DNA of 64,000 nt from Candidatus Eiseniibacteriota bacterium (GTDB taxonomy: Bacteria; Eisenbacteria; RBG-16-71-46; CAIMUX01; JAHJDP01). The notes under the pieces were generated by a model. It made no database searches and was not told the origin of the DNA. It saw only the letters and a list, made by a program, of their open reading frames with translations. Made by a program: the position numbers and the translations under genes. The DNA is taken from assembly GCA_018831195.1 (NCBI GenBank), contig JAHJDP010000031.1, positions 7,151 to 71,150 of the forward strand, read 5' to 3'. How positions within the stretch are numbered: the first letter of the stretch is position 1; every line of letters begins with the position of its first letter. This document shows, piece after piece, positions 1 to 64,000 of the stretch.

Positions 1-766
1 CGAGCCAATTCTTTACCGTGTTATACGAGACCTTTAGATCTGTCACGAGGCTCGGAATTGATAAGGACGATCCCACCTTTGACGGCAACAAGGAGAAAAG
101 GATTTCCAAATCTTCAATGTTTCTGATATCTGTCAGATCCCGGATATCCTCCCGGATCAATTGCCTGTGATAAGTGTTTGTCCAGCGGCGGTATGTCGTC
201 ATCTTTGCCGCCAAATAGGGTTCCGGGAAGCCGCTGTAGGCGGCCAGCCGCTTCCATGTTGAATCAAAGGATGATGGATGGCTTTCACAGACCTGGACAG
301 GATTCTTTCTGAATTGAGCCAGTGTTCTATTCTGGCTGTGTAGCTCTGCAAGGGTGAGGGGCCACAGATGAAACAGGTAGTATCGACCTGCGAGCGAGTC
401 GCCCCCCCTCTGGTAGAGATCCAGCCGGCCGCTTCCCGAAACGAGGAAAAGATATTCATCATTGAATTTGTCGTATGCGCCCTTGAGATAGTTTTTCCAA
501 TCTTTGTATTTATGGATTTCGTCGAGAAGGATGAGGGGCTTCGAGTCATCACTCCGAACGATATTTTGGAAGAAGAAAGGATCCTCAATGAGTTTTTGCT
601 TGTCGGTTAGGATGTCCCAGTTGAAATAAATGCTGTTCGTAAACCTCTCAGCGATCAGTTGTGCCAAGGTGGTTTTCCCGCATTGTCGTGGACCGGCGAG
701 AAAGACCAGGCTCTTCTCAGCGGAAAGCTCATCCCAGATACGGCTATAAGGCTCTCGTCTAAGCAT
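1..766 (-). CDS. AAA+ ATPase of the DUF4143 / COG1373 type, 5'-partial at window edge (not in ORF track because it runs off the window)
   Basis: Manual translation of minus strand from ATG at 766: MLRREPYSRIWDELSAEKSLVFLAGPRQCGKTTLAQ (Walker A GPRQCGKTT), LILLDEIHKY (Walker B), continues without stop to position 1. Listed ORFs 199..588(-) and 368..610(+) are out-of-frame shadows. Confidence 0.8.
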   Translation of the reverse strand, partial: MLRREPYSRIWDELSAEKSLVFLAGPRQCGKTTLAQLIAERFTNSIYFNWDILTDKQKLIEDPFFFQNIVRSDDSKPLILLDEIHKYKDWKNYLKGAYDKFNDEYLFLVSGSGRLDLYQRGGDSLAGRYYLFHLWPLTLAELHSQNRTLAQFRKNPVQVCESHPSSFDSTWKRLAAYSGFPEPYLAAKMTTYRRWTNTYHRQLIREDIRDLTDIRNIEDLEILFSLLPSKVGSSLSIPSLVTDLKVSYNTVKNWL

Positions 767-780
767 GTGACAATAATGCA

Positions 781-905
781 ATGCACTGAAAAATAGTCAA
801 GTCTATATTTCAGTAGTGTGAAAAATGGGCGCGTCCATTTTTCAATGGACTGAAAAATAGACAGCTTTCGAAATATTATTAAAAGCTAGTCTTATATAGA
901 ATTAA
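781..905. promoter_or_regulatory. AT-rich upstream region of the ATPase gene containing a 24-nt near-perfect palindrome (820..843, GAAAAATGGGCGCGTCCATTTTTC) flanked by direct repeats ACTGAAAAATAG (784..796 and 848..860)
   Basis: Seen directly; AT-rich island in a GC-rich genome immediately 5' of the minus-strand ATPase start; palindrome has 2 symmetric mismatches. Confidence 0.35.
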
Positions 906-1731
906 TCCTACTTGATTCGCACGTCTCCTCCCAGTACTGCCATTTGGGCACCCCATATCCGGTGCCCAGATCGTCGGGCTCCAGGCCCAAGGTGTTGATG
1001 TGGGATGCGGTGGGAGAAGGTCCTCCACGCCCCAGGATCGTCGATCGAGAAATCCTCTGACGATGGCGTGGATTTACATTCCGGCAAACCCATACCCGCA
1101 AGCGCGGGAATTATAGCTGTCTTTCCTGAAGCTCTCCATCGGTCGCAATCTCCACCTTCGTTGCGGCACCAAACCTGCATTTTCACCAGCCCATGCATGT
1201 TGACGCGCTCGCGGGCCTGATGAAGGTGATGGTGATCTGTATCCCTGGGTCCGGCCGCCTCCGTAGGGAACCCACCTGATTAACGCCGATGTGCCTCTTT
1301 CCAGGTTCTTGCTGGATGCTGGCCTTACCGGGATTTCCGGTCGAGTTCGGGGAAGAGGTCTGCTCGGAAAGATGGTCGGAGGGCGTATTGTGTAAGGAAG
1401 ACAGCCCTGGCGGAGCGTTTGAGATGGGGTTTGTGGCGGGGACGGATCAGGGAAGGCTTACAAGGCGAGCTATCCGGCACCTTCGAGATCGGGTATCATC
1501 CTCTTGGTGGCTGGCGGGGGACAGCTCGGGCGTGAGGGGTGTTGAATGCTTATTGGCGAGATCGTCCGCGGCACTTTTGTCAACTTAGGTTGCAGCCAGC
1601 AGACAGAGTTTGTTCAACTTGCAGACCAGACCCGGAGGATGGCCAAGGTGCGAAAGAAATGGTGACTACAAGGCTCCCAGCACCTTCTGACAAGCCATCA
1701 ACGGGTCTGAAAAAACGCCGGGGCCACCCTC

Positions 1732-1956
1732 TCAACAACGTCGCCAGAGAATTCCAGGAACACTCGTTTGTTCTCCAACCGAATCAGGGCGCGGCGGGCA
1801 CCGTTCTCCATCGCAAACTTCAGCAGCCCCCTTGGGTCTCCCTAGTCCTCGACTCTTCCATCTCCAGTAGAGCCGGAATCCCCGGCGATGCCACCGGATG
1901 ACGGTTTCCGCTTCAACGAGCACTAGCGCCTTGCGCCAGTCGTTCCAGAAGCCCAA
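1732..1956 (-). pseudogene. N-terminal remnant of an IS481-like/integrase-type transposase (degraded); region 900..1960 otherwise holds only short overlapping ORFs
   Basis: ORF (TTG start) MGFWNDWRKALVLVEAETVIRWHRRGFRLYWRWKSRGLGRPK resembles the conserved N-terminus (..LVSPxTVLRWHRxLVRRRWxxKSR..GRPP..) of IS481-family transposases, then loses similarity and terminates after 74 aa; other frames downstream have stops. Confidence 0.35.
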
Positions 1957-1970
1957 GGCTTCCGGATTTT

Positions 1971-2582
1971 TCAGGTGGCAATAGTATCAGCCGGCGGTTC
2001 CTCCCCCAAATCCGGAAGCAAACTTCGATACAAACTCTCCAGCTCTTCAGTGCTCTCGGCTGGATGCAGGGATTTGTTCTCAACGACGCCGATCTTGAAC
2101 GAAGCCGCCGCACAATCCTTCCCCGCGCAGACCGTTGCATCCGCGCGGCGGATGCATTCCCGCTCCCAGCGCCGATAACGCCATCGGCCGAACAGCGAAC
2201 GATCCTGCTTCAACTCAGACCCGAGCAACGAATGTACAAGTATAGGATCCGGCAACCGTTTGACAACGCGGTTTCCCAGCAGGCCGGCCTGGTGCCCGTG
2301 GGTGTGTATCATCTCCGGCTGAAGCTGCGCCAGCAATCGAACAAGAAGCACTCCCGCCCAGATGCCGCGGAACGGGTGGGCGCCGCCGCTGAGTTCCTTC
2401 ATCCGAAAAAGCCGGTAGCCGCCCGATCGCGCCCGGGCCCACAGCGCGCTATCAGCATCACGATCCCCACCCGCGACCAGAACAATCTCGTGACCTCTTC
2501 CGTGCAGCTCCTCGCAGGTTTTCACGACCCGCTCCGCCGCCGCGCACGTCTCGAGATCTTTAACAATATGGCAGATCTTCAC
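1971..2582 (-). CDS. Glycosyltransferase family 4 N-terminal domain only (C-terminal catalytic half missing; truncated gene)
   Basis: GTG start overlapping upstream stop (GTGA); MKICHIVKDL...HGRGHEIVLVAGG... typical GT4 N-domain; ORF ends after 203 aa directly at the degraded IS-like region; no GT1-type C-domain (EX7E) present in any frame. Confidence 0.55.
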   Translation of the reverse strand: MKICHIVKDLETCAAAERVVKTCEELHGRGHEIVLVAGGDRDADSALWARARSGGYRLFRMKELSGGAHPFRGIWAGVLLVRLLAQLQPEMIHTHGHQAGLLGNRVVKRLPDPILVHSLLGSELKQDRSLFGRWRYRRWERECIRRADATVCAGKDCAAASFKIGVVENKSLHPAESTEELESLYRSLLPDLGEEPPADTIAT

Positions 2583-3559
2583 GGGCGATCCGCACCCTCT
2601 TCGGCGATTCTTAAAAACAACGGCATCAGCGCCGGATCGAGATTCCCGCCGGATAGAACGACGCCGATCTTTGAGCTCGCCGGCATCGGAACGGCGCCCG
2701 ACATCAACGCCGCCACGCCGACACAGCCCGATGGCTCCACGACCAGCTTCGCCCGCTGAAACAAAAAGAGCAACGCGCGCGCTATGGCGACATCCGTCAC
2801 TGTTAGAATTTGATCAACCCTTTCCCGGATCACTTCAAACGGTTTGACACCGAGACTATGCGGCCGCAATCCATCGGCGATCGTGTCAGGCTCAGCGATG
2901 GTGACACGCTCCCCTTTCTCCAACGATTGACGCGCGTCATCCGCCGCTTCCGGCTCAATCCCAAAGACACGGCATGCGGGTTTGAGGTGCTTGATCACCG
3001 TGGCGCATCCGGAGATCAATCCGCCGCCGCCGATCGGCACAAGTATGGCGTCCAACGCCGAAACCTGGTCTAGAAACTCGAGCGCGACGGTTCCCTGCCC
3101 CGCCATGATGCGCTCATCGTCAAAGGGCGGGAGCATGACGCGCCCCGTCTCATCGGCCAGTTTATAGGCGATGGCGGCCCGATCGCCGGAACGGCGGTCA
3201 TACGGATAGATCTCGCCGCCGTAACCGAGCACCGCCTCCCGCTTCGGGATCGGCGCATCGGAAGGCATGACGATGAGGGCGGTCGATCCGACCGTCTGAG
3301 CGGCCAGGGCGACACCTTGTGCGTGGTTCCCCGAGGAGTGCGAAATGATCCCCCGTTTCCGCTCTTCTTCGCTGAGGGTCAGGGCGGCGTTTGTCGAACC
3401 GCGGACTTTAAATGACCCACCCCGCTGCAAACCCTCCACCTTCAGCGAAACCTGATAGCCGACAAGGTCATCCAGAGCGCGGCAGGTGACCACCGGCGTC
3501 TTATGGATATATTTCCGGATCCGCTGATGAGCCGTCACAACATCTTGATACGCGAGCAT
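2579..3559 (-). CDS. PLP-dependent threonine/serine dehydratase (fold type II; catabolic type without ACT domain)
   Basis: SFKVRG lysine motif, GNHAQG, glycine-rich loop GGGGLISG; start chosen at MLAYQDV (longest ORF reaches 3610). Confidence 0.8.
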   Translation of the reverse strand: MLAYQDVVTAHQRIRKYIHKTPVVTCRALDDLVGYQVSLKVEGLQRGGSFKVRGSTNAALTLSEEERKRGIISHSSGNHAQGVALAAQTVGSTALIVMPSDAPIPKREAVLGYGGEIYPYDRRSGDRAAIAYKLADETGRVMLPPFDDERIMAGQGTVALEFLDQVSALDAILVPIGGGGLISGCATVIKHLKPACRVFGIEPEAADDARQSLEKGERVTIAEPDTIADGLRPHSLGVKPFEVIRERVDQILTVTDVAIARALLFLFQRAKLVVEPSGCVGVAALMSGAVPMPASSKIGVVLSGGNLDPALMPLFLRIAEEGADRP

Positions 3560-3774
3560 GCTGTCATCCCTCGAAGAGGTTTTGATCCCGATGGCGCGCA
3601 GAATTCCCAATCCGTCTTGGTGAACAGATTACACCAAGCCCAGCAGCGGGCCAAATGCCGGAGAATGGAATTTGCTGAGAAACAGCGCCGGGGGTGGAAA
3701 TGATCCTTGAGGAAGACCGTTTCATGCTCTTTATTTGCCTAGTCACGAGGATCGACCGCGGCCGGAGGATCAGG

Positions 3775-5493
3775 ATGAACCTTTCCACATTTAATGAGGA
3801 GAATCTCACGTTTGATTTAGGTCCCTATACCAAAGGGATCGGCGAGGTCCTCGATGATATGGCGGCGGAGGAGATACTTCCGAGGATCTGGTCTTTTGAT
3901 CATACGGTTTGGAAACCCGATCCCAGGGAGATCACCAACCGTTTAGGCTGGCTCCTCTCCCCCGCGGGAATGCGGGAAGCGATTCCCGGGATCAAGGATA
4001 CCATCGGGGATCTTCGGCGGGATGGGTGTACGCATGCCATCCTCATGGGGATGGGCGGCTCGTCGCTCGCCCCGGAAGTCTTCGGCAAGGTTTTTGGAAA
4101 TCATTCCCCGCTCTCGACCGTTCTCACCGTTGTGGATACGACCGATCCCGACGCCATACACCATGAGACAAAGTTGTACGATCCGGCGACAACCCTCTAT
4201 ATCGTCTCCACAAAATCGGGATCGACGGTTGAGACATTTTCACTCTTTAAACATTTCTGGCGGCACGCCGTCAAAAAGATCGGAACCGTCGCGGCGGGTG
4301 GACATTTCATAGCCATCACTGATCAAGGATCGATGCTCGAGGAGATGGCGACCCGACTCAAATTCCGGAGAATCTTTTTGAACGACCCGAACATCGGCGG
4401 GCGCTTTTCCGTCCTTTCACATTTTGGACTCGTTCCCGCGGCGATGGTCGGGGCTGATCCGGCCAAGCTATTGGACCGCGCCATCGATATGGCCCGGCAT
4501 TGCGGCGCCGACGGAGAGACGACGTTTAATCCAGGCGCCCGATTGGGCGCGGTCCTCGGTGAGCTGGCGCGCCTCGGCCGCGATAAGATGACCCTCCTCC
4601 TATCACCGGTTTTGGCGCCGTTCGGCGCCTGGGTTGAACAACTCATCGCTGAAAGCACCGGCAAAGACGGACGGGGAATCCTGCCGGTCGCCTGCGAACC
4701 GGCCGGACCGCCGGAAATGTATAGTGACGACCGTGTTTTTGTGGAAATGCGTCTCGAGCACGAGCTTTGTCCCGCCGGAGGGTATGAGAAAGCCCTGCGG
4801 GAAAAGCATCCCTGGATCCGCATCCTATTGAAGGATGAATATGATCTCGGCGCGCAGTTCTTTCTCTGGGAGATGGCGACGGCCGTCGCCGGACATTGCC
4901 TGGAGATTCAGCCATTCGATCAACCCGATGTGGAATCGGCGAAAATAGCGGCGCGGGAAATGGTCGACGCTTATATGAGGGAGGGCGCGCTGCCGCAATC
5001 GGAACCTCTTTTACAGGAAGAAGGCCTTCAGCTCTTTGGTGATGGTGAACCCTGCGGTGGATGGATCGAGCATCTGCGCGGGTTTTTGATGCAGAGTTCA
5101 CCGCATAGCTATATCGCTTTGCAGGCCTATCTTGAGCCGACCGGCAAGACAACACAGTTTCTGACCGACATTGCCGCACGCATACGCTCAAAATTCAATA
5201 TGACCGTTACGACCGGATACGGACCCCGCTATCTGCACTCCACCGGTCAGTTACACAAAGGAGACCGGGGAAACGGCCTTTTTGTGCAATTCACATCCGA
5301 CCCCCGTAAAGATGTCCCGATACCCGACGAAATAGGATCCGACGCCTCCTCAATTTCCTTCGGCGTTCTCAAGGCGGCGCAGGCCCTCGGCGACGGGGAA
5401 GCTCTTCGCAGGGCCGGGCGCAAGGTATTGCGTATCCACTTGGGAGATCGCCTCTTCGCCGGATTGGAAACGATTTTAAAAGGCCTGAGTTGA
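3775..5493 (+). CDS. pgi: Glucose-6-phosphate isomerase
   Basis: PGI signatures IGGRFSVLSHFG and EQLIAESTGK; SKSGSTVET; RBS GGAGGAT before ATG at 3775 (longest ORF starts 3694). Confidence 0.8.
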   Translation: MNLSTFNEENLTFDLGPYTKGIGEVLDDMAAEEILPRIWSFDHTVWKPDPREITNRLGWLLSPAGMREAIPGIKDTIGDLRRDGCTHAILMGMGGSSLAPEVFGKVFGNHSPLSTVLTVVDTTDPDAIHHETKLYDPATTLYIVSTKSGSTVETFSLFKHFWRHAVKKIGTVAAGGHFIAITDQGSMLEEMATRLKFRRIFLNDPNIGGRFSVLSHFGLVPAAMVGADPAKLLDRAIDMARHCGADGETTFNPGARLGAVLGELARLGRDKMTLLLSPVLAPFGAWVEQLIAESTGKDGRGILPVACEPAGPPEMYSDDRVFVEMRLEHELCPAGGYEKALREKHPWIRILLKDEYDLGAQFFLWEMATAVAGHCLEIQPFDQPDVESAKIAAREMVDAYMREGALPQSEPLLQEEGLQLFGDGEPCGGWIEHLRGFLMQSSPHSYIALQAYLEPTGKTTQFLTDIAARIRSKFNMTVTTGYGPRYLHSTGQLHKGDRGNGLFVQFTSDPRKDVPIPDEIGSDASSISFGVLKAAQALGDGEALRRAGRKVLRIHLGDRLFAGLETILKGLS

Positions 5494-5568
5494 GATAGCG
5501 CCGCGTTGAAAACCGAATGGAAGACCCGCGTTTGACGGCCTCACGGTTGACCGGCCGGCCGCCATGTG

Positions 5569-5610
5569 ATATCCTCCTTGCGTCTTCAAGGATATAAAAC
5601 TTTCCCATTT
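5569..5610 (+). terminator. Candidate hairpin downstream of pgi (stem ATATCCT/AGGATAT, 7 bp, 13-nt loop) followed by AAAACTTTCCCATTT
   Basis: Seen in sequence; T-tract interrupted, so weak. Confidence 0.25.
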
Positions 5611-5685
5611 CGTATTCGCAAAATTGAAGCTTGTTCCGGTTTCACCTGCTGTGTTGTGCAAGACCATGTCGACATGGAGGATCCT

Positions 5686-6411
5686 ATGAAAGCGGCAATC
5701 CCAATTTTGTTTCTCAGTATGCTGATTCCGGCGGCACTTACTATGGAAGCGGCCGGCGACGCCCTTGATTTGGGTTTCTCCACCAATACGATCCTTATCG
5801 AAAGCGAAACGGGCAGGGATTGTGAGCTTCCATTTGAGTATCTGATAAATGACGACGGGTCTTTCGAGAACGGATACGCCTGGTCCCATGACGGAGCCTT
5901 GGAGCCGTACTATGGGGCTTGGGCGGAGAGCTTCCCCCAGGGATGGGTCCGCAGTCTTGCCTTTTGGTTCACCCAGACCGGAGACTGGGCCGGCCAATCA
6001 TTGGATGCCTACATTTGGGAATATGATGCCGGGAACCCCGGCAATGTCCGCTGCCTGATTCCCGATCAAATCATAGACATGCCGGCTTACTGGCCTACAT
6101 TCTCAGCACATGAAGTTGAGGTTAATTGTGATACCGGCGATTTGCATTTCGCCGGATTTTGGGGAAACTGGCCGGATGAACAAAACGGGTGGTTTCTGGC
6201 GGCCGATGAAGACGGTCCCGGCGTAGGAGATCCAAGAACGAATATTTCCCCCCTTGCCACGGAATGGCCGCAGGGTTGGCACCACCCGAATATCCTGCCC
6301 CCCTTTGAAGAGTGTAAGAATCTCGGCATTCATGAGTGCTGGGTGGCGGGGGTCCACCCGACCGCCGCCAACCAAGCGACCTGGGGATCCATAAAATCGC
6401 TCTATCGTTGA
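5686..6411 (+). CDS. Secreted Cys-rich hypothetical protein ending in the TWGxIKxLY C-terminal tail
   Basis: RBS GGAGGAT; signal peptide MKAAIPILFLSMLIPAALTMEAAG; ends ...AANQATWGSIKSLYR; tail shared with three other proteins in window. Confidence 0.7.
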   Translation: MKAAIPILFLSMLIPAALTMEAAGDALDLGFSTNTILIESETGRDCELPFEYLINDDGSFENGYAWSHDGALEPYYGAWAESFPQGWVRSLAFWFTQTGDWAGQSLDAYIWEYDAGNPGNVRCLIPDQIIDMPAYWPTFSAHEVEVNCDTGDLHFAGFWGNWPDEQNGWFLAADEDGPGVGDPRTNISPLATEWPQGWHHPNILPPFEECKNLGIHECWVAGVHPTAANQATWGSIKSLYR

Positions 6412-6433
6412 GGTAAAACTCCTTGTTGGCCAC

Positions 6434-6457
6434 TATTTGCCCATATTTGGGCAAATA
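6434..6457. repeat. 24-nt perfect palindrome TATTTGCCCA-TATT-TGGGCAAATA in intergenic region, followed by further inverted repeats (GGTTGAG...CTCAACC nested hairpin ~6520..6580)
   Basis: Seen directly; 10-bp arms, 4-nt loop; no T-run after it. Confidence 0.5.
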
Positions 6458-6616
6458 TACAGCGTAATACCCACTATTCCTCTCGAATCAATTGACGATA
6501 CTCCTATATGGGAATAGGGTTGAGCTGTGAGTCCCCAGGGGGATCAGGCGTATCGATCTCAACCTCTGGGAAAGAGACCGTTATGAGGCCAAGCCAAAGG
6601 AACCGCCACCGGGACA

Positions 6617-6874
6617 ATGGAAGAAGACCTGGATCATCTGGCTTCAGCCCTGGGATGGCCGCGGGAGAAAATCCCCCGCCTCCTCGACGAAGTCCGAGCT
6701 CTTTATAACCAAACTCTCGAGGAATTCATCCGCAGCCGGCACTTAAAATACCGCCGGACAATGGGGCTTCATAATGAAGAGATATTTTCCCGGATTCAGA
6801 AGGATCTTGAGAACTGGCGCTTTCGGGCGCCGGATGTCTCGATCCGCAAAATCCGCCGGATGATTTACGGATAA
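6617..6874 (+). CDS. Small hypothetical protein (85 aa) immediately upstream of glmS
   Basis: Non-overlapped ORF, charged/helical composition; weak RBS; no recognisable family. Confidence 0.35.
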   Translation: MEEDLDHLASALGWPREKIPRLLDEVRALYNQTLEEFIRSRHLKYRRTMGLHNEEIFSRIQKDLENWRFRAPDVSIRKIRRMIYG

Positions 6875-6933
6875 CTGAATGACGGTTCAAGGCCGCGGCG
6901 GATCTCCTTCAGGCGGCCGGAAAGGAAGCAACA

Positions 6934-8778
6934 ATGTGCGGCATCGTCGGATATGTCGGGAATCGCCCGGCCCTTGGAATCCTCATAGAAGGTCTGAAGC
7001 GTCTTGAATACCGCGGCTACGATTCGGCGGGTGTTGCGATTATCCACCGCAAGCGCCTGAAGATCACGAAGCGCGCCGGCCGTGTTCATCAATTGGAGCC
7101 TTTTCTGAAACCATTGACGGACGGAACCGGCATCGCGCATACCCGGTGGGCGACACACGGCAAACCGACCGACATCAACTCCCATCCGCATACCGATCCC
7201 GAAAAGATCGTTGCGATTGTACATAACGGGGTTATCGAGAATTATCATCTCCTGAAAGAGAAACTTCAGCGCCAAGGCGCTCATTTTGAAACCGAGACCG
7301 ATACCGAAGTGATCGCGCATCTGATAGCCCACTTTTACAAAGCCTCGGGCCGCCGCGGCGACGCCGACGCGCTCGAGGAATCCGTTGGGAAGGCTCTCGC
7401 TCTTGTTGAAGGAACCTACGGCCTCGCCGTCATCGCGGCTGATTGCCCCGGACACATCATCGCGGCGCGGAACGGGAGTCCCTTGATTGTCGGTGTCGGC
7501 GAGCGCGGTATGTTCGTCGCCTCCGATGTCGGCGCGCTTGTCTCCTATACACGCCAGGTCTTTTTCCTCGAAGACCGCGAGATGGCTCATCTGACGCCCT
7601 CGACCTATCAGACACGGCACCTGGACCGGGGCAAGGTTGAAAAACCGATCGAGGAGATTCCCTGGGATCTCGAAGCGATCGAGAAGAAGGATTTTCCCGA
7701 TTTTATGTTAAAGGAGATTTTCGAGCAGCCCGAATCGATCACACGGTGTTTCCTGGGCCGCCTCGTTCCCGAATTCGGCACGGTGAAACTGGGCGGATTG
7801 TCCTGGTCGCGCGAAGAGGCATTAAATGTCAAACGCATACAAATCATTGGCTGCGGGACATCGTTTAATGCCGGCCTTGCCGCTTCCTATATTTTTGAGA
7901 ACCTGTCGCGAATTCCCTGCCGGGTCGATATCGCCAGCGAATACCGCTACCGGAATCCCGTGGTCGATCGAGAAACCTTTTACCTGGCCGTAAGCCAATC
8001 GGGTGAAACAGCCGACACACTCGCCGCTCTTCGCGAAATCAAGATCCGCGGCGGCAATGTCAGCGGGATCTGCAACGGCGTCGGCTCTTCCCTGGCCAGA
8101 GAGAGTGATGGCGGTGTCTATATCCATGCCGGACCGGAGGTGGCCGTCGCCTCAACAAAATGCTTTACCTCGGAATTGCTGGCCCTCGAGATGATCGCTA
8201 TCGATTTGGGCCGGATGCGGCACCTATCGCCCGAAGTCGGACGGAATCTCATCAATGAGATCAAAATCCTTCCCGACAAGATCCGCGGCTGTTTTGAACA
8301 AGCGGGCCGGATCGCCGCCCTTGCCAAACATCTCAGCAACACACACCATTTTCTCTTCCTGGGCAGGGGGCCGCACTATGCCGTCGCCCTTGAAGGCGCT
8401 CTTAAAATGAAAGAGCTGACCTATATCCCTTCCGAGGGATACTCGGCCGCAGAGATGAAACATGGTCCGAACGCCCTGATTGAAGAGGGCGTACCTGTCG
8501 TGGTGATCGCCGTGCGGGACGCTCTTTATGAAAAGGTGCTGGCAAATATACAAGAAGTGCGCGCGCGCGGCGGTACGGTGATCGCCATTGCCACCGCCGG
8601 CGACCAAGAGATTACCAAATACGCGGAAGAGGTTTTCTTCGTTCCCGAAACGATGGAGCCGTTCACTCCGATCCTGACCGTCATCCCGCTCCAACTGCTT
8701 GCCTACTATCTTGCCGTGGCGCTGGGACGCGATGTGGACAAGCCGCGCAATCTCGCAAAGAGTGTTACGGTGGAGTAG
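6934..8778 (+). CDS. glmS: Glutamine--fructose-6-phosphate aminotransferase (isomerising)
   Basis: N-terminal MCGIVGYVG Ntn-amidotransferase start, two SIS domains, C-terminal ...SVTVE; RBS GGAAAGGAAG. Confidence 0.95.
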   Translation: MCGIVGYVGNRPALGILIEGLKRLEYRGYDSAGVAIIHRKRLKITKRAGRVHQLEPFLKPLTDGTGIAHTRWATHGKPTDINSHPHTDPEKIVAIVHNGVIENYHLLKEKLQRQGAHFETETDTEVIAHLIAHFYKASGRRGDADALEESVGKALALVEGTYGLAVIAADCPGHIIAARNGSPLIVGVGERGMFVASDVGALVSYTRQVFFLEDREMAHLTPSTYQTRHLDRGKVEKPIEEIPWDLEAIEKKDFPDFMLKEIFEQPESITRCFLGRLVPEFGTVKLGGLSWSREEALNVKRIQIIGCGTSFNAGLAASYIFENLSRIPCRVDIASEYRYRNPVVDRETFYLAVSQSGETADTLAALREIKIRGGNVSGICNGVGSSLARESDGGVYIHAGPEVAVASTKCFTSELLALEMIAIDLGRMRHLSPEVGRNLINEIKILPDKIRGCFEQAGRIAALAKHLSNTHHFLFLGRGPHYAVALEGALKMKELTYIPSEGYSAAEMKHGPNALIEEGVPVVVIAVRDALYEKVLANIQEVRARGGTVIAIATAGDQEITKYAEEVFFVPETMEPFTPILTVIPLQLLAYYLAVALGRDVDKPRNLAKSVTVE

Positions 8779-8835
8779 TCAACCGGAGCCGTCGCCTGGA
8801 GTAGTAAACCGCAGGCGCCAATCGAGGAGGGATCG

Positions 8836-9330
8836 GTGAATTTGCCAAAACTCAGCCTGCTCATGCTGCCGGTGTGTCTCTTGGCCCTGTCCGCCTGTGG
8901 CGGATCGAGGGAAAATTCGGCGAACCGGCCGGAAAAAAGCGGGCCGATTGAGCAGGCCCATACCGCCCCCATACTTATCTTCACATGGACCGGGGGCGTG
9001 GCCGGATTCCAGAGATCGCTCGAGCTTTACACCGATGGACAAGCACGCGCCGGCGACAAAGTGATGGAGAGCTCCGGGCGCATGCAGATGGAGACCAAGG
9101 TTCTCACCTCTTTCATCGATTCGGTGAGCGCCGTTGTGAAACCTGCAAATGGACCATTCAACTCAAAGGCTTTCGATGATTTTCATTTTGTGATCGACTT
9201 CCATCCCGATAAGGATCGCGGGAACATTCATGTCGAGGGCGACGGATCGGCGTTTCCCGAAAATTACCAGCCGATTCTGCGCCGGCTCATGGAATGGACC
9301 TATCAAGCCTTGGAGAATGCGAAGAAGTAG
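8836..9330 (+). CDS. Hypothetical lipoprotein
   Basis: GTG start with RBS GAGGAGGGA; signal peptide with lipobox LALSAC. Confidence 0.7.
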   Translation: MNLPKLSLLMLPVCLLALSACGGSRENSANRPEKSGPIEQAHTAPILIFTWTGGVAGFQRSLELYTDGQARAGDKVMESSGRMQMETKVLTSFIDSVSAVVKPANGPFNSKAFDDFHFVIDFHPDKDRGNIHVEGDGSAFPENYQPILRRLMEWTYQALENAKK

Positions 9331-9362
9331 AAAGATCTACTGGGATTCAGAGAAGCCCACGG

Positions 9363-10454
9363 TTATGGCTGCGTGGGCGCCCACAATGACTCGCGCCGGT
9401 AGAGCTGGCGCAGCGCCCCTTCACCCAGGCACCGCAGGGACGTCGCCCGCAATAGCCGGCGGACTTCCCCGCGCCCTATTTTGACCTTCGCTTCCAACAC
9501 CTCGGGATTGTCCCAAGCCCGTTTGAGTGTTGAGAGGGCGAGAAAAAGGGGCCAAAGGCAGAAAAGACGGATGCGGGGAGCCGAGCGCGGAATGAGAAGA
9601 GTGAATTCCAGCGCACCCTCAAGATGATCCAGCGATTTCCTGATCAAATCTTTCACAATTTCCAAAGAGGATTCCCGCGCCGCGGGATCGAGCAGGCACT
9701 CCACGGCCAAGCCGTGAAAAGAGGCCAGGGAGCGGGGCACATAGGACCACCCCCGTGCCCGGTCGGCGACAATATCTTGGACAATATTTGTATACTGGAG
9801 GCCGAGGCTGAAGTGAAAGGCCGTCCGCTCCAACCCCCGGCGCCGATCCCCATCCGTCAAACCCAATTGCGCACAGAAGAGCTGCTGTAAGAAACGGCCG
9901 ACCGTTCCCGCAACACAATCTGCATATTGTACAAGCTCGTTCTCGTTGTCCAGCGCGCCGATCAGAGGCCGGCAGACGACCGGCATCGCGGGGTCGATCA
10001 CCATAACTTCGCGGGAGATAGTGGCCGCCATGCCGCGCGACATCTCACCGACACATCCGGCGATGAGTTTCTTTTGTTCCGAAGGCAGCCGGTTGACGGA
10101 CAGAATCACGCGGGCTGATTCGACGGCAAGCGACCAACTCTGACGGGTCTCTTCGTCCGCCTCAACAAATCGGGATTGTGAAGCGAGAGCCCGCAGCTTC
10201 TCATCCAACAAAGCGCTCACCTCGGGATCCCACGACCCGCAGAGCGCCTCCACCGCATCGGCGTATTGTTTAAGCGCCTCAACTCGAAGCGGGGCGGGAA
10301 TCGATGTATCGTCTTCGATCGTGTCGGCGATCCGGCAGAGGAGATAGGCCAGCAGTACCGGGCGACCCAGGGCAGGCGGCAGAACACGGATCGCCATGGC
10401 AAAGGTCCGCGAGACCCGGGGCAGCATCCGCTTGCAGAATTTTAAATCGCTCAC
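9363..10454 (-). CDS. Squalene synthase (farnesyl-diphosphate farnesyltransferase), eukaryote-like type
   Basis: VSRTFA, YLLCRIADTIEDD (DxxxD), YADCVAGTVG, GLQYTNIVQDI motifs align with FDFT1/Sqs family; GTG start overlapping downstream stop. Confidence 0.8.
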   Translation of the reverse strand: MSDLKFCKRMLPRVSRTFAMAIRVLPPALGRPVLLAYLLCRIADTIEDDTSIPAPLRVEALKQYADAVEALCGSWDPEVSALLDEKLRALASQSRFVEADEETRQSWSLAVESARVILSVNRLPSEQKKLIAGCVGEMSRGMAATISREVMVIDPAMPVVCRPLIGALDNENELVQYADCVAGTVGRFLQQLFCAQLGLTDGDRRRGLERTAFHFSLGLQYTNIVQDIVADRARGWSYVPRSLASFHGLAVECLLDPAARESSLEIVKDLIRKSLDHLEGALEFTLLIPRSAPRIRLFCLWPLFLALSTLKRAWDNPEVLEAKVKIGRGEVRRLLRATSLRCLGEGALRQLYRRESLWAPTQP

Positions 10455-11917
10455 GTCGCCGCTCCGCTTCCGCGCGTTTCCGCTCGTTTCCGGCCGCGCT
10501 CATAGAGAATCAATGCGGAAATGATAAAGAGCGCTGTTCCGCCGGCAACTTTAATAAGGTGCAAGCTCGGATTCGCGCTTCCTCCCGGCGGAAGAATCGC
10601 CAGGATCATGGCGAGGGTTACGGCGGCGAAACCCAGCAATCCGCAAAACCAGACACCGAGACGACCGCCGGGCAAATCCAGAACCTTTGAACTTCCCCCC
10701 ATCCCGCGGATCCCTTTATCCAAGCGGATCAGCGCGATAAACATGTATAAGTAGGGGATGAAGTAGACAAGGAGCGTTGTGTCGACGAGCACCATATAGA
10801 TTTCCTGCGGACCGGCGCCGAGAGATCCGGCAATGATAAAGAAGGAGGCGAGGATACCCTGAAAGAGCAGGGCGACATGCGGGGAACCCCAGCGGGGGTG
10901 CACACGTCCCAGGGATTCCGGGAGATACTTCTCAAGCCCGGCGACAAAGAGGATACGGGCTGAACCGCCCAGCCAGGCGCCGACGCCACCGATGCCGCCC
11001 AAAGTCATGAGAAGGGCGACCGCTCCGCCGAGCCCCGGCGCGCCGACTTTGGCGCCGACCGAGGCGATCGCCTGCAGCACACCGGTGATGATACTGATTT
11101 CTGAACCGGGGACGGCAACCAGGATCGCCGCTGTTCCGAGAATGTAGATCAGGGTAATAATGATCCCCGAAACAATCATAGCCCGGTGCAGATTGCGGCG
11201 GGGATTTTTGATTTCTCCCCCAAGGACCGCGGCCAGCTCCAATCCGGCAAAGGCAAAGCAGATCTCGGCAAAGAAGGAGATTGTATCGCGGCTACCCAAA
11301 TCCGGTAGAACATTCTTGAGGGTGATCGTATTCGCCGGGCCATATTTCACCCAGGCGAGAAATCCGAGCACGACCAGCAGCAGGGCGGGGATCCATGCCG
11401 CCAACCCGCCCAAATTGTGTATCCAGCGCCCCGTCTTCAGGCCGAGAATGTTCGCCCCCAGGGCGATCCAGAGAACGGCGAGTGAGAAGAGAACAACATA
11501 GAGTGTGCTGCCCTCGAGCGGCCGGGTCGCATCCCCCCCGATAAATGAAGCGAAGCCGGCGAGGGCGACCAGCAGGGTCGGATAATAGATAATGTTGTTG
11601 GCCCAATAGCACCATCCGGCGATAAACCCATGGCGCGGGCCGAAGGCCCGCTGCGACCAAACATAGACGCCGCCTTCTTCGGGTATCGCGGAGCCGAGAC
11701 GCGCAACGGCCATTCCCTGCGGAATAAAGAAAGCGATCAGCGCCAAAACCCAAAGAGAGAGAGAGGAAGGTCCTCCGGCGGCGGCGAGGGCGACCCATCG
11801 TAATCCGACAATCGCAACGATGTTGAAGAGGACCAGATCTCTAAAGCCCATGACACGACGGAGTTCACCCATCCTGACCTCTCCCGGTTTCATTATCTGG
11901 CCTCTGGCGGTCCGCAC
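10451..11917 (-). CDS. APC-family amino acid permease
   Basis: 12 predicted TM helices, typical APC N-terminal motifs (GxGxF-like VGLRWVALAAAGGP); overlaps sqs start by 4 nt. Confidence 0.8.
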   Translation of the reverse strand: MRTARGQIMKPGEVRMGELRRVMGFRDLVLFNIVAIVGLRWVALAAAGGPSSLSLWVLALIAFFIPQGMAVARLGSAIPEEGGVYVWSQRAFGPRHGFIAGWCYWANNIIYYPTLLVALAGFASFIGGDATRPLEGSTLYVVLFSLAVLWIALGANILGLKTGRWIHNLGGLAAWIPALLLVVLGFLAWVKYGPANTITLKNVLPDLGSRDTISFFAEICFAFAGLELAAVLGGEIKNPRRNLHRAMIVSGIIITLIYILGTAAILVAVPGSEISIITGVLQAIASVGAKVGAPGLGGAVALLMTLGGIGGVGAWLGGSARILFVAGLEKYLPESLGRVHPRWGSPHVALLFQGILASFFIIAGSLGAGPQEIYMVLVDTTLLVYFIPYLYMFIALIRLDKGIRGMGGSSKVLDLPGGRLGVWFCGLLGFAAVTLAMILAILPPGGSANPSLHLIKVAGGTALFIISALILYERGRKRAETRGSGAAT

Positions 11918-12219
11918 AGATTTGGATGCCCCGATACTAGGTCAAGAAATGATCCCGCGAAACAGCCGCGGGACCGCCCCGAAACGATTTTCACCTCATC
12001 GGCGGCGCCATTATCCGCAACAAGAAAATCACCTCTTCAGCGATGGGCAAACCGACCGAAAGGTTCTTGTGGAGACCCTAGAAAACCGTCTATTATGGTG
12101 GCGCAGATGCGCCCTCAGGGGCCAGACATGACAGCGGCTAAACGCCAGCTGGAGCCGGGTATCCCCTTTCACTTCCGGCAAGTAGCTGGAGCCAATCGGT
12201 ATTGCACCTGGAGGTCCCC

Positions 12220-13395
12220 ATGAGGATTCCCACCCATCTGAGGCCATTCTACGCCGCCCTGATCTTGATACTCCTCTTTCTCTTCCCACCCTCTCACGCC
12301 ACCGCCGATGGAGACGCCCGGGGGAAAATCGCCGTTATCGAAGATGCTGCGATGCTGCATGCCTTCAGCACGGAGACGGGACATTGGTCATCCCTCAACT
12401 ACAGCGGAAGCGTGATGACCCATCTTCTCAGCGACTATCTGGGTCTCTTCATAACGGATGAGAATGTTTATGCCTACAATCCGATCAGTAATAACTGGGT
12501 GCCCCACCACTATCTTGGAAACCTCCTGGGATGGGATCTCAAGTCGGCCACCGCGGTCTGCTGGACGGCGAACAACTGCTTTGCCGTCGCAACGATTTGG
12601 GCTCAATGGAATGTCGAGCCGATGTCCTATCGAGAGCGGGTGATCGGAGCCGGTTCGGCCGGCAATTTCGCTCTTGTGTGGACAAATGTGCGCGCCTTGG
12701 CCTACAGCTCGGGAACAGGCGCTTGGGTTACGATCCAACTGCCGGAAAGAGCGGTTGGCGGGCTTGCCTCCGACGGATTGGGGCTTGTTTGGACCGATGC
12801 CAGTGTCTATGCCTTTGACGCGACGCCCCCCGGCGCTTGGATACCGCTTGGTCTGGAGGGGGTTCAAGGGATCAGCGCCGCGGGATCGGGGGAAATCGGT
12901 TTGATCTGGGGTGACAATGAGGCCCTGGCCTACAGCGGCGTCCTGAACGATTGGTTTAACATAAATAGCGATCAGTCGTTTCTTGGAGGCGTCGCCGGCG
13001 GCGAGGTCGGGTTGATCTGGACCGAGACAAAGGCTTTCGGCTTCAATGCATGGACCGGTCAATGGGTGAGTCTCTCTCTGCAACCAGAGACATCCGGCGT
13101 GGAGGAGCCATCGCAAAGCTCATCGGACCAATTCAGGATCTCTCCGAACCCCTGCGCGGGCCCCACCATGAGCTTCCAGCTTCCCGGTGATTCATCCTGG
13201 AGATTGGATATTGTTGATGTCACCGGACGCCGTGTTCGACGGTTTGATTCTTCAGAACTCTCTCCGGGCGCCTCGTTGGAATGGAATCGCACCGATGAAG
13301 AGGGCCGGTCGTTGCAAGCCGGTGTCTACTGGGTTCAGGCGAGATCAGAGAACCGCGAGGAAGTCCGGCGGATTGTTCTTCTGCCGCCGCAATAG
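12220..13395 (+). CDS. Secreted protein with seven tandem 38-residue repeats and a T9SS-type C-terminal sorting domain
   Basis: RBS GGAGGT; signal peptide; repeats with consensus GLIWTDxxAYAYxxxTGxWV at strict 38-aa period x7; C-terminus SPNPCAG..RLDIVDVTGRRV..WNRTDEEGRSLQAGVYWVQAR..RRIVLL matches the T9SS C-terminal-domain / Por_Secre_tail pattern. Confidence 0.75.
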   Translation: MRIPTHLRPFYAALILILLFLFPPSHATADGDARGKIAVIEDAAMLHAFSTETGHWSSLNYSGSVMTHLLSDYLGLFITDENVYAYNPISNNWVPHHYLGNLLGWDLKSATAVCWTANNCFAVATIWAQWNVEPMSYRERVIGAGSAGNFALVWTNVRALAYSSGTGAWVTIQLPERAVGGLASDGLGLVWTDASVYAFDATPPGAWIPLGLEGVQGISAAGSGEIGLIWGDNEALAYSGVLNDWFNINSDQSFLGGVAGGEVGLIWTETKAFGFNAWTGQWVSLSLQPETSGVEEPSQSSSDQFRISPNPCAGPTMSFQLPGDSSWRLDIVDVTGRRVRRFDSSELSPGASLEWNRTDEEGRSLQAGVYWVQARSENREEVRRIVLLPPQ

Positions 13396-13416
13396 CCTGC
13401 ATTCTTGCATGCCAAA

Positions 13417-13441
13417 CGCCCGGACTCACAGAACCCGGGCG
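13417..13441. terminator. Hairpin CGCCCGG-N11-CCGGGCG between convergent genes (weak T-tract on either side)
   Basis: Seen directly; near-copy of the hairpin at 14450..14476. Confidence 0.3.
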
Positions 13442-13495
13442 CCGGCTTGACATCTTTGTTGTCGCACTCTTTTTTGTTAAACGCTCCCCAGATGC

Positions 13496-14254
13496 TTATT
13501 CGTAGAGTCTCTTGATCTGACCCCACGTGCTTTCCCGTGTGGGCGTCGGCTCGTTACAAAGGGCGTTAAAGAAGGTCACGGTTTCGGTCTCCCCCCATTC
13601 GAGATTGATAATCTGTGATTCGGGGTAGATCGGCTCCCAATCCGGCGGCATGATTTCCGATACTATATATTCACCGAGAAGGAGACCCTCCCAGCAGAAG
13701 CGACCGGAGTTGTCCGTCATCCGGCAAAATTGATCGCCATAGGGAGTCTCGATACAGACCCACCAGCCGGGAATAGGAAGATCCACATCGGTCAGGATTT
13801 CATTGCAATCGGTATCTTCATACTTCTCGGCGCAGATCGTTCCCGTGCCATTACAAACATAAAAGGTCACTTCGGCAATCGCCTCATCGCCCGCCTCAAA
13901 TGACCAGTATTCCAGACGGATCCAATATTTCCCGTCGAGGAGACTGTTTGGAACCGTCCAATACCGAGTGATGCTCATGCCGGTGGCGCCTGGATAGGTT
14001 TCCGTATCGAGGAGAATTGTCTGTGTGGGATCCCACAATTCAAAGAGCACATAGTTCGGAGTCGTGGAATAGGTTATCTCCCATGAAATCTCAACCTGGC
14101 CGCCCGGATTCTCGACGCAAAAGGGTGGTTCCGGCTCTCGTCCCAGATTGATCGTTGCCTCGGATATGTCCGCCAGAAGCGGTGTCGCCATGATGGCCGC
14201 GAGGACCAAAACCAAGAGAACCTTCAATGCTATCATGTTGCCGTTCAATTTCAT
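13496..14254 (-). CDS. Secreted Cys-rich protein, tandem paralog 1, ending ...EPTPTRESTWGQIKRLYE
   Basis: RBS AAGGGAGGAG before MKLNGN; signal peptide ending LLAD; ~70% identical to the next gene. Confidence 0.75.
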   Translation of the reverse strand: MKLNGNMIALKVLLVLVLAAIMATPLLADISEATINLGREPEPPFCVENPGGQVEISWEITYSTTPNYVLFELWDPTQTILLDTETYPGATGMSITRYWTVPNSLLDGKYWIRLEYWSFEAGDEAIAEVTFYVCNGTGTICAEKYEDTDCNEILTDVDLPIPGWWVCIETPYGDQFCRMTDNSGRFCWEGLLLGEYIVSEIMPPDWEPIYPESQIINLEWGETETVTFFNALCNEPTPTRESTWGQIKRLYE

Positions 14255-14431
14255 CGATGCTCCTCCCTTCATATAGATTAGGTATCGACGCTGCTTCATC
14301 GTCCCTGCATCAAATCCATGCTTCGAAATATACTTATTTATGAAATAACTAATAATAATATCACTAATTGAGATCGGATATCAAGTCTATTTGGAGGGCC
14401 CGGCGAGTTTAATGCGGATCAGGTTAAGGCT

Positions 14432-14477
14432 TAAAAAAAGGACGGAAAACGCCCGGGTTCTCACCAAACCCGGGCGC
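14432..14477 (-). terminator. Rho-independent terminator (minus strand) after paralog 2: stem GCGCCCGGGTT/AACCCGGGCG then TTTTCCGTCCTTTTTTT
   Basis: Seen directly: 9-10 bp GC stem, 7-nt loop, U-run. Confidence 0.7.
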
Positions 14478-14503
14478 AATCTCATGCCAGCTGCGGATAA
14501 AAC

Positions 14504-15262
14504 CTATTCGTAGATTCTCTTGATCTGGCCCCATGTGCTTTCACGAGTTGGTGTTGGCTCAGGGCACATGCTGTTGAAGAAGGTGATGGTGATCGACTCA
14601 CCCCACTCAAGATCAACAAGCTGAGATATGGGATAAATAGGCACCCAGTCGGGCTGCATGACCTCAAAAACCGTGTATTGACCGAGCTGGAGACCATCCC
14701 AACAGGCGATTCCGTATTGATCGGTTTGCTGACAGTACTGATCGCCATAGGGGGTTTCCAAGCAAACCCACCAACCCTGGATGGGGAGATCGGCCCTATT
14801 CAGAATGCCGTCGCAATCGGTATCATCCCACTTCTCAGCGCAGATGCTGCCGGTACCATTACAAACGTAGAAAGAGACTTCGGCATTGGCTTCATTGCCG
14901 GCCTCGTATGACCAAAACTCGATTCGGATCCAATATTTCCCATCAACAAGCCCATTCGGGACAACCCAACTCCGCATGATGTTCACACCCGTTGCGCCGG
15001 GATAGGTTTCGGTTTCAAGCAGAACCGTCATGGTGGGATCCCAAAGCTCATAGAGGACAAAATTCGGTGTCGTCTCGTATGTGACGAACCAGTTGATATC
15101 GAGTGTTCCCCCTGGATTTTCAACGCAGTACGGCGGTTCAGGCTCCCGTCCCAGGTTGATTGTGGCTTCCATCGGATCAGCCAGGACTGGAACGATCAAA
15201 GTGATGGCTAATGTTAAAGCCAAACAAACGGTGAGGATTGAACGGCTGGCGTGAGTCTTCAT
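14504..15262 (-). CDS. Secreted Cys-rich protein, tandem paralog 2, ending ...EPTPTRESTWGQIKRIYE
   Basis: RBS GGGAGGGG before MKTHAS; signal peptide ending VLAD; shares CVENPGG, CNGTG-IC-AEK, WWVC-ETPYGDQ-C motifs with paralog 1. Confidence 0.75.
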   Translation of the reverse strand: MKTHASRSILTVCLALTLAITLIVPVLADPMEATINLGREPEPPYCVENPGGTLDINWFVTYETTPNFVLYELWDPTMTVLLETETYPGATGVNIMRSWVVPNGLVDGKYWIRIEFWSYEAGNEANAEVSFYVCNGTGSICAEKWDDTDCDGILNRADLPIQGWWVCLETPYGDQYCQQTDQYGIACWDGLQLGQYTVFEVMQPDWVPIYPISQLVDLEWGESITITFFNSMCPEPTPTRESTWGQIKRIYE

Positions 15263-15489
15263 CGATGCCCCTCCCACTGTGGCCGGATGCCGACCAAAGT
15301 ATGTCTTCCCTGCATCACGTTGCGGGTCCTAAATAGACCCATTCCTACAATCACACTGGATGATATCAGCCAATGGAGCGAATTACAAGTGTATTTTTGC
15401 TTGAGACGCCCAGAAAAAGAAGACTCGCAATTCCTTGTCCACGTTGGAGTTGGAATTCATGGCCGAGGAGAAACCCTTGATTTGAATGT

Positions 15490-15936
15490 TTACGGCCTGT
15501 TCTCTGGGGGCGGCGGGCCGATTTGGGTGCCAATGCCGACACCGGGAAATCCGGTGTCTCTCACGATATCGAGTATCCAGACAACCTCTCCATGGCGGAC
15601 CCCCGCCTCGGCCTTAATCATCACCCGGCTCTGGGGATCGGCCGCCAGGATCTCGAGCAAGCGTCCCTTGAGTTGGGGCATGGGCGTCTCCTCGCCATCG
15701 AGAATAAGACGGCCGCTTTCGGTCATGATGACCTCGACCTCATGCGCCAGCTCCCCCTCCAACGCCGGCGTCGACGTGGTCGAGCGCGGCAATTGAAGTT
15801 CGAGCTCACCCACCCGTTTGAAGGTCCCGGTCACAGCAAAGAAAATGATCAATAGGAAAAGAACATCGATCAATGGTGTCACATTGAGGGTGATCTGCTT
15901 GCGCTCTTTTCCGATCCGGAAGGAGATGGCGCTCAT
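15490..15936 (-). CDS. exbD: ExbD/TolR biopolymer transport protein
   Basis: NVTPLIDVLFLLIIFF TM motif typical of ExbD. Confidence 0.85.
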   Translation of the reverse strand: MSAISFRIGKERKQITLNVTPLIDVLFLLIIFFAVTGTFKRVGELELQLPRSTTSTPALEGELAHEVEVIMTESGRLILDGEETPMPQLKGRLLEILAADPQSRVMIKAEAGVRHGEVVWILDIVRDTGFPGVGIGTQIGPPPPENRP

Positions 15937-16601
15937 CGGTCCACCTCCCTTGATGAGGTCGCGGATGACGTCATCGATGCGGCCGCCGGTGAGGCCGGGT
16001 GGTTCAAACGAAGTTGAGCCACCAGATGCCCGGCATAGGCTTCTATTTCGGCGACGAGGGTTTCGGATTTTGAGGCGAGGACATTGTAAGTGATAAGGGA
16101 GGGAATGCCGATTCCCAGCCCGATGGCCGTCGTGACAATCGCCTCGCTGATGCCGCCGGAAAGGGCCTGCGGATCACCCAGACCGGAGAGAGAGATCGAG
16201 GCGAACATCTTTATCATTCCCAGCACCGTTCCAAGCAGGCCGAGCAACGGCGCCGCCTGCGCGATTGTTTGTAACCAGACAAGATGCCGTTCCAACACGG
16301 CTGTCTTTTGACGGCCCATATCGACCAGCATGTCGCGCATGATTTCCCATGGTTCATGGGCGTATTCGAGTCCGACGAGGATCACATCCGAAAAGACACC
16401 CGGGTTACGCCGGCAGACTTCAATCGCAAGATCCAGCTCACGGTTGGGACGAACCGCTTCAACCACCTCGATGATTTCGCGGGGCAGCACGCGGCTCCGT
16501 CTCAGGGCCAGTATCCGCTCGATCGCAATCGTGGTCGCAACAATGCTGCAGAGCGCCAGCGGGTAAATGAGGGGTCCGGCCTTTTGCAGGAACTCAAACA
16601 T
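15933..16601 (-). CDS. exbB: ExbB/TolQ/MotA-family proton channel
   Basis: Three TM helices, GLLGTVLGMI motif; 4-nt overlap with exbD. Confidence 0.85.
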   Translation of the reverse strand: MFEFLQKAGPLIYPLALCSIVATTIAIERILALRRSRVLPREIIEVVEAVRPNRELDLAIEVCRRNPGVFSDVILVGLEYAHEPWEIMRDMLVDMGRQKTAVLERHLVWLQTIAQAAPLLGLLGTVLGMIKMFASISLSGLGDPQALSGGISEAIVTTAIGLGIGIPSLITYNVLASKSETLVAEIEAYAGHLVAQLRLNHPASPAAASMTSSATSSREVDR

Positions 16602-16626
16602 GAACAGGGTCTCCTTCCGGGTTCTT

Positions 16627-17790
16627 CTAACGCCGAGAGCGCGGGCGCCCCGTCTCTTGGCGCTGAGTCTCTGGTGGTAGCGCCTTGTAACTCATACGAA
16701 TTTGAAGGATCAGGGTCTTCTCTGGAAAATGGCTGGGAAGGGGGTCATAGGGGGCCGCCTTCCGGAGCGCGTCGACACTGGCCTCCCGAAGCGCTTGGTG
16801 GCCGTCCGCCGCGATGACATCACACCGGAGAAGCTCGCCGGTCAGCGCGATCTCAAGCTCGCAATCAGTATAACCATGTATCAAGCCGAGATGGTATCCG
16901 AGCGGGGCAATCCATTTTTGTATAACTTTGCGCCGAAACTGCTGCATCCAGTAACCATAGGCCCATTCAGTCGTATTGAGACTGATAATCCCCGAGAGAT
17001 CGGTATTCCCGCCGGGGCTCGACATCGCCTCTTGCGCGATATCGCTCATTCCAAGGGGCTGGATACGCCGTTGCGCTGAGTCGGAGGCGAGACCCTGCTC
17101 CAGGAAAGATTTCATGGGATGCTCCAGTCCCGCGCCTTTGGGAATCAGAAAAGAGCTTCCCGTTTCAGATGGTTCAGGCGTTTCTTTTATTTCCGGTGAT
17201 TCTATATTTTCAGCGGTAACCTCGGGTTCCGCGCCCTTATCTTCGGGCTTTTCCTCGGGCTTGACCGCCTCAGGCGCCGTGGCATCTTCCGGCCTTTCCG
17301 TCTCAGCCGTCATTCCCTGCGCCGTCCCCTGGTCCATCCTGATCTGCGGGGCGTCGGAGTAACCCTCCTGGCGCGGCAGCGCCCCGGCCTCTCCTCCGGG
17401 CAGGTCGTCCCGCGTGCGGCTCGTGACGTTGCTGAGATAATCGGCCCGCTCGGGAGGATCATCCGCCCGATCGGGTGGGAGTTCGGTGAAAAAGGTCGGC
17501 TCTTCCGGCGTCGGGGGTTGGGGGTCCGGTTCCGGCGCAAAGACGACCTGAATCGGCTCCGGCGCTTCCTTTTGTGCCAAGGCCGGTTCCACAAGATGCA
17601 GGAATTGAGCCGCGAGGAGAACTCCAAAATGGAGCATCAGCGTGAGGATAAAGGCAAAGATCCAGACACCCCGTCTTGACCGATGTTGCCCGAGTATCGG
17701 GGTTTGCGGCCCCGGTCCACCCGGCCTGGTCATCAGTGTCGCTTGGTGGGAAATATTCATCGAGTGTCTCGGTTTGCGGATCATCGGCAC
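16627..17790 (-). CDS. TonB-like energy transducer (N-terminal TM anchor, Pro/Glu-rich spacer, C-terminal TonB domain)
   Basis: TM VWIFAFILTLMLHFGVLLAA, long PEP/PEE-rich region, C-terminal domain with ...YPxxAxxxxxG pattern (KWIAPLGYHLGLIHGY...LRKAAPYDPLPSHF); start GTG 17790 or ATG 17784. Confidence 0.7.
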   Translation of the reverse strand: MPMIRKPRHSMNISHQATLMTRPGGPGPQTPILGQHRSRRGVWIFAFILTLMLHFGVLLAAQFLHLVEPALAQKEAPEPIQVVFAPEPDPQPPTPEEPTFFTELPPDRADDPPERADYLSNVTSRTRDDLPGGEAGALPRQEGYSDAPQIRMDQGTAQGMTAETERPEDATAPEAVKPEEKPEDKGAEPEVTAENIESPEIKETPEPSETGSSFLIPKGAGLEHPMKSFLEQGLASDSAQRRIQPLGMSDIAQEAMSSPGGNTDLSGIISLNTTEWAYGYWMQQFRRKVIQKWIAPLGYHLGLIHGYTDCELEIALTGELLRCDVIAADGHQALREASVDALRKAAPYDPLPSHFPEKTLILQIRMSYKALPPETQRQETGRPRSRR

Positions 17791-18069
17791 TTTCTACATT
17801 AGCCCGAGCGGCAGGTTCCCCTCAGGCATCCTACGATCAACATTCAAACCTAAAACAAGAGAGACTTTGCGGGGATAAAAGACGCTTCGTTCCTTAAACC
17901 ACCCTGTATCCCACACTCAGACCATCCCTAAATAGAGGCTTTCGTCCTCTCAGGGAATCTCCTCTGCTTGAGGCTTTCTCTCTATAGTGTTATTTTGACG
18001 TTGTCGTGGTGTGTTCCCCCCAAAAAAATGCCGATATTCTTTATGGGTGCCGGTCAATCCCATGAGGAG

Positions 18070-19290
18070 ATGGAAATATCTGTGCTGCAACAATATGATG
18101 TAAAACATCTTACACACATCATCCCCATCCGGGTGATGAGGGTGCGGGTCACCATCGGCATGTGCCTGCTTGTCATCCTCGCGTCCCTTCTTCCCCTACC
18201 CGTCTTCGCCGGCCCCTCCTGGAAGGTCCCGCGTGATTTCGTTTCCGCCTTCCTCATTGAGGCGGAAACGGGAAAAATCTTATTCGAATCGAATGCCTAT
18301 GCCTCGCGGGCGCCCGCCAGCACGACCAAACTGATGACGGCGCTCATCGTGATGGATGCGATCAAGGCGGGAAGGGTGGCGCTGACCGACTCGGTCACTA
18401 TATCCCGCCGGTCCCGGCGTATGGGCGGATCACAGGTCTATCTTACCGAGGGAGAGGTCTTCACTCTCGAAGAGCTGATGCAGGCTCTTATGATCGCATC
18501 GGCCAACGATGCCTCGGTGGCGATTGCGGAGTATGTCGGTGGCGGCTATGAGCATTTTGTCGAGATGATGAACCGCCGCGCCGATCAGATGGGCTTGAAA
18601 GAAACGATCTTTTACAATACCCACGGACTCGATGACCTCCCGTCGCAACGAAACTTGACCTGCGCCTATGATCTCGCCCAGATCGCGCGCGAGCTTGTGA
18701 AATATCCCAAGATCCTCGAATGGACCAGCACCCGCTCCGCGCCCTTTCGCAATAACCAATTCACGCTCAATGCCACAAACAAACTCCTGGGACGGATCGA
18801 AGGATTGGATGGATTGAAAACCGGCTTCACCTGGCGGGCCGGATTTTGCCTCGTGGGCACGGCGCAGCAGGATGGGATGCGTCTCATCTCCGTCATTTTG
18901 GGTTCGCAAACGAGCCGGGGCCGCTTCCTGTCGACCAAACATCTGATCGAGACAGGTTTCATGAGATTTGAGAAGGTTCTGCTGTGCCGTGAGGGCCAGT
19001 CGTTGGGACTGACCATTCCCATTTCAGGCGGTGACTCCGAACAATTGTCCCTTGTCGCCGGCCGCTCGGTCAGCATCATTCTTCCGAAGGAAGACAGATA
19101 CAGGATCCGGGAAACCTACAAGACGGTCAACGCGGCCGAAGCGCCGGTTCGAGAGGGAACACCCCTGGGATACCGGGAGGTTTGGGTGGGTGATCAGGTG
19201 TTGGCCCGGATTCCGGCTGTCGCCTCTCAATCGATATCCAGGGCGGGATTCTTCCGCCAGCTCTGGCGCGGGCTAGGACTTAGCCGCTAA
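18070..19290 (+). CDS. D-alanyl-D-alanine carboxypeptidase (PBP5/DacA family, S11 peptidase)
   Basis: SxxK (ASTTKLMT), SxN (SANDA), KTG (KTGFT) motifs; signal peptide; start uncertain (ORF track 17968; plausible starts 18070-18136). Confidence 0.8.
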   Translation: MEISVLQQYDVKHLTHIIPIRVMRVRVTIGMCLLVILASLLPLPVFAGPSWKVPRDFVSAFLIEAETGKILFESNAYASRAPASTTKLMTALIVMDAIKAGRVALTDSVTISRRSRRMGGSQVYLTEGEVFTLEELMQALMIASANDASVAIAEYVGGGYEHFVEMMNRRADQMGLKETIFYNTHGLDDLPSQRNLTCAYDLAQIARELVKYPKILEWTSTRSAPFRNNQFTLNATNKLLGRIEGLDGLKTGFTWRAGFCLVGTAQQDGMRLISVILGSQTSRGRFLSTKHLIETGFMRFEKVLLCREGQSLGLTIPISGGDSEQLSLVAGRSVSIILPKEDRYRIRETYKTVNAAEAPVREGTPLGYREVWVGDQVLARIPAVASQSISRAGFFRQLWRGLGLSR

Positions 19291-19336
19291 AACCCTCCAA
19301 CCCCTTGCGTCAAGAAGAAGTACCTGCCAAAGTTCA

Positions 19337-21076
19337 GTGAAGATTCAATGCCCGGCTTTGTCGGGGAATCCGGCGTTTTATCGAGCACATTCGAAGGGGT
19401 ATGACACCGTGAGTGCCATCCTGCTGGATCATGACCAGGTTCCAGGCCTCTCCGCCGAGGATGTCATCCTCGCGCAATGGGCCATTGAAGAAGCTCGTCG
19501 TTTGGGTGCGACCTATGCCGAGGCCCGCTGGGGATTATTGGAAACCCGCCGCATCCGCATCAAAGATCAACATGTCGCTCTTCTCGCCCACACCAATCAT
19601 CGCGGCCTCGGTCTCAGGGTATTGGTTGACGGCGCATGGGGATTTGTCTCCCACCCCCTGCAGCCCCCGACCGGGGAGACCCTCGTAACACCGGCCGGTG
19701 AGGATCTTCTGAGAGGTGAGATTCAGCCGGATGAGACCCATCCGCCCATCTCCGCGATCGATGATATCTTCGATGTCGATCTTTCCGCAAGAGGGCCGAT
19801 CCAGCCCCATACCGCCGCGTTCGCCTATGCCAGACTGAAAGGAACGATCATCAGCTTGGCGGAAGCTGCCGTCGCCATGGCGCGCGCCGCCGCCGCACAC
19901 AACCGCCGCCCGATTCAATTGGCCCCGGCCGCGCCTCAAAGCGGCGTCTGGCGCACTGATCGCGAGCGCGATCCCTTCGAAGTCCCCCTCGAAGAAATGG
20001 TCGAGTACCTGATGACCGCCGAGAAAGTGTCGCGGCAAGCTGAAAAAGATCTTGTTTCCACAGAGACATGGCTGACGGCCTGGCGGAAAGCCCATTGGCT
20101 TTGTACAAGCGAGGGAACTCTTATCCTTCAAGAGATTCTTGAGTGCGGCGGCGGTTTGAAATGCCTCGCTCATACCGATGGCGTGACCCAGGAGCGCACC
20201 TACCCCGGCTTGAGGGGATGCGATTGTGAAACCGGCGGGTATGAGAGGCTTCTTGCACACGAGCTTCAAAAAAACGCGCCCAGGGTCGCCGCGGAGGCGG
20301 TCGCTCTGACCACGGCGCCTCCCTGCCCATCTAAAGTCAGCGATCTTGTCATCGATGGATCGCTCGCCGCCATACAGATCCATGAGACGATCGGCCACGC
20401 GGTGGAGCTGGATCGCGTCTTTGGCAGCGAGGAAAGCCTGGCCGGCGGCAGTCATCTCACCCCCGACAAACTCGACTGGTTCCGCTTCGGCTCTGATCTG
20501 ATTAATGTCTCGGCCGATGCCACGGCCGCACTGGGCTTGGGGAGCTTCGGTTACGATGATGAGGGAACACCGGCCCAGCGGGTTCCCATCATAAAGAACG
20601 GCGTCTTCAGCGGGTATTTAACAAATCGCGAAACGGCCGGCAAATTGGGGATTTTAAGCGGCGGTGCCGCCAGGGCGCAGGACTGGAGCCATATGCCGTT
20701 AATTCGTATGACAAATGTCAACCTGGCGCCCGGCGGTTGGACTTTTGATAAACTCATCGAAGACACGGAAAATGGTTTTTATTTTGAGACCTCGAAGAAT
20801 CCCAGTATTGATCATCTTCGCTTGAACTTCTTCGTCGCCGCGGAGATGGCTTGGGAAATACGGGATGGCAAGAAGATCCGGATGTACAGGGATCCGGCCT
20901 ACGGAGGAATCTCGTATCAGCTCTGGCGCGCTTGCGATGCGATCACAGATTACCGCCATTGGCGGATATGGGGCATCCCCAACTGCGGGAAGGGAGATCC
21001 CAAACAGATCGGCCATGTCGGACATGGGGCTTCGCCCCTGAGAATGCGAAATGTCCGGATCGGATCGCGATCATGA
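19337..21076 (+). CDS. TldD-family metallopeptidase
   Basis: HETIGHAVELD (HExxxH), YDDEGTP, PmbA_TldD fold features; true start probably internal (GTG ~19409). Confidence 0.8.
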   Translation: MKIQCPALSGNPAFYRAHSKGYDTVSAILLDHDQVPGLSAEDVILAQWAIEEARRLGATYAEARWGLLETRRIRIKDQHVALLAHTNHRGLGLRVLVDGAWGFVSHPLQPPTGETLVTPAGEDLLRGEIQPDETHPPISAIDDIFDVDLSARGPIQPHTAAFAYARLKGTIISLAEAAVAMARAAAAHNRRPIQLAPAAPQSGVWRTDRERDPFEVPLEEMVEYLMTAEKVSRQAEKDLVSTETWLTAWRKAHWLCTSEGTLILQEILECGGGLKCLAHTDGVTQERTYPGLRGCDCETGGYERLLAHELQKNAPRVAAEAVALTTAPPCPSKVSDLVIDGSLAAIQIHETIGHAVELDRVFGSEESLAGGSHLTPDKLDWFRFGSDLINVSADATAALGLGSFGYDDEGTPAQRVPIIKNGVFSGYLTNRETAGKLGILSGGAARAQDWSHMPLIRMTNVNLAPGGWTFDKLIEDTENGFYFETSKNPSIDHLRLNFFVAAEMAWEIRDGKKIRMYRDPAYGGISYQLWRACDAITDYRHWRIWGIPNCGKGDPKQIGHVGHGASPLRMRNVRIGSRS

Positions 21077-22437
21077 GATGCATCTGGCCGACACCTGAAA
21101 TCGAAGACATCATCGTTGATGTTATGGATGACGCGGTGGAGCATGTCCCGGGAGACGGCTTGCATCTCCTTTTAGAAGCGACACGGGAGCGCGTTTTTAG
21201 ACTGGCTGATGGAGAGATCCACCAAACCGCAGACAGAAAAGACCTCCGTCTTATCGTGACGGCTATCGAAGGTAACCGGCAAGGGGTTGTCTCCACCGGA
21301 CTTCTCGTTCCCGACGAGATACACACCGCCATAGGCCGGGCGCGGCGGATCTGCAGTTTTCTTCCGCCCGATCCGCAATTCCCCGGTCTGCCGGGTCCGG
21401 TGAAGGCAGCGCAGGACGGCGGCGATCATCATGACCGGGAGACGGCCAATGCCACATCCGAGGAGCTGGCGCGTATCGCATCCGTCGGGCTTGAAACGGC
21501 GCGCGCCGAGGGCGCCATCGCGGCCGGAGCGCTGAGTGTGCGGGAGAATCTGTTCCTGGCTCGCGACAGCGAGGGGCTGGCTTCGCGCAGCATTTCTACA
21601 AAAGCTGATCTATCCCTTACCTGTTTCGCGGGATCGGGCGGCAAGCAGAGCTCGGGTTACTCAAATCGATTCGCCTGGAGACTATCCGATCTGAATCCCG
21701 AAGAAACGGCGATCAAGGCCGCGCGCAAAGCAAAATACGGCATTGTCCGCCGTTCTCTGAATCCGGGTTTTTATACGGCGATTCTCGGACCGACCGCGGT
21801 CGCGGATTTGGTCGGTATTCTGGCGCACATCGGATTCGGCGCAACAGAAGTGAACGAATACCGCAGTTTCGCCAGCGGGCGGTTGGGCGAAAAAGTTTTG
21901 GATGAAAAGTTCACTCTCCGGGATGACCCGCAGCATCCCCAGACCGCGGCGCCGGGAATCGACTATGAGGGTATTCCCACAAAACCCCTGACTTTTGTGG
22001 AGAGGGGTGTGCTGAAAGACATCGCCACGAATCACCGCACGGCCCATCTCGGCAATAAACCATCCAATGGGCGGGGCGCCGATCCTTTATCAAGGTGGAC
22101 CGATATCTTGATGAATCATCTTGTCATGGAGCCGGGCGCCACATCGCGCGAAAAGATGATACGTTCGGTTCATAGGGGCATCCTGATCAACCGCCTCTGG
22201 TACGCCAGAGTTGTACAACCGCGCGAAACGCGGATCACGGCGCTGACACGGAACGGACTGCTGACGATCGACGGAGGAGAAATCACGGGCGCGGCCGGCA
22301 ACTTCAGGACAAACCTATCGCTCGTGGAACTCCTCTCGCATCTCAAGGCCGTATCCGACACAACAGTGCCGACCCATGGCGTTGTTGCGCCGACTCTTCT
22401 TGTTGAAGGATTCCCACTGACCAGTCCCAGCGCTTAG
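21073..22437 (+). CDS. TldE/PmbA-family peptidase partner
   Basis: ATGA overlap with tldD stop; TldD/PmbA family similarity without HExxxH. Confidence 0.7.
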   Translation: MRCIWPTPEIEDIIVDVMDDAVEHVPGDGLHLLLEATRERVFRLADGEIHQTADRKDLRLIVTAIEGNRQGVVSTGLLVPDEIHTAIGRARRICSFLPPDPQFPGLPGPVKAAQDGGDHHDRETANATSEELARIASVGLETARAEGAIAAGALSVRENLFLARDSEGLASRSISTKADLSLTCFAGSGGKQSSGYSNRFAWRLSDLNPEETAIKAARKAKYGIVRRSLNPGFYTAILGPTAVADLVGILAHIGFGATEVNEYRSFASGRLGEKVLDEKFTLRDDPQHPQTAAPGIDYEGIPTKPLTFVERGVLKDIATNHRTAHLGNKPSNGRGADPLSRWTDILMNHLVMEPGATSREKMIRSVHRGILINRLWYARVVQPRETRITALTRNGLLTIDGGEITGAAGNFRTNLSLVELLSHLKAVSDTTVPTHGVVAPTLLVEGFPLTSPSA

Positions 22438-22461
22438 GTGGAGCAGGGAGGTATTCTTTAG

Positions 22462-25029
22462 ATGTCATTCAGATTCTGGGTGCCGATCTTTACGGCGGTT
22501 TTTTCAATTTTCGCCGTATCGTTCATACCCGGTTCCGCCCACGCCGTCTCCAAGCGCCCGCTGGCCGTTCATGACGTCGTGATGATGGCCACTCCTCAGC
22601 AGGCCGACTTCAGTCCGGATGGCGATTGGATCGCCTATGTCCTGCGCACCGCCGACCTGGATAAGAACCAGATGCGGCGGCAAATTTATCTTGCCTCGCG
22701 CCGCGGCGGCAAGCCGCGCGCTGTCACCCGCGGGAATGAATCGGCTCAGCGTCCCGACTGGTCACCGAATGGCAGCTATCTCGCTTTCCTCAGGAAACCT
22801 GATGCACCCGGCGCGAAGGAAACAGATGACGAACAGCTCTGGCTCTTGCCAATGGGCGGTGGAGAGCCCTTCCCTTTGACGAACCTCGGCGGTGGTATTT
22901 TAGACTATGCCTGGACACCGGATGGACGGTCGATCCTCGTCCTGACCCCCGAGGATCAGGCGGCCGGAATGAAGGAATATGCCGGGAATCGGGAGGAGAA
23001 AGGTTATGACGCTGACGCGAAGGACAAAAATATTCCTCGGAAGATCCTTTGGCGTTATCCCGTTCCCGAGGGAGATCCCAAGCTTCTCTTCCGCGGTGAT
23101 CGCGGGATGGAGGAATTCGAGCTAAGCCCCGACGGGCAATGGGTCGCCTATTTGTCAAACCTCACCGGTGTTCTCGCGGATGAGAACGAGACGGAAATTT
23201 ATCTCCTGGGGCTCAACGAAGAACGCATCCGCCGGCTCACACATCGCTACGGCGCCGAAGGCAACATTCATTGGACTCACGATGGAGAGGGTGTCATTTG
23301 CACCGCCGTGAAGACCGACTCGCTCATGTTTTCCCAGATGGAAGTGTATGTCCTTCCCGTGGGCAGCCGGCGCCTGGACAATCGAGATCATGTTCCTTTC
23401 TCGCGGTGGATCCCCTGGACAAATCTCCTCGATCGCGAGGTCGACGCTTTTCTATGGCCCGCCAAGAGCGGCGCCGGCTTTGTCATCGCGCAGGATCATT
23501 TTTCCGCGCGGCTGGCGACACTCGACGGCGAGGGTACGGCGCGCTGGCTGACCGATCCGCGTAAAGTTATACAATATGGCGCCGTCTCAGACGACGGGAA
23601 ATATCTTGCCCTCACCATCGAGACGCCTGAATCGCCCGCGCAACTTGTTCTCGTAAACTACGAAGGGCGGATTGCGCGGGTGCTGGATGAACCGAACAAA
23701 GACCGCTTTAAAGATATTCAACCGGCGTGGCAGAGCGTTTATAGCTGGAACAGTTTCGACGGCCAGGAAATCGAGGGCCTGCTCATTCAACCCTGGTGGA
23801 CCGAGGTTCTTCCGCCCTATCCGCTGATTGTAGATATCCACGGCGGTCCGTCTTGGCATGTGACGCATGAGCTAAGCCAGACGATTCAGACCTGGGCCGG
23901 CGAAGGGTATCTGGTGCTGGCGCCCAATTACAGGGGAAGCACAGGGTATGGAAATGAATTCTCCATTTCAAACGTGCGCGATCTCGGCGGCGGCGATTAT
24001 CGGGATATCATGGCCGGTGTGGATCAGTTGATTGCGGACGGCATCGCCGATCCCTACCGAATCGCCATTATGGGCGGGTCGTATGGCGGCTACATGGCGA
24101 ATTGGGCTATTACACAATCGAGCCGGTTCGCCGCGGCGGTATCTGAGTACGGCATTTTCAGCCTGATCACTGACTTCTCGATGAGCGATTATCCCATGTG
24201 GGAGAAATCATATCTCCGAAAATATTATTGGGATGATCTCGGCGCCTACCTGCAAATGTCGCCGGTTTTCCACGCCGAAAATGTCACAACCCCCGTATTG
24301 ATCATGCATGGCGAAGCAGACAATAACACCTTCATCTCCAACTCGATGGAAATGTATAGGATGCTTCGAACGCTCGGCAAGACCGTCGAGTTCCATCAAT
24401 TCCCTCGTGAAGGGCACGGCTTTGCCGAACCGGCGCACAAACTCGAGGAAATGCGCCTCGCCCGCTCTTGGTTCGACCGTTTCGTGACGCATGGAGCCAT
24501 CTGGCCCCCTGAATACAACGAGCTTCGAAAAACACCGCGCGAGCATCTTCCGCCGTTTCTCGCCGATCAGATCCGGTCAATCGATGATCTCCCCCGCCTC
24601 TACCGGCCGGGCGATACGCTGAGCGTCAATCGCGGGACCCCATTACAAGCGATCGTGGGTGAGATCAGCACACCGAGCAGCTACGGCGATGAGAGGCCGG
24701 GTGGACGTTTTGTAGAAGTAGAGATACTTCTCTCCCATCAAGGCTGGGGGATGCGTTCGTATCCGCTGCAAATGAATGATGTCGTGATGCTGGGGCCCTC
24801 CGGCCGGAATCATCCTCCGGCGGGAATCCCCTTTTCCGCTCATGGCCAGACAACATTAATCCACGGCGAAAATCTCATGGTGCGCCTATCACCCGAACCG
24901 ACGGGAATAGGTCAATGGCAGCCGGTTCGCGTCACCTTCGATATTCCAAGAGATCTACATCATGTGCCCCTCGTGATCGGTCCCTTCCCACCGGTTCTGA
25001 TCAATGTGGGTGAATCAGTGGCTAATTAA
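22462..25029 (+). CDS. S9-family serine peptidase (prolyl oligopeptidase/acylaminoacyl peptidase type) with N-terminal beta-propeller and ~170-aa extra C-terminal domain
   Basis: Signal peptide; WSPDG propeller repeats; catalytic triad context GGSYGGYM (Ser), HGEADNN (Asp), EGHGF (His); ORF continues ~170 aa past the His. Confidence 0.85.
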   Translation: MSFRFWVPIFTAVFSIFAVSFIPGSAHAVSKRPLAVHDVVMMATPQQADFSPDGDWIAYVLRTADLDKNQMRRQIYLASRRGGKPRAVTRGNESAQRPDWSPNGSYLAFLRKPDAPGAKETDDEQLWLLPMGGGEPFPLTNLGGGILDYAWTPDGRSILVLTPEDQAAGMKEYAGNREEKGYDADAKDKNIPRKILWRYPVPEGDPKLLFRGDRGMEEFELSPDGQWVAYLSNLTGVLADENETEIYLLGLNEERIRRLTHRYGAEGNIHWTHDGEGVICTAVKTDSLMFSQMEVYVLPVGSRRLDNRDHVPFSRWIPWTNLLDREVDAFLWPAKSGAGFVIAQDHFSARLATLDGEGTARWLTDPRKVIQYGAVSDDGKYLALTIETPESPAQLVLVNYEGRIARVLDEPNKDRFKDIQPAWQSVYSWNSFDGQEIEGLLIQPWWTEVLPPYPLIVDIHGGPSWHVTHELSQTIQTWAGEGYLVLAPNYRGSTGYGNEFSISNVRDLGGGDYRDIMAGVDQLIADGIADPYRIAIMGGSYGGYMANWAITQSSRFAAAVSEYGIFSLITDFSMSDYPMWEKSYLRKYYWDDLGAYLQMSPVFHAENVTTPVLIMHGEADNNTFISNSMEMYRMLRTLGKTVEFHQFPREGHGFAEPAHKLEEMRLARSWFDRFVTHGAIWPPEYNELRKTPREHLPPFLADQIRSIDDLPRLYRPGDTLSVNRGTPLQAIVGEISTPSSYGDERPGGRFVEVEILLSHQGWGMRSYPLQMNDVVMLGPSGRNHPPAGIPFSAHGQTTLIHGENLMVRLSPEPTGIGQWQPVRVTFDIPRDLHHVPLVIGPFPPVLINVGESVAN

Positions 25030-25050
25030 CAACATGGAAGGCGGATTAAC

Positions 25051-26688
25051 GTGCCGAACCCGGAAATCTTCACTCGGGAAGAACGCCGGCTGTTGGAGCC
25101 CTACTTCACAAATCTCGACGAACGGGTCTTTGCTTTAACAAATCTGCCCGAGGTGGTCAAAGGCGCCCTCTTCGCACGCTACTCCCGATCACCGAAATCC
25201 CTCCGCCGCCTTTTTCTTGATGAATTCATTGATACCGATCACGGCGCCGCGTTCGATACCGGCGCCGGCCTCCGCCGCGCCCGGGAACTGTACGACCGCG
25301 TCTTTATCGAGTTCGGGGATGATTCGGTCGCTCAACTCGGCGGCGCGCATCTCGCCGTCGAGGGCGCATCGAATATCCTCACCAAGATTCTCGAGCGCGG
25401 CCGCCTCATGTCTTACCTTGAACAATCAACCCGCTATATCCCCTTCACCAGCAGGCTGGACGGACGCTGGCGTTATTGCATTCCGCCGGAACTCGAGAAT
25501 CATCCCGCGCGGAAGGTCTATATCGAAGTGTTGGATGAGATCTTCGAGACTTATACAGAGTGGGTAAAGCCTTTGCAGGAGCTTCTTTCAACCCGGTTTC
25601 CGCAGGGAACGGAATCGGTTGCGGTCCATCATCGAACACTTCAAGCAAAGGCATTGGATATTCTGAGGGGATTGTTGCCGGCGGCGACAACGTCCAATTT
25701 GGGACTCTTCGGCTCCGGGCAGGCCTTTGAATCCCTTCTATTGCGAATGCGGGCTCATCCATCAGCGGAAGCGAGAGAAACAGCACGCTTAATGCTCCAT
25801 GAATTACGAAAGGTGATTCCAGAGTTTCTTAAACGCGTGGACCAGGAAGAGCGGGGTGTTGTATGGAGCCGCTATCTATCGGAAACCAGGGAAGAAACAG
25901 AACGGATGGCGTCTGAGTTTTTTGGAGAGGATTCCCCGTTATCGAAGGAGGAAAAGGGACCTGCGGAAAAATCGCAGACGGTGCAGCTGACCGATTTTGA
26001 TCCTGAGGGTGAAATCAAAGTCATCGCCGCGGCGCTTTACTCCACTTCAAATCTGCCGGATGGGGAATTGCTGGCGCGCGTGCGCCGGATGCCTCACGAA
26101 GACCGAGTGCGGGTTCTCAAGGCCTATGTCGGATCCCGTCGCAATCGGCGGCACAGGCCGGGGCGCGCCTTTGAGCGCACATCGTATCGCTTCGATATCC
26201 TCTCCGATTACGGCGCTTTCCGCGATCTGCAACGCCATCGGATCCTCAGCATTGAATGGCAGCAGCTGACGACCCATCATGGTTATCATTTTCCGCAGGA
26301 ATTGGAAGCCTCCCCACTGGGCGACCGCTGGCATCAGATCATGACCCGCTCTTCGGAGCTGTTCCATCGATTGGCGGTTGAGGGTTTGGAGCGTGTCGCT
26401 TCGTATGCCGTCTGCATGGCTTACCGTATCCGCTACTACATGGAAATGAACGCCCGTGAGGCAATGCATCTGATCGAATTGCGGACGGCCCCGCAGGGAC
26501 ACACCTCCTATCGCCTTATCGGGCAGGAGATGCACCGATTAATCGCTGAGACGGCCGGTCATCGAGCGATCGCCGAGGCGATCTCTTTCGCCGATCACAC
26601 ATCCGGTGAAGAAGGTCGTTTGAGCGCGGAGATGTCATTGGAAACGCGTCGGACGGATCATGGAAGCATATTGAGGCTCGAAGAATAG
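25051..26688 (+). CDS. ThyX-like (Thy1 family, FAD-dependent thymidylate synthase fold) protein with tandem duplicated domain
   Basis: GTG start with RBS GGAAGG; first half carries RGRLMSYLEQSTRY (matches ThyX RHRxxSxxEQSxRY except H->G), second half carries QRHRILSIEWQQ (RHRxxS but lacking ExSxRY). Confidence 0.5.
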   Translation: MPNPEIFTREERRLLEPYFTNLDERVFALTNLPEVVKGALFARYSRSPKSLRRLFLDEFIDTDHGAAFDTGAGLRRARELYDRVFIEFGDDSVAQLGGAHLAVEGASNILTKILERGRLMSYLEQSTRYIPFTSRLDGRWRYCIPPELENHPARKVYIEVLDEIFETYTEWVKPLQELLSTRFPQGTESVAVHHRTLQAKALDILRGLLPAATTSNLGLFGSGQAFESLLLRMRAHPSAEARETARLMLHELRKVIPEFLKRVDQEERGVVWSRYLSETREETERMASEFFGEDSPLSKEEKGPAEKSQTVQLTDFDPEGEIKVIAAALYSTSNLPDGELLARVRRMPHEDRVRVLKAYVGSRRNRRHRPGRAFERTSYRFDILSDYGAFRDLQRHRILSIEWQQLTTHHGYHFPQELEASPLGDRWHQIMTRSSELFHRLAVEGLERVASYAVCMAYRIRYYMEMNAREAMHLIELRTAPQGHTSYRLIGQEMHRLIAETAGHRAIAEAISFADHTSGEEGRLSAEMSLETRRTDHGSILRLEE

Positions 26689-26782
26689 CGCCGCGGCGCC
26701 GGATAGAGAAACGCCCTGCCGGGACAAGAAACTCCGGATGAACAGATGCATCTTGCCGGCCGGGCGCCCCTTTTCAATCCGC

Positions 26783-28642
26783 CTACGCCGTTGTGTTTAT
26801 CTTATGCGAAGCCACCTTGAATTGACTGAGCAATTTCTGCAGTTCAGATGCCATCTCCGTCAATTTCTCGGAGTTGGCCCGTGTCTCCACCGCACCCGCC
26901 GCTGCATCGCCCGCCGAGTTGTTGACACCTTGAATGTTTGAGGAGATTTCATTGGCGCCTTGCGCGGCTTGACTTGCATTATTGGCAATCTCACCGGCTG
27001 CCGTCGAGGCGCCGCTAATGTTACTGGCAATCTCATTTATCGTCGCGGATTGCTCTTCAACAGCGCTGGCAATGGTTTGTGTGATTGAATTGACTTCCGT
27101 AATGACGTCGGAAATCTCCTTTATCGCTTCGACCGCATTGCCGGTGTTTGATTGCATCTCCTGAATCTGCCGCCCGATTTCTTCGGTCGCCACGGCGGTC
27201 TGCTTCGCTAATTCCTTGACTTCATTGGCGACAACGGCAAATCCCTTGCCGGCCTCCCCGGCCGAGGCCGCCTCGATGGTGGCATTCAGAGCCAGGAGAT
27301 TTGTCTGATCGGCGATATCGCTGATTGCATCGAGCACTTTGCCGATTTCTGCGGAGGAGCTGTTCAAGCGTTCCATTGTTTCCCTTGTTTGTTTTGTTTT
27401 GGAATCGGCCGATATCGCAATAGACGCCGCCTGCCCACAGTTCCCCGCCACTTCGCTCAATGATGAACTCATCTCCTCAATCGAGGAGGCCACGGTATTT
27501 ACCGAAGTGGACATTTCATTAGCGCCGGAAGCCATGTTCACAATATTTGTCGAAAGTTGCTCTGTCGCCGCTGCAACATTGCTTGCCTGGCCTCGCATAA
27601 CTTCGGAGCTCGACGCCAAGTTGTTGGATGTCACGGTCATTTCTTCAACCGAGTCCAGCACAGTGCGAGTGTGCTCCAGGACTTGAGAGATAACGGTTTG
27701 GATCTTTTCCGCAAAGATATTGAACTGACCGGCCATCCGGCCGATTTCATTGTCAACCGAATCATCCAATCGGGCGGTTAGATCGCCATCCCCCATTGCA
27801 ATTTCCTGCATCGCGCGGCCCGCCGCACAAATCGGCTTTATAATAATGGCGCTTAGCATAAGGGATGAGGCAACAAGCGCGATTGTCACGAGAAGCAGGA
27901 TTCCCTGAATCTTGAACTGGAGATCCCGCGCTTCCTTTCGGATGGCGGTACCTTGAGCTTGCACTTCGGCGTCGATGAAGTCGATATACTCACCGGTGCC
28001 AAAAACCCAATTCTTCTGCGGATATAGTTTCACATAAGAGAGTTTCGCGTATCCTTCGTCTGTTGTTCCGCCGCCCGATTTTGGTTTGGGCCAGTAATAG
28101 GTGACCGTTCCCGCGCCCTTTGCTTTCACAACGGCATTCATATCGACAAAGAGGTTCGTCTCTTTGATATGCGACACCTCTGCCGCGTTTTTGTTGAAGA
28201 TCCTTCCATCATGAGCGATTTTCTCGAATTTCTTCTTATCTCTGAAATCGGAGATGTCGGTGCCATCGAGTTTTGGAACCGTTGGGTGCATGACCATTTT
28301 CGGTTTCGTGGGATCTACGGGATCATACGAGTGAATCCATATATAGGCGGATCCATACTGCAGATTTTTCACGAGATTCAGACACTCCGCTTCGGACCCT
28401 CCCGCCATCTCACACTTCGTTACGGCGGCAATCGCCAGATCAACCTGCGCACTCAATCTTGAGGCAACCGCCTCTTCATATTGCGCCCGCAACCCCTGCA
28501 ATCTACCATCCGTCTTACTTTCCATACCGGTCATGATAACAATCTGGACGACGGTCATTCCCAAAATGACAGGGACAACGACCCCGATAAGCATCTTTGC
28601 ACGAATACTGGAAAACAGCTTCCCGGAAAGGATGGCAGGCAT
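26783..28642 (-). CDS. Methyl-accepting chemotaxis protein (Cache-type periplasmic sensor, HAMP, MCP signalling domain)
   Basis: RBS AAGGAG; TM-sensor-TM-HAMP; highly conserved MCP hairpin ...[41 protein letters not shown]... Confidence 0.9.
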
Positions 28643-28680
28643 GGCGCAACTCCTTATTTTTAAACTCCTTGCACGGTTCT

Positions 28681-28694
28681 TGTCGCCGGCGACA
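28681..28694. promoter_or_regulatory. 14-bp perfect palindrome TGTCGCCGGCGACA in the divergent MCP / MocA intergenic region
   Basis: Seen directly, ~40 nt upstream of MCP start. Confidence 0.3.
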
Positions 28695-28904
28695 GACAGG
28701 CCGGTGTCCACATCGGAGTTAAAACAGTGATGTTCATTAAATCGGTGACGCGGGAGGGGATCTGTAATTTTCGTTGCGGGTGTGGGCCGGAGAGAAACTA
28801 TCTCTATATCGCCCTTTCAGACCCCCTTGGGCCCCCTTGGAAGACTGGGATTTCGACCCAAATTCGTGTGGATCCCCAATCCCCTGAGGCCCTACGATCA
28901 GGAT

Positions 28905-29567
28905 ATGACCCTCGGTGACACGACATATTCGAGACCAAAGATCGCCGTGCTGATCCTTTGCGCCGGCGCCTCACGGCGCATGCGATTTCCAAAATTTCTT
29001 TTGGAGATTCAGCGAAAATCAGCGGTGTCTCTGATTTCCTCCATCGCATTGGAACAGCTGGAGGGACCAGTGGCGATTGTGGCGCGGCCGGAGGAGCGAG
29101 AGATTATTGAAACATTATCCGGATTGCCGGATTCTCAACGCTTGTACATCATCGAAAACTCAGATCCGGATGCGGGCCGGACGGGTTCGATCCAGGCGGG
29201 ATTGCAACACTTTTCAAGACTCAGTAGTGAATCACCATCCGGCTGTTTAATTTGGCCGGTTGATCTTCCGCTGGTTCGCCCGCAAACTGTGCGGCGCCTG
29301 GGTTATAAGTTGGAATGGTCCGGTCCCTCGGCGGTCATCATCCCGACTTGGGAGAGCCGAGGTGGACATCCCGTCGCCGTCGGCAAGAACCATTGGCCCG
29401 CTTTGTTTGAGATGGGCCCGGATACTCCTCTCCGGGAACTTTGGAAAGATCCAAAATGCTGTATTGAAATGTTGCCGGTTGAAGATCCTGGTATCCGGGT
29501 TGATCTCAACACGCCGGAAGAGGCGGAGCGCTGGCTAGGGGCTCCCGCACGACCTTGGTCGCCCTAA
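28905..29567 (+). CDS. MobA-like NTP transferase (probable molybdenum cofactor cytidylyltransferase MocA)
   Basis: AVLILCAGASRRM (LAGGxSxRMG motif), GSIQAGL, WPVDLPLV; adjacent to XdhC. Confidence 0.7.
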   Translation: MTLGDTTYSRPKIAVLILCAGASRRMRFPKFLLEIQRKSAVSLISSIALEQLEGPVAIVARPEEREIIETLSGLPDSQRLYIIENSDPDAGRTGSIQAGLQHFSRLSSESPSGCLIWPVDLPLVRPQTVRRLGYKLEWSGPSAVIIPTWESRGGHPVAVGKNHWPALFEMGPDTPLRELWKDPKCCIEMLPVEDPGIRVDLNTPEEAERWLGAPARPWSP

Positions 29568-29654
29568 TCTTATGCACTCGAGTTTCATACGCTTGAGTCG
29601 TTACACTCTTGGGCTATTATGAACCTGGTTTCATGAAACCGAAAAGATGGAGAT

Positions 29655-30422
29655 ATGATTGAAATCTTGAACAAAATGATCGAACTCCTGCAGCGTGGGG
29701 AAACCTTTGCTGTGGCCTCGGTGCTCCGCGCTAAAGGATCCCCGGGACGGATCGGTCACAAAATGATAGTTCGATTCGATGGCTCCACGATCGGGACCGT
29801 CGGGGGCGGTTCAGTGGAAGAGCAAGTTAAAGCCGACGCCATGAATGCGCTGAAAAAGGGCGAAGGGATTTTCAAAGCCTACGACCTCTCTCAAAAATCA
29901 CCCACCGGCATCGACAGTCTATGCGGAGGAAGACAAGACATGGCCATCGAGATTGTTCCCGGAAGGCCTCATCTTTTAATCATGGGCGCGGGTCATATGG
30001 GCCGCAGTATCAGCGACCTCTGCCGGCTTCTCGATTATGGCTACTCGGTCGTAGACGATCGAGCGGAGTTGACGAATCGAGATGACTGGGATAACGCGCA
30101 GGGTGTTTTTTGTTCTGATCCGGCTGAGTTCTTGCGTACCGCCGATGTGACACCCTATACGCATTTGCTGATCATGAATTATACACATCAGCTGGACGGC
30201 GAGTCGTTGCAAGCGGCGCTGGAGCGTTTCCCCGGCATTATCGGCATGATCGGCTCCACTCGGAAGCGGGACGCCATTTACAAGTCACTATCGGATAAAT
30301 TGCGGGAAAAAACCTCATCCGTCAGATGCCCGGTCGGGTTGACATCGATCCCGGCAAGATCCCCCGCCGAGATCGCCGTGGCGATTCTTGGTGAGATCAT
30401 AGGAGACCGGTACGGAGCCTAA
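29655..30422 (+). CDS. XdhC/CoxI-family molybdoenzyme maturation factor
   Basis: XdhC_CoxI N-domain (FAVASVLRAKGSPGRIGHKMIV) plus Rossmann-like XdhC_C domain (LLIMGAGHMG). Confidence 0.8.
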   Translation: MIEILNKMIELLQRGETFAVASVLRAKGSPGRIGHKMIVRFDGSTIGTVGGGSVEEQVKADAMNALKKGEGIFKAYDLSQKSPTGIDSLCGGRQDMAIEIVPGRPHLLIMGAGHMGRSISDLCRLLDYGYSVVDDRAELTNRDDWDNAQGVFCSDPAEFLRTADVTPYTHLLIMNYTHQLDGESLQAALERFPGIIGMIGSTRKRDAIYKSLSDKLREKTSSVRCPVGLTSIPARSPAEIAVAILGEIIGDRYGA

Positions 30423-30465
30423 CGCCCGGGAGGACTCCGCTTAATATGTTTAGGAGATTCGCGGT

Positions 30466-30834
30466 ATGCCTTTTTCATATTCCATTGATCTTGAGAAGGG
30501 TGTTGTAAATGTCAGAGGCTGGGGTGAAATATCATGGGATAATCTCAGCGAACACCTTGGCCACCTTCTCTCGGATCCGGCCCTGCCGCATCCTTATCGG
30601 CATCTTGTGGACCTGCGCGAAGCTGAAAATTTCACTTTGACTTCCGATGACGCCCGGAAGACGGCCGCTCTTTTTGCACAAAGGCCGGCACTCATAGACG
30701 GCAGGCTCGCCTTCATTGCAACCGAACCGCTCGTGTACGGCATGGTCCGGGTTTTGCAGGCCGTGTCCAGGAAAACTATCAATATCGGTGTCTTCTCAAA
30801 CCGGGCTGAAGCGGAAGCCTTCCTTGAATTGTAA
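30466..30834 (+). CDS. Hypothetical protein (122 aa), possibly STAS/SpoIIAA-like fold
   Basis: RBS AGGAGA; weak resemblance to anti-sigma-antagonist pattern only. Confidence 0.45.
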   Translation: MPFSYSIDLEKGVVNVRGWGEISWDNLSEHLGHLLSDPALPHPYRHLVDLREAENFTLTSDDARKTAALFAQRPALIDGRLAFIATEPLVYGMVRVLQAVSRKTINIGVFSNRAEAEAFLEL

Positions 30835-30885
30835 TACCAGAAATTCATTGAATTATAAATCCACAAGTTTTCTGTTTGTATATGC

Positions 30886-31386
30886 ATGGAGACCGCAATG
30901 ACAGGAAGAACAAAAACCGCCCCTGCATTTTCGCTTCCCGACAAGGATGGCCGGATTGTCAATCTGTCTGATTTTTCCGGCAAATGGATTATACTTTATT
31001 TTTACCCAAAAGACAACACCTCGGGCTGTACGCTGGAGGCCATCGACTTCACAGCTATAAAAAAGGATCTGGCAAGGAGAAATGCTATTGTCATCGGTGT
31101 GAGCCCCGATCGCCCCGACTCGCACAAGAACTTCATCCAGAAACACAGGCTGGATGTCCTGCTGCTGTGTGATGAAGAGAAGAAGGTGCTGAAGAAATAT
31201 GGAGCCTGGGGACTCAAGAAGAATTATGGCAAAGAATACGAAGGCGTCATCAGAACAACAGTTCTGATTTCACCTGACGGCAAGATCGCCGATATCTGGC
31301 CTAATGTCAAAGTCAGGATCAAAAGATCCGGCGGCGAAGTGAAACACGCCGATGCCGTCCTGCAGAGGCTGGATGAACTGAATTAG
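30886..31386 (+). CDS. bcp: Peroxiredoxin, Bcp/PrxQ type (thiol peroxidase)
   Basis: FYPKDNTSGCT active-site motif; likely true start ATG 30898 (GGAG 7 nt upstream). Confidence 0.9.
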   Translation: METAMTGRTKTAPAFSLPDKDGRIVNLSDFSGKWIILYFYPKDNTSGCTLEAIDFTAIKKDLARRNAIVIGVSPDRPDSHKNFIQKHRLDVLLLCDEEKKVLKKYGAWGLKKNYGKEYEGVIRTTVLISPDGKIADIWPNVKVRIKRSGGEVKHADAVLQRLDELN

Positions 31387-31414
31387 CCCGGGAAATTCAG
31401 GGGGGTTGGAAATC

Positions 31415-32299
31415 ATGACGTCACAAGACAATTCGAGCAAAATGAACGAGACAATCCGTCTCCTCCACGAACGGGCGAGTCTGCGAAGTTATGATGACCG
31501 GGCAATCGAGCCGGAGGTTATGTCGGCAATCCTTGAAGCGGGCATGCATGCCCCTACCGGGGGAAATCTGCAGCCGTACTCGATTATTCAGATAAATAAA
31601 CCGGAGACACTGGAGAAGCTCGGAGAGATGTGCGAGCAGAAATTCATCGGTACGGCCCCGGTCAATCTGGTCTTCTGTCTCGACTTGCGACGGAATAGGC
31701 GCTTGGCCGAAATCGGCGTCGCTCCTTATACAGCCCAGCACTCCTTCCGGCATTTTTGGGTGGCGTTCCAGGACACATTGATTGCCGCGCAAAATATCTG
31801 TACCGCGGCCGACGCCTTAGGTCTCGGCTCATGCTATGTCGCGACAATATTGGAGCATATTGAGGAGATCTGCCGCATGTGCCGTCTTCCGGAGGGTGTC
31901 TTTCCCATCGTATTGCTCACTCTGGGATATCCCAAAACCAAGCCCACGATCAGAAAGAAGTTCAGCACCGATATCATGGTTCATAAAGAGACCTACAAGG
32001 ATATCCCCGATGACGTACTCTATAGCGCCTATATTGAGAGAGAAGACAACAAACAACTCATCCTCAATGAGGATCGCCTGGAAAAGATAAAGCGGGTCTG
32101 TCAGCGCACGCACGGCGAAGACTATGCGGAGAAATGTGAAGAAGCGATTAAGAAGGCCGGCTATATCAACCCTGTTCAAAACAGATTCGGCCTGCACTAC
32201 AAAGCCGATGAGATGCCGCAGGGGAATTTGGATTTTCTTGCTCAGCTCGAGAACCAGGGTTTTGATTGGTTCAAGGAGTGGGTCCCCAGGTCAGATTGA
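31415..32299 (+). CDS. Nitroreductase-family protein with ~110-aa C-terminal extension
   Basis: RSYDDRAIEPEVMSAILEAGMHAPTGGNLQPY nitroreductase core; RBS GGGGG; ORF track starts at TTG 31406. Confidence 0.8.
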   Translation: MTSQDNSSKMNETIRLLHERASLRSYDDRAIEPEVMSAILEAGMHAPTGGNLQPYSIIQINKPETLEKLGEMCEQKFIGTAPVNLVFCLDLRRNRRLAEIGVAPYTAQHSFRHFWVAFQDTLIAAQNICTAADALGLGSCYVATILEHIEEICRMCRLPEGVFPIVLLTLGYPKTKPTIRKKFSTDIMVHKETYKDIPDDVLYSAYIEREDNKQLILNEDRLEKIKRVCQRTHGEDYAEKCEEAIKKAGYINPVQNRFGLHYKADEMPQGNLDFLAQLENQGFDWFKEWVPRSD

Positions 32300-32351
32300 G
32301 CGTGGAGGCATCTTCCTAAAAAATTTCCAGAATAATCATCCTACCCTAGAC

Positions 32352-32380
32352 TGAACCTGACGTCCCATCGCATCGTCTAA
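32352..32380 (+). promoter_or_regulatory. Candidate ECF-type promoter TGAACC-N16-CGTCTAA upstream of sigma gene
   Basis: AAC...CGT spacing of 16 nt matches ECF sigma promoter architecture; 45 nt upstream of ATG. Confidence 0.35.
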
Positions 32381-32424
32381 TAGCTGAACTCATTGACAGA
32401 TCCAAGAGGAGCGCTTGACCGCGA

Positions 32425-32949
32425 ATGGCTCTTGAGAATGAAAACGCCGTTATCCGGCGCTGCCAACGCGGCGAAATCGACGCCTTTGAGACCATCTATC
32501 ATTATTACGAGGAACAACTTATGGCGGTGGCGTTCCGCCTGCTGAGCAACCGCGAGGAGGCCGAAGAGGCCCTTCATGATGCGATGTTCAAGGCCTACCG
32601 CAAAATAGGACAATTCCGCCATCAGGCCTCGTTCTCAAGCTGGCTGCACCGGATCGTCATCAATATCTGCTATGACCGGTTGCGCAAAATGAAACGCCGC
32701 GGGGCACAGAAGCCCTTGGAGGAGCTCGGGGAGATCGGCAGGGAGGACAATATGGAACTGCGGCGGCGCCTGCATGAAGCGATTGCCGGGTTGCCTCCAA
32801 AGATGAAGACCTGCTTTGTGCTGTTCGTGCAGCAGGGGTACAAGCAACAGGAGATCGCCGACATGCTGGATATCAAGTTGGGAACGGTCAAGCTCCATGT
32901 TTACGAAGCCCGGACCCGTCTGCGCGAGACTCTGGCCGATCAAATGTGA
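32425..32949 (+). CDS. ECF (sigma-70 group 4) RNA polymerase sigma factor
   Basis: Region 2 (SWLHRIVINICYDRLRK) and region 4 (QEIADMLDIKLGTVKLHVYEARTRLRE). Confidence 0.9.
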   Translation: MALENENAVIRRCQRGEIDAFETIYHYYEEQLMAVAFRLLSNREEAEEALHDAMFKAYRKIGQFRHQASFSSWLHRIVINICYDRLRKMKRRGAQKPLEELGEIGREDNMELRRRLHEAIAGLPPKMKTCFVLFVQQGYKQQEIADMLDIKLGTVKLHVYEARTRLRETLADQM

Positions 32950-33040
32950 AAGGGGTCGGCTGAAGTCTATGATGGAAGTATCTGAAAGAAGAGTCCGACA
33001 AAGATGATTCATAGAAGTGTTTCATAGAGGTGTCCACCCG

Positions 33041-33724
33041 ATGAATTGCGACAAGTATCGACAGCGCGAGATTGGTGAAATCACACCGGACGAATTCGCC
33101 CGACACGCAGAGACGTGTCGGATCTGCGGAGACGCCCTCCGCATCGATCGCCGTATCGAATCCGAGGCGGCCGGCCTCCCGATTCCGGATCCCACTCCCG
33201 GCCTCTGGTGGAAAATCGCCGTCGATCTCGAAAGGGAACAGATCCGCGACCGATTGCTTTGGCGTGATCTGTCGGCTCATCTCAAGAAATGGATCCGTCC
33301 ACAACACCATCCGGTGTTGAAAATCGCCGCTGTATCCGTTCTTGCGATCGGCCTGGCTTTCATCTTATACCCGCGCTCCTCTCCAACCATCAGGAGAAAT
33401 CTGTTAACAGAACAGGCGCTCGATCGGGCTGAAGCGCTTGAAAACGAATATGTACAAGCGATCGAGGAACTGGAGTTGCTTGCCCAACCGCTGATCGCCG
33501 ACATTGATACCGAGTTGCGGCTGCACTATCGTTCACGCCTCGAGACGATCGATACGCAAATTAGACGCTGCCGCGCCGCGCTGGAAAGCGATCGCGGCAA
33601 CGCTCATATTCGGCGCTATCTGCTCACCGCCTATCAGGATAAACAGGAAACAATAGCCAACCTTATTAGACTATCCGAACAATCAAAGAAATCTCCAAGG
33701 ATGAGAAAGGAGCTTGAGATATGA
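33041..33724 (+). CDS. Anti-sigma factor (zinc-finger zf-HC2 type, single TM)
   Basis: CDKYRQREIGE...HAETCRICGD N-terminal HxxxCxxC motif, central TM helix; RBS GAGGTG. Confidence 0.8.
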   Translation: MNCDKYRQREIGEITPDEFARHAETCRICGDALRIDRRIESEAAGLPIPDPTPGLWWKIAVDLEREQIRDRLLWRDLSAHLKKWIRPQHHPVLKIAAVSVLAIGLAFILYPRSSPTIRRNLLTEQALDRAEALENEYVQAIEELELLAQPLIADIDTELRLHYRSRLETIDTQIRRCRAALESDRGNAHIRRYLLTAYQDKQETIANLIRLSEQSKKSPRMRKELEI

Positions 33725-35307
33725 CAACTCGAACACGACCGACGATGGGATTTCTCGCACAGTCTATTATAGCATCCGCCTTTTTAATCGCGTCGCCATT
33801 TCTCGTCGCATCCCCGGCATCAGCCGGCAAAACCGAGAATTTTACATGGAGTACCGAGATGATCAGCGATGAGGTTGTGCCGACGCATACACTTATTATA
33901 TCCAGTCCCGGTGGATCCATTACGATCGAACCGAGCGATCAGAACATTATCTCATTGAAAGCGACACTCGAGATGGTCAATGTCGACAAAAGAAATATGG
34001 ACCGCTTTGCACAAGAAACGAAAGTCACTCTGGAACCGCGTAAGGACAGCTATCAGGTTATTGTTAAAACTCCCGAATCGATTGGGATAACATTGAAAAA
34101 TCTACCCAGAATCGTCAGGGGTTGTATTGAAGAACTCAAAGGCGGCGGGTGGAACTATTTTCCGTCGGCGGAAGTCGATTTGGAAATAAAAATTCCTCGT
34201 GACATGCCGGCGCAAATCGAAACCAGCTACGGCAACGTCTCGGTGACCGGTATCAGCGGAGAGATTGAGATTGTTAATGAAAGCGGCGAGGTCACGCTTC
34301 AAGACATTGGGGGCGGCGCCAAGATACGAAACAGCTATGGCAAAGTCAGCGTCTTACACTGCTCCGGCGATATCGCCGTCATTAATAGCAGCGGCGAAGT
34401 CGATATCGAGGGCGCCGGCGGCACCGTCGATGTTCAATCCTCCTATGAAGACATCTCCGTTCGGCAGGTCTCAGGAGCCGTCATCCTTCGCAATGAGAGC
34501 GGCCGGGTGACAGCGATCGATATCGGTGGTGATGTGCAAATTGAGAGTTCCTATGAGCCGGTGCGGGTCGCGCACGTAACCGGCGGGGCGACGATCACTT
34601 GCGAGAGCGGCGCGATCAACGTTCTGGACATCGGCGGCGACGCCCACATCAAAACCTCCTATGAACCGGTCGAGCTGAGCGATGTCAAAGGAAGCGCCGG
34701 GATCGACGCCTCGAATTCCGAGATCTCGGTCGAGGGGGTTTTGGGATCCGTCGATATTAAGTCCAGCTATGAGCGCGTTCACGTTTTGAAGGTCGGCGGA
34801 TATTGCACTGTCCGAACCGAATCAGCGCAAGTGATATTGGGTGAAATCACGGGAGAGGTGAACGTCCGATCGAGCTACGAATCTATCGAAGCCCGCAATA
34901 TCGGCGGCGCCCTCTCGATCGACGGAGATTCCAGCCCCGTCATCGTCGATAGGGTCGACGGACCCCTCAAGATCCAGAACAGCTATGAATACGTCATCGT
35001 GAAGGGCACGAAATCCTCGGTGCAGATCACCGGGAGCAGCAGCCCGGTTGAGATTTCTGAGATCCGCGCCTTCCCCAGCGATGGCCTGATCGATGTCGCC
35101 ACATCATATGAACGAATCACCCTCTACCTCCCCGCGGATCCTTCGGCCCGCATCCGGGCTGCGACCAGCGACGGCGAGATCGAATCCGACTTCCCCATGA
35201 CCTACCAGAAGAATGGGGAGTGGAGAGCGGAGATGGAGCTGGGTTCGGGAGGGTGTGAGATCACCCTTGAGACCTCAGGCGACATCTATATAAAGAAGGC
35301 TCATTGA
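33721..35307 (+). CDS. DUF4097-type repeat protein (putative beta-helical adhesin-like) co-encoded with sigma/anti-sigma
   Basis: ATGA overlap with anti-sigma; signal peptide; ~15 tandem ~19-aa repeats (SSYExVxVxxVxGxxxIxxESGxVxVxDIGG). Confidence 0.75.
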   Translation: MTTRTRPTMGFLAQSIIASAFLIASPFLVASPASAGKTENFTWSTEMISDEVVPTHTLIISSPGGSITIEPSDQNIISLKATLEMVNVDKRNMDRFAQETKVTLEPRKDSYQVIVKTPESIGITLKNLPRIVRGCIEELKGGGWNYFPSAEVDLEIKIPRDMPAQIETSYGNVSVTGISGEIEIVNESGEVTLQDIGGGAKIRNSYGKVSVLHCSGDIAVINSSGEVDIEGAGGTVDVQSSYEDISVRQVSGAVILRNESGRVTAIDIGGDVQIESSYEPVRVAHVTGGATITCESGAINVLDIGGDAHIKTSYEPVELSDVKGSAGIDASNSEISVEGVLGSVDIKSSYERVHVLKVGGYCTVRTESAQVILGEITGEVNVRSSYESIEARNIGGALSIDGDSSPVIVDRVDGPLKIQNSYEYVIVKGTKSSVQITGSSSPVEISEIRAFPSDGLIDVATSYERITLYLPADPSARIRAATSDGEIESDFPMTYQKNGEWRAEMELGSGGCEITLETSGDIYIKKAH

Positions 35308-35451
35308 TCCGGCCTTCCGTCAAAGACCGGATCAGCAGCTTGGGTTGCAACCGCTGGCCGCATTGAAGACCGCCACAATGAAGCTTGCCGTCGTGAATAT
35401 TTTCATACTATCATAGGTTAGTACTAAATTTTGAAGTTCTCCGGAGGGAAA

Positions 35452-36276
35452 ATGGACTTCGAACGCAGCGTCCAAGTCTTTGAAGATCTTGGGCTTAGTC
35501 GACTCGAGGCCGAAATCTATCTTTATCTCGTCCAGAATGCCCCCGCGACCGGGTATCGGGTGGCCAAAGGGCTCAACCGGCCGAACTCCAACACCTATAA
35601 GTCCATCGAGACACTGGCTTCAATGGGAATGCTGCTCGCTGAGGACGCCCATCGCCGGCAATGGCGGGCGATTCCCGTAAAGGACCTCCTCGACCGGATG
35701 GAGCGCCGGTTCCAGGAAAGAAAAATCTGGGCTGAAAAGAATATCCGTCCCCATGAACCCGTCGAAACCGATGACAGAATCTATCACCTCACAACAACTG
35801 ACCAGGTTTTCGAACGGGCCGAGTGGATGCTGGAGAGATCCAAACGAGATGCCTTCATCGCCCCATTTCCAAAAGTTTACACCCGCCTATGCGAACCGAT
35901 TCGCCGGGCGATCTCATGCGGCATTAAGGTCGCCCTCCTTGTTTATGAACCGACTCAGATGCCGGGGGCCCAGGTCGCCCTGCATAAAGACGCCCGTTCT
36001 CTCCTCGAGCGCCGGCCGGGACAGTGGCTGACAATGGCAACCGATGCTTCGCAATGGCTGCTGGCCACCATCGCCCCCGACGGCGATACGGTCCAGCAAG
36101 GGGTCTGGACCGCCAATCCGATGGTCGCCCGGGCTTACCACCATTGCGCCCACTCGGAATTCCTCATTTCGGCCATGCTGGCCGATCCCGCCGCCCACCA
36201 TCCGGCACCGGCGCTCTATGACCGGTGGATCCATAAACTGCCCTACCCCAGGGAAAACCCAACGAGAGCAGAGTGA
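35452..36276 (+). CDS. TrmB-family transcriptional regulator
   Basis: N-terminal winged HTH LGLSRLEAEIYLYLVQNAPATGYRVAKGL typical of TrmB; RBS GGAGGGAAA. Confidence 0.7.
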   Translation: MDFERSVQVFEDLGLSRLEAEIYLYLVQNAPATGYRVAKGLNRPNSNTYKSIETLASMGMLLAEDAHRRQWRAIPVKDLLDRMERRFQERKIWAEKNIRPHEPVETDDRIYHLTTTDQVFERAEWMLERSKRDAFIAPFPKVYTRLCEPIRRAISCGIKVALLVYEPTQMPGAQVALHKDARSLLERRPGQWLTMATDASQWLLATIAPDGDTVQQGVWTANPMVARAYHHCAHSEFLISAMLADPAAHHPAPALYDRWIHKLPYPRENPTRAE

Positions 36277-36293
36277 AGCGCAAAGGACGCACC

Positions 36294-37019
36294 ATGAAAT
36301 CCGGTTCATTCTGGAGACAGAAACCTCTCTGGTGGGCTTATCGGATCGCCATGGGTTTGGCGGTCTTGCTTGTCGTCATGCCGAGTCTCTATCTCGGCAT
36401 TCATCGATGGATACCCATACCCATGACCTCTTTCATGATCCAGGATCGTCTCCATGCCAGATTCGCCGGAGAGCAGGATTATATATTTCGTTATGAATGG
36501 ACCCCGTGGCATCAGATCTCCCCACATGCAGGTATCGCCGTTGTGGCGGCGGAAGACCAAAAGTTTCCATGGCATTCCGGCTTCGATGTCGAGGCGATCG
36601 AAGAGGCCTGGGAAGATCATCAGAAGGGCGGGCGCCTGCGCGGGGCGAGCACGATTTCGCAGCAGGTCGCCAAAAATCTCTTTCTATGGCCAGGGCGCAA
36701 CTTTGTTCGCAAGGGTTTTGAAGCCACCTTCACTATCCTGATCGAATTCTTCTGGCCAAAGAAACGCATCCTTGAGGTTTATCTCAATACGGCGGAAATG
36801 GGCCGCGGCGTCTTCGGTGTCGGGGCGGCCGCCCGGCTTTACTTCAACAAATCACCCGGAAATCTCACAGCGCATGAATCCGCCCTGCTCGCCGCCGTCC
36901 TGCCGAATCCCATCCGTCTTCGCGCTGATAGACCCTCGGCCTACGTCAACCGGCGCGCGGAATGGATTCAAAAGCAGATGCGGCAACTCGGTGGGGCCTA
37001 TTACCTCAGCGGGATTTGA
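36294..37019 (+). CDS. mtgA: Monofunctional peptidoglycan glycosyltransferase (GT51)
   Basis: GASTISQQVAKNLFL and other GT51 motifs; alternative GTG start 36273 overlapping trmB stop. Confidence 0.85.
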   Translation: MKSGSFWRQKPLWWAYRIAMGLAVLLVVMPSLYLGIHRWIPIPMTSFMIQDRLHARFAGEQDYIFRYEWTPWHQISPHAGIAVVAAEDQKFPWHSGFDVEAIEEAWEDHQKGGRLRGASTISQQVAKNLFLWPGRNFVRKGFEATFTILIEFFWPKKRILEVYLNTAEMGRGVFGVGAAARLYFNKSPGNLTAHESALLAAVLPNPIRLRADRPSAYVNRRAEWIQKQMRQLGGAYYLSGI

Positions 37020-37120
37020 CCGGCGGATCCCTCAACGACAACCTCAACCGGCGTTGATCGGCCGGAGTTCCCAAACCTCCCCTGGACATCCGGCCGCGGC
37101 TGCTCCATCATTAGCCGGTC

Positions 37121-38053
37121 ATGACTCCATTACATAAACATAAGCATGGTCACAGCCATGGACACCGACCGGCACCGTCCCAGGCCGGTGACTATCACCG
37201 CACCTTTATCATTGGGATCTGTCTCAATGCCGGTTTCGTATTCATTGAGGCCTTGTCTGGAATTATTTCCGGGTCGCTGGCCCTGCTGGCCGACGCGGGG
37301 CACAATCTCAGCGATGTCTTGGGCCTTATCCTTGCATGGGGCGCCACCCGGCTCGCAACCCGGGCGCCAACACCTTATCATACCTATGGTTTTCGCCGTT
37401 CGACGATCTTCGCCGCCCTGCTCAACGCGATTATCCTGCTGTTCGCCATCGGCGGCATCGCCTGGGAATCGATGCGCCGGTTGAACAATCCCCCACCCGT
37501 AGCGGGCGGCACCATAATGATTGTGGCGGCGGCCGGCATTGTCATCAATGGACTGACCGCCTGGCTCTTCTGGTCGGGCCGGCGGCATGATCTCAATATC
37601 CGCGGAGCTTTCCTCCATATGGCGGCCGACACATTGGTTTCGGCCGGCGTCGTCCTCGCCGGGCTGGCCATCACACTGACACATCTGCTCTGGATCGATC
37701 CTCTCATCAGTTTCATTATTGTGGTGGTCATTTTTGCCGGAACATGGGGATTGTTAAAGGAATCGGTTCTCATGGCGATGGATGCCGTCCCAAAGGGAAT
37801 CGATCCTGTCGCCGTTCGCGCTTATCTGACGGATCTCCCTGGCGTCACAGCCGTGCATGACCTTCACATTTGGGCGACAAGCACTACGCAAACAGCCCTT
37901 ACCGTACATTTGGTAAAGCCCGATCCCACAGATGATGACGCGGTGCTCACTCACATTTGCATCGCTCTCAAAAATGATTTCGGTATCAGCCATCCCACAA
38001 TACAGTGGGAGCGGAACGATTGCGCAGCGCCCTGCGCTCCCCGGTCTTCATGA
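37121..38053 (+). CDS. Cation diffusion facilitator (CzcD-like) metal efflux transporter
   Basis: His-rich N-terminus HKHKHGHSHGH, CDF signature GSLALLADAGHNLSDV, six TM helices, C-terminal cytoplasmic domain. Confidence 0.9.
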   Translation: MTPLHKHKHGHSHGHRPAPSQAGDYHRTFIIGICLNAGFVFIEALSGIISGSLALLADAGHNLSDVLGLILAWGATRLATRAPTPYHTYGFRRSTIFAALLNAIILLFAIGGIAWESMRRLNNPPPVAGGTIMIVAAAGIVINGLTAWLFWSGRRHDLNIRGAFLHMAADTLVSAGVVLAGLAITLTHLLWIDPLISFIIVVVIFAGTWGLLKESVLMAMDAVPKGIDPVAVRAYLTDLPGVTAVHDLHIWATSTTQTALTVHLVKPDPTDDDAVLTHICIALKNDFGISHPTIQWERNDCAAPCAPRSS

Positions 38054-38066
38054 TAAATACACTTTA

Positions 38067-39245
38067 TTATTTCTCTGTAATATAAATATTTCCGTTTGTT
38101 GTGCGAATCTCCACGGGAATTTTCCCCCCGCGAATGTCTCCGGTTCCATATAAATACTTCTTCGGGCTGCCCTCCGATGTATCCCAATCCCGACTGCCTT
38201 CCGTTTCAATATCAAGTTCTGTGACGAATTGAAAATCCTGACTGCTGTTGCGTGTAAAGGCAATTCTGAGATCGAGGTCCATGGAAAAGCCTTTTGGAAC
38301 GACCAATCTAATATCGCCATACCCGGAAGCCAGTCTGACACCTTTCCCTTTTCCGTCACCCTCTCCGGTAATCGTGACGTCGATGTCCCCTGCCCCCGTA
38401 CCGGCCGTCACTGAACCGCCTTCCAACTCGATTTCAATATCACCGCCGCCCGTTTTGGCATGAACGAATTTCGCCGCATTCTCTATATGAATATCACCGC
38501 CACCGGTCGTGACATCGGCCCCTTCCGGCGCCTCATCGACATTAATTTCTCCTCCTGCGGTCAAAATCAAAATGGTTTCCGGATCATAATCGTCTGCCGA
38601 ACCCCCACCGGGCCCTCGTGAATGCCCGGTACGATCGCGCACATTGCGATATTGGACATTCCCACCGCCGGATGTGGCCTTCAGATCTCCAATAACATTT
38701 TCGACAAGCACCGGGCCGCCGCCCGTCGTGATTTTTCCGTCCATTTCGCAATCGATGACTTCGATTTCGCCGCCGCCGCTGGTCAAATGCGCCTCGCCTT
38801 TACATCTCTTTATTGAAATGCTCCCACCCGCAGTTCTCCCGGAAAAGCGTCCTTCAAGATTGATCAACTCCAATCCGCCGCCATTCGATCGGAATTCGAT
38901 ATCACACATCCTTGGGACTTTAACTCTGAAATGTAACGAACTCGTTTGACGATGCCTGCCCTTCACCCACTCGGCAACTACCTCGCAGCCATCTTGATCT
39001 TCTTCAATCGAAATGTTATGATCCTCCACATCGCCGCTATTGTCGTACCAGGCAATGCGGATCACTGATTTGTCCCAGCCCTCAGCGAGTACGGATCCGC
39101 CCTCATTTATATCGAGCCTGAGCAACTGACCCGGTTTAAAGACCAGCTCTTCCACCTTCTCGTCCTGCCCGGAGGCCATACCCGTTATAAACAAAAGGCT
39201 TATTGAAACCAGAGTAACCCAAAGATTTTCGCGAGCGGTAAGCAT
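38067..39245 (-). CDS. DUF4097-type repeat protein (GGG-motif beta-helix repeats)
   Basis: Strong RBS AAGGAGGG; signal peptide; repeated TSGGGEIEV / TTGGGPVLV / ATSGGGNVQY / KTGGGDIEI units. Confidence 0.75.
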   Translation of the reverse strand: MLTARENLWVTLVSISLLFITGMASGQDEKVEELVFKPGQLLRLDINEGGSVLAEGWDKSVIRIAWYDNSGDVEDHNISIEEDQDGCEVVAEWVKGRHRQTSSLHFRVKVPRMCDIEFRSNGGGLELINLEGRFSGRTAGGSISIKRCKGEAHLTSGGGEIEVIDCEMDGKITTGGGPVLVENVIGDLKATSGGGNVQYRNVRDRTGHSRGPGGGSADDYDPETILILTAGGEINVDEAPEGADVTTGGGDIHIENAAKFVHAKTGGGDIEIELEGGSVTAGTGAGDIDVTITGEGDGKGKGVRLASGYGDIRLVVPKGFSMDLDLRIAFTRNSSQDFQFVTELDIETEGSRDWDTSEGSPKKYLYGTGDIRGGKIPVEIRTTNGNIYITEK

Positions 39246-39355
39246 ATCAATCCCTCCTTATATGGGCGGGCCGCGAACCCGCCTCAGATTCACCATAAAC
39301 CACTAATACTGATTGGTTGAATATTACATATACAATTCAACACCGCACAGCCGGA

Positions 39356-39694
39356 TTACAAACCCTTGACGTGCTCAGCAGCATACTGCACGACAGCCGG
39401 ATTTCCTTCCTGATCGGAAGATCGGATCGCCTGCCAAATTGCATCCGCCTCGACCGCCTGGCTGGACAATGCCTCCAGCGCCTTCAATCGCAATTGAACC
39501 GCCGGATCATTCTTCAACGTTATAAGCAGCGCATCCTTAACGGTGGAGTCAAATGTTTGTTGCTCCAGAGCCGTCATCGCTTTTAAACGAACCACCTGAT
39601 TCGGATCATTGTGCAATGTATAAACTAGAGCTTCTTCAAGCCGCGGATCCCGTAATTGCGGGACCACCGCCATCGCTTTCAGCCGCCCTCCCAA
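39356..39694 (-). CDS. HEAT-repeat protein (small)
   Basis: Repeated ...VRLKAMTALEQ... / ...LRLKALEALSS... HEAT-like units. Confidence 0.5.
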   Translation of the reverse strand: MGGRLKAMAVVPQLRDPRLEEALVYTLHNDPNQVVRLKAMTALEQQTFDSTVKDALLITLKNDPAVQLRLKALEALSSQAVEADAIWQAIRSSDQEGNPAVVQYAAEHVKGL

Positions 39695-39705
39695 GGTGTG
39701 TGAAT

Positions 39706-40136
39706 CTAGGCTGCTAATTGTTCAAGACCTCGAAGGAAGGGGTCGCCGGCGCGTCCCCCCAAGCCCATGCTCCATCGCCCCATGAATATTGCAGCCACAA
39801 GCAGAACCATCACTCCGGCAGGAATTGCAAGCGGATGAATTCGCAGAAGATCCCGCAAATCCCTCCAGTATCCCCGGCCGCCGAAGGAACCGGCCGGCGG
39901 CCGCCGATTCAAAATTTCTTCCAATACGCGTCCCCGGACCGCATCACATACAGATGCCGTCGGTTCCGGAACCATAGCCTCTCCGGCCCCATCCAGATCC
40001 TCATGCCACTTGACCCGCTCCCGGCATTCACCGCATTGGCGGCAGTGTTCATTGAGTTTCTCCCGGTCGCTCACCTCAATCACGCCGGCAACAAGATCCT
40101 CAATCATCCTTTGGAAGAGTCCGCAATCCTTCATCT
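39706..40136 (-). CDS. Anti-sigma factor (zinc-finger type)
   Basis: HCRQCGECRE motif, TM helix; overlaps sigma stop. Confidence 0.7.
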
Positions 40137-40577
40137 CACAATCTCCCTCTGGGAAGCCAGACTGCGGCGCATTTTGTCCACGCCGCGAAAGAGCAGGTTC
40201 TTGGCGGTCCCTTCGCTGCATTCCAGAACAGCGGCGATCTCCCGGCTGGGGAGTCTTTCAAAATACCTCAATGTCACGGCAACCCGATGAACTTGACGAT
40301 CCCGCTGCCGCCGCCGGCTCCGCAACCAGTTGGCGCTGACACTGTGCGTCACACGCAGCAACCAGGAGCGGAATTCACCCTCGCCTCTGTAACTTCCCAG
40401 TTTTTCATAGGTTCGGATGAAGGCATCCTGCGTCAGATCCAGCGCGTCTTCCGGATTTCGGGCATAGGTGTAGACGAAGCGATAGACAAGCCTCTCGTAA
40501 CGCTGCATCAGAATGGCGAATGCGGCATGCGAACCCTTCAATGTTTCAAAAACAAGATCGTGATCGTCGAGTGGCAA
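40131..40577 (-). CDS. ECF RNA polymerase sigma factor
   Basis: Region 2 (EFRSWLLRVTHSVSANWLRSRRR) and region 4 (REIAAVLECSEGTAKNLLFRGVDKMRR); TTG start. Confidence 0.85.
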   Translation of the reverse strand: MPLDDHDLVFETLKGSHAAFAILMQRYERLVYRFVYTYARNPEDALDLTQDAFIRTYEKLGSYRGEGEFRSWLLRVTHSVSANWLRSRRRQRDRQVHRVAVTLRYFERLPSREIAAVLECSEGTAKNLLFRGVDKMRRSLASQREIVR

Positions 40578-40638
40578 GGCTCTCTCCTGCGTTCACTACT
40601 TAGCCTGCCGGCGCCTGCCGGTAATTCCTATATAGATA

Positions 40639-40664
40639 CAGACACCGGAACGGCGGATAGGTTA
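40639..40664 (-). promoter_or_regulatory. Candidate ECF-type promoter TAACC-N16-GTCTG upstream of second sigma gene (similar to 32352..32380)
   Basis: Seen on minus strand ~60 nt upstream of TTG start. Confidence 0.3.
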
Positions 40665-40730
40665 GCATCCACCGCTGATTTTTTACCAAAGTCTCCGGCC
40701 GAGGTGGCGGATATCCGGGATCCCAGATTC

Positions 40731-42017
40731 TCAGGGTCTTAGAGTCTCAATGATTTCAGTACTGACCCAATACAGATCATCATGCAGCGAATAGAACAGG
40801 TATTTCCCATCGGGTGTCACGGTCGCCTGGCCGACCAGTGGGGGGATATCATAGTGATCATGAAGATAGAGGGCATCGCCCCAAGAACCGTCGGCGTTCC
40901 TGAAACAAATGTATAGACCGTTTTTTCCGGGAATGTATCTATCAAATACCATATAGCTCTCGTCAGGTGCGATATAGGGATGCGCACTGGGTTCAGCACC
41001 CACGCCGCCACCGACTCTTTCAGGCTCTAAATACACTCCGCCTTCAAACTCGACTTTGCCGATACCGCCATCCTGTGGTCCGCCGGGCATTGTATAATAG
41101 ATGGATCCATCAAGGGCGGCGGTGGCATACATCCCCATGAATAGTTTTTCAGGATCCCGCCATCCATTGTCGACACGCTTGGCCCTGCATATTTGGCGCG
41201 GCTGCCGAATTGTAGGTCTTGCATTAAAGAGAATCGACTTCCCATCCGGCGCGACATTCGCTTCTTCGCATTCAAGGGTGTCGCCAAAAAGCTCGATCTT
41301 AGCGGGCGCGGTCCATCCATCCGCTTCCCACCGGCACATCATGGTGCCCTGGTTGGCGCGAGAGAAATAGATCTCCCTGCCATCAGGTGTAAATGTTATT
41401 GAATATTCATTGGAAGTAGAACAAATCAGGCCGTTGGCGAAGATCTTGGGTTCTAAATCCGGCGGATCTTCCCCCAGATACGGACCCTGGCGCCCGGTCT
41501 TTTCTCCCGGGGCATACCTTCCTTGTTCAGCAATCTGGACCCGGGACTTTTCTATCTGCTCATCGATGTTCTCAAGGATCCATGCCGGAAGTGGAAACTC
41601 GCCATTCAATTCGGCCGCTCGGCGAAGATAACTCTCTGCCGCCTCCTTATCGCCGGTCACTACATAGAGACAGCCCAAATCCATTAGAGGCCAGGGAGAT
41701 TCAGGGTAAAGTTCCTCAAGCAGTTTTGTTAGGGCGATGCTTTCCTCATATTGCCAATTTTGCGCCATCCCCCGGGCGCAATAAATCAACTCGCGGCCGT
41801 CAATAGCATAGAGATCCGAGGAATCGGCCGTCATTTCATGGAATTTTGTGACTGCAGCTTCGAGCCCCTGGTCCGCCAATATTCTCTCAAAGATTACCGC
41901 CGCTGATTCTCCCTGCTGTTCCTCCTGCGAGAACACGACACTCGCGGAAAAAACCAGAGACAACAGAGACACAACCACCCAAAATATTGGGCTGTGAGTT
42001 TCGATAAATTTCTTCAT
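40731..42017 (-). CDS. Secreted TPR-like plus TolB-like (PD40) beta-propeller protein
   Basis: RBS GGAGGGA; signal peptide; N-terminal helical repeats, C-terminal repeats with DG(S/K) WD40-like propeller motifs (TPDGREIYF, APDGKSILF, TPDGKYLFY). Confidence 0.65.
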   Translation of the reverse strand: MKKFIETHSPIFWVVVSLLSLVFSASVVFSQEEQQGESAAVIFERILADQGLEAAVTKFHEMTADSSDLYAIDGRELIYCARGMAQNWQYEESIALTKLLEELYPESPWPLMDLGCLYVVTGDKEAAESYLRRAAELNGEFPLPAWILENIDEQIEKSRVQIAEQGRYAPGEKTGRQGPYLGEDPPDLEPKIFANGLICSTSNEYSITFTPDGREIYFSRANQGTMMCRWEADGWTAPAKIELFGDTLECEEANVAPDGKSILFNARPTIRQPRQICRAKRVDNGWRDPEKLFMGMYATAALDGSIYYTMPGGPQDGGIGKVEFEGGVYLEPERVGGGVGAEPSAHPYIAPDESYMVFDRYIPGKNGLYICFRNADGSWGDALYLHDHYDIPPLVGQATVTPDGKYLFYSLHDDLYWVSTEIIETLRP

Positions 42018-42128
42018 AATGTCCCTCCGCAGAATGGACTCACCGGATAGATATAACCAAGAAATTCCAACAGACTCAAGAAAATAGGAGGGTCGGCAAC
42101 CGGCAGGTCGGTAGGTGAAGAACCGGAA

Positions 42129-44522
42129 TCAGGCCGCTTTTCGTTTGCAGACGAAACGTTCAATCACTGTTCTAAGATCATGAATGTTTATCGGTTTTGG
42201 AAGATAGTCATCCATGTCGGCGGCGATGCAGCGATCCCGATCCTCCTTGAATGCGTGTGCCGTCAGTGCAATGATTGGGATTCTCAGATCTGTGATCGAT
42301 TCGAGGGCCCGAATCTCGGCCGTCATCTCAAACCCATCCATTTCCGGCATTTGAATATCAGCTAGGATGATATCGAAAGCATGTCTTCGGAAAATGGCCA
42401 ATCCCTCGCGACCATTAGACGCGATCATGACCTCGCAACCCAATTTGCGCAAGAGGGCCCGTGCAAATATCTGATTCACCTTGTTGTCCTCGACAAGAAG
42501 GACACGCGTTCCGGCAAGAAGGCCGATCACGGGCATGTCCTGATCGACATCAGCCGATAATGCCGATATCTCATCGATTGAAGATATCGCATCCTTGCCG
42601 GCCAAAAGAGCCATAAGGGGAATCGGTTTCACAGGTAGCACCAAGGTTTCATATCCACCCTCAGCATCAATGTTAATTCCACTTGGTGTTTCCCCGAGAG
42701 GGATCATGACACACAGTCTGGATTGCTTTTGTTCATGAATTTCAGTCAATAGATCATTGATTGGCGATGTGCCCGATTGATCAAGATCGCCATTATAAAT
42801 AATGCAATAGTAATAACCGGGACGTTTCTTGGCGGCGGATAAAAATTCCATGAATTCCCCCGCTGTTTCCGCTTGATCAACGGCAAAACCAAGATGACCC
42901 AACTGCCGGGACAACGCCATGCATGTCACCGGCCTGTGGCTCGCCAGAAGGATCCTCCGCCCCTCTCCCTTGGTCCAAGAAAGATCCAGCGCCCGATCCT
43001 CAAAGATCGATTCCTCAATTGGGAGATGAATCGTAAAGTAGAAACGACTCCCTTTCCCCGGCGCGCTGTCAACTTTCAGCTGCCCGCCCATCAACTCAAC
43101 CAACCGGCTCGAAATGGCAAGTCCGAGTCCTGTGCCTCCATAACGGCGCGTTGTCGATGAATCGGCCTGTGCAAATGCCGCGAACACACGATCCTGTGCA
43201 TCGTTGTCGATACCGATCCCCGTATCAATGACGCTGAATGTCAAAGGAACCATTTCGGGAGATACCGATCCATTGAGCGCGGCCGGCGCCAGCTCAACGG
43301 CTATCTGTATGGATCCGGTCTCCGTGAATTTCAAAGAATTGCCGATCAGATTGACCAAAACCTGTCGCAGCCGGCCGGGATCGCACGACACATATCTTGG
43401 CACCCTTGGATCCATGTAGCATATATATTCTAAATCCTGCTGTGCTATTTGAACACTGAAGGTGCTGACAATCGTTTCAACCGTCGCATATAGATCCACC
43501 GGTATCGCTTCAAGCTGAAGCCGGCCTGCTTCGACTTTTGAGAAATCGAGAATGTCATTAATGATACTAAGAAGAGCATTGGCGCTGCTTTTTACAATGC
43601 CCAAGAAATTTTGCTGCTCCTCATCCAATCGAGTCGCCAGAGTAAGATCCGTCATGCCGATAATGCCGTTCATCGGAGTTCTGATTTCATGGGACATATT
43701 CGCCAGGAATTGGCTTTTGGCGCTATTTGCTCTTTCAGCGGCATCCTTTGCCTCCACCAAAGCCTGTGTTCGCTCTTCTACCTTCGCTTCGAGGTTCTTA
43801 CTGTAGTCCTCGATTTCCTTTCTCGAATAGCGCAAGCTCTGGGTCATGGCATTGAATACGTTGGCCAACCGGCCCAATTCATCCGTCCCTCTCACGGATA
43901 CAGAGACATCGAGGTTGCCCCGGGACATTTCCTCGGCGGCCTTGGCCAATGCTTCAACAGGTCGTGTGATCCGGCGGGAAATGAGAATACCAACGAGCAA
44001 ACCGATCACGGCGACAGCCAGACTCACTAACAATGTCCAGAATTGGTTCCGCCGGATCTCGGCCTTTCCTTCCGCCCTCGATAAACCGAGAACCAGGGTT
44101 CCGTAGCGCCCACTCGATGTCTTTATCGGGGACAGCACCAATAGCCGATCTTCTTCAAACAGGACCCGTGTCCCCTCTGTGCTTGACCAGTCTTCGATAA
44201 CAGATTGTTCCGGCAACGGTGTTTGCGTTAACGAGTTCCCGAATGCATCGAGAACTTGGACAAAAACAATTTCCGGATCCCGCACAAGGCTGGCGATCGC
44301 CTCATTAAGAGAACGTCTATCCTCAAACTCGAGAGGGGCGCTGAGGTTATAGGCCAGCATCTCTGTAATACCGACCCCCTTCGATACCAGCGCGGCGCCG
44401 GCAAGCCGCTCCAGTCGCGGCGGGAAGAAGACGGCAATGGATATCGCGCCCACAAGCGAGACGGCGACGAGGGCCAGAATGACCCGGGCGCGAATTGAAA
44501 GTTGTGGAAGCCGTCTACTCAT
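42129..44522 (-). CDS. Hybrid sensor histidine kinase/response regulator (TM-HAMP-HisKA-HATPase-REC-REC)
   Basis: H-box [18 protein letters not shown]1/G2 boxes, two receiver domains with conserved Asp ([12 protein letters not shown]). Confidence 0.9.
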
Positions 44523-44527
44523 CACTC

Positions 44528-45136
44528 TTATTCCCGATGGCTCTGAATTTTTTTACAAATTCGAAGAACCTGAGATTCGAGATCGTGGCCTTCAGCGCGC
44601 ACCGCATCGAGATTGACCATGATCCGGGGATGATCCTCCTCGAGACCCACTCCGACGCCGAGACCGCCGGAAACATAGTCGACCACACCCGTCAGACTTA
44701 AAATATTCAATTCTCTTGTTAATGCCGTGATCTGGCTCAGCCTGCCTTTATGCGCCCGGGTGACATAGAGAATGTCAACCTCGGCCGAGCGCAAACCCTC
44801 GTCGATCGATTCCTTCCTGTCCCAGGGAATGGGCACCACTTCAAAGGTTTTGCCCTTGATCGTCTTTTCCGCCATTGAGGAGAGCACCTCCATGAGGGCC
44901 TCCATATTTTGTTCCGAAGCTCCATCGCCCCGCCGGTATAATACACCCACACGCAGGAACTCCGACGATTTCTCCATCAATGTTCGATCATAGGTTAGAA
45001 GTTTGAAGAGGATTGGAACTTGAAGATTTTCCGGAATCTCTTGTTCTTCTGAAGCAATGACGGATCCTCCCGCAAGCATCAAGAGCGCGGCCAAGATCAG
45101 ACAAATCCAACGCCCTTTTGCTGTGTCAAAAGTCAA
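44528..45136 (-). CDS. Periplasmic DUF4154/YfiR-like protein
   Basis: Probable TTG start just after TBDR stop giving signal peptide [28 protein letters not shown]; ...[10 protein letters not shown]...[19 protein letters not shown] pattern resembles YfiR family; positioned directly upstream of sensor kinase. Confidence 0.45.
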
Positions 45137-45140
45137 GTTT

Positions 45141-47120
45141 CTAGAACTCCACACATAGACTTGTATAGATTCTCCGTCTAAATTCAATCGTCCAGGGATG
45201 ATCTCTGTATCTTCGATCCAAAATATTATCAACACCGACTATGGCCTGAACACCTCGACTCCGGGGCCTGATCCGCCAGCGGGCGTCCATAACAAAATAT
45301 TCATCCCCCGGCCCTTCCGTCTCCATGGTGTTGAAATTTGTCAGATCCCACTCCGTCGCTGATCGGTAGCGGCCCATCAAGCTGATGGAGTGAATTGCGT
45401 GAGGCATCAATATAAGTTCGCCGACCAATGTATGACGCGGGGTGCTTATCTTCCGGTCGCCGGTATCCTTATCCTCAGCCCAGATATAGGAATATCCAAA
45501 TCGTGTTTTCATCCATTCGGTAATAAGGGCGTCAAGGCTGGTTTCCACACCGGCAATATCCCAGCCGCCCTTGTTTGTGAATCCAAATTCAGAAGGGATT
45601 CCCTCTGGAAAGGGTGGAGCGGGAAAATATGCCAGTGAGCTCAGCTGAACGACTTCCCTGATCCGATTGCGATACAATGCCACTGATCCAAGGACATTTT
45701 TTGTGAGAAGACCTTGATATCCAAGCTCGAGAGAACGAATTTCTTCGGAATTGAGCGCCTCATTCCCATGAACCAGGATATTCACTGTTGGAATCAATTC
45801 TATCTCGGCACGCCCATAACTCTCAAGGAATGTTGGATCCCGATAGGCTTCACCATATGTCAGGCGCAAAGCATGGTTTTCATGTGGTTTGTAGACAATT
45901 CCCCCGCGTGGTGCGATATGTTCTCCGACCAGTGGATGGTCATCATAGCGGACTCCAAGGGAAAAGAGGAGATTTCCGCGAGGCCGCCATTCATCATAAA
46001 GAAAGGCTGAATGGAGATTCTGCTCTTCTGAATTTTGAAACAATGTCCATTTTACCTCCTTGCGACGGAAGTTGCCTCCCCAGAGCACGAAGTTGCTGGG
46101 TTCAACAGAAAATGAATGCTGAAATTCAACATCATGGATTCCGTTATCCAAAGTCCCAATATCGTTGATGGAAATAAGATCCAAGAAATTGCCATCCAGA
46201 TGCCACTCGGTCCAGAAGTACCGCAAGCTTACATTCTTCCATCTTAAATCCGCACCGGCGAGTTGGTATTGTCCATCCATATTGATAATTGTACTACCGG
46301 TACTCATGTTCATGAAGCCATTGCTGTTTCCTGTAAAGAGAGATATTGACGCCTCGTCATTGAGTCGATAGATTGCTTCGCCGTTGAATCGGGACATCTC
46401 TTCTTCTTGATATTCAGTTTCCCAATTTTGAGTCGTTTCCCAACCACCGCTTAGTTTCCAACTCAATGGGCCGTAACTGTTCCCGTGAACGAACGAACTC
46501 AACTCCTCGCCGACATGCGATGCCTTTACATTCAAGATGGTGGCGTCATTCTCGCCTGGCTTGTAAGTGATGATGTTGATCACTCCAGCAAAAGCGTTGG
46601 CGCCGTAGAGGGCTGATCCGGGTCCCTTTATAATCTCGATACTCCTAATTTCCTCCAACGAAACCGGCAGGAACTCCCAAAGTGTCATGCCATAGAAATC
46701 CGCATAGACGGACCGGCCGTCGATCATGACCAACATGTTGTTGGATGGAATCGTATTGAGACCGCGAGCGCTGACATCGAAGCATGAAGCCGTATTGGTA
46801 ATGACTTCAAGCCCTGGTGTACTGAGCAGGAGTTCGGGTATGCTGCGGGCACCGGAGGCGGCGATTTGCTCGGCGGTTATGATAGAGACCGAGACCGGCG
46901 ATTCGCTGCTCTTCTGAGCATATTTTGAGGCGGTTATGACCGTGCTATTTAGCAGGGCATCTAGATCAAGCTCACTGAAATCATCAAACTCGGAATGAGG
47001 TTCTCCGGCCCAAAGGGGTTCAGTCCCGACTCCCAGGGCGCTGATAAGGATGGTCAAAAGAAATCCGCCGATGACCCCAAAGCTTCTGATACTCAAGGTG
47101 CCTTCCTTTTTCTTGATCAT
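45141..47120 (-). CDS. TonB-dependent outer-membrane receptor (BtuB-like candidate)
   Basis: Signal peptide, TonB box STVITAS, plug domain, 22-strand barrel, C-terminal ...SLCVEF terminal Phe. Confidence 0.9.
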   Translation of the reverse strand: MIKKKEGTLSIRSFGVIGGFLLTILISALGVGTEPLWAGEPHSEFDDFSELDLDALLNSTVITASKYAQKSSESPVSVSIITAEQIAASGARSIPELLLSTPGLEVITNTASCFDVSARGLNTIPSNNMLVMIDGRSVYADFYGMTLWEFLPVSLEEIRSIEIIKGPGSALYGANAFAGVINIITYKPGENDATILNVKASHVGEELSSFVHGNSYGPLSWKLSGGWETTQNWETEYQEEEMSRFNGEAIYRLNDEASISLFTGNSNGFMNMSTGSTIINMDGQYQLAGADLRWKNVSLRYFWTEWHLDGNFLDLISINDIGTLDNGIHDVEFQHSFSVEPSNFVLWGGNFRRKEVKWTLFQNSEEQNLHSAFLYDEWRPRGNLLFSLGVRYDDHPLVGEHIAPRGGIVYKPHENHALRLTYGEAYRDPTFLESYGRAEIELIPTVNILVHGNEALNSEEIRSLELGYQGLLTKNVLGSVALYRNRIREVVQLSSLAYFPAPPFPEGIPSEFGFTNKGGWDIAGVETSLDALITEWMKTRFGYSYIWAEDKDTGDRKISTPRHTLVGELILMPHAIHSISLMGRYRSATEWDLTNFNTMETEGPGDEYFVMDARWRIRPRSRGVQAIVGVDNILDRRYRDHPWTIEFRRRIYTSLCVEF

Positions 47121-47288
47121 CCGAAGACCTAAAATCCTAAGATTCTGGACCAGAAAAATTACATCGTAAATATCGGAAATATATAGGGATATATTGAGGA
47201 ATCATCCTTCGGAATCTGCAGAAAGCCCGGAGAATCTCTGTGGAGGCTCCCCGGGCTTCCAGGTCGGGTGGATTCATGTAACGTCTTG

Positions 47289-48641
47289 CTAGTTCTCCGG
47301 ATAGAAAGGCGCCCAGTCGGGAGCTCCATATCCATGAGCAACGCCGTTGGCGCTGACCTGGGTCGATGACACCACGCTGACCGAAGAACCCGCCGCATTC
47401 AGAACGGCAATAAAAAGCGGGCTTTCGCCAGCGTATCGGCGGTCGAAGGCGATGGCCATCGAGGCCGGTGACGCTGTCAAATCCTCAGGCCAGTAGGGCT
47501 GCGTCCCCAAACCCGCCAAAATATCGGTCGTTGCTAACGAAGAAAGATGAATCGCCTTGATGGCATCGGATTGATGAATAAAGAGAAACTCCCCGTCGTG
47601 AGACCATCCGGCATCACGATAATGGGCGGTCGAAACAAAAACATAGACGACCTCTTTGCCGCTGCCATCGGCATTCATCGTAACCCAAACATTATGCGGG
47701 GGTGAACCCGCGTCAATATTCGTCGCCACCGCATAGTAGGCGATCTTGGTGCCATCCGGCGACCAGATCGGATTGTGTTCGCCGTCGGTACACTTAATAT
47801 GTGTACCATCCGACTCCTGTAGAATTTCATCGAGGAATGAAATTTGCGTCAGGCCTGTGCCGGTCTCATTCATTGTATAAATATGGGCAAAGGTTGTTCC
47901 ATCGTTCAGGTCGATGGCCGAGAGAACAAGTTTTTCCTCGATCGGCGATCCATCGAGATCTCTAACATCAAGATTATTATGATTTGTCAGAGTTGTGAGG
48001 TTGGTTCCATCAAAGGTATCGCATCCCCAAACGGCGCTCGCACCGGAAGCACTCACCCGGCTCAAGAAATAGACACGCCGGCTTCCATAGCCAAATGTGA
48101 AATCTGTCGGCAAGTAATCAAGATCCGGCGTCACGGTGACCGAATCCACCCCAGTGGTCGGTATGATAACGACATAAGAATCATTACCAGACTCGGCAAC
48201 AATCAGTGTTCTCATTCCGGTCGTTGTATCCACCGCGACATTGGACAATCCAGACCAGTTGGGAACCTCATCGGCTGTCTTCATTGCAAAGAAATATTCC
48301 GTACCGGGCTCGAGCCCATCAACGGTCATCCCCTGAGCTGATGGGGCCGCCTGTGGGCCGGGCTCTCCCGTCACAGGAATCGCCTGGCTCCAGTTGCCGG
48401 CGGTGATTGTAGCCGTAGAATATCGAATATCATAAGCCGTGGCTGTTCCCGTAACGCCATCGTCGCCGGGTGAAGTCCAATCCAATTGAATCGATGTGTC
48501 GGTCGGATCCGATGCCGCCAGATCCGATACCTCCGCAGGCGGGGTCACATCACCTGGATCGGTTGTTCCGCCGTCGTCATTGCAGGCGGCGGCAAAAAGG
48601 GTTAAAAGAAACGAACAGAAGAGAAGGTAGAAAATCTTCAA
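47289..48641 (-). CDS. Surface lipoprotein with fibronectin type III domain and beta-propeller (PD40) repeats
   Basis: Strong RBS AAGGAGG; lipobox LFAAAC; FN3 (SIQLDWTSPGDDG...AYDIRYS); WSPDGTKIAY propeller repeats. Confidence 0.7.
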   Translation of the reverse strand: MKIFYLLFCSFLLTLFAAACNDDGGTTDPGDVTPPAEVSDLAASDPTDTSIQLDWTSPGDDGVTGTATAYDIRYSTATITAGNWSQAIPVTGEPGPQAAPSAQGMTVDGLEPGTEYFFAMKTADEVPNWSGLSNVAVDTTTGMRTLIVAESGNDSYVVIIPTTGVDSVTVTPDLDYLPTDFTFGYGSRRVYFLSRVSASGASAVWGCDTFDGTNLTTLTNHNNLDVRDLDGSPIEEKLVLSAIDLNDGTTFAHIYTMNETGTGLTQISFLDEILQESDGTHIKCTDGEHNPIWSPDGTKIAYYAVATNIDAGSPPHNVWVTMNADGSGKEVVYVFVSTAHYRDAGWSHDGEFLFIHQSDAIKAIHLSSLATTDILAGLGTQPYWPEDLTASPASMAIAFDRRYAGESPLFIAVLNAAGSSVSVVSSTQVSANGVAHGYGAPDWAPFYPEN

Positions 48642-48659
48642 GGTAAGACCTCCTTATTT

Positions 48660-48845
48660 GTGGCCAACGGCAGGTCTCAAAATTCATCGAAACCCGGCCG
48701 CACATTTGCATTGAGGCACAGTAGCGATTCGATGGTAATACCCAGGCCGGGCGATTGTCCACAGCCGAATCGACAAAAAGACGATTCCCCGGGCCCTGGA
48801 TCGGTAACATAAGCTCCACGTATATTCATCATGGCCATATCTAAT
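48660..48845 (-). ncRNA. Candidate cobalamin (B12) riboswitch in 5' leader of lipoprotein-TBDR operon
   Basis: Minus-strand RNA contains GGGGAAUCG, a GAAUCG...CGAUUC hairpin, GCUACUGUGCC and a perfect B12-box core GAGACCUGCC ~25 nt before the RBS; AGGUCUU of the RBS region is complementary to GAGACCU. Confidence 0.5.
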
Positions 48846-49049
48846 TTGCATTGTACATTTTGGATTCGCCTCACTGTCGATCATCGCCGCAAGACAGCAG
48901 ATAAAAGTTTGGTTGGATACGATTTGGGGTAGGAAAAAGGGAATGGGCCCATTATAAATCTGGATAAGTCCCGGTAGGAATCCCGCCGGCAAAATCACAA
49001 GCAAGGAAGCATCCAAAACATCCCATTGCAGCGGAACCAGAGGAAGCCC

Positions 49050-50294
49050 ATGGCTGACATTAGACCCTTCTGCGCCCTCCGGCCTCGCCCGGAGCTCGCG
49101 GAAAAGGTGGCAAGTCCACCCTACGACGTCCTCAATAGCGAAGAGGCACGGGAGATGGCCGGCGATAATCCGATCTCCTTCCTGCATGTCACCAAACCGG
49201 AAATCGATCTTCGGCCCGAAGTATCCCCATATGCCCCAGAGGTTTACGCAAAAGGGGTCGAGAACCTTCAGCGGTTGATTCAGGAGGAGGTTCTAATCCG
49301 CGATCCGCACCCTTGCTTCTACCTTTATCAGCAGCGGATGGGCGGACATGTCCAGGCCGGTCTCGTCGCCGGCGCTTCGGTCGATGAGTATGACCAAAAT
49401 CTCATCCGCAAACACGAGCACACACGGCCGGATAAAGAGGAAGACCGAACCCGGCATATCGAGGCTTTGAATGCCAATACCGGCCCTGTTTTCCTAACCT
49501 ACAAGAGACGGGACACCGTCGACCAGATCACCGAACAGATCCGCGCGCGGAAGCCTGATGTCGATTTCACCTCGTCGGATGGCGTACAGCACACCTTGTG
49601 GGTTGTGGCGGATGGATCCACGATTCAAGCTCTGAAAGACAGCTTCGCCGCGATCAGCATCCTCTATGTGGCGGATGGACATCACCGAAGCGCATCGGCC
49701 TCAAATGTCGCCGCCACACGCCGGGCCGCCAACCGCGGCCACACGGGCCGGGAGCCTTACAACTATTTCCTATCCGTCATCTTCCCCGACGATCAGATGA
49801 TGATTCTCGATTACAATCGAGTCGTGTTCGATCTTAAAAACCTTAATGAACAAACATTTCTGGAGAAAATCCGCCGCTCTTTTGATATATCTCCGGCGGA
49901 TGACCCAAAACCGAGCCGTCCGCTTGAATTCGGCATGTACCTCAAAGATAGATGGTACCGGCTCACGGCACGGGACGGCACCTATCCGGCGAATGATCCG
50001 GTGAACAGCCTGGATGTCGCCGTTTTACAAAACAATCTTCTCGCCCCTATCTTGGGGATTGAAGATCCACGGTCGGATTCTAGAATCGATTTCGTGGGAG
50101 GGATTCGCGGTTTGAAGGAGTTGGAGAAGAGAGTGGCCGGCGGTGCTGCCGTCGCCTTCGCTCTTTATCCAACAAGTATTTCCCAGCTGATGGCCATAGC
50201 GGATGCGGGAGAAGTCATGCCTCCCAAGTCAACTTGGTTTGAACCCAAGCTACGATCAGGCCTCATCATTCGTCCGCTGGACGATCGTTCTTAA
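49050..50294 (+). CDS. DUF1015 domain protein
   Basis: MADIRPFCALRP...VADGHHRSAS family pattern; RBS GAGGAAG; typical serA/serC neighbourhood. Confidence 0.75.
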   Translation: MADIRPFCALRPRPELAEKVASPPYDVLNSEEAREMAGDNPISFLHVTKPEIDLRPEVSPYAPEVYAKGVENLQRLIQEEVLIRDPHPCFYLYQQRMGGHVQAGLVAGASVDEYDQNLIRKHEHTRPDKEEDRTRHIEALNANTGPVFLTYKRRDTVDQITEQIRARKPDVDFTSSDGVQHTLWVVADGSTIQALKDSFAAISILYVADGHHRSASASNVAATRRAANRGHTGREPYNYFLSVIFPDDQMMILDYNRVVFDLKNLNEQTFLEKIRRSFDISPADDPKPSRPLEFGMYLKDRWYRLTARDGTYPANDPVNSLDVAVLQNNLLAPILGIEDPRSDSRIDFVGGIRGLKELEKRVAGGAAVAFALYPTSISQLMAIADAGEVMPPKSTWFEPKLRSGLIIRPLDDRS

Positions 50295-50305
50295 GGAGAG
50301 CAGTT

Positions 50306-51193
50306 ATGAAGATCCTAATTTCTGATGCCTTTGACGCATCTCTACCGGGCAAGTTGGCGCGTTTTGGGGAAACTTTCGATGACAAGAGCCGTTTGTCTGA
50401 AGCTGATGTTGTGCTTATACGTTCCAAGACAACGTGCACGCGGGAATATATCGACAAGGCCGCAAGCCTCAAGCTGATCATCCGCGGCGGCGTCGGACTC
50501 GATAATGTTGATCAGGATTACGCTAAGCAGAAGGGGATCGCCGTTCACAATACAGCGGCGGCCTCCAGCATCGCCGTGGCCGAGCTGGCTATGGGTTTCA
50601 TGACCGCGATCCCGGCGAATATCATCCCGGGTCATATATCCTTGACCAAAGGCGAGTGGCAGAAGAAGCAACTCAAGCGAACGGAGCTTTACGGCAAGAC
50701 CCTGGGTTTGATCGGCATCGGCAAGATCGCAACCGAAACCGCCATCCGCGCCAAAGCCTTCGGGATGAAGGTGATCGCCTATGACAAATACATCGACAAA
50801 TCCAAGCACGCAGAGATGGTTTCATTCAACGATCTTCTCATCCGATCCGATTTCATATCCCTGCACGTTCCCTATACGGATGAGACGCGGGAAATGATCA
50901 ATAAATCGACGATCAAACAGATGAAGGACGGCGTTATTATTGTGAACACCGGCCGCGGGAAATGTATCAACGAAGCTGATATGGCGGAAGCGCTGAGAAA
51001 CGGCAAGGTCCGCGCCTATGGAACGGATGTCTGGTACTCCGATCCTCCGGATTGGGATGGCTGCCCCCTGCTGACCGCACCGAATGTCTATATGACGCCG
51101 CATATCGGAGCTTCCACGACTGAGAATTTGCTTAGAATCGGCGATGTTATCGAGGAGATTCTCAACGCGTACGTGAAGGAGGGTAAACTATGA
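50306..51193 (+). CDS. D-3-phosphoglycerate dehydrogenase-like 2-hydroxyacid dehydrogenase (short form, no ACT)
   Basis: NAD-binding GLIGIGKIA, catalytic His region TPHIGAST. Confidence 0.8.
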   Translation: MKILISDAFDASLPGKLARFGETFDDKSRLSEADVVLIRSKTTCTREYIDKAASLKLIIRGGVGLDNVDQDYAKQKGIAVHNTAAASSIAVAELAMGFMTAIPANIIPGHISLTKGEWQKKQLKRTELYGKTLGLIGIGKIATETAIRAKAFGMKVIAYDKYIDKSKHAEMVSFNDLLIRSDFISLHVPYTDETREMINKSTIKQMKDGVIIVNTGRGKCINEADMAEALRNGKVRAYGTDVWYSDPPDWDGCPLLTAPNVYMTPHIGASTTENLLRIGDVIEEILNAYVKEGKL

Positions 51194-52287
51194 CACACCG
51201 CATCCACAATTTTAATGCCGGTCCCGCAACACTCCCCCTATCGGTATTGGAAGAGGTCCAGGCCGAACTTTTGGATTTCAAGGGATGCGGGATGAGTATT
51301 ATGGAGATGAGCCACCGAAGCCCTGAGTATATGGAAGTCCACACCGAGGTGCAGACCCTCACGAGCGAGCTTCTCGGTCTTGGTGATGACTATAAGGTTC
51401 TCTTTTTGGGCGGCGGGGCATCGACGCAATTTTACATGATTCCGCAGAATCTTCTTTCCGGTGGAAGGAAGGGCGATTATATCGTAACCGGCACCTGGGC
51501 CAAGAAGGCGGCCAAAGAGGCAAAGCTATTCGGCGAAGTACACATTGCTCACGATGCCGCAAACGCCGACGGCAAATTCACCTATATTCCGACACAAGAT
51601 CAGCTCCATCTTTCGCCGGATGCGGCCTATCTTCACTACACCACAAACAACACTATCGCCGGCACGCAATTTCATTATTATCCCAAAGCTCCCGCCGGCG
51701 TCCCGGTAATTTGCGATATGTCCTCCGATATCTTTTGGAAGAAGTTCGATCCGCGACCCTTCGGACTCATCTACGCTGGGGCGCAGAAGAATCTCGGACC
51801 TGCCGGCGTCACCATGGTTATCATCCGCAAAGATATGCTCGATCGTTGCGCCGATGGCATCCCGACGATGATTAGCTATAAGACTCATGCGGATAATGAC
51901 TCATTGTTCAACACGGCGCCGGTCTTTCCAATCTATGTCGTGGGCAAAGTTCTAAAATGGATCAAGGCGCTCGGAGGGCTTGGTGCGATAGAAAAGCGTA
52001 ATCGTGAAAAGGCCGGGCTGATCTACGGCGCCATCGACGCGAATCCTGATTTCTTCCGTTCGCCGATCCAGAGAGAGAGCCGTTCGGTGATGAACATTGT
52101 CTGGCGGCTTCCGTCCGAGGATTTGGAAAAGACCTTTATTGCAGAAGCGAAGAAAAGCGGACTCGGCGGCCTCAAGGGACATCGTTCAGTCGGCGGATGC
52201 CGCGCATCGACCTACAACGCCATGCCCATCGAGGGCGTGAAAGCGCTCGTCGGCTTCATGGAGGCGTTCGCTAAGAAGAACGGGTAA
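51190..52287 (+). CDS. serC: Phosphoserine aminotransferase
   Basis: MTHRIHNFNAGPATLP start and class-V aminotransferase motifs; ATGA overlap with upstream gene. Confidence 0.9.
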   Translation: MTHRIHNFNAGPATLPLSVLEEVQAELLDFKGCGMSIMEMSHRSPEYMEVHTEVQTLTSELLGLGDDYKVLFLGGGASTQFYMIPQNLLSGGRKGDYIVTGTWAKKAAKEAKLFGEVHIAHDAANADGKFTYIPTQDQLHLSPDAAYLHYTTNNTIAGTQFHYYPKAPAGVPVICDMSSDIFWKKFDPRPFGLIYAGAQKNLGPAGVTMVIIRKDMLDRCADGIPTMISYKTHADNDSLFNTAPVFPIYVVGKVLKWIKALGGLGAIEKRNREKAGLIYGAIDANPDFFRSPIQRESRSVMNIVWRLPSEDLEKTFIAEAKKSGLGGLKGHRSVGGCRASTYNAMPIEGVKALVGFMEAFAKKNG

Positions 52288-52374
52288 ACTGACTGTTTTA
52301 ATGGCTTCGAGGCAAAATCGTTCACTTATCCCACAAAACGGGACCCGCTATTGGGTCCCGTTTTGCCATATCGC

Positions 52375-52917
52375 TTATGCCTCTTTTAGAATCTTCGACC
52401 AGGCTCTGAACGGTTCAGTGGCGCACCGAGTTAACATTTCAAAGACCGCCGTTTCGACGCTCGTCAGGCGGATCCCCTCCTGCTGGAAGCGCATCATCGC
52501 CAGCTCAATATTTCTTGGAAATCGAGATGAGACCGCGTCGCCGACGATGAAGACTTCGAAGCCGTCATCGTTCATCTCCAGGGCCGTTTGAAAAACGCAG
52601 ACATGCGATTCGATACCGCAGAGCAGCGCCTGTCGCCGGCCGGTCGCGGCCACCGCCTCCCGAAACGGATCATGCTGCCAGCAGGAGAAAGTGAGCTTCT
52701 CCATCCGCTCCACCCCCTCGAGCGTTTCCAATACGGGCCGGCAGGTTGGCCCTAAGCCCTTTGTATATTGTTCTGTTGCAAAGATGGGGACTTCAACAAT
52801 CTTGCAGCCCCTGATGAGACGGCGGATGGACTGGACCATCTCGCCATGCTGGTGGATGTGCGGCAAGAGCCGTTCCTGCACATCAATCACGACAAGAAAC
52901 GCTTCCGTGGGCCGGAG
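52375..52917 (-). CDS. Isochorismatase-family cysteine hydrolase
   Basis: AFLVVIDVQ, catalytic Cys context GIESHVCVFQTA. Confidence 0.8.
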   Translation of the reverse strand, partial: LRPTEAFLVVIDVQERLLPHIHQHGEMVQSIRRLIRGCKIVEVPIFATEQYTKGLGPTCRPVLETLEGVERMEKLTFSCWQHDPFREAVAATGRRQALLCGIESHVCVFQTALEMNDDGFEVFIVGDAVSSRFPRNIELAMMRFQQEGIRLTSVETAVFEMLTRCATEPFRAWSKILKEA

Positions 52918-52977
52918 CATGGTGGGCCTCCTATCATCAGGGTTCAAACAGGTCCAAACTTCAGGTACGCTTCCGTT

Positions 52978-53664
52978 ATGGTAATCCATCCGATCAAAAA
53001 TTCACGGAATTCCGGGGATCCCGCCGGGAACTCACGCAAGCGCCGCGGATGCATCCTCGTCCTTCTCCTCACCATAATCTTGATCGCGCTTATTCCTAGG
53101 ATTTTGGATGCATGGGCCGATTGGCTGGTCATCAAAAGCCACCCCATGCCTGCGGATGCCATCCTTGTTCTCGGCGGGGGCCGTGGTGAACGACTGGCGA
53201 CAGCCCTTCAGCTATATAAAGAGGGATGGGCGAACCAGATCTATGTTTCAGGACCGAATGAACCGGGTATCTCCCGATTGCTTGATCCCGACGCGTTGAC
53301 CCAGGCTGAGGTGAAACGGCATCTCGCTGTACAACACGGTGTTCCCGAGGATAAGGTCAGCGTCATCTTGGGGCCGAGCAGCACCTTTGAGGAGGCCTCT
53401 CTGACAAAGGATCTCTTTTTACAACTGAAGTATTCGAGAATCCTTGTCGTGACATCGCCCTATCACACCCGGCGGGCCTATCAGACCTTCCGGCATATTT
53501 ATCGAAAAACGGGAATACAAATTAGTGTCATCTCTGCGCCGTGGGAGCTTACAGGATACAAGCGAAAAGAATGGTGGCGGCACGAAGACGACACCTTCGC
53601 CATCCTTAATGAAACGGGGAAATTGATCTTTTATCTACTGCGGTACAGCATCCCGCCGATTTAA
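52978..53664 (+). CDS. DUF218 (YdcF/ElyC/SanA) family protein
   Basis: TM anchor then AILVLGGG...; longest ORF starts 52768 but domain starts near 52978. Confidence 0.7.
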   Translation: MVIHPIKNSRNSGDPAGNSRKRRGCILVLLLTIILIALIPRILDAWADWLVIKSHPMPADAILVLGGGRGERLATALQLYKEGWANQIYVSGPNEPGISRLLDPDALTQAEVKRHLAVQHGVPEDKVSVILGPSSTFEEASLTKDLFLQLKYSRILVVTSPYHTRRAYQTFRHIYRKTGIQISVISAPWELTGYKRKEWWRHEDDTFAILNETGKLIFYLLRYSIPPI

Positions 53665-53688
53665 GCCGCGGAAAATTCCCTACGGTAT

Positions 53689-54294
53689 CTACCGTCTCCG
53701 GTTCAAAAACGATTCACAGATTTCATCGATGAGGCGTCCGGCCAAATCTTCCGGCAAGAACTCGGTTACCCTCTGGAAACGGCCGGAGATCGCCATTGTC
53801 GTCAAACCGTGTACCGTAAACCAAGCCTGCAGCGTCATAAAATGGAGCCTCTGCTCATCAACCGATATGGATTTTTGTTCAAGACAAGTCGCCAGCGTTT
53901 TACGAAGAAGATCAAGAGCCAGAAGGCTCGTCTTTTGGGAGGTCAGGTACTCCATCCGTTCAAAATGATGGAAGAACATCAGTCGATAGAGGCCGGGGTT
54001 ATCGACGCCGAAGCCGACATAGGCCTGCAGACCCGCCCGAAGATCCTTGAAGGGATTTTCTCCGAAAATCGCCGCTTGAATATGATCAAGAAGCTGCTGA
54101 TAGGTGCGGTCCCAGGCATGCGCCAGCAAGTCTTCCATATCTTGGAAGTGGCGATAGACCGCCATCTGAGACAAACCCAGGAGACGCCCCAGACGTCGCG
54201 CGGAGACGGCTTCAGGTCCCCCCTCCCTGCAGAGGTTCAAAGCCGCAATGATAAAAGATTCACGCGTTTCTTCTGAAGCCTTCCGGCGAGCCAT
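53689..54294 (-). CDS. TetR-family transcriptional regulator
   Basis: N-terminal HTH ...AVSARRLGRLLGLSQMAVYRHF. Confidence 0.85.
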   Translation of the reverse strand: MARRKASEETRESFIIAALNLCREGGPEAVSARRLGRLLGLSQMAVYRHFQDMEDLLAHAWDRTYQQLLDHIQAAIFGENPFKDLRAGLQAYVGFGVDNPGLYRLMFFHHFERMEYLTSQKTSLLALDLLRKTLATCLEQKSISVDEQRLHFMTLQAWFTVHGLTTMAISGRFQRVTEFLPEDLAGRLIDEICESFLNRRR

Positions 54295-54402
54295 TTTGAT
54301 CCCCCATCTCTGTGGTCAAGTCCGGTGGATATCCCGACCGCTTTATTCCACACCCTTATGGTTTACAAGGTAAAGCAAGACAATACGCCTGTCAACTGAA
54401 AA

Positions 54403-55635
54403 TCAGGAGGTGATCTTGGGATTTTTGGCGAAGAATGCCTCAGTGAATCGGAGAAAAATCTCAACCCCCAGGGGCATAGCCTCTTCGTCGAAGTTGAAAT
54501 GGGGAGAGTGGTGAGGTTCGACGAGTCCCCGCTCCGCATTCCCTGCTCCAAGAAAGAGAAAGACACCAGGAACCCGCTGTAGGTAGTAGGCCATATCCTC
54601 GCCGCCCATTGAGATGAGATCCATTCCGACCCCATCCGGGCCAAGGACCTCCCTCGCGGCCGCAACCATTAGATCTGTCATTCCCTCATCATTGACAACC
54701 GGTGGGTAATGAGATTCGAAGATAAACTCGCACGCAGCGCCCAGGCTTTGACAAATCGCGTGGGATAGATCGTTGATCCTTTGCTTCAGTGTCTTGCGCA
54801 GTTCAGGGTCAAAAGTGCGTAACGTTCCCCACAGATGCGCTGTCTCGGCAATAATGTTGAAATTCGATCCCGACTCAAACCGGCCGATGGTGACAACGGC
54901 AGCCTGGTTCGGGTCTGTGTTTCTGCTGACCAGGGTCTGCAAAGCTGTGACGACATAGGATCCGACCACAACGGCATCAACTGTATTGTGCGGATAGGCG
55001 CCGTGCCCGCCTTTGCCCATGATGAGAATTTCAAACTCATCGGCTGCGGCCATAACCGGACCGGATCGCGTCTGCGCCCGGCCGACCGGCTGATGCGTAT
55101 CGATATGAAGGCCGACAGCTCCGGTTACCGTGGGATTCTCCATCACCCCGTCGTTGATCATGGGAAGGGCGCCGCCCGGACTTTCCTCAGCCGGCTGAAA
55201 GACAAATTTCAGATCGCCGGGAAGTTTGTCGCGCAGGATCCCGGCGGCGTGCGCGGTGGCGAGAAGGATGGCCGTGTGCCCATCATGACCGCAGGCATGC
55301 ATCACACCCGGTATCTCGGAGGCGTAATCAATCCCGGGGTTCTCCTCCTGGATCGGAAGGGCGTCGATGTCTGCTCGCAGGAGCAGGACACCCTGTTTTC
55401 TATTTGGATTCGTAGATTTAAGAAGGCCGACGACACCGGTGCCGCCGACATGAGTCTTGATGTCATCCAAGTTCGCGGATTGAAGCTCGTCGACAATGTA
55501 GGCGGCGGTCTTCTCTTCTTTCAGGCCGAGTTCAGGATGGCGATGGATCGTCCGGCGCCAGCGGACCATCTCAGGGTAGAGGGCCGAGACCTCGGGTCGA
55601 ATTGGAAACGCTTGATGGGATGGTGTCTTCGTCAC
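54403..55635 (-). CDS. M20D-family amidohydrolase (aminoacylase/hippurate hydrolase type)
   Basis: MHACGHDGHTAILLATA metal-binding motif. Confidence 0.9.
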   Translation of the reverse strand: MTKTPSHQAFPIRPEVSALYPEMVRWRRTIHRHPELGLKEEKTAAYIVDELQSANLDDIKTHVGGTGVVGLLKSTNPNRKQGVLLLRADIDALPIQEENPGIDYASEIPGVMHACGHDGHTAILLATAHAAGILRDKLPGDLKFVFQPAEESPGGALPMINDGVMENPTVTGAVGLHIDTHQPVGRAQTRSGPVMAAADEFEILIMGKGGHGAYPHNTVDAVVVGSYVVTALQTLVSRNTDPNQAAVVTIGRFESGSNFNIIAETAHLWGTLRTFDPELRKTLKQRINDLSHAICQSLGAACEFIFESHYPPVVNDEGMTDLMVAAAREVLGPDGVGMDLISMGGEDMAYYLQRVPGVFLFLGAGNAERGLVEPHHSPHFNFDEEAMPLGVEIFLRFTEAFFAKNPKITS

Positions 55636-55637
55636 AA

Positions 55638-56045
55638 TTAAAGCTCGGACAGCGGCCGCCGGCCGCAGGTGCCTTTGTTCAACTCATGCCAATATTGAAT
55701 TTGTTTCTCGCCGAGTTTCCAGCAAAAGAAGACAAACCGGCCGTCTGTGGCCCCATAAAAGTCGACTTGACCTTTTATAAAATCTTTTACGACACAACCC
55801 ATCCTTTGCATTCCCTCGAGTATCCGGTCTCTTTCTGCAATTAACTCCTCAAGCCGCCTCATACCCATCAAATACTCACGGCGTTCCGGACTTCTCCTGT
55901 GCGAGGCGCCGATGAGTTCAAGAACGGCGATCCGATCCTGATACCCCTGAATCTGCCGAGCGGCTTGAATGAGTTTCTTTAAAACCGCGTCGACATGGGG
56001 AAGGAGGCGGTTGGCTTCTTCCAGAGTAAAAATCTTGACTGCCAT
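55638..56045 (-). CDS. Hypothetical protein, DUF2203-like
   Basis: MAVKIFTLEEANRLLPHV... pattern; family assignment from memory only. Confidence 0.45.
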   Translation of the reverse strand: MAVKIFTLEEANRLLPHVDAVLKKLIQAARQIQGYQDRIAVLELIGASHRRSPERREYLMGMRRLEELIAERDRILEGMQRMGCVVKDFIKGQVDFYGATDGRFVFFCWKLGEKQIQYWHELNKGTCGRRPLSEL

Positions 56046-56321
56046 GGCCCAATCCTATCCCTTGGCTCCACTCCATCAATTCGGCCAGGCGATCCTTCCC
56101 TCGGTGGTCATATTGTAGCAAAAGAAAATAGCAGACACAAGAAGTGCAAACAATTAATTTAAAAATTGCGCATGAAGTCGGCTATGGATAACAAATGTGA
56201 AGATTATAACGCAATGATTCCAACACAAGGACAAAACACATATCCATGACGTCCTGAAAATCCGTTTTATCGGGACGTTCTGCGGCTCTGATTCAGCTTT
56301 TTAATAGTACAAGCTTGCTTG

Positions 56322-57098
56322 CTATTGATATATCGATTTGACACCTCCCCATGTTGTGAGCTTTCTTGGAGTCGGCTGGCATGGATTGGGCTCGCAGGAA
56401 CCACCGAACCAATCACCACCACCCTCCAAACATTCAGAGCTATGCAGTAGCAGGCAAGTAGAACCGAAACAACAGGCGCCGTATTCCGGATTCCACGGCG
56501 GACATTCCGGATTCCAACCGGGCGCGCCGCCGTACCCCATGGCTCCGAAGCCCTCAATGAGGTCAAGCGTCGCCGGTTCGGAACAGTCAGCGACCGCCGC
56601 ATGGTTTAAGGGATGATCGACGAGCGGAATCTCTCCGGCGGCGGCATAGACATAAATGCCAAAGTAATAGACGGGCACCATCTGGCCATATGAGCAATCG
56701 GGTGTCCAGGCGACCGCCGTTCCGGTTCCAGGAGCCGGCCATCCGGCGGTCGGCGCCTCGAGTGCGCCCGGTTTGCAGGAACCGAAATATCCGATATAGG
56801 TTTCGCTGGGTGTGTAATCCCCCAGTCCAAATGTCACCATATTGAAATTCGTCGCATTGCCGCGGGGCGAGACAACAAGAATGAGATACCAATAGACGTC
56901 GATTAGAGGATCGGGAATCGCCGATGGTATGAGATCGATGCAATCCTCGGGTACTTCAATTTGCTCACAGGGATCTGGAGGATACCAAGGCTCACCCTGA
57001 TTCCCGTGGACGGCCAAAACCACCCCTGCATTGGATCCGGCATGAGCGGAGCCCATGGTGAGCACGGTACAAACCAACAAATATGACAGGAGTTTCAT
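56322..57098 (-). CDS. Secreted Cys-rich hypothetical protein ending ...PTPRKLTTWGGVKSIYQ
   Basis: Signal peptide MKLLSYLLVCTVLTMGSAHA; same C-terminal tail as 5686..6411 and the tandem paralogs. Confidence 0.7.
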   Translation of the reverse strand: MKLLSYLLVCTVLTMGSAHAGSNAGVVLAVHGNQGEPWYPPDPCEQIEVPEDCIDLIPSAIPDPLIDVYWYLILVVSPRGNATNFNMVTFGLGDYTPSETYIGYFGSCKPGALEAPTAGWPAPGTGTAVAWTPDCSYGQMVPVYYFGIYVYAAAGEIPLVDHPLNHAAVADCSEPATLDLIEGFGAMGYGGAPGWNPECPPWNPEYGACCFGSTCLLLHSSECLEGGGDWFGGSCEPNPCQPTPRKLTTWGGVKSIYQ

Positions 57099-57192
57099 TG
57101 TGTCGCCTCCTTGGGAGAAAGGTGCGGAGACTCACAGCAATGATGCGTTGATATAGAAAGGCGCCCAGACTCTGAGGAGGAATCACTGTCTC

Positions 57193-57248
57193 AGTATTGA
57201 GACCGGAGTATTGAAACCGCAGTATGGATACCGCAGTAAGGAAACCGC
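57193..57248. repeat. Four tandem 14-bp direct repeats AGTATTGAGACCGG / AGTATTGAAACCGC / AGTATGGATACCGC / AGTAAGGAAACCGC in the upstream region of 56322..57098
   Basis: Seen directly, ~95-150 nt upstream of the minus-strand start codon. Confidence 0.85.
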
Positions 57249-57333
57249 AATGCCCCCTCTCGCGCACCATTATTATACACCGGCCGGAAGGAAAAGGCCA
57301 ACTGATTTGGCTGCCGGATCCAATGGATGAAAA

Positions 57334-58398
57334 TTAACCACTCTTGAAATGATCCCACCCTTTGGTATTCAAGTTATTGTGTCCCAACAAATGGAGACCC
57401 GGCTCCATCACGAACTCTCCGATCGCATGCGCTTGGGGCGACAGCGCTGAGAGGATTCTTTCGACGGATCCGGGCGCCACAGCGGCCAGCAGCGCATAAT
57501 CGTCACTTGACCCCAGAGCCCACTCCAGCGGATCGATCTTGGCCGCCTTCCCCATTTTCCGGACCGGTTCGAGAATGGGGATTTGTTCGGTTTGGATGTC
57601 AGCGCCGAGACCGCCGGCTTCACACAAATGACCCAAATCGGAGAGAAGGCCGTCACTGGTATCGATCAAGGCCTTCACGCCGCCCATTTCACGGAGCTTT
57701 AACGATTCCTTTAAATGATGTCTTGGGCGGATATAAAATCGAAGGGCCGCTTTCAGATTCGTTTCATCAATCTTCATCTTCTGGGATTTCTTCGAGAGTC
57801 GATCCATCGCCCACAATCCAGCCGCCGAAAGGCCTGTGTGGCCGATGAGCAGGATCACATCGCCCGCCTGCGCTCCGGATCGCAGAAAGGCGTCCCCTTC
57901 AACTTCACCCACAAGGGTCACGTCGACAACACGCGGCCCGTCAGTGGCAGAGAGATTTCCACCGGCGATCTGGCCCCCGGCGTCTTTCAGCTCTTCAGCC
58001 AATCCCTCTAGAATGTTAAAGAGAACATCAACGGGATCACTCTTGGGCAGGGCCATCGAAATCAGCGCGACGCGCGGCGTGGCCCCCATGGCGGCAAGAT
58101 CGGAAATGTTGCTGACCATGACCCTGCGGCCTACATCGCGGGGAGTCATGCGTTGTGTGAGAAAATGCCGTCCCTCGAGATGAATATCGCAGGTCAACGC
58201 CAGCTGCGTGGATGCCCGGGGCCGGATGAGAGCTGCGTCATCGCCGGCGCCTAATGTTAAAAATCCTCCCTCCCTGCCCAGATGGGATCTCTCCTCGAGC
58301 CAGGTACGGATTCTTTTCAGGATCTCCATCTCGCCGACATCGGAAAGAAGTGGTTCGCCGCCCCACTCTTTCGATGCGTCGAGTTGAAAGTTTCTCAT
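57334..58398 (-). CDS. thiL: Thiamine-monophosphate kinase
   Basis: AIR-synthase-related fold motifs LTLGAGDDAALI...LTCDIHLEGRHF. Confidence 0.85.
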   Translation of the reverse strand: MRNFQLDASKEWGGEPLLSDVGEMEILKRIRTWLEERSHLGREGGFLTLGAGDDAALIRPRASTQLALTCDIHLEGRHFLTQRMTPRDVGRRVMVSNISDLAAMGATPRVALISMALPKSDPVDVLFNILEGLAEELKDAGGQIAGGNLSATDGPRVVDVTLVGEVEGDAFLRSGAQAGDVILLIGHTGLSAAGLWAMDRLSKKSQKMKIDETNLKAALRFYIRPRHHLKESLKLREMGGVKALIDTSDGLLSDLGHLCEAGGLGADIQTEQIPILEPVRKMGKAAKIDPLEWALGSSDDYALLAAVAPGSVERILSALSPQAHAIGEFVMEPGLHLLGHNNLNTKGWDHFKSG

Positions 58399-59117
58399 GC
58401 CGATTTTTCTTCACCGTATCCGGCGACGAATTCCCGGATCTCCCGCGTCATCGCTTCCGGATCCTCGGCCTGGCATATCGCGGCCAGAACAGCGACACCA
58501 TGAACGCCGGCCCGGAGAACAGGTTCTATATTTTCTCTGTTCAACCCGCCGATCGCGACAAGCGGTATGGGGAATTTCGGTGTCAGGCCGGGAAGCGCTT
58601 CAATCCCAATAATCGGTCCGGCATCGGTTTTGGTGCTCGTGGAATAGATTGGGCCGAATCCGACATAATCGGCGCCCTCCTGCCATGCCTCTCGCGCCTC
58701 TTCCACCGTATCGACCGAAACGCCAATCACACGCTCGGGACCCAGCAAATGCCGCGCGAGTCGGATTGGGAAATCGTCTTGGCCGAGATGCACGCCGTCG
58801 GCATCGGCCGCGATCGCTACATCCACGCGGTCATTAATGATAAACTTTGTATTGGAGCGTGCGCATAAGGTTGCAATCTCCCGGGCCGTTTCAATCATCT
58901 GCCGGGTCGTCGCCTCTTTGTCACGATACTGCACAAAATCAGCCCCGCCGTTGATCATCTTTTGAGCCAACTCGACATGGCTGAAACGTTGTTGAATCGT
59001 GGTGTCAGTGATTGCGACCAACCATCTTTTTTTTCTCACTGAGAACTCCTTCTCTCTTCGTATGGATGGGAACGACCGCGGATCCGGCCTTGAACCCAGA
59101 ATCAATTTCAACCCCAT
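58395..59117 (-). CDS. thiE: Thiamine-phosphate synthase
   Basis: ...QYRDKEATT...INDRVDVA...GVHLGQDD...VGFGPIYSTSTK motifs; start taken after thiD stop (longest ORF reaches 59231). Confidence 0.8.
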   Translation of the reverse strand: MGLKLILGSRPDPRSFPSIRREKEFSVRKKRWLVAITDTTIQQRFSHVELAQKMINGGADFVQYRDKEATTRQMIETAREIATLCARSNTKFIINDRVDVAIAADADGVHLGQDDFPIRLARHLLGPERVIGVSVDTVEEAREAWQEGADYVGFGPIYSTSTKTDAGPIIGIEALPGLTPKFPIPLVAIGGLNRENIEPVLRAGVHGVAVLAAICQAEDPEAMTREIREFVAGYGEEKSA

Positions 59118-59139
59118 CTCCTGTGAGCTCGGAATATGA

Positions 59140-59955
59140 TTACCCATTGTCCTCTTCCGCGCCGGGAATATCATAGAATGGGTCGACCGGCCCCGACCCC
59201 TTGCCGATCCGCAGGCCATGCCGGATCGCATTCGTTATAAAAATCTTCGCTTCCTGCGCCGCTTCCAGCATAGTATCCCCGCACGCCAGGCGCCCCGCCA
59301 TCGCCGAGGCGAAGGTACATCCGGTGCCATGGGTGTGGGGTGTTAAATATCTGACCCCCATAAGCCAGGTGGTGTTATCTTCCGATACGAAAAGGTCAGC
59401 CGAGTGCTGGCCATCCCCCAGATGGCCTCCCTTGATAATGACATAATCCGGACCAAGTTTGATCAATTCCCTTCCCGCCTTCTGCATATCATCCTCATTG
59501 CGAACCGGGAATCCGCAGAGCCGCTCCGCCTCGGGCAGATTCGGCGTGATGACGCTTGCGAGCGGCATGAGTTTGTCGCGCAGCACCTCGACGGCGTCAT
59601 CATCTAAAAGGGCGTGGCCGTGTTTTGAAATCATGACAGGATCCAGGACAATCCAAGGCGTCTTCCGTTTGGCCAGCTCACGGGCAACCAGTTCCACAAT
59701 CGATGCATTCGCCAACATGCCGATCTTGACAGCATCGATTTTACAATCATCAAAGACTGCATGCAGTTGATCCCGGATCAGGTCGAGCGGCACCGGCTCC
59801 ACGCGTTCGACCTTGCGTGTATTCTGCGCCGTGATCGCTGTGATAACTGTGACGGCATAGGCTCCCAGCGCGTGAATCGCCTTGAGGTCGGCCTGAATTC
59901 CCGCCCCGGCGATCGAATCGGATCCAGCGATTGTTAAAACGATAGGTCGGATCAT
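59140..59955 (-). CDS. thiD: Hydroxymethylpyrimidine/phosphomethylpyrimidine kinase
   Basis: MIRPIVLTIAGSDSIAGAGIQADLK ribokinase-family start, GTGC motif. Confidence 0.9.
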   Translation of the reverse strand: MIRPIVLTIAGSDSIAGAGIQADLKAIHALGAYAVTVITAITAQNTRKVERVEPVPLDLIRDQLHAVFDDCKIDAVKIGMLANASIVELVARELAKRKTPWIVLDPVMISKHGHALLDDDAVEVLRDKLMPLASVITPNLPEAERLCGFPVRNEDDMQKAGRELIKLGPDYVIIKGGHLGDGQHSADLFVSEDNTTWLMGVRYLTPHTHGTGCTFASAMAGRLACGDTMLEAAQEAKIFITNAIRHGLRIGKGSGPVDPFYDIPGAEEDNG

Positions 59956-59991
59956 TAAAGTGATTTCCCTCGCTGATTCTCTTTTCGGCTG

Positions 59992-61032
59992 CTAGAACCC
60001 TTCAAATCGAGCCGTCACGCCGGCTGCATCGTTCGGCTCCCCCGCGGGATCGTAAATCCAGACATCGTCGACAATCGCCTCAACACCGTGCACCTCTTTC
60101 AATCCCGTGATCACCCAGATCTTCCCCGAAACGGTAACGACCGCCGACTGGGAGCGCGCTTCCGGCAACGATGTCAGAGCGAACCAGCTTCGTGTCTCCG
60201 TATCAAACCATCCGTTTAACCGGCCCGCATTTCCATTGCCGGTCATCACGATGATCCGTCCCTCGAGATTGACGACCCGGGGATGCTCCCATCCGACGGG
60301 AAGGGCGTTGTCGATCACCTCCCAGGTGCGTTCGATGAGGTTATACACAGCGACCGAGTCGGTGCGCGCGTTGCCGCGCTGCCCGCCGATAACATAGACA
60401 TGCCCATCGAGGTGGAAGACGCTGAAATCCTGCAACGTGTAGGGGAGGCGCGTCTCCTGCGATACGCTGGGCGCATTGAGATCGATGATCTCAACCAGAT
60501 CGGTCGGCGCGCCGGGAGTGTCCAAGCCGCCCAGGACCATCAATCCCGCGGGAACGACGACCGCCGCTCCGTCTTTGTGTCCGGCCGCCATCTGCACATT
60601 GATAAAGTCGATCGACATATCGGCGGGATCGAAGACTTCAATCAGACGGCTGACGGGTCCGTCATCGGCCCGGCCGCTGACCGCATAGACCTTCCGTTCG
60701 GCGGCGGCGAAGACGGTGCCGATGTTGGTCTGAAACTTCAGCTGGGGATACTCAATCCACCGCGCCGAATCGGGATCAAAAACCTCGACGCCGGGATAAT
60801 GGCCGAAGGTGCTGGTGCGGCCGCCCCCGATCAGGTAGACCTTGCCCTCCCACTCCACGGCCCCGGACTTCTCGCGCGCATCGTGAATCGACACGCCATG
60901 GCTCCACGTGGGCCCCGGTTCGATCGGCGGAACGGTCGGAGATTCCTTTTCGCACCCGGATAGGATCGCTATGGCGGCAGCAACAACGACCAAAGCCAAG
61001 ATCCCCACACCCCATCGCATACGCCACCTCAT
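59992..61032 (-). CDS. Kelch-repeat beta-propeller lipoprotein
   Basis: Lipobox AILSGC; repeated ..VYxIGG.. Kelch motifs. Confidence 0.65.
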   Translation of the reverse strand: MRWRMRWGVGILALVVVAAAIAILSGCEKESPTVPPIEPGPTWSHGVSIHDAREKSGAVEWEGKVYLIGGGRTSTFGHYPGVEVFDPDSARWIEYPQLKFQTNIGTVFAAAERKVYAVSGRADDGPVSRLIEVFDPADMSIDFINVQMAAGHKDGAAVVVPAGLMVLGGLDTPGAPTDLVEIIDLNAPSVSQETRLPYTLQDFSVFHLDGHVYVIGGQRGNARTDSVAVYNLIERTWEVIDNALPVGWEHPRVVNLEGRIIVMTGNGNAGRLNGWFDTETRSWFALTSLPEARSQSAVVTVSGKIWVITGLKEVHGVEAIVDDVWIYDPAGEPNDAAGVTARFEGF

Positions 61033-61170
61033 CGCTTCGAAAATTCCAGGAAACCCGCACCCTCTGAATCTAGCCCCTCAAGGCTCCCCACATCAATACG
61101 GCAAACTTGACCCCGGGATTCCCACGCCATCTACTGATGGTCAAGAATGACCCCTAATAAGGAGCGGCCC

Positions 61171-63492
61171 ATGGTTTGGACCACGACACATGGTTATCCC
61201 GGGATCGGCTTGAAACGCGAGCTGAAGAAGGCGATTGAGTCATTCTGGGCCGGCGAGAGCAACGAGGACGATCTCTCTGAGACGGCCCGCGCCCTGCAGC
61301 AGCAGCATTGGCGCGAGCAGGCCGAGGCCGGCGTCGACCTGATCCCATCCGGCGACTTCACATTATATGATCGCATGCTTGATATGTCGCTGTGGCTCGG
61401 CGCGATACCGCGTCGGTTCCACAAGGAGAATTCACTGACCGGCCCCTCGCTCCTCTTCGCGATGGCCCGCGGCACAGCCCAATCCGTCGCCTGTCCGATG
61501 CGGAAGTGGTTCGACTCGAATTATCACTACATCATGCCCGAACTCGACGATTTTTGCCCCGGGGCCGGAGAGCCCGCCGGTTCCCGCTCCGGCGCCAAGG
61601 CCGGCGCCTTTGATCCCGACCCCACCGATCTGGTTCTCGCCTTTCGGGAAGCGCAGGCCGGCGGATGGGACACCAAGCCGACGCTGATCGGGCCGCTGAC
61701 ATTTTTGGCTCTGTCGAACGCCGATCCCTCCGCGATCCCGGATCTATTGCGGGCGTTGGGACCGGTCTACGGGCTGATCATTGCAGCGCTGGCGCGTGAG
61801 GGGGCGGATTGGATCCAGCTTGATGAGCCGGCGCTCATTCTCGATCACACTTCCGGTTATTGGGCGGCGATGGAAGAGGCGTACGCCGCGATCGCCGCGA
61901 AGAAGGGCGCCTCGAACCTCATCGTCGCGACGTCTTATGGTGATGTGGCGGAGGCGTGGCCGGCGCTCATCGATCTGCCGGTCGATGCGATCGCGCTCGA
62001 TCTCGTTCACGGCCCGCACAACCGCGATCGGCTGCTGCACTCGGTTTTCCCATCCGACAAGACGCTCATCGCCGGTGTCGTCGATGGACGGAATATCTGG
62101 CGGATGGATTTGGCGGCGGTCCTCAGCCTGCTCGAGGTCCTGACGCAGAAAATCTCGCCCGAGCGGCTGGCCCTTGCCCCATCGTGCCATCTCTTTCACC
62201 TTCCTTATACAATTGAACGGGAGACGTCGCTCGATCCCGGACTGGCGGACCGGCTCGCCTTCGCGCGGGAGCGGCTGGAGGAGTTACACATTTTACAGGT
62301 GGGGATCAACGGGGGGCGGGATGCGATTGCCGGGGCGTTGGAGGAAAATCGCCGGCGCTTCTCGGATCATGCGGCGCGCCCCGGGCAAACGAACTCCGCC
62401 GTCAGGGAGCGGATGCAGAAGCTCAAGGAAAGCGATTATGCCCGCCTGCCCTACGCCGAACGCAGCCCGCAGCAGGATGCCGCCCTGCGGCTTCCGGTCC
62501 TGCCGACCACGACCATCGGCTCCCTTCCCCAGACGCCTGATCTCCGCAAAGCCCGCGCGCGTTACCGCAGCGGAAAGATGAATGGAGCGATCTACCGGGG
62601 ATTGCTTCAGGAGAAGATCCGCAAGGCGATTGGTCTTCAAGAAGAGCTGGGGCTGGATGTGCTGGTGCATGGCGAGTATGAGCGCGCTGATATGGCCGAG
62701 TTTTTCGCCGAACGGCTGGAGGGGATGACGGTCACGCAGCATGCCTGGGTGCAATCCTTCGGCACCCGGTATGTCCGGCCGCCGATCATCTACGGCGACA
62801 TCCAGCGAAGGGGGCCGATGTCGGTTCAGGAAACGGTCTATGCGCAATCGCTGACAACGCGCCCTGTGAAGGGGATGTTGACCGGGCCGGTGACGCTCCT
62901 CAACTGGTCGTTTGCGCGGCCTGATCTTTCGCATGAGCAGATCGCCACTCAACTCGCCCTCGCCCTGCGCGACGAAACGATGGAACTGGAGGCCGCGGGC
63001 ATCAAGATGATACAAATTGATGAGCCGGCCTTTCGCGAAGGGTTTCCACTGAAGCGCGGCGAGTGGCCGCTCTATCTCAAATGGGCGGTCCGCGCCTTCA
63101 GGCTGGCTTCCTCCGGCGTGTCGCCGCAAACTCAGATCCACACGCATATGTGCTATTCCGATTTCAGCAGCGTCATCGCATCGATCGAAGCGATGGACGC
63201 CGATGTCATCACGATCGAAAACTCCCGTGCGCCGCTGGAGCTGCTGCGCGTCTTCGGCGCCACCGGTTATCCGCGCGGAATCGGCCCCGGTGTCTATGAT
63301 GTGCACAGCGAGCGCGTCCCCACGGTGGGTGAAATGAGGGTGCTGATTCACCGGGCGCTGAAGGTCCTCCCCCGCAAAAATCTCTGGATCAACCCCGACT
63401 GCGGCCTAAAAACCCGCCGGATGAAAGAGGTGCTGCCCGCGCTGACAAATATGGTGGCAGCGGCGGCGCAGGTGCGGGATGAATTGGATTGA
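61171..63492 (+). CDS. metE: 5-methyltetrahydropteroyltriglutamate--homocysteine S-methyltransferase (cobalamin-independent methionine synthase)
   Basis: Duplicated (beta/alpha)8 halves, C-terminal Zn ligands (HTHMCYSDF, ENSR, C-terminal PDCGLKTR). Confidence 0.95.
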   Translation: MVWTTTHGYPGIGLKRELKKAIESFWAGESNEDDLSETARALQQQHWREQAEAGVDLIPSGDFTLYDRMLDMSLWLGAIPRRFHKENSLTGPSLLFAMARGTAQSVACPMRKWFDSNYHYIMPELDDFCPGAGEPAGSRSGAKAGAFDPDPTDLVLAFREAQAGGWDTKPTLIGPLTFLALSNADPSAIPDLLRALGPVYGLIIAALAREGADWIQLDEPALILDHTSGYWAAMEEAYAAIAAKKGASNLIVATSYGDVAEAWPALIDLPVDAIALDLVHGPHNRDRLLHSVFPSDKTLIAGVVDGRNIWRMDLAAVLSLLEVLTQKISPERLALAPSCHLFHLPYTIERETSLDPGLADRLAFARERLEELHILQVGINGGRDAIAGALEENRRRFSDHAARPGQTNSAVRERMQKLKESDYARLPYAERSPQQDAALRLPVLPTTTIGSLPQTPDLRKARARYRSGKMNGAIYRGLLQEKIRKAIGLQEELGLDVLVHGEYERADMAEFFAERLEGMTVTQHAWVQSFGTRYVRPPIIYGDIQRRGPMSVQETVYAQSLTTRPVKGMLTGPVTLLNWSFARPDLSHEQIATQLALALRDETMELEAAGIKMIQIDEPAFREGFPLKRGEWPLYLKWAVRAFRLASSGVSPQTQIHTHMCYSDFSSVIASIEAMDADVITIENSRAPLELLRVFGATGYPRGIGPGVYDVHSERVPTVGEMRVLIHRALKVLPRKNLWINPDCGLKTRRMKEVLPALTNMVAAAAQVRDELD

Positions 63493-63701
63493 GGTTATCA
63501 GAGTCCCTGGGCATGGCTTTAGCGAACGCCAGCGATGTTTCATAATGAAATTTGGCAAAATTCAATTTGAAACAATAGCAATTATCTAGGAATTCCTCGC
63601 CGCCGCGCCGCAGAGTTTTTATCCGCCCATAATTCTTTAAATCCTATAAATAAAAGCCTGTTAAGTCTATCAGAAAAACAGCCGCCCGGGAGTGCCCGTT
63701 T

Positions 63702-63716
63702 TGGCACAGCTTTCGC
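63702..63716 (+). promoter_or_regulatory. Weak sigma-54-like -24/-12 element TGGCAC-N5-TCGC upstream of hsp20
   Basis: One mismatch to TGGCAC-N5-TTGC; 93 nt upstream of start codon. Confidence 0.2.
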
Positions 63717-63808
63717 TTCATAGGTAATCCGGATATTAAAAATAAGGAAAACTTGGGTGGCTGGTTTCCTTTAACTCCAGTGACCCAGCAACAAAAAGGA
63801 GAAATGAA

Positions 63809-64000
63809 AATGACACTCGTAAGATGGCAACCCAAAACTCACGCCGTGATGGATCCGTTCTTTGGTTTCAACGATCTCAGCAGAGAGCTGAATCGCCTCT
63901 TCGAGGGGGACTCAACCAGCGGCTGCAGCGCCTGCAACTGGGCGCCGGCAATGGACGTGATCGAGAAGGATGACAATTACATCGTCACGATGGACCTGCC
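63809..64000 (+). CDS. Small heat-shock protein Hsp20 / alpha-crystallin family, 3'-partial at window edge
   Basis: RBS AAAAAGGAGA; MKMTLVRWQPKTHAVMDPFFGFNDLSRELNRLF...WAPAMDVIEKDDNYIVTMDLP is the canonical Hsp20 N-terminus; not in ORF track because it lacks a stop in window. Confidence 0.85.

What the first reader, a model, noticed from the sequence alone, without database searches (positions are those of the whole stretch)
5686..6411. Shared extreme C-terminal tail (S/T)TWGx[IV]K[RS][LI]Y[EQR] on four otherwise dissimilar Cys-rich secreted proteins: candidate undescribed sorting/secretion tag
Four signal-peptide proteins in this window end at or one residue after the same motif. Protein 5686..6411 ends ...ATWGSIKSLYR. 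Proteins 13496..14254 and 14504..15262 end ...EPTPTRESTWGQIKR[LI]YE. Protein 56322..57098 ends ...PTPRKLTTWGGVKSIYQ. Their bodies are not alignable by eye apart from the tandem pair, yet all are Cys-rich and have a Pro/Thr-rich linker (EPTPTR, QPTPRK) just before the tail. Conserved tails on divergent cargo are the hallmark of dedicated sorting systems such as T9SS CTDs, PEP-CTERM and LPXTG. This tail has no hydrophobic helix or basic cluster, so it is not a sortase, exosortase or rhombosortase signal. It is also not the ~80-aa T9SS CTD that 12220..13395 carries. If it is a new recognition tag, a cognate processing or export machine should exist elsewhere in the genome.
Basis: seen in the sequence. 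Interest (0 to 1): 0.78.

Follow-up and report, generated by a model that had tools for sequence, protein, structure and literature searches.

The report
New C-terminal tag on secreted proteins
Four unrelated exported proteins in this window end in the same ~17-residue tail (…[TV]-[PA]-[VTA]-xxx-[ST]-W-G-x-I-K-x-L-Y-R-stop). The same tail ends hundreds of unrelated signal-peptide proteins in Eisenbacteria, Krumholzibacteria and Latescibacteria, and it sits where paralogues carry a PEP-CTERM or T9SS sorting domain, so it is most likely an undescribed envelope sorting or anchoring tag whose partner is still unknown.

Summary
The motif occurs four times in the six-frame translation, each one residue before a stop, against 0.003 expected. 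With tails removed, P1, P2/P3 and P4 share no similarity.

All 117 strict genome hits lie within 8 residues of a stop. In metagenomes, 112 of 123 hits have the stop directly after the final Arg. About 95% of 5'-complete carriers have signal-peptide-like N-termini.

Carriers fall into 64 and 47 BLAST clusters. Their domains include beta-helix, LTD, PKD, CHRD, cupredoxin, redoxin, NHL, CBM96 and choice-of-anchor R/F. Third codon positions vary freely, so selection acts on the peptide.

AlphaFold2 models of two cargo families show a confident body, a disordered linker and a detached, low-confidence 8-residue helix.

The same cargo domains occur with the tail, with a curated-threshold PEP-CTERM, or with a T9SS type A CTD. 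The tail was never seen together with either.

No Pfam or NCBIfam model and no paper describes the tail.

Best reading: a new TM-less C-terminal sorting or anchoring tag, read by an unidentified partner. No machine was found next to the genes, and the function is inferred.

The parts
5686..6411 (+). P1: 241-aa exported protein, made of a signal peptide, a jelly-roll/MAM/CBM-like beta-sandwich body, a linker and the tail
   Evidence: ORF. The family alignment A1 keeps the tail in all 17 members. In the AF2 model the body has pLDDT>90, the linker 46-60 and the tail <50. The fold matches are weak.
6358..6408 (+). Tail of P1: PTAANQATWGSIKSLYR, followed by the stop at 6409..6411
13496..14254 (-). 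P2: 252-aa exported protein with Ig-like plus SdrD_B/prealbumin-like domains (sub-threshold hits), ending in the tail
13499..13549 (-). Tail of P2: PTPTRESTWGQIKRLYE
   Evidence: strict DNA pattern at 13502..13549; 0 expected in shuffles
14504..15262 (-). P3: tandem paralogue of P2, 66% identical
14507..14557 (-). Tail of P3: PTPTRESTWGQIKRIYE
56322..57098 (-). P4: 258-aa exported protein, made of an N-terminal domain, one Cys-rich module and the tail
56325..56375 (-). Tail of P4: PTPRKLTTWGGVKSIYQ
56379..56480 (-). Cys-rich module of P4 (GACCFGSTC...C...GGxW..G.C.PNPC), directly upstream of the tail. It belongs to the cargo, not to the tag.
   Evidence: the same module is present in 11 of 163 carriers and occurs 4-14 times in giant carriers in L011 and L089
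12220..13395 (+). Comparator, not part of the tag: a neighbouring exported protein with a T9SS-type (FlgD_ig/Por_Secre_tail-like) C-terminal domain at about 13138..13377
   Evidence: TIGR04183 19.2 bits against cut-off 23; PF13860 23 bits against 27; both sub-threshold. The same kind of ending is seen in 31 ORFs in 26 of 120 related loci.

Best explanation
The tail is a self-contained, lineage-specific C-terminal sorting or anchoring tag for Sec-exported proteins of Eisenbacteria, Krumholzibacteria and Latescibacteria.

Anatomy: a flexible, Pro-containing linker ([P]-[TV]-[PA]-[VTA]-x3) followed by a cationic, helix-prone core, [ST]-W-G-x-[IV]-K-[SA]-L-[YF]-R, that ends the protein.

Proposed mechanism:
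1. The N-terminal signal peptide takes the protein across the inner membrane. Signal-peptide-like N-termini are observed; export itself is inferred from them.
2. The body folds on its own, and the tail stays exposed on a disordered tether (AF2 prediction).
3. A conserved envelope protein recognises the tail near the free C-terminus and retains, attaches or passes on the cargo (inferred). This partner could be a receptor, a processing enzyme or a translocon.

The tail therefore fills the same functional slot as PEP-CTERM/exosortase and the T9SS CTD in the same genomes. The partner itself was not identified.
For: Position: the DNA scans did not require a stop codon. All 117 strict genome hits end 0-8 residues after the Tyr, 86 of them exactly 1. 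In metagenomes, 112 of 123 hits have the stop directly after the Arg and all lie within 7 residues.

Exported cargo: 137 of 147 and 83 of 87 carriers have signal-peptide-like N-termini, against 475 of 1880 control ORFs.

Modularity: carriers form 64 and 47 unrelated body clusters. Their Pfam and NCBIfam domains include Beta_helix, LTD, PKD, CHRD, cupredoxin, redoxin, NHL, CBM96/DNRLRE and choice-of-anchor R and F.

Peptide-level selection: first and second codon positions are fixed while third positions vary freely at 1.35-1.8 bits.

Structure: two AF2 models show a confident body, a linker with pLDDT<50-60 and a detached short helix.

Anchor swapping:
- One cargo domain aligns end to end in tail-bearing paralogues and in L108:5014-5907. 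That protein carries a PEP-CTERM (TIGR02595, 16.1 bits against cut-off 16) exactly where the tail sits.
- The same domain also occurs in L095:102-2357, which ends in a T9SS CTD (TIGR04183, 37.8 bits).
- Among the 149 retrieved of the 150 best-scoring P1-domain representatives, 95 end in the tail. At least 26 stop matching the profile just before the tail and end in a T9SS CTD. None has both.

Strong positional conservation: T, I, L, Y and the terminal R are 72-93% conserved across cargo families; W, G and K were fixed, or nearly so, by the search regex, but are also invariant in the body-homology alignments A1 and A6. The terminal R was not in the genome search pattern, yet it is present in 117 of 163 tails. 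This favours a specific protein partner.
Against: No experiment bears on this, and all the organisms are uncultured.

No candidate machine was found. Tail genes are scattered among housekeeping genes. The only recurrent neighbours are T9SS-CTD proteins and kinases or regulators.

Some cargo (cupredoxin, ResA/TlpA-like redoxin, phosphoesterase) would fit simple periplasmic retention rather than surface display.

The helix prediction has low confidence, and the hydrophobic moment is no better than in shuffled tails.

The signal-peptide calls come from a home-made hydrophobicity heuristic, not from SignalP.
Confidence: 0.55

Rival explanations
1. Direct lipid or LPS anchor. The cationic tail (net +1 to +3), rich in Trp and Tyr, lies in a membrane interface by itself. 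It would tether periplasmic or surface proteins as the C-terminal amphipathic helix of E. coli PBP5/PBP6 does, with no dedicated machine.
For: AF2 predicts a short helix in both models. Net charge is +1 to +3 in 91 of 98 distinct tails. No machine was found nearby. Periplasm-type cargo is present, including cupredoxin and redoxin.
Against: The core is only 8-9 residues with an invariant Lys in the middle. The hydrophobic moment is not above shuffled controls. Position-specific conservation of T, W, G, K, Y and R across more than 60 families and three phyla is atypical of composition-driven lipid anchors; that judgement rests on established knowledge of such anchors.
Confidence: 0.15
2. Peptidoglycan-attachment handle. 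The invariant Lys in the K-x-L-Y-R-COOH ending would be the amine donor for an L,D-transpeptidase. The model is Braun lipoprotein, which ends ...K-Y-R-K and is linked to peptidoglycan through its C-terminal Lys.
For: Lys is invariant and Tyr-Arg nearly so at the extreme C-terminus. The resemblance to Lpp's YRK ending comes from memory and was not tested. The periplasm-type cargo is compatible.
Against: The Lys is internal (position -5), not C-terminal. Many cargo types (LTD, CBM, PKD, beta-helix, choice-of-anchor) are typical surface or extracellular modules. The tail swaps with PEP-CTERM and the T9SS CTD, not with lipoprotein-type anchors.
Confidence: 0.08
3. Ultra-short T9SS signal. The tail would be a minimal substitute for the T9SS C-terminal domain, read by the same T9SS (PorV/PorU) that these genomes appear to have.
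For: T9SS-CTD proteins are abundant in the same loci, with 31 ORFs in 26 of 120 loci. The tail and the CTD are mutually exclusive on the same cargo domain. Short T9SS CTDs do exist (PMC11969387).
Against: Even the 'short' CTDs of that paper keep motifs B, D and E; their positions are numbered to about 60 residues. The tail has about 17 residues and none of these motifs. It gives no hit to TIGR04183 or PF18962 even at E<=10. It is predicted to be unstructured or helical, not a beta-sandwich.
Confidence: 0.08
4. C-terminal degron or quality-control tag, read by a periplasmic tail-specific protease (Prc/Ctp type) to set the level of these proteins.
For: The motif is strictly C-terminal and sits on an exposed, flexible tether.
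Against: The last residue is usually Arg. From established knowledge, Prc and PDZ domains prefer non-polar C-termini. It is hard to see why more than 60 unrelated families should keep a degron that is exchangeable with bona fide anchors.
Confidence: 0.04
5. Not a protein feature at all: a repeated DNA or RNA element at gene 3' ends, or a chance resemblance.
For: None beyond the location at gene ends.
Against: The window has 4 hits against 0.003 expected. Synonymous third positions vary freely while the amino acids stay fixed.
Confidence: 0.01

Closest known systems
PEP-CTERM / exosortase sorting signal (TIGR02595)
   Same: It sits at the extreme C-terminus of signal-peptide proteins with very diverse cargo. 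It starts with a Pro-containing signature and ends basic. In alignment A5 the VPEP of a PEP-CTERM paralogue lies in the same columns as the P-x-P of the tail. Cargo types overlap, including NHL/ScyF-like, choice-of-anchor and DNRLRE.
   Different: There is no transmembrane helix: the core is 8-9 residues with an invariant Lys. It has one terminal Arg instead of a basic cluster. It has P-[TV]-P/A rather than P-E-P. It gives no hit to TIGR02595.
T9SS C-terminal domain, type A (TIGR04183 / PF18962), including the 'short' CTDs of Prevotella (PMC11969387)
   Same: It is a C-terminal module on Sec-exported cargo of FCB-group bacteria. It is present in the same genomes and on the same cargo domains as an alternative to the tail.
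   Different: CTDs are folded beta-sandwich domains; even the 'short' ones keep motifs B, D and E (positions numbered to about 60). The tail has about 17 residues, lacks those motifs and is predicted to be disordered or helical.
IPTL-CTERM (TIGR04174) and other tripartite sortase-type signals (LPXTG, GlyGly-CTERM, MYXO-CTERM)
   Same: All are short signature motifs near the C-terminus of exported proteins. From memory, IPTL-CTERM has a P-T...W-G signature at the start of its helix, which loosely recalls P-T-P...T-W-G.
   Different: All of these have a membrane-spanning helix plus a basic cluster, which the tail lacks. There were no NCBIfam hits. The IPTL resemblance is recalled and was not tested.
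C-terminal amphipathic-helix anchor of E. coli PBP5/PBP6 (DacA/DacC)
   Same: It is a short C-terminal helix on a Sec-exported protein that tethers the protein in the envelope without a TM segment.
   Different: From established knowledge, PBP anchors are about 18 residues, clearly amphipathic and poorly conserved in sequence. The tail core is 8-9 residues, is not significantly amphipathic, and is highly conserved position by position.
Receptor-read terminal peptides: encapsulin cargo-loading peptides, BMC encapsulation peptides, eukaryotic PTS1 (SKL) and KDEL
   Same: Each is a very short conserved terminal peptide on a flexible linker, attached to unrelated cargo and read by one receptor or shell protein. 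This is the closest analogy for how the tail probably works.
   Different: The bacterial examples act in the cytoplasm on proteins without signal peptides. The tail is on exported proteins, and there is no sequence resemblance.

Membership tests
PEP-CTERM (exosortase substrates) | Match to the curated PEP-CTERM model TIGR02595 | tested here: not met
   No hit for the four window proteins, for 60 carriers, or for 7 isolated tails at E<=10. The positive control L108:5014-5907 scores 16.1 bits against a cut-off of 16.
PEP-CTERM (exosortase substrates) | Hydrophobic transmembrane helix of about 20 residues after the signature motif | tested here: not met
   Only 8-9 residues follow the linker, and they contain an invariant Lys.
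PEP-CTERM (exosortase substrates) | Cluster of basic residues at the very end | tested here: not met
   A single terminal Arg in 117 of 163 tails, and no cluster.
PEP-CTERM (exosortase substrates) | Exosortase (EpsH family) gene in the genome | not testable with these tools
   Whole genomes could not be scanned. One PEP-CTERM paralogue in an Eisenbacteria MAG suggests that an exosortase exists there.
T9SS C-terminal domain (type A) | Match to TIGR04183 / PF18962 | tested here: not met
   No hit on P1-P4 or on the tails. The controls L095, L088 and P0141 pass the cut-off.
T9SS C-terminal domain (type A) | Folded beta-sandwich domain carrying motifs B, D and E (even short CTDs are numbered to about position 60) | tested here: not met
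   The tail has about 17 residues. AF2 gives a disordered linker plus a short helix. The motif definitions come from PMC11969387.
LPXTG / GlyGly-CTERM / MYXO-CTERM / IPTL-CTERM type signals | Signature motif plus TM helix plus basic tail, with a curated NCBIfam model | tested here: not met
   No NCBIfam hit, and no TM helix.
Outer-membrane-protein beta-signal (BAM substrates) | C-terminal aromatic last residue with alternating hydrophobic residues, at the end of a beta-barrel | tested here: not met
   The last residue is usually Arg. The hydrophobic residues W, I, L and Y are spaced 0, 3, 6 and 7, so they do not alternate. The bodies are soluble beta-sandwich domains or enzymes.
   No similarity between bodies. 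There are 64 and 47 clusters. The P1 domain exists without the tail. The tail is detached in the AF2 models.
Generic 'C-terminal protein-sorting tag' (working class, not a curated family) | Strictly C-terminal, on signal-peptide proteins, on unrelated cargo, and interchangeable with known anchors | tested here: met
Generic 'C-terminal protein-sorting tag' (working class, not a curated family) | A cognate recognition or processing machine co-distributed with the tag | not testable with these tools
   Neighbourhood analysis found none. Genome-wide phylogenetic profiling was not possible.

The most novel reading that the evidence does not exclude
The tail is the signal of a protein-sorting or attachment system of its own. 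It would be the first TM-less C-terminal tag of 17 residues or fewer for exported proteins in diderm bacteria. It would have a dedicated, still unknown receptor or enzyme shared by Eisenbacteria, Krumholzibacteria and Latescibacteria, and it would handle on the order of a hundred proteins per genome.
Probability: 0.4. Interest if true: 0.85.

Novelty: new variant of a known kind. Interest (0 to 1): 0.72.

Why it matters
C-terminal sorting signals such as LPXTG, PEP-CTERM, GlyGly-CTERM and the T9SS CTD each led to the discovery of a dedicated envelope machine, and they are used routinely to predict surface proteomes.

This tail marks a large part of the exported proteome of three uncultured phylum-level lineages. 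Current annotation calls all of these proteins 'hypothetical'.

The tag is short, sharply defined and mutually exclusive with PEP-CTERM and the T9SS CTD on the same cargo. That makes the question testable now:
- A simple regex or HMM census combined with phylogenetic profiling should point to the partner.
- The tag could improve secretome prediction for these soil, sediment and groundwater bacteria.
- If it works without a TM helix or a folded domain, it would be a mechanistically new way of sorting exported proteins in diderm bacteria.

Tried and rejected
- **Tail-only profile search of the 5.8-billion protein collection.** A version padded with random residues found only 10 word-sharing candidates, none scoring, and cost one search.
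- **Pfam and NCBIfam on the four proteins, 60 carriers and isolated tails.** No tail model exists.
- **Literature searches.** Searches for the motif strings, and for Eisenbacteria with sorting or secretion terms, found nothing relevant. One paper on short T9SS CTDs was read and does not cover anything this short.
- **Search for a conserved neighbouring 'machine' gene in 120 loci.** Only T9SS-CTD proteins and kinases or regulators recur. The window's own gene content shows nothing suggestive.
- **Amphipathic helix versus strand by hydrophobic moment.** Inconclusive: 0.43 and 0.40, both within the shuffled range.
- **Lipoprotein idea.** Lipobox-like strings occur in 12 of 137 carriers. By eye, most lie inside the hydrophobic core of ordinary signal peptides.
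- **Link of the largest cargo family to the flocculation PEP-CTERM protein PepA.** Only the PEP-CTERM paralogue gives a weak, sub-threshold hit; tail-bearing members give none.
- **Fold search of that family.** No significant PDB match.
- **P1 and P4 in one single-linkage cluster.** This looked like hidden homology. It is explained by giant multi-domain proteins that contain a P4-like N-domain, Cys modules and a P1 domain. P1 and P4 themselves align only in the tail.
Full report
**1. Observation**

The four ORFs are present as described.
- P1, 5686..6411(+), ends ...HPTAANQATWGSIKSLYR.
- P2, 13496..14254(-), ends ...EPTPTRESTWGQIKRLYE.
- P3, 14504..15262(-), ends the same way but with RIYE.
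- P4, 56322..57098(-), ends ...QPTPRKLTTWGGVKSIYQ.

The regex [ST]WG.[IVLM][KR].[ILMV][YFW] hits only these four places in the six-frame translation, each one residue before a stop. 300 shuffles give 0.003 hits on average. With the last 20 residues removed, the three body types have no BLAST similarity (E>0.4), and P2 and P3 are 66% identical. Pfam and NCBIfam find nothing on P1 or P4, and only sub-threshold SdrD_B/Ig-like hits on P2 and P3.

**2. Origin**

The window's genes are found identically in MAG assemblies GCA_018825035.1 and GCA_018822745.1 and in runs SRR2540949 and SRR2544004. Named homologues of P1 are from Candidatus Eisenbacteria.

**3. The tail is conserved within a family**

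Seventeen P1 homologues, 38-46% identical, all end in [ST]WGxIKxLY, mostly with 0-2 further residues. W, G and K are invariant.

**4. The tail is widespread and strictly C-terminal**

I scanned one genome per species for a DNA pattern encoding P-[TAVI]-P-x4-T-W-G-x-I-K-x-L-Y, with no stop codon required.
From the pattern's information content of about 41 bits I estimate roughly 0.5 chance hits.
- By my count of the record titles, about 47 are Eisenbacteria/Eiseniibacteriota, 9 Krumholzibacteriia and 7 Latescibacteria/-ota. Four carry odd labels and the rest are unnamed MAGs.
- All 117 strict hits have a stop 0-8 residues after the Tyr, and 86 have it exactly one residue after. A relaxed regex found 44 more copies in the flanks, 42 of them within 3 residues of a stop.

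An independent scan of metagenome contigs used T-W-G-x-I-K-x-L-Y-R, with no stop and no Pro required. Of 123 hits, 112 have the stop directly after the Arg, and all lie within 7 residues.

**5. The motif**

In the samples not biased by the search pattern (the flank hits, the P1-family representatives and the metagenome hits), the consensus is as follows:

| Position relative to W | Residues |
|---|---|
| -8 | P (32-52%) |
| -7 | T/V (about 57-82%) |
| -6 | P/A (about 76-89%) |
| -5 | V/T/A (about 82-89%) |
| -4 to -2 | variable |
| -1 | S/T |
| 0, +1 | W-G |
| +2 | variable |
| +3 | I/V |
| +4 | K |
| +5 | S/A |
| +6 | L |
| +7 | Y/F |
| +8 | R, then the C-terminus |

The terminal Arg was not in the genome pattern, yet it is present in 117 of 163 tails. 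About 45% of tails have a Cys 9-12 residues before the Trp.

Third codon positions of the Pro, Thr, Gly and Leu codons are nearly random (1.35-1.8 bits), while first and second positions are fixed. Selection therefore acts on the peptide, not on a DNA or RNA element.

**6. The carriers**
- Of 147 5'-complete carriers in genomes, 137 have a signal-peptide-like N-terminus by a simple hydrophobicity rule, against 475 of 1880 control ORFs. The 10 exceptions are fragments of 15-186 residues.
- In metagenomes the figure is 83 of 87.
- Lipobox-like strings are rare and, by eye, mostly lie inside the hydrophobic core.
- Median length is about 232 residues, but the tail also ends proteins of up to 2122 residues.
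- With signal peptide and tail removed, 163 genome carriers form 64 BLAST clusters and 83 metagenome carriers form 47.
- Domains found on carriers include Beta_helix, LTD, PKD, Phosphoesterase, CHRD, plastocyanin-type cupredoxin, AhpC/redoxin, NHL, CBM96/DNRLRE, and choice-of-anchor R and F.
- Cys content ranges from 0 to 108 per protein, and 25 of 137 have 0-1 Cys. 'Cys-rich' is therefore common but not defining.

**7. The tail is not part of the cargo fold**

| Model | Body | Linker | Tail |
|---|---|---|---|
| P1 (17-sequence alignment) | beta-sandwich, pLDDT>90 | residues ~220-232, pLDDT 46-60 | helix 233-238, pLDDT<50 |
| Largest carrier family (79 sequences) | pLDDT>93 | residues 211-216, pLDDT<50 | helix 217-224, pLDDT ~45 |

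The P1 body resembles MAM, cleaved-adhesin and CBM jelly-rolls only weakly. The hydrophobic moment of the core does not distinguish helix from strand and is not above shuffled controls.

**8. Anchor swapping**

This is the strongest functional evidence.
- **Largest family.** This ~230-aa family often occurs in tandem pairs. The paralogue L108:5014-5907 aligns over the whole body but ends ...PLVPEPSSLMLLAVPLLGWAGLRVQRGCRSRRG. Its VPEP falls in the columns of the tail's P-x-P. It passes the curated PEP-CTERM cut-off (TIGR02595, 16.1 bits against 16).
- **Same domain with a T9SS CTD.** The domain also sits at the N-terminus of L095:102-2357, which ends in a T9SS type A CTD (TIGR04183, 37.8 bits against cut-off 23).
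- **Other pairs.** A CBM-like carrier (L088:6088-6738) has a neighbour with the same domain and a T9SS CTD (28.2 bits). Beta-helix carriers have a relative that ends in a T9SS-CTD-like domain, sub-threshold at 14.4 bits.
- **P1 family.** An exhaustive profile search with the P1 family found 407 cluster representatives. Among the 149 retrieved of the 150 best, 95 end in the tail. At least 26 match the profile only up to about position 213-222, just before the tail, then continue into other domains and a T9SS CTD (for example P0141, 28.3 bits). No protein has a tail followed by a CTD.
- **Largest family in the protein collection.** 113 of the best 120 members end in the tail, and the other 7 have degenerate versions.

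**9. What was not found**

No Pfam or NCBIfam (June 2026) model matches the tail, even at E<=10 on isolated tails. No paper in the searchable library contains the motif or describes such a tag. No conserved neighbouring gene suggests a machine. The recurrent neighbours are T9SS-CTD proteins (31 ORFs in 26 loci) and kinases or regulators. In the window the four genes sit among housekeeping genes: pgi and glmS; exbB and exbD; thiL and an M20 peptidase.

**10. Interpretation**

Shown by the data or by prediction:
- The module is real and is under selection at the peptide level.
- It is strictly C-terminal.
- It occurs on proteins with signal-peptide-like N-termini, in more than 60 unrelated cargo families.
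- It is structurally detached from the body in AF2 models.
- It is mutually exclusive with two established sorting modules on the same cargo, and it lies in the same alignment position as one of them.

Inferred: it does the same kind of job as those modules, directing or fixing exported proteins in the envelope or on the surface. The sharp position-specific conservation of T, W, G, K, Y and R favours a conserved protein partner over non-specific lipid binding.

I put 0.55 on this reading. Rivals:

| Rival | Confidence |
|---|---|
| Direct lipid/LPS anchor, PBP5-like | 0.15 |
| Lpp-like peptidoglycan attachment through the invariant Lys | 0.08 |
| Ultra-short T9SS signal | 0.08 |
| Degron | 0.04 |
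| DNA element or chance | 0.01 |

**11. Comparison with known systems**

The tail fails every testable defining feature of PEP-CTERM (model hit, TM helix, basic cluster). It also fails those of the T9SS CTD (model hit, folded domain with motifs B, D and E; PMC11969387) and of the other tripartite sortase-type signals. It behaves like a member of the general class of C-terminal sorting tags. In its likely mode of action it most resembles short receptor-read terminal peptides such as encapsulin cargo-loading peptides, PTS1 and KDEL, but it acts outside the cytoplasm. I therefore rate it a new variant of a known kind. I give 0.4 probability that it defines a sorting system of its own.

**12. Limits**

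- The signal-peptide calls are heuristic.
- Both collection scans were cut at 120 rows, so abundance and taxonomic range are lower bounds. The figure of roughly a hundred per genome is an extrapolation from 4 per 64 kb here and 44 extra copies in 870 kb of flanks.
- All the organisms are uncultured.
- No partner has been identified.

Noticed in passing
window 56379..56480 (-); L011:3212-7498, L011:1010-3091, L089:3023-7009, L089:818-2680: An unannotated Cys-rich module of about 34 residues (G-A-C-C-x2-6-C-x5-10-C-x3-16-C-x-P-[ND]-P-C) lies just before P4's tail. It recurs 4-14 times in giant Eisenbacteria proteins of 620-1428 aa, with up to 108 Cys. Those proteins combine a P4-like N-domain, the modules, a P1-type domain and the tail. 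This links P1 and P4 as parts of one domain repertoire. There is no Pfam hit.
   Followed up: partly
window 12220..13395 (+): This 391-aa exported protein ends in a FlgD_ig/Por_Secre_tail-like domain that stays below the curated cut-offs (19.2 bits against 23; 23 against 27). The same divergent T9SS-type ending (...GVYFYRL...KMVLLK) is common in related loci. The standard T9SS CTD models may therefore under-call cargo in these phyla.
   Followed up: partly
L009, L013, L022, L025, L042, L079, L105, L108 (e.g. L079:807-1505 and 1517-2200): The largest tail-bearing family has about 230 residues, an all-beta fold with no significant PDB match, and conserved motifs DYVGFDYE / YEDxxxNA / PPNAxxP / DGT. 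It nearly always occurs as tandem pairs or triplets of diverged paralogues. In L108 it lies next to a PEP-CTERM paralogue. The profile search found 317 hits at E<=0.001 among the 8,000 candidates that were scored.
   Followed up: partly
L048 (four genes), L019 (three genes), window 13496..15262: Tail-bearing genes often form tandem arrays of small paralogues of 185-205 aa, for example four in L048. The P2/P3 pair in the window is one such array.
   Followed up: no
L095 (DATKWS010000142.1), L080 (JAZDLR010000003.1), L091 (DASQFU010000067.1), L041 (JBLMWD010000131.1): Contigs labelled Patescibacteria group, Komeilibacteria, Limnocylindria and Bacteroidota carry tail-bearing genes. L095 also carries T9SS-CTD proteins. 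These are probably mis-binned or mislabelled contigs from Eisenbacteria-like organisms rather than true occurrences in those phyla.
   Followed up: no
L071:3272-4135 (-); P0157, P0165, P0193, P0245: A few carriers have the core motif followed by 10-27 extra residues, for example ISWGALKAVYRAEAPKMSGGAR. These may be read-through or frameshift variants. If they are real, a free C-terminus right after the motif is not strictly required.
   Followed up: no
L004:1224-1274, L035:4501-4548, L049:7258-7818, L054:1582-2133: There are tail-only mini-ORFs and carriers whose N-terminal part looks out of frame. These are likely frameshifted or decaying copies, or assembly errors, of tail-bearing genes.
   Followed up: no
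window 15490..16601 (-) and 16627..17790 (-): An ExbD/ExbB pair plus an unannotated 377-387-aa ORF lie directly next to the P2/P3 tandem. There is no evidence of a functional link.
   Followed up: no

What the first reader, a model, noticed from the sequence alone, without database searches (positions are those of the whole stretch)
12220..13395. Protein made of seven strict 38-residue repeats (GLIWTDxxAYAYxxxTGxWV) fused to a T9SS-type C-terminal domain
After the signal peptide the sequence parses into seven consecutive 38-aa units. Each holds a conserved block such as GLVWTDASVYAFDATPPGAWIPL, GLIWGDNEALAYSGVLNDWFNI, GLIWTETKAFGFNAWTGQWVSL, FALVWTNVRALAYSSGTGAWVTI or LGLFITDENVYAYNPISNNWVPH. 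Seven short units suggest a 7-bladed propeller or a beta-solenoid built from a repeat type I cannot assign to WD40, PQQ, Kelch, YVTN or NHL. The C-terminus (NPCAG...RLDIVDVTGRRV...GVYWVQAR...RRIVLL) matches the T9SS sorting domain, so the protein is probably surface-exposed. The organism therefore carries at least two C-terminal tag types: the T9SS CTD here and the short TWG tail elsewhere.
Basis: seen in the sequence. Interest (0 to 1): 0.6.

Follow-up and report, generated by a model that had tools for sequence, protein, structure and literature searches.

The report
Secreted seven-bladed propeller with sorting tail
This gene from a Candidatus Eisenbacteria genome encodes an exported seven-bladed beta-propeller with unusually short 38-residue blades and a C-terminal domain of the type IX secretion kind; it is a new sequence family of a familiar architecture, and its function is unknown.

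Summary
Window 12220-13395 (+) encodes a 391-aa protein: a signal peptide, seven units of 37-39 residues, a disordered linker and an 87-aa C-terminal domain (CTD). A 38-position unit HMM built only from homologues finds exactly seven copies in the target. In 500 shuffles, at most one copy was found. AlphaFold2 gives a confident seven-bladed beta-propeller (28 strands, pLDDT 92.8), not a solenoid, plus a seven-stranded Ig-like CTD.

No Pfam or NCBIfam repeat model hits the target. Relatives show only half-motif, mostly sub-threshold Kelch hits, and an idealised consensus shows an NHL-like resemblance. The repeat is therefore an unassigned propeller family.

The CTD is FlgD_ig / T9SS type A-like. 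It scores below cut-off here and above cut-off in relatives. In related genomes it also sits at the C-terminus of proteases and other passenger proteins.

T9SS machinery could not be shown: none of about 40 window ORFs is a T9SS gene, and the whole genome is not available.

One new point: in about half of the related loci the gene lies next to a conserved secreted protein ending in the undescribed tail [ST]WGxIKxx[YF]x.

Verdict: a real feature, a new member of a known kind, of moderate-to-low interest.

The parts
12210..12214 (+). Shine-Dalgarno-like GGAGG, 5 nt upstream of the ATG
   Evidence: Read from the sequence.
12220..12306 (+). Signal peptide, aa 1-29 (basic n-region, hydrophobic AALILILLFLF, A27-T28-A29 then D30, an AxA cleavage site); no lipobox Cys
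   Evidence: Sequence inspection. Modelled as a helix at residues 5-21. All homologues have an equivalent N-terminus.
12307..12411 (+). Blade 1 (aa 30-64): GDAR | IAVIE | MLHAFS | HWSSLN; degenerate, lacks the strand-B Trp
   Evidence: Unit HMM domain 1, 21.6 bits; strands.
12412..12522 (+). Blade 2 (aa 65-101): VMTHLL | GLFIT | NVYAYN | NWVPHH
   Evidence: Unit HMM domain 2, 25.6 bits.
12523..12639 (+). Blade 3 (aa 102-140): GWDLK | TAVCW | NCFAVA | NVEP; the most divergent unit, with the invariant W127-x-x-W130
   Evidence: Unit HMM domain 3, 10.2 bits; W127 and W130 are invariant in 32 sequences.
12640..12756 (+). Blade 4 (aa 141-179): VIGAGS | FALVWT | RALAYS | AWVTIQ
   Evidence: Unit HMM domain 4, 41.5 bits.
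12757..12867 (+). Blade 5 (aa 180-216): GGLAS | LGLVW | VYAFD | AWIP
   Evidence: Unit HMM domain 5, 34.6 bits.
12868..12984 (+). Blade 6 (aa 217-255): GISA | IGLIW | EALAYS | DWFNIN
   Evidence: Unit HMM domain 6, 26.6 bits.
12985..13089 (+). Blade 7 (aa 256-290): GGVAG | VGLIW | KAFGFN | QWVSLS
   Evidence: Unit HMM domain 7, 42.5 bits.
13090..13131 (+). Disordered S/E/P/Q-rich linker (aa 291-304)
   Evidence: pLDDT is below 50 at residues 291-302. Length and sequence vary among homologues, with insertions of up to about 30 residues.
13132..13392 (+). C-terminal Ig-like beta-sandwich domain (aa 305-391) of the FlgD_ig / T9SS type A class: PNP near its start, GVYWV, and terminal RRIVLL
   Evidence: FlgD_ig 23.0, Por_Secre_tail 17.2 and TIGR04183 19.2 bits, all sub-threshold. 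Seven strands in the model. The family CTD profile hits FlgD (2.5e-7), the PorZ CTD (1.2e-4), the PorU CTD (0.027) and the CTD chain 8glk_D (0.032).
13496..14299 (-). Convergent neighbour: secreted two-domain protein ending in ...STWGQIKRLYE ('TWG1' family). Recurrent neighbour of the propeller gene in other genomes and a possible partner
14504..15277 (-). Paralogue of the above (68% identity), ending in ...STWGQIKRIYE; lies downstream of tonB-like/exbB/exbD (15490-17790, - strand)

Best explanation
The gene encodes a Sec-exported protein. Its mature part begins directly with a compact seven-bladed beta-propeller of about 260 residues.

Each blade is one sequence unit of 37-39 residues with four strands:
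- A: G-G-x-A (small residues).
- B: G-L-V-W-T.
- C: x-A-Y-A-F.
- D: G-x-W-x-x-L.

A disordered linker of about 14 residues joins the propeller to an 87-residue, seven-stranded Ig-like C-terminal domain of the FlgD_ig / T9SS type A sorting class.

The most likely mechanism is that of a type IX cargo. The protein crosses the inner membrane through Sec, the CTD is recognised for transport across the outer membrane, and the propeller ends up on the cell surface or in the medium.

The propeller itself is most likely a non-enzymatic binding or scaffold module. Conservation sits in the core (Trp, Gly, small residues), and the loops of one face (B-C and D-A) are the least conserved.

Shown: the gene, the repeat, the fold (predicted with high confidence), the class of the CTD, and its use as a C-terminal tag on unrelated passenger proteins in related genomes.

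Inferred: the signal-peptide cleavage site, T9SS-dependent export, surface location, the binding role, and any partnership with the neighbouring TWG-tail protein.
For: - Gene and repeat.
- Fold: the domain model has pLDDT 92.8, pTM 0.87 and 28 strands; the full-length model has pLDDT 87.8. All top Foldseek PDB hits are beta-propellers (WD40, RCC1, BamB, IFT-A; probability 1.0, E 1e-9 to 1e-11).
- Family: about 35 clusters at E<1e-30 and 401 at E<1e-3 among 1.84 billion representatives. Every named member is from Candidatus Eisenbacteria.
- CTD class: FlgD_ig hits 25 of 32 and Por_Secre_tail 19 of 32 family members. The distant relative P0047, with about 14 units, carries a CTD that passes TIGR04183 (40.3 bits against a cut-off of 23) and PF18962 (30.8 against 27). 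The CTD profile hits the CTDs of PorZ and PorU and a T9SS substrate CTD chain in the PDB.
- CTD on other passengers: the same CTD HMM finds extreme C-terminal copies on an S8 protease (L011), C25 peptidases and a beta-helix protein (L014, where TIGR04183 scores 23.9 and 29.2), an Omp28-like protein (L009) and others (L005, L015).
- CTD fold: solved T9SS CTDs are seven-stranded Ig-like sandwiches (PMC4804311), as modelled here.
- No conserved active face: mean conservation is 1.62 bits in B-C loops and 1.91 in D-A loops, against 2.1-3.1 bits in the four strands.
Against: - The target's own CTD scores are below every curated cut-off.
- The CTD profile matches flagellar FlgD Ig domains better than T9SS CTDs.
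- No T9SS core gene is among about 40 window ORFs.
- A candidate porU/porV-like pair in an Eisenbacteria MAG was not confirmed.
- No paper in the library links Eisenbacteria with T9SS, and reviews describe T9SS as confined to Bacteroidota or the FCB group (abstracts).
- No ligand or partner is identified.
- Foldseek TM-scores to solved propellers are only 0.35-0.44.
Confidence: 0.6

Rival explanations
1. The C-terminal domain is only an FlgD-like Ig domain with a structural or adhesive role, or it is the signal of some other, unknown export route. The protein is not a T9SS substrate and may stay in the periplasm.
For: - The CTD profile scores best against FlgD Ig domains (2.5e-7, against 1.2e-4 for the PorZ CTD).
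- The target's T9SS models are below cut-off.
- No T9SS machinery was found in the window or in related loci.
- The literature in the library is silent on T9SS in Eisenbacteria.
Against: - The domain is always at the extreme C-terminus, after a disordered linker.
- It occurs on unrelated secreted passengers (proteases, a beta-helix protein, an Omp28-like protein), which is how a sorting tag behaves.
- FlgD matches cover only the central part of the profile (positions 15-78), whereas T9SS CTD matches extend to the PNP start and the terminal strand.
- Related CTDs in Eisenbacteria MAGs pass TIGR04183.
- Eisenbacteria are sister to Joyebacterota, which that paper places in the FCB superphylum (PMC13271369).
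Confidence: 0.22
2. The repeat is simply a divergent Kelch or NHL propeller, so the protein belongs to a described family and the repeat is not new.
For: - Kelch_4 hits 11 of 32 and Kelch_1 hits 5 of 32 family members. One member (P0022) reaches 24.9 bits, above the 21.6 cut-off.
- A 7x idealised unit consensus matches the NHL-derived Pizza6 designer propellers (up to 52 bits) and the M. tuberculosis PknD sensor domain (18.3 bits, E 0.008) in register: GGxAxDxxGxVWxTD.
Against: - Kelch matches cover only profile positions about 27-45, i.e. 16-18 residues.
- The target itself has no repeat hit at E<=10.
- The units are 37-39 residues long, shorter than my recollection of a Kelch motif (about 44-56 residues), and lack the Gly-Gly after strand B.
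- The family profile finds nothing in PDB sequences at E<=10.
- hhalign of the family against the window's own bona fide Kelch protein gives probability 0.4%, and against Pizza6 gives 0.15%.
- The Pizza score is inflated because both sequences are perfect repeats.
Confidence: 0.12
3. The seven units form a beta-solenoid rather than a propeller.
Against: - AlphaFold2 gives four antiparallel strands per unit, 28 in all, at pLDDT 92.8.
- All 1,209 Foldseek hits at E<=0.001 that were inspected at the top of the list are propellers.
Confidence: 0.02

Closest known systems
T9SS type A cargo proteins (CTD families TIGR04183 / Pfam PF18962 Por_Secre_tail; e.g. P. gingivalis RgpB CTD, PMC4804311)
   Same: Both have an N-terminal signal peptide, a passenger domain, a flexible linker and a C-terminal seven-stranded Ig-like sandwich of about 80-90 aa. 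PNP lies near the CTD start, G-x-Y-[WF]-V in the penultimate strand, and a basic/hydrophobic last strand.
   Different: The scores are below the curated cut-offs (19.2 against 23; 17.2 against 27). The central part is closer to FlgD_ig (W-D-x-x-D-x-x-G motif). The host phylum has no demonstrated T9SS.
FlgD Ig-like domain (Pfam PF13860; PDB 3c12, 3osv, 7eh9)
   Same: This is the best sequence match to the CTD (family profile E 2.5e-7; target 23.0 bits).
   Different: FlgD is a cytoplasmically made flagellar hook-cap protein in which the Ig domain is internal. Here the domain is the extreme C-terminus of signal-peptide proteins with many different passengers.
PorZ (PDB 5m11), T9SS surface component made of beta-propellers plus a CTD
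   Same: It is the top Foldseek hit for the full-length model (E 2e-12). It has the same architecture of propeller(s) followed by a CTD, and its CTD matches the family CTD profile (E 1.2e-4).
   Different: PorZ is 758-aa long with two propellers. The NCBIfam PorZ model scores only 14.1 bits against a cut-off of 260, and only over the CTD. TM-score is 0.25.
Kelch repeat propellers (Pfam Kelch_1, Kelch_4)
   Same: Both have four-stranded blades and share the strand C to D hairpin [AV]-Y-x-[FY]-[DNS]-x(3-5)-W. Family members give sub-threshold Pfam hits.
   Different: The blades are 37-39 aa. There is no Gly-Gly after strand B, strand B carries W-T instead, only half of the Kelch profile aligns, and the target has no hit. 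My recollection that Kelch blades run to about 44-56 aa was not tested here.
NHL repeat propellers (PknD sensor domain 1rwi; Pizza designer proteins)
   Same: The first half of the unit, G-G-x-A-x-D-x-x-G-x-V-W-x-T-D, aligns in register with the NHL-type S-G-V-A-V-D-S-A-G-T-V-W-V-T-D.
   Different: The similarity is seen only with an artificial idealised consensus. hhalign gives probability 0.15%. No NHL Pfam hit appears in any of 32 members. PknD and Pizza have six blades of 42 aa.

Membership tests
T9SS type A sorting domain (TIGR04183 / PF18962) | HMM score at or above the curated cut-off | tested here: not met
   TIGR04183 scores 19.2 against 23 and PF18962 scores 17.2 against 27. Relatives do pass: P0047 at 40.3 and 30.8, and the L014 proteins at 23.9 and 29.2.
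T9SS type A sorting domain (TIGR04183 / PF18962) | Located at the extreme C-terminus of a protein with a Sec signal peptide | tested here: met
   The CTD spans aa 305-391 of 391. The signal peptide was judged by inspection, with A-T-A then D at residues 27-30.
T9SS type A sorting domain (TIGR04183 / PF18962) | Seven-stranded Ig-like beta-sandwich fold (PMC4804311) | tested here: met
   The AlphaFold2 model has seven strands between residues 306 and 387, with block-mean pLDDT mostly 75-92, falling to 63 at the last residues.
T9SS type A sorting domain (TIGR04183 / PF18962) | The same tag recurs on diverse passenger proteins in the lineage | tested here: met
   The CTD HMM hits C-terminal copies on S8 and C25 peptidases, a beta-helix protein, an Omp28-like protein and others in Eisenbacteria-type loci.
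T9SS type A sorting domain (TIGR04183 / PF18962) | T9SS machinery (SprA, PorV, PorU, PorK-N/GldK-N) encoded in the same genome | not testable with these tools
   Only 64 kb of the genome is available, and none of about 40 ORFs is a T9SS gene. In L014 a C25+CTD protein is gingipain-like rather than PorU, and its 466-aa neighbour has no PorV match. An FGE-sulfatase protein there scores 49.8 bits against the GldK cut-off of 350.
Kelch repeat (Pfam Kelch_1 / Kelch_4) | Match to the full repeat model at or above the gathering score | tested here: not met
   The target has no hit at E<=10. Members match only profile positions about 27-45, and one of 32 exceeds the Kelch_4 cut-off on a 16-residue stretch.
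Kelch repeat (Pfam Kelch_1 / Kelch_4) | Repeat length of about 44-56 residues with a Gly-Gly doublet after strand B (general knowledge of the motif, recalled from memory) | tested here: not met
   The units are 37-39 residues, and strand B ends in W-T-[DNE] with no Gly-Gly.
NHL repeat (Pfam PF01436) | Significant sequence or profile match | tested here: not met
   No Pfam NHL hit in 32 members at E<=10. hhalign against Pizza6 gives probability 0.15%. Only the idealised consensus matches.
WD40 / PQQ / YVTN repeats | Pfam model match | tested here: not met
   None of these families appears among the hits of the 32 members at E<=10, apart from the WD40-like Hira model in 3 of 32 members (best E 0.0075, sub-threshold). 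HMMER's filters drop many very weak matches, so this is not an HHpred-grade test.
Beta-propeller fold (seven blades) | Seven four-stranded antiparallel sheets in a ring | tested here: met
   28 strands in 7 groups of 4, pLDDT 92.8, pTM 0.87. Foldseek gives probability 1.0 to many propellers. The model coordinates could not be inspected, so ring closure (Velcro or not) was not checked.
PorZ (NCBIfam NF052228) | Equivalog HMM score of 260 bits or more; two propellers | tested here: not met
   14.1 bits over the CTD only, and a single propeller.

The most novel reading that the evidence does not exclude
The propeller may not be ordinary cargo. It could be a conserved envelope component of Eisenbacteria, possibly single-copy (copy number per genome was not established), that works with the undescribed C-terminal tail [ST]WGxIKxx[YF]x. 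For example, it could be a surface receptor or anchor that docks the tail peptide, or a PorZ-like accessory of a sorting or attachment pathway for TWG-tail proteins. The basis is that in about half of the independent loci its gene lies within two genes of an orthologue of the same TWG-tail protein. The gene orientation and the outer flanking genes differ between those loci.
Probability: 0.1. Interest if true: 0.7.

Novelty: new member of a known kind. Interest (0 to 1): 0.35.

Why it matters
If the reading is right, a candidate phylum outside Bacteroidota uses T9SS-style C-terminal domains to put proteins on its surface. One of those proteins is a minimal 38-residue-blade propeller family that current domain libraries do not cover, so it is a candidate for a new Pfam or NCBIfam model. 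It may also be a compact natural scaffold of interest to the people who design symmetric propellers.

The more consequential lead is the recurrent neighbour. A large Eisenbacteria-specific set of secreted proteins ends in a strictly terminal 10-residue tail for which I found no model and no paper. If that tail is a sorting signal, this locus offers a first handle on its machinery.

Tried and rejected
- The family profile against PDB sequences gave no hit at E<=10.
- hhalign of the family against the window's own Kelch protein and against Pizza6 was not significant.
- The search for T9SS machinery led nowhere:
  - A homologue search with the C25 peptidase fragment from L001 returned only unnamed C25 proteins.
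  - A promising cluster in L014 (C25+CTD protein, a 466-aa protein, an FGE-sulfatase protein) failed the PorU, PorV and GldK tests.
  - Papers linking Eisenbacteria with T9SS: none. The paper on new FCB phyla does not mention T9SS.
- Cluster look-up for taxonomy gave no names.
- The metagenome scan added only two loci.
- Apart from the TWG1 protein, no other neighbour recurred across all the loci, though L001, L010 and L012 share a syntenic block upstream of the gene (M20 peptidase, aminotransferase, THDPS, LonC-like protease) and a PMT_2/TPR gene lies 2-3 genes downstream in L001, L005 and L010.
- From the TWG1 side, 0 of 4 long contigs carry the propeller within 6 kb, so the pairing is not obligatory.
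- P0132 at first looked like a propeller fused to a TWG tail. On reading, it is a chimeric ORF call.
- The G-x-S-x-G-like string GAGSAG (aa 143-148) was considered as a hydrolase motif. It was rejected because it is the innermost strand of blade 4 and equivalent to GGLAS and GGVAG in other blades.
- The opposite-strand ORF 12388-13116 was rejected as a shadow ORF (against the homologues).
Full report
**The gene.** The finding sits on a single ORF on the + strand. ATG is at 12220, preceded by GGAGG at 12210-12214, and the stop is at 13393-13395, giving 391 aa. The 242-aa ORF on the opposite strand (12388-13116) is a shadow ORF. The + strand product has full-length homologues and folds with high confidence. 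The gene stands alone. An amino-acid permease gene diverges upstream (10451-11917, -) and a secreted-protein gene converges downstream (13496-14299, -). A 100% identical partial protein in the public database is annotated 'MAG: hypothetical protein [Candidatus Eisenbacteria bacterium]'. The neighbouring genes carry tags from a second Eisenbacteria MAG, on a contig of about 77.7 kb.

**Is the repeat real?** Yes.
- Seven Trp residues (56, 93, 130, 169, 207, 245, 282) mark the same position of seven units, spaced 37, 37, 39, 38, 38 and 37 residues apart.
- On an alignment of homologues, unit-against-unit profile comparison gives probabilities above 94% for most pairs. Unit 3 is the outlier.
- A unit HMM built from 31 homologues without the target has 38 match positions, with consensus PLGGAAGGGVGLVWTSDRAYAFSATTGLWTSLPLDGPE. 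It finds exactly seven domains in the target, at 10.2-42.5 bits.
- Of 500 shuffles of the same residues, five gave a single domain of 5 bits or more, and the best scored 9.0 bits.
- There is no tandem repeat at DNA level, so the duplication is ancient.
- 'Strict 38' should therefore read '37-39, model length 38'.

**Fold.** AlphaFold2 on the family alignment gives pLDDT 87.8 for the whole protein. For residues 30-292 alone it gives pLDDT 92.8 and pTM 0.87. That region has 28 strands, four per unit. Foldseek against the PDB returns only beta-propellers with probability 1.0 (WD40 proteins, RCC1, BamB, IFT-A, designed propellers). Sequence identity is 14% or less and TM-scores are 0.35-0.44. The fold class is clear, but no solved structure is close. 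The beta-solenoid alternative is rejected.

By register with the other units, each sequence unit supplies strands A to D of one blade: A is GGxAx, B is GLVWT, C is xAYAF and D is GxWxxL. I could not inspect the coordinates, so how the ring closes is not established.

**Which repeat family?**
- The target has no Pfam or NCBIfam hit in the repeat region at E<=10.
- The family profile finds nothing among PDB sequences at E<=10.
- Across 32 family members, the only recurrent repeat models are Kelch_4 (11 members, best E 2e-5) and Kelch_1 (5 members). These always cover only profile positions about 27-45, the Y-x-F-D-x4-W hairpin. A single member exceeds a gathering score.
- A 7x idealised unit consensus matches the NHL-derived Pizza6 designer propellers and, weakly, the PknD sensor domain. 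The alignment is in register over GGxAxDxxGxVWxTD.
- That score is inflated because both sequences are perfect repeats. hhalign of the natural family against Pizza6 gives probability 0.15%, and against the window's own genuine Kelch protein (59992-61032) gives 0.4%.
- My reading is a propeller family that no current model captures. Its first half looks NHL-like and its second half Kelch-like, as expected for distant members of the propeller superfamily.

**Extent of the family.** An exhaustive HMM search of 1.84 billion representatives gives 35 proteins at E<1e-30, the orthologous family of about 385 aa. It gives 401 at E<1e-3. These include a tandem double propeller without a CTD (P0014) and proteins of about 620 aa with about 14 units. 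Genome hits that carry an organism name are Candidatus Eisenbacteria MAGs.

**The C-terminal domain.**
- Residues 305-391 follow a linker that is modelled as disordered (pLDDT below 50 at 291-302). They form seven strands, as in the solved RgpB CTD (PMC4804311).
- The target's scores are sub-threshold: FlgD_ig 23.0 against 27, Por_Secre_tail 17.2 against 27, TIGR04183 19.2 against 23.
- At family level, FlgD_ig hits 25 of 32 and Por_Secre_tail 19 of 32 members.
- A CTD profile hits FlgD Ig domains best (2.5e-7). It also hits the CTDs of PorZ (1.2e-4) and PorU (0.027) and a substrate CTD chain from a T9SS translocon entry (0.032). The T9SS matches, unlike the FlgD matches, extend to the PNP start and the last strand.
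- The distant repeat relative P0047 has a CTD that passes both T9SS models.
- In related loci the same CTD HMM finds extreme C-terminal copies on unrelated passengers: S8 and C25 peptidases, a beta-helix protein and an Omp28-like protein. Two of these pass TIGR04183.
- That is the behaviour of a sorting tag, not of a flagellar protein.

**Is there a T9SS?** This could not be decided.
- None of about 40 window ORFs is a T9SS gene.
- A cluster in an Eisenbacteria MAG (L014) looked like porU-porV. Its C25 protein matches gingipains rather than PorU, and its neighbour matches nothing.
- No paper in the library mentions Eisenbacteria together with T9SS.
- Reviews restrict T9SS to Bacteroidota or the FCB group (abstracts).
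- Eisenbacteria are treated as the sister lineage of Joyebacterota, which that paper places in the FCB superphylum (PMC13271369). NCBI lists the phylum under 'Bacteria candidate phyla'.

**Function of the propeller.** Conservation across 32 sequences is highest in the strands (A 2.71, B 3.13, C 2.82, D 2.11 bits) and in the Gly-rich A-B turns. It is lowest in the B-C loops (1.62) and D-A loops (1.91), which together form one face. The invariant residues are Trp and Gly. I see no conserved polar cluster that would suggest catalysis. The GAGSAG string is the inner strand of blade 4. The best inference is a binding or scaffold module with a variable interaction face.

**A recurrent neighbour.** The two genes downstream (13496-14299 and 14504-15277, -) are paralogues. 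Each encodes a secreted two-domain protein ending in STWGQIKR[LI]YE. Orthologues at 45-60% identity, more conserved than the propeller itself, lie within two genes of the propeller orthologue in several other loci:
- L001/L006: convergent.
- L010: convergent, with a second TWG-tail family in between.
- L003: same strand, with a GNAT gene in between.
- L008/L013: tandem.

L012 shows the second TWG-tail family directly downstream before the contig ends. L004/L007, L005, L009 and L011 lack such a neighbour. Starting from the TWG1 protein, 0 of 4 long contigs have the propeller within 6 kb. The link is therefore recurrent but not obligatory. It motivates the partner hypothesis but does not prove it.

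**Verdict.** It is a new sequence family within a well-known architecture (signal peptide, propeller, T9SS-type CTD). It appears so far confined to Candidatus Eisenbacteria: every hit that carries an organism name is from that phylum, but most of the family, including the distant ~620-aa relatives, comes from unnamed metagenome contigs. Its ligand and its export machinery are unproven.

Noticed in passing
window 5566-6411 (+), 13496-14299 (-), 14504-15277 (-), 56322-57098 (-); also L001, L003, L008, L010, L012, L013, L015-L019: These secreted proteins end in a strictly terminal tail [ST]WGx[IV]Kxx[YF][RKE], preceded by a Pro/Thr/Ser/Glu-rich linker. In the 82-cluster family of the 13496 protein, 56 keep the strict motif and most others keep a near variant. 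Every named member is from Candidatus Eisenbacteria. No Pfam or NCBIfam model hits the proteins or the tail, and no paper in the library contains the motif strings. It looks like an undescribed C-terminal sorting or anchoring tag.
   Followed up: partly
window 15490-17790 (-) with 13496-15277 (-); L017 2418-6867: A tonB-like gene (weak TonB_C hit), exbB and exbD are followed on the same strand by the TWG1 paralogues. L017 shows the same order: a 334-aa protein, ExbB, ExbD, a 302-aa protein, then TWG1. The linkage of TWG1 to an ExbBD motor is conserved in two distant genomes.
   Followed up: no
L010 9240-10139 (-), L012 4891-5790 (-); window 56322-57098 (-); second half of P0132: This is a second family of TWG-tail proteins. 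They are Cys-rich with GACC-type repeats and end in ...TTWGKVRATFR or ...TTWGGVKSIYQ. One lies directly downstream of the propeller orthologue in L012, and a gene of the same length and position in L010 was not inspected.
   Followed up: partly
P0132 (575 aa, metagenome): This looks like a chimeric gene call: an ACT-like start, an in-frame fragment of propeller units 2-3, out-of-frame sequence, and then a complete TWG-tail protein with its own signal peptide.
   Followed up: partly
L004 and L007 (same MAG, JADJQY01): Two contigs of one MAG are syntenic over more than 10 kb at about 85-100% protein identity, with many frame breaks. The propeller gene is split in L007. These are probably strain haplotigs or long-read indel errors rather than true paralogues.
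   Followed up: no
L014 1-9534 (Candidatus Eisenbacteria MAG GCA_020633975.1): A cluster of CTD-bearing proteins: a 1310-aa gingipain-like C25 peptidase with a CTD, a beta-helix protein with a CTD (TIGR04183 29.2 bits), a 466-aa protein with no match, and an LVIVD/fn3/FGE-sulfatase protein weakly like GldK/PorK (49.8 bits against a cut-off of 350).
   Followed up: partly
window 59992-61032 (-): A bona fide Kelch-repeat protein (Kelch_6 92 bits, Kelch_1 72 bits), apparently exported, in the same window. It was useful as an internal control for the Kelch comparison.
   Followed up: partly
window 33721-35307 (+) and 38067-39245 (-): Two DUF4097 'toastrack' proteins. By eye, each lies next to small genes that look like ECF sigma / anti-sigma pairs (32425-33724; 39706-40577). 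The sigma assignment was not tested.
   Followed up: no
window 19337-25029 (+): A tandem TldD/PmbA-type metallopeptidase pair (19337-21076 and 20851-22437; the ORFs overlap as listed) is followed by an exported S9 prolyl-oligopeptidase-family protein with PD40 repeats.
   Followed up: no
window 38001-46000: GC skew is strongly negative in this stretch (-0.22 at 38-40 kb, about -0.09 as far as 46 kb), compared with about 0 elsewhere. All the large genes there are on the - strand.
   Followed up: no
P0014 (624 aa) and P0047 (630 aa): The same 38-residue unit also builds larger proteins. P0014 is a tandem duplication of the whole seven-unit domain with no CTD. P0047 is a protein of about 14 units, rich in Ile, Tyr, Asn and Lys (which may point to a low-GC source), with a CTD that passes the T9SS models.
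   Followed up: partly

What the first reader, a model, noticed from the sequence alone, without database searches (positions are those of the whole stretch)
13496..15262. Tandem duplicated Cys-rich secreted paralogs immediately downstream of tonB-exbB-exbD, with duplicated leader and hairpin elements
The two ~250-aa genes are about 70% identical and share invariant Cys-containing blocks: CVENPGG, YVCNGTG-ICAEK, DTDC, GWWVC-ETPYGDQ-C, CW-GL-LG and C-EPTPTRESTWGQIKR-YE. Each has its own strong RBS. Their upstream leaders share the string TCCCTGCATCA, and near-identical GC hairpins (CGCCCGG..CCGGGCG) follow each copy. The whole unit was therefore duplicated. They sit on the same strand directly after exbD with a 227-nt gap, which suggests a functional link to the TonB energy-transduction system, for example TonB-dependent export or uptake-associated surface proteins. 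No family is recognisable.
Basis: seen in the sequence. Interest (0 to 1): 0.7.

Follow-up and report, generated by a model that had tools for sequence, protein, structure and literature searches.

The report
Secreted paralogs with undescribed C-terminal tag
Two duplicated genes of an uncultured Eisenbacteria bacterium encode small secreted adhesin-like proteins; sitting next to tonB-exbBD looks accidental, but their last 17 residues are a conserved C-terminal tag, apparently undescribed, that marks many unrelated secreted proteins in several uncultured phyla and is probably a sorting signal.

Summary
Two minus-strand genes (14504..15262 and 13496..14254, 252 aa each) are 71% identical. Each copy has its own promoter-like site, leader motif, RBS and terminator hairpin, and they start 227 nt after exbD. 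The window comes from a Candidatus Eisenbacteria MAG.

The TonB interpretation fails. None of 10 homolog contexts has tonB/exbBD adjacent, and none of 120 further loci with tag-bearing genes contains exbB or exbD.

The proteins do have recognisable parts: a signal peptide, an Ig-like beta-sandwich, and a CnaB/SdrD-B-type beta-sandwich (AF2 pLDDT 87; BcpA, SdrD and pilin hits).

The main result is the tail. P-[TV]-P-[VT]-E-x-x-[ST]-W-G-x-I-K-x-[LM]-Y-R-COOH also ends two unrelated secreted proteins in this window. It ends at least 150 ORFs with at least 74 unrelated bodies in Eisenbacteria, Krumholzibacteriota, Latescibacterota, Gemmatimonadota and Zixibacteria MAGs, and in MAGs labelled Fibrobacteraceae. 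It nearly always sits one residue from the stop. It never co-occurs with the FlgD-Ig/T9SS-like C-terminal domain (CTD) and replaces it on homologous bodies. It also sits on "choice-of-anchor" and PEP-CTERM-type bodies. No Pfam or NCBIfam model and no paper found describes it.

Best reading: surface or extracellular structural proteins that carry a new, transmembrane-less C-terminal sorting signal. The machinery is unknown.

The parts
14504..15262 (-). Paralog A CDS (252 aa; database entry P0001, locus tag KJ970_05725). Signal peptide aa 1-28, Ig-like beta-sandwich aa ~34-134, CnaB/SdrD-B-like beta-sandwich aa ~137-231, Pro/Thr linker plus C-terminal tag aa 236-252.
   Evidence: 100% match to P0001; AF2 pLDDT 87
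13496..14254 (-). Paralog B CDS (252 aa; P0002, KJ970_05720). Same architecture as A and 71% identical to it.
14507..14557 (-). C-terminal tag of paralog A: PTPTRESTWGQIKRIYE-COOH.
   Evidence: tail logo; low-confidence helix 241-251, not packed on the domains
13499..13549 (-). C-terminal tag of paralog B: PTPTRESTWGQIKRLYE-COOH.
15179..15262 (-). Signal peptide of A (MKTHASRSILTVCLALTLAITLIVPVLA|D).
   Evidence: helix 3-23; the cleavage site is inferred from the A-x-A-like motif and the conserved mature N-terminus
14171..14254 (-). Signal peptide of B (MKLNGNMIALKVLLVLVLAAIMATPLLA|D).
15360..15388 (-). Promoter-like site of copy A (TTGTAA-17-TGnTATCAT). It aligns with the equivalent site of copy B.
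14355..14384 (-). Promoter-like site of copy B (TTGATA-18-TGnTATTAT, 10/12 matches with an extended -10 TG).
15307..15317 (-). Duplicated leader motif TGATGCAGGGA (copy A), 45 nt upstream of the ATG. Function unknown; no Rfam match.
14302..14312 (-). Duplicated leader motif TGATGCAGGGA (copy B), 48 nt upstream of the ATG.
14434..14478 (-). Intrinsic-terminator-like hairpin after copy A (GCGCCCGGGUU..AACCCGGGCG followed by a U-rich run).
13417..13441 (-). Homologous GC hairpin after copy B. It has no long U-run and lies between convergent genes.
5686..6411 (+). Unrelated secreted protein (241 aa from the MKAAIPI start) ending in the same tag: ...HPTAANQATWGSIKSLYR-COOH.
   Evidence: (the only similarity to paralog A is the 18-aa tail)
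56322..57098 (-). Second unrelated secreted protein (258 aa, P0050), with one Cys-rich GACC...PNPC module followed by the tag: ...QPTPRKLTTWGGVKSIYQ-COOH.
12202..13395 (+). Convergent neighbour: a ~390-aa repeat (propeller-like) secreted protein with a FlgD-Ig/T9SS-like C-terminal domain. It recurs next to the family gene in 4 of 11 contexts.
15490..17790 (-). Context only: the tonB-like (16627..17790), exbB (15933..16601) and exbD (15490..15936) operon upstream. Its adjacency is not conserved in relatives.

Best explanation
The locus is a tandem duplication of a self-contained gene cassette: promoter, leader, SD, CDS and terminator hairpin.

Each copy encodes a ~25-kDa Sec-exported protein built from two rigid beta-sandwich domains.
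- The N-terminal domain is Ig-like.
- The second is a CnaB/SdrD-B-type domain with a DxDxDG-like Ca loop, conserved Cys pairs and a conserved Lys/Glu/Asn triad. The triad could form an intramolecular isopeptide bond.
- These are the domains that adhesin and pilin stalks are made of. No catalytic domain is present.

The protein ends in a short Pro/Thr linker and the motif [ST]WGxIKx[LI]Y[ERQ]-COOH. This tail is one instance of a widespread modular C-terminal tag, consensus P-[TV]-P-[VT]-E-x-x-[ST]-W-G-x-I-K-x-[LM]-Y-R-COOH. The tag marks signal-peptide-bearing proteins with many unrelated bodies in Eisenbacteria and allied FCB-group candidate phyla.

The most likely mechanism is inferred, not shown. 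After Sec export, the free C-terminal tag is read by an envelope receptor or translocon. That receptor would carry the protein across the outer membrane, attach it to the outer membrane or cell surface, or both. This would play the role that the T9SS C-terminal domain (CTD) or the PEP-CTERM-type signals play for homologous proteins elsewhere. The paralogs would then be surface or extracellular structural or adhesive proteins.

Their position after tonB-exbB-exbD is incidental.
For: **Shown**
- 71% identity, and the whole unit is duplicated.
- Signal peptides and a two-beta-sandwich model, pLDDT 87.
- Foldseek and profile hits to BcpA, SdrD, UafA, GBS52 and CnaB2.
- Domain 2 is a repeat unit in about 12,800 proteins, many of them multi-repeat proteins 1-8 kaa long.

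**Evidence on the tag**
- Four ORFs in this 64-kb window and a fifth elsewhere in the same MAG end with it. Their bodies are otherwise unrelated.
Nearly all came from Eisenbacteria, Krumholzibacteriota, Latescibacterota, Gemmatimonadota, Zixibacteria, Fibrobacteraceae-labelled or unnamed MAGs.
- 157 tagged ORFs fall into 74 body clusters, and 121 of them have a signal-peptide-like N-terminus.
- Positions the search pattern did not select are still conserved: [ST] at -10 in 140/148, P at -15, E at -13.
- 168 of 175 motif occurrences lie 1-2 residues from a stop codon.
- Tag codons differ at synonymous sites, so selection acts on the peptide.
- No tagged ORF carries the FlgD-Ig/T9SS-like CTD, although 54 ORFs in the same loci do.
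- Homologous bodies end either in the tag or in that CTD. Examples: L013 versus L115; L089, L080 and L066 versus L097; L053 versus L034; L073 versus L038.
- Tagged bodies hit NCBIfam choice-of-anchor V/J/W, ScyF (PEP-CTERM), the rhombosortase- and myxosortase-dependent M36 families and an MYXO-CTERM family.
- Tagged bodies carry extracellular-type domains: beta-helix, LTD, NHL, MAM, CBM20, TED, Cleaved_Adhesin.
- AF2 leaves the tail unpacked in two unrelated families.

**Against a TonB link**
- 0 of 10 homolog contexts and 0 of 120 tag loci have ExbB/ExbD nearby.
Against: - There is no experimental evidence. Every sequence comes from an uncultured MAG.
- No recognising machinery was identified. 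No conserved non-tagged neighbour gene appears in the 120 loci.
- The tag has no transmembrane helix and is far shorter than any T9SS CTD, so there is no precedent for how such a signal would be read.
- It could equally be an anchor or docking peptide rather than an export signal.
- The 120 loci were selected by a pattern that fixes W, G, I, K, Y, R and the stop codon. Conservation at those positions, and C-terminality within that set, are therefore partly circular. The unselected evidence is the window (4 of 4 motif occurrences C-terminal), the homolog sets, the relaxed matches, and positions -10, -13 and -15.
- The signal-peptide call is a simple heuristic.
- The isopeptide bond and Ca-binding are inferred from conserved residues only.
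- Read-through transcription from exbD cannot be excluded, because no convincing terminator follows exbD.
Confidence: 0.6

Rival explanations
1. The tag is not an export signal but a retention or docking peptide. It could be a short amphipathic segment that binds a membrane surface or the cell wall. Alternatively it could plug into a scaffold or receptor protein, as a minimal dockerin-like or strand-complementation peptide. Either way it would hold already-secreted proteins at the envelope.
For: - AF2 predicts a short helix for residues 241-251 of paralog A, at low confidence.
- W, I and L/Y alternate with K and R. The mean hydrophobic moment is 0.44 as a helix and 0.46 as a strand.
- The tag is often preceded by 1-5 Cys-rich spacer modules, as expected for something presented on a stalk.
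- The fixed distance to the free carboxy-terminus fits a peptide-binding receptor.
Against: - Ten residues is short for stable membrane binding.
- The tag replaces T9SS-like CTDs and sits on bodies that elsewhere carry sortase-type signals, all of which are sorting and processing signals.
- No candidate scaffold gene is linked to tagged genes.
- This rival overlaps with the best explanation, since sorting signals often end in attachment.
Confidence: 0.2
2. The paralogs would be cargo or accessory proteins of the adjacent TonB-ExbB-ExbD system, for example TonB-dependent export or uptake-associated surface proteins, co-transcribed with it.
For: - They are on the same strand, 227 nt downstream of exbD, with no convincing terminator after exbD.
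- L010 has an exbB-exbD-exbD-tonB cluster 7.4 kb upstream of a homolog.
- From general knowledge, not tested here: TonB-dependent secretion has one precedent, Myxococcus PopC/Oar.
Against: - 0 of 10 homolog contexts have the cluster adjacent.
- 0 of 120 loci with tagged genes contain ExbB/ExbD.
- Each copy has its own conserved promoter-like site and terminator.
- The other tagged genes of the same genome sit beside housekeeping genes: PGI/GlmS, an M20 peptidase and AIR-synthase-like gene, and groESL.
Confidence: 0.04
3. The tag is a recognition element for a periplasmic C-terminal processing protease or a PDZ-domain protein. In that case it would work as a degron, maturation signal or stress-sensing signal rather than a localisation signal.
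For: - The strict position at the free C-terminus, with one residue after Y in 158 of 175 cases, is what PDZ-type or tail-specific protease recognition needs.
- Degenerate copies exist.
Against: - It is hard to see why dozens of unrelated extracellular-type proteins per genome would share a degron.
- Interchange with CTD and sortase-type signals points to sorting.
- From general knowledge: a terminal Arg is atypical for known PDZ or Prc ligands.
Confidence: 0.06
4. The shared tail has no common function. It would be a lineage-specific sequence spread by recombination or duplication, and the paralogs would be ordinary periplasmic proteins.
For: - Tagged genes often occur in tandem arrays, which could inflate the counts.
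Against: - There are 74 unrelated body clusters across at least five phylum-level lineages.
- Synonymous divergence of tag codons indicates purifying selection on the peptide.
- The tag is strictly C-terminal and mutually exclusive with the CTD.
Confidence: 0.03

Closest known systems
T9SS C-terminal domain (type A CTD, TIGR04183/PF18962; here also the FlgD-Ig-like CTD, PF13860)
   Same: - It sits at the extreme C-terminus of Sec-exported proteins with very diverse bodies.
- It occurs in FCB-group lineages, with many copies per genome.
- The tag and the CTD are found on homologous bodies and are mutually exclusive.
- Both end in a basic/hydrophobic/basic stretch (resemblance only).
   Different: - The CTD is a ~70-100-aa seven-stranded Ig-like beta-sandwich (PMC4804311). 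The tag is ~17 aa, unstructured or a short helix in AF2 models.
- The tag matches no CTD model.
Exosortase/rhombosortase/myxosortase-type C-terminal sorting signals (PEP-CTERM, GlyGly-CTERM, MYXO-CTERM, IPTL-CTERM and others)
   Same: - A short conserved signature at the C-terminus of signal-peptide proteins that share no other similarity, with many per proteome. This is the discovery criterion described in 10.1101/2023.06.07.544157 and PMC1569441.
- Tagged bodies include choice-of-anchor domains and homologs of PEP-CTERM and MYXO-CTERM proteins.
- From memory: the PT...WG.I string loosely recalls the IPTLSEWG signature of IPTL-CTERM.
   Different: - Those signals are tripartite: motif, transmembrane helix, Arg cluster (10.1101/2023.06.07.544157). 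The tag has only 7 residues after WG, so no transmembrane helix and no Arg cluster.
- An intramembrane sorting protease is therefore unlikely.
- No NCBIfam sorting-signal model hits it.
CnaB / SdrD B-repeat domains of Gram-positive MSCRAMMs and pilins (BcpA, SdrD, UafA, GBS52)
   Same: - Domain 2 of the paralogs has this fold and a weak but specific sequence match.
- The Lys and Glu of the BcpA CNA-type isopeptide triad align with K144 and E200.
- A DxDxDG-type loop is present, as in SdrD B repeats.
   Different: - These are small two-domain proteins of a diderm bacterium.
- They are stabilised additionally by conserved cysteines.
- They have no LPXTG signal and no ligand-binding A region.
- The Pfam score is below the gathering threshold (21.9 versus 29.7 bits).
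C-terminal amphipathic membrane anchors of periplasmic proteins (e.g. E. coli PBP5/DacA; from general knowledge)
   Same: - A short C-terminal amphipathic segment with no transmembrane helix on a Sec-exported protein.
   Different: - Known anchors are ~18 residues or longer and are not a conserved motif shared across unrelated families.
- The tag's invariant W-G and its fixed terminal position suggest specific recognition instead.

Membership tests
CnaB / SdrD_B (prealbumin-like) domain superfamily, domain 2 of the paralogs | Sequence match to the family profile | tested here: inconclusive
   Pfam SdrD_B scores E 2e-4, 21.9 bits, below the 29.7-bit gathering score. The family profile hits the BcpA CNA domain at E 2e-7 and SdrD at 8.5e-5 in PDB. 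The profile finds 12,795 repeat-domain proteins.
CnaB / SdrD_B (prealbumin-like) domain superfamily, domain 2 of the paralogs | Beta-sandwich fold superposable on solved CnaB/SdrD-B domains | tested here: met
   The AF2 model has pLDDT 87. Foldseek top hits are BcpA, UafA, SdrD and GBS52 at E ~1e-8, and CnaB2 8bdw at TM 0.72 over the domain.
CnaB / SdrD_B (prealbumin-like) domain superfamily, domain 2 of the paralogs | Lys-Asn/Asp isopeptide bond with catalytic Glu (CnaB proper) | not testable with these tools
   K144 is nearly invariant, and E200 and N230 are invariant in 32 homologs. K and E align with BcpA 'LTK' and 'YQIFE'. Bond formation needs mass spectrometry or a crystal structure.
T9SS cargo (type A/B CTD) | C-terminal ~70-100-aa Ig-like beta-sandwich CTD matching TIGR04183/TIGR04131/PF18962 | tested here: not met
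   The tail is 17 aa, a low-confidence helix or disordered. There is no CTD hit in the paralogs or in 157 tagged ORFs. The CTD definition is from PMC4804311.
T9SS cargo (type A/B CTD) | Sec signal peptide, diverse bodies, FCB-group host | tested here: met
Tripartite sortase-type C-terminal signals (PEP-CTERM, MYXO-CTERM, GlyGly-CTERM, IPTL-CTERM) | Signature motif followed by a hydrophobic transmembrane segment and an Arg-rich cluster | tested here: not met
   Only 7 residues follow WG (x-I-K-x-L-Y-R), so there is no transmembrane segment. No NCBIfam sorting-domain model matches 8 tail peptides at E<=10 or appears among the 25 families most often matched by the 113 tagged proteins at E<=1. The architecture definition is from 10.1101/2023.06.07.544157.
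Tripartite sortase-type C-terminal signals (PEP-CTERM, MYXO-CTERM, GlyGly-CTERM, IPTL-CTERM) | Many proteins per genome, all with N-terminal signal peptides and otherwise unrelated | tested here: met
   Five tagged proteins were seen in ~76 kb of this MAG. There are 74 body clusters among 157 tagged ORFs, 121 of them with a signal-peptide-like N-terminus. A whole-proteome count was not possible.
TonB-ExbB-ExbD system (as operon member or cargo) | Conserved gene-neighbourhood with tonB/exbB/exbD in relatives | tested here: not met
   0 of 10 homolog contexts are adjacent. 0 of 120 tagged-gene loci contain ExbB/ExbD.
TonB-ExbB-ExbD system (as operon member or cargo) | Co-transcription with exbD | not testable with these tools
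   Each copy has its own promoter-like site, but no clear terminator follows exbD. RNA-seq is needed.

The most novel reading that the evidence does not exclude
The tail P-[TV]-P-[VT]-E-x-x-[ST]-W-G-x-I-K-x-[LM]-Y-R-COOH is the signal of a previously unrecognised protein-sorting pathway in Eisenbacteria, Krumholzibacteriota, Latescibacterota, Gemmatimonadota and related FCB-group phyla.

It would be a minimal, transmembrane-less, domain-less C-terminal signal read at the free carboxy-terminus. Dedicated outer-membrane or periplasmic machinery would read it. That machinery would be either unknown or a divergent T9SS-like receptor that accepts a 17-residue peptide in place of an Ig-fold CTD. It would direct dozens of proteins per genome to the cell surface.
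Probability: 0.35. Interest if true: 0.8.

Novelty: new variant of a known kind. Interest (0 to 1): 0.6.

Why it matters
C-terminal sorting signals (LPXTG, PEP-CTERM, the T9SS CTD and others) have repeatedly led to the discovery of new secretion and surface-attachment machinery, and they define the surface proteome of whole phyla.

A 17-residue tag with no transmembrane segment does not fit either known design. It marks many unrelated secreted proteins across several uncultured phyla, and it swaps with T9SS-like domains on homologous bodies.

If it is a sorting signal, three things follow:
- It gives a simple sequence handle for predicting the exoproteome of Eisenbacteria and relatives, which have no cultured members.
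- It sets up a direct phylogenetic-profiling search for the cognate machinery.
- It offers a very small portable export or display tag.

For the original finding, it matters that the TonB adjacency is incidental. No new TonB-dependent export system should be inferred from this locus.

Tried and rejected
- **TonB linkage.** Tested by synteny in 10 contexts and by phmmer over 130 loci. Rejected.
- **Regulatory RNA in the duplicated leader.** Rfam with permissive thresholds on 13300..15600 gave only a chance miRNA hit inside exbD.
- **Hairpin as a dispersed REP-like repeat.** It occurs only at the two sites.
- **Known tag models.** NCBIfam on 8 tail peptides at E<=10 and on 113 full tagged proteins, and Pfam on the same 113, found no shared model.
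- **Literature.** Searches for motif strings and for Eisenbacteria, Krumholzibacteriota or Latescibacterota with sorting or T9SS returned nothing relevant. The Haft myxosortase preprint lists other CTERM signals, including an orphan WGxxGxxG-CTERM, all of MYXO-CTERM-like design and none matching this tag.
- **Conserved machinery gene next to tagged genes.** All-against-all clustering of ORFs from 120 loci found no non-tagged family in more than 7 loci.
- **Helix versus strand amphipathicity of the tag.** Undecided: 0.44 versus 0.46.
- **AFDB Foldseek.** The library was unavailable.
- **AF2 of the second tagged family.** Only a mediocre model, pLDDT 62.6.
- **First genome-scan pattern.** It had too few specified bases and was re-run with CGN for Arg.
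- **Body-cluster count.** The largest cluster was partly joined through shared Cys-rich repeats. For example, L007 11005..11904 belongs to the second family, not the paralog family. The 74 clusters are therefore a lower bound.
Full report
**1. Observation**

The two genes lie on the minus strand. Copy A is 14504..15262 and copy B is 13496..14254, each 252 aa.

- Both copies have a GGGAGG-type RBS 5 nt before the ATG.
- The string TCCCTGCATCA occurs exactly twice in the window, 45 and 48 nt upstream of the two starts.
- The hairpin CGCCCGG-N-CCGGGCG occurs exactly twice, just after each stop codon, against 0.01 expected.
- Aligning the two units shows the similarity begins at a promoter-like site (TTGTAA-17-TGnTATCAT and TTGATA-18-TGnTATTAT) and runs through leader, RBS and CDS to the hairpin.
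- The hairpin after copy A is followed by a U-run.
- exbD, exbB and a TonB-like gene are confirmed upstream, and the exbD-to-A gap is 227 nt.

The inference that a whole transcription unit was duplicated is sound.

**2. Source and family**

Copy A is identical to a hypothetical protein of a Candidatus Eisenbacteria MAG (KJ970_05725; assembly GCA_018825035.1). Forty-nine homologs were found, 45-60% identical, all from metagenomes or Eisenbacteria MAGs.

The alignment of 32 shows this architecture:
- a signal peptide and a conserved mature N-terminus (EATISLGRDPEPPxC);
- two conserved domains;
- in some members, 1-5 inserted Cys-rich ~37-aa modules (GACC...C...C...PNPC);
- always at the extreme C-terminus, P[ST][PA]xxx[ST]WGx[IV]Kxx[YF][RE].

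**3. Structure**

AF2 with this alignment gives pLDDT 87. It shows a signal-peptide helix, beta-sandwich 1 (aa 34-134), beta-sandwich 2 (aa 137-231), and a low-confidence helix at 241-251 that does not pack on the domains.

- Foldseek against PDB returns Gram-positive pilin and MSCRAMM stalk domains: BcpA, SdrD, UafA, GBS52, and CnaB2 at TM 0.72.
- The family profile hits the BcpA CNA domain at E 2e-7 and SdrD at 8.5e-5.
- Pfam SdrD_B, SpaA and Big_13 hits are sub-threshold.
- A profile search of 1.84 billion representatives finds 12,795 proteins. Among the 150 best hits, which are the only ones listed, most match through positions ~133-230 as repeats in proteins 1-8 kaa long. Only about 10-20 of those 150 show the full two-domain architecture.
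- K144 (nearly invariant), E200 and N230 (both invariant) are conserved. K and E align with the isopeptide Lys and catalytic Glu region of BcpA.
- D147-x-D-x-D-G152 resembles an SdrD-type Ca loop.

The isopeptide bond and Ca-binding are inferences. So 'no family recognisable' is only partly right. The body is an adhesin or stalk-type pair of beta-sandwiches with no catalytic domain.

**4. TonB link**

Ten genomic contexts of homologs were read.
- None has tonB/exbB/exbD adjacent.
- L010 has such a cluster 7.4 kb and four genes away.
- phmmer with the window's ExbB, ExbD and TonB against every ORF of all fetched loci found only the window itself and L010.
- The other tagged genes of the same MAG sit beside PGI/GlmS, an M20 peptidase and AIR-synthase-like gene, and groESL.
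- Each copy has its own promoter-like site and terminator.

The recurring neighbour is instead a ~390-aa repeat protein with a FlgD-Ig/T9SS-like C-terminal domain (CTD). It lies at window 12202..13395 and appears in 4 of 11 contexts at 36-38% identity.

**5. The C-terminal tag**

A six-frame scan of the window finds the motif W-G-x-[IV]-K-x-x-Y at exactly four places, all immediately before a stop codon. These are the two paralogs, ORF 5686..6411(+) and ORF 56322..57098(-). The latter two are signal-peptide proteins whose only similarity to the paralogs is the 18-residue tail. Their tag codons differ at synonymous positions, so the peptide itself is under selection.

A degenerate DNA pattern for WGxIKxxYR-stop was scanned over one genome per species, 596 Gb in all. 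My estimate is about 200 chance matches over the whole collection.
- About 40 loci are labelled Eisenbacteria, 6 Krumholzibacteriota, 4 Latescibacterota, 3 Gemmatimonadota, 3 Fibrobacteraceae and 1 Zixibacteria. The rest are unnamed MAGs.
- Only about 5 look like chance hits: an archaeon, a cyanobacterium, a planctomycete, an alphaproteobacterium and one unnamed MAG (L075).
- None is from a cultured organism.

In all loci together:
- 157 ORFs end in the tag. They fall into 74 body clusters, a lower bound because shared Cys-rich repeats join some. 121 have a signal-peptide-like N-terminus.
- The tail logo is Cys-rich at -20 to -18, then P(-17)[TV]P[VT]E(-13)xx[TS](-10)WGxIK[SA][LM]YR.
- Positions -10 (140/148 S/T), -13 and -15 were not part of the search pattern, so their conservation is independent evidence.
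- Of 175 motif occurrences in all six frames, 158 have exactly one residue before the stop and 10 have two.

**6. What the tag replaces**

- jackhmmer finds 54 ORFs with the FlgD-Ig/T9SS-like CTD in the same loci. None of the 157 tagged ORFs has it.
- Homologous bodies end either in the tag or in that ~85-aa CTD. Three L013 beta-helix proteins align almost end to end with L115 5160..6935, which carries the CTD. L089, L080 and L066 pair with L097; L053 with L034; L073 with L038.
- Pfam on 113 tagged proteins shows extracellular-type domains: Beta_helix, NosD, LTD, NHL, PD40, MAM, CBM20, TED and Cleaved_Adhesin. Most have no Pfam domain.
- NCBIfam on the same set shows no model shared by most members, so no tag model exists.
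- The bodies do hit choice-of-anchor V, J and W, the PEP-CTERM protein ScyF (5e-58), the rhombosortase- and myxosortase-dependent M36 peptidases, and an MYXO-CTERM family.

The tag therefore occupies the place held by established sorting signals in homologs.

It meets the criteria by which such signals were recognised: many per genome, all with signal peptides, otherwise unrelated (10.1101/2023.06.07.544157, PMC1569441). It lacks their transmembrane helix and Arg cluster, and it is far too short to be the Ig-fold T9SS CTD (PMC4804311). A second AF2 model, of the family of 56322..57098, leaves the tail disordered, though that model is only pLDDT 62.6.

**7. Mechanism**

Shown:
- a duplicated cassette;
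- Sec signal peptides;
- two beta-sandwich domains;
- a modular, strictly C-terminal, taxon-restricted tag that is mutually exclusive with, and interchangeable with, CTD-type signals.

Inferred:
- After Sec export, a receptor in the periplasm or outer membrane reads the free C-terminal peptide. It would deliver or attach the protein to the cell surface.
- The paralogs would then be surface structural or adhesive proteins.

Unknown:
- The machinery. No linked gene family emerged.
- Whether the tag is cleaved.
- Whether it mediates export or only retention.

**8. Novelty**

- The paralogs themselves are new members of a known kind: CnaB-type surface proteins in an uncharacterised Eisenbacteria family.
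- The tag is a new variant of a known kind, C-terminal sorting signals, and is not represented in Pfam, NCBIfam or the searchable literature.
- The TonB idea should be dropped.

The interest lies in the tag. It is a concrete, testable lead to an undescribed sorting route in several uncultured phyla.

Noticed in passing
window 56322..57098 (-), aa ~199-240; also P0042, P0009, P0022, P0043, P0044 and P0052-P0062: A Cys-rich ~37-aa module (GACCxxxxCxxxxxxxCxxxGGxWxGxxxxC[ED]PNPC) with no Pfam or NCBIfam model. It occurs in 0-5 tandem copies between unrelated bodies and the C-terminal tag, like a spacer or stalk.
   Followed up: partly
window 12202..13395 (+); L002 11302..12474; L007 11989..13143 (-); L133 3435..4610 (-): A ~390-aa secreted repeat protein (GLVWT...AYAY repeats, propeller-like) with a FlgD-Ig/T9SS-like C-terminal domain. 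It is a neighbour of the paralog family in 4 of 11 contexts (36-38% identity), a more conserved partner than tonB-exbBD.
   Followed up: partly
L054 1649..7850; L013 1222..6421; L044, L048, L081, L105, L017, L036: Tagged genes often form tandem paralog arrays in other MAGs. L054 has 7-8 copies in 6 kb, L013 has three beta-helix proteins, and one ~230-aa family recurs as pairs. This mirrors the duplication in the window.
   Followed up: partly
L063 6744..7547 (-); L054 7143..7850 (+): Degenerate tags occur on clear paralogs or homologs of tagged proteins (ETWTAIKALYR with G->T; EEHDEIKDLYR lacking WG). This suggests occasional decay or variation of the signal.
   Followed up: no
window tags at 14507..14557, 13499..13549, 6358..6408 and 56325..56375; P0051 on another contig (L134 10001..10786): In this MAG the final residue of the tag is E, E, R, Q and E. 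It is R in 142 of 148 tags from other genomes, though the scan pattern required Arg (CGN) at that position, so this comparison is biased. It may be a lineage-specific variant of the signal and its reader.
   Followed up: no
window 14320..14400: A strongly AT-rich ~80-nt stretch in a 55% GC genome lies between the two copies, overlapping and just downstream of copy B's promoter-like site. Copy A's upstream region is less AT-rich.
   Followed up: no
window 14504..15262 (-), aa 144, 200, 230 and 147-152: The conserved K144/E200/N230 triad and the DxDxDG loop suggest an intramolecular isopeptide bond and Ca2+ binding in the CnaB-like domain. Copy B has a degenerate loop (DCNE instead of DCDG).
   Followed up: partly
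window 45141..47120 (-): A TonB-dependent receptor (Plug plus beta-barrel) lies 28 kb from the tonB-exbBD cluster, next to a hybrid histidine kinase (42129..44525). It is a more plausible client of the TonB system than the paralogs.
   Followed up: no
window 16627..17790 (-): The TonB-like protein has only a sub-threshold TonB_C match (20.4 bits against a 24.6-bit cut-off) and a long Pro/Glu-rich linker, with weak hits to GltJ and TolA models. Its assignment as TonB proper is not firm.
   Followed up: no
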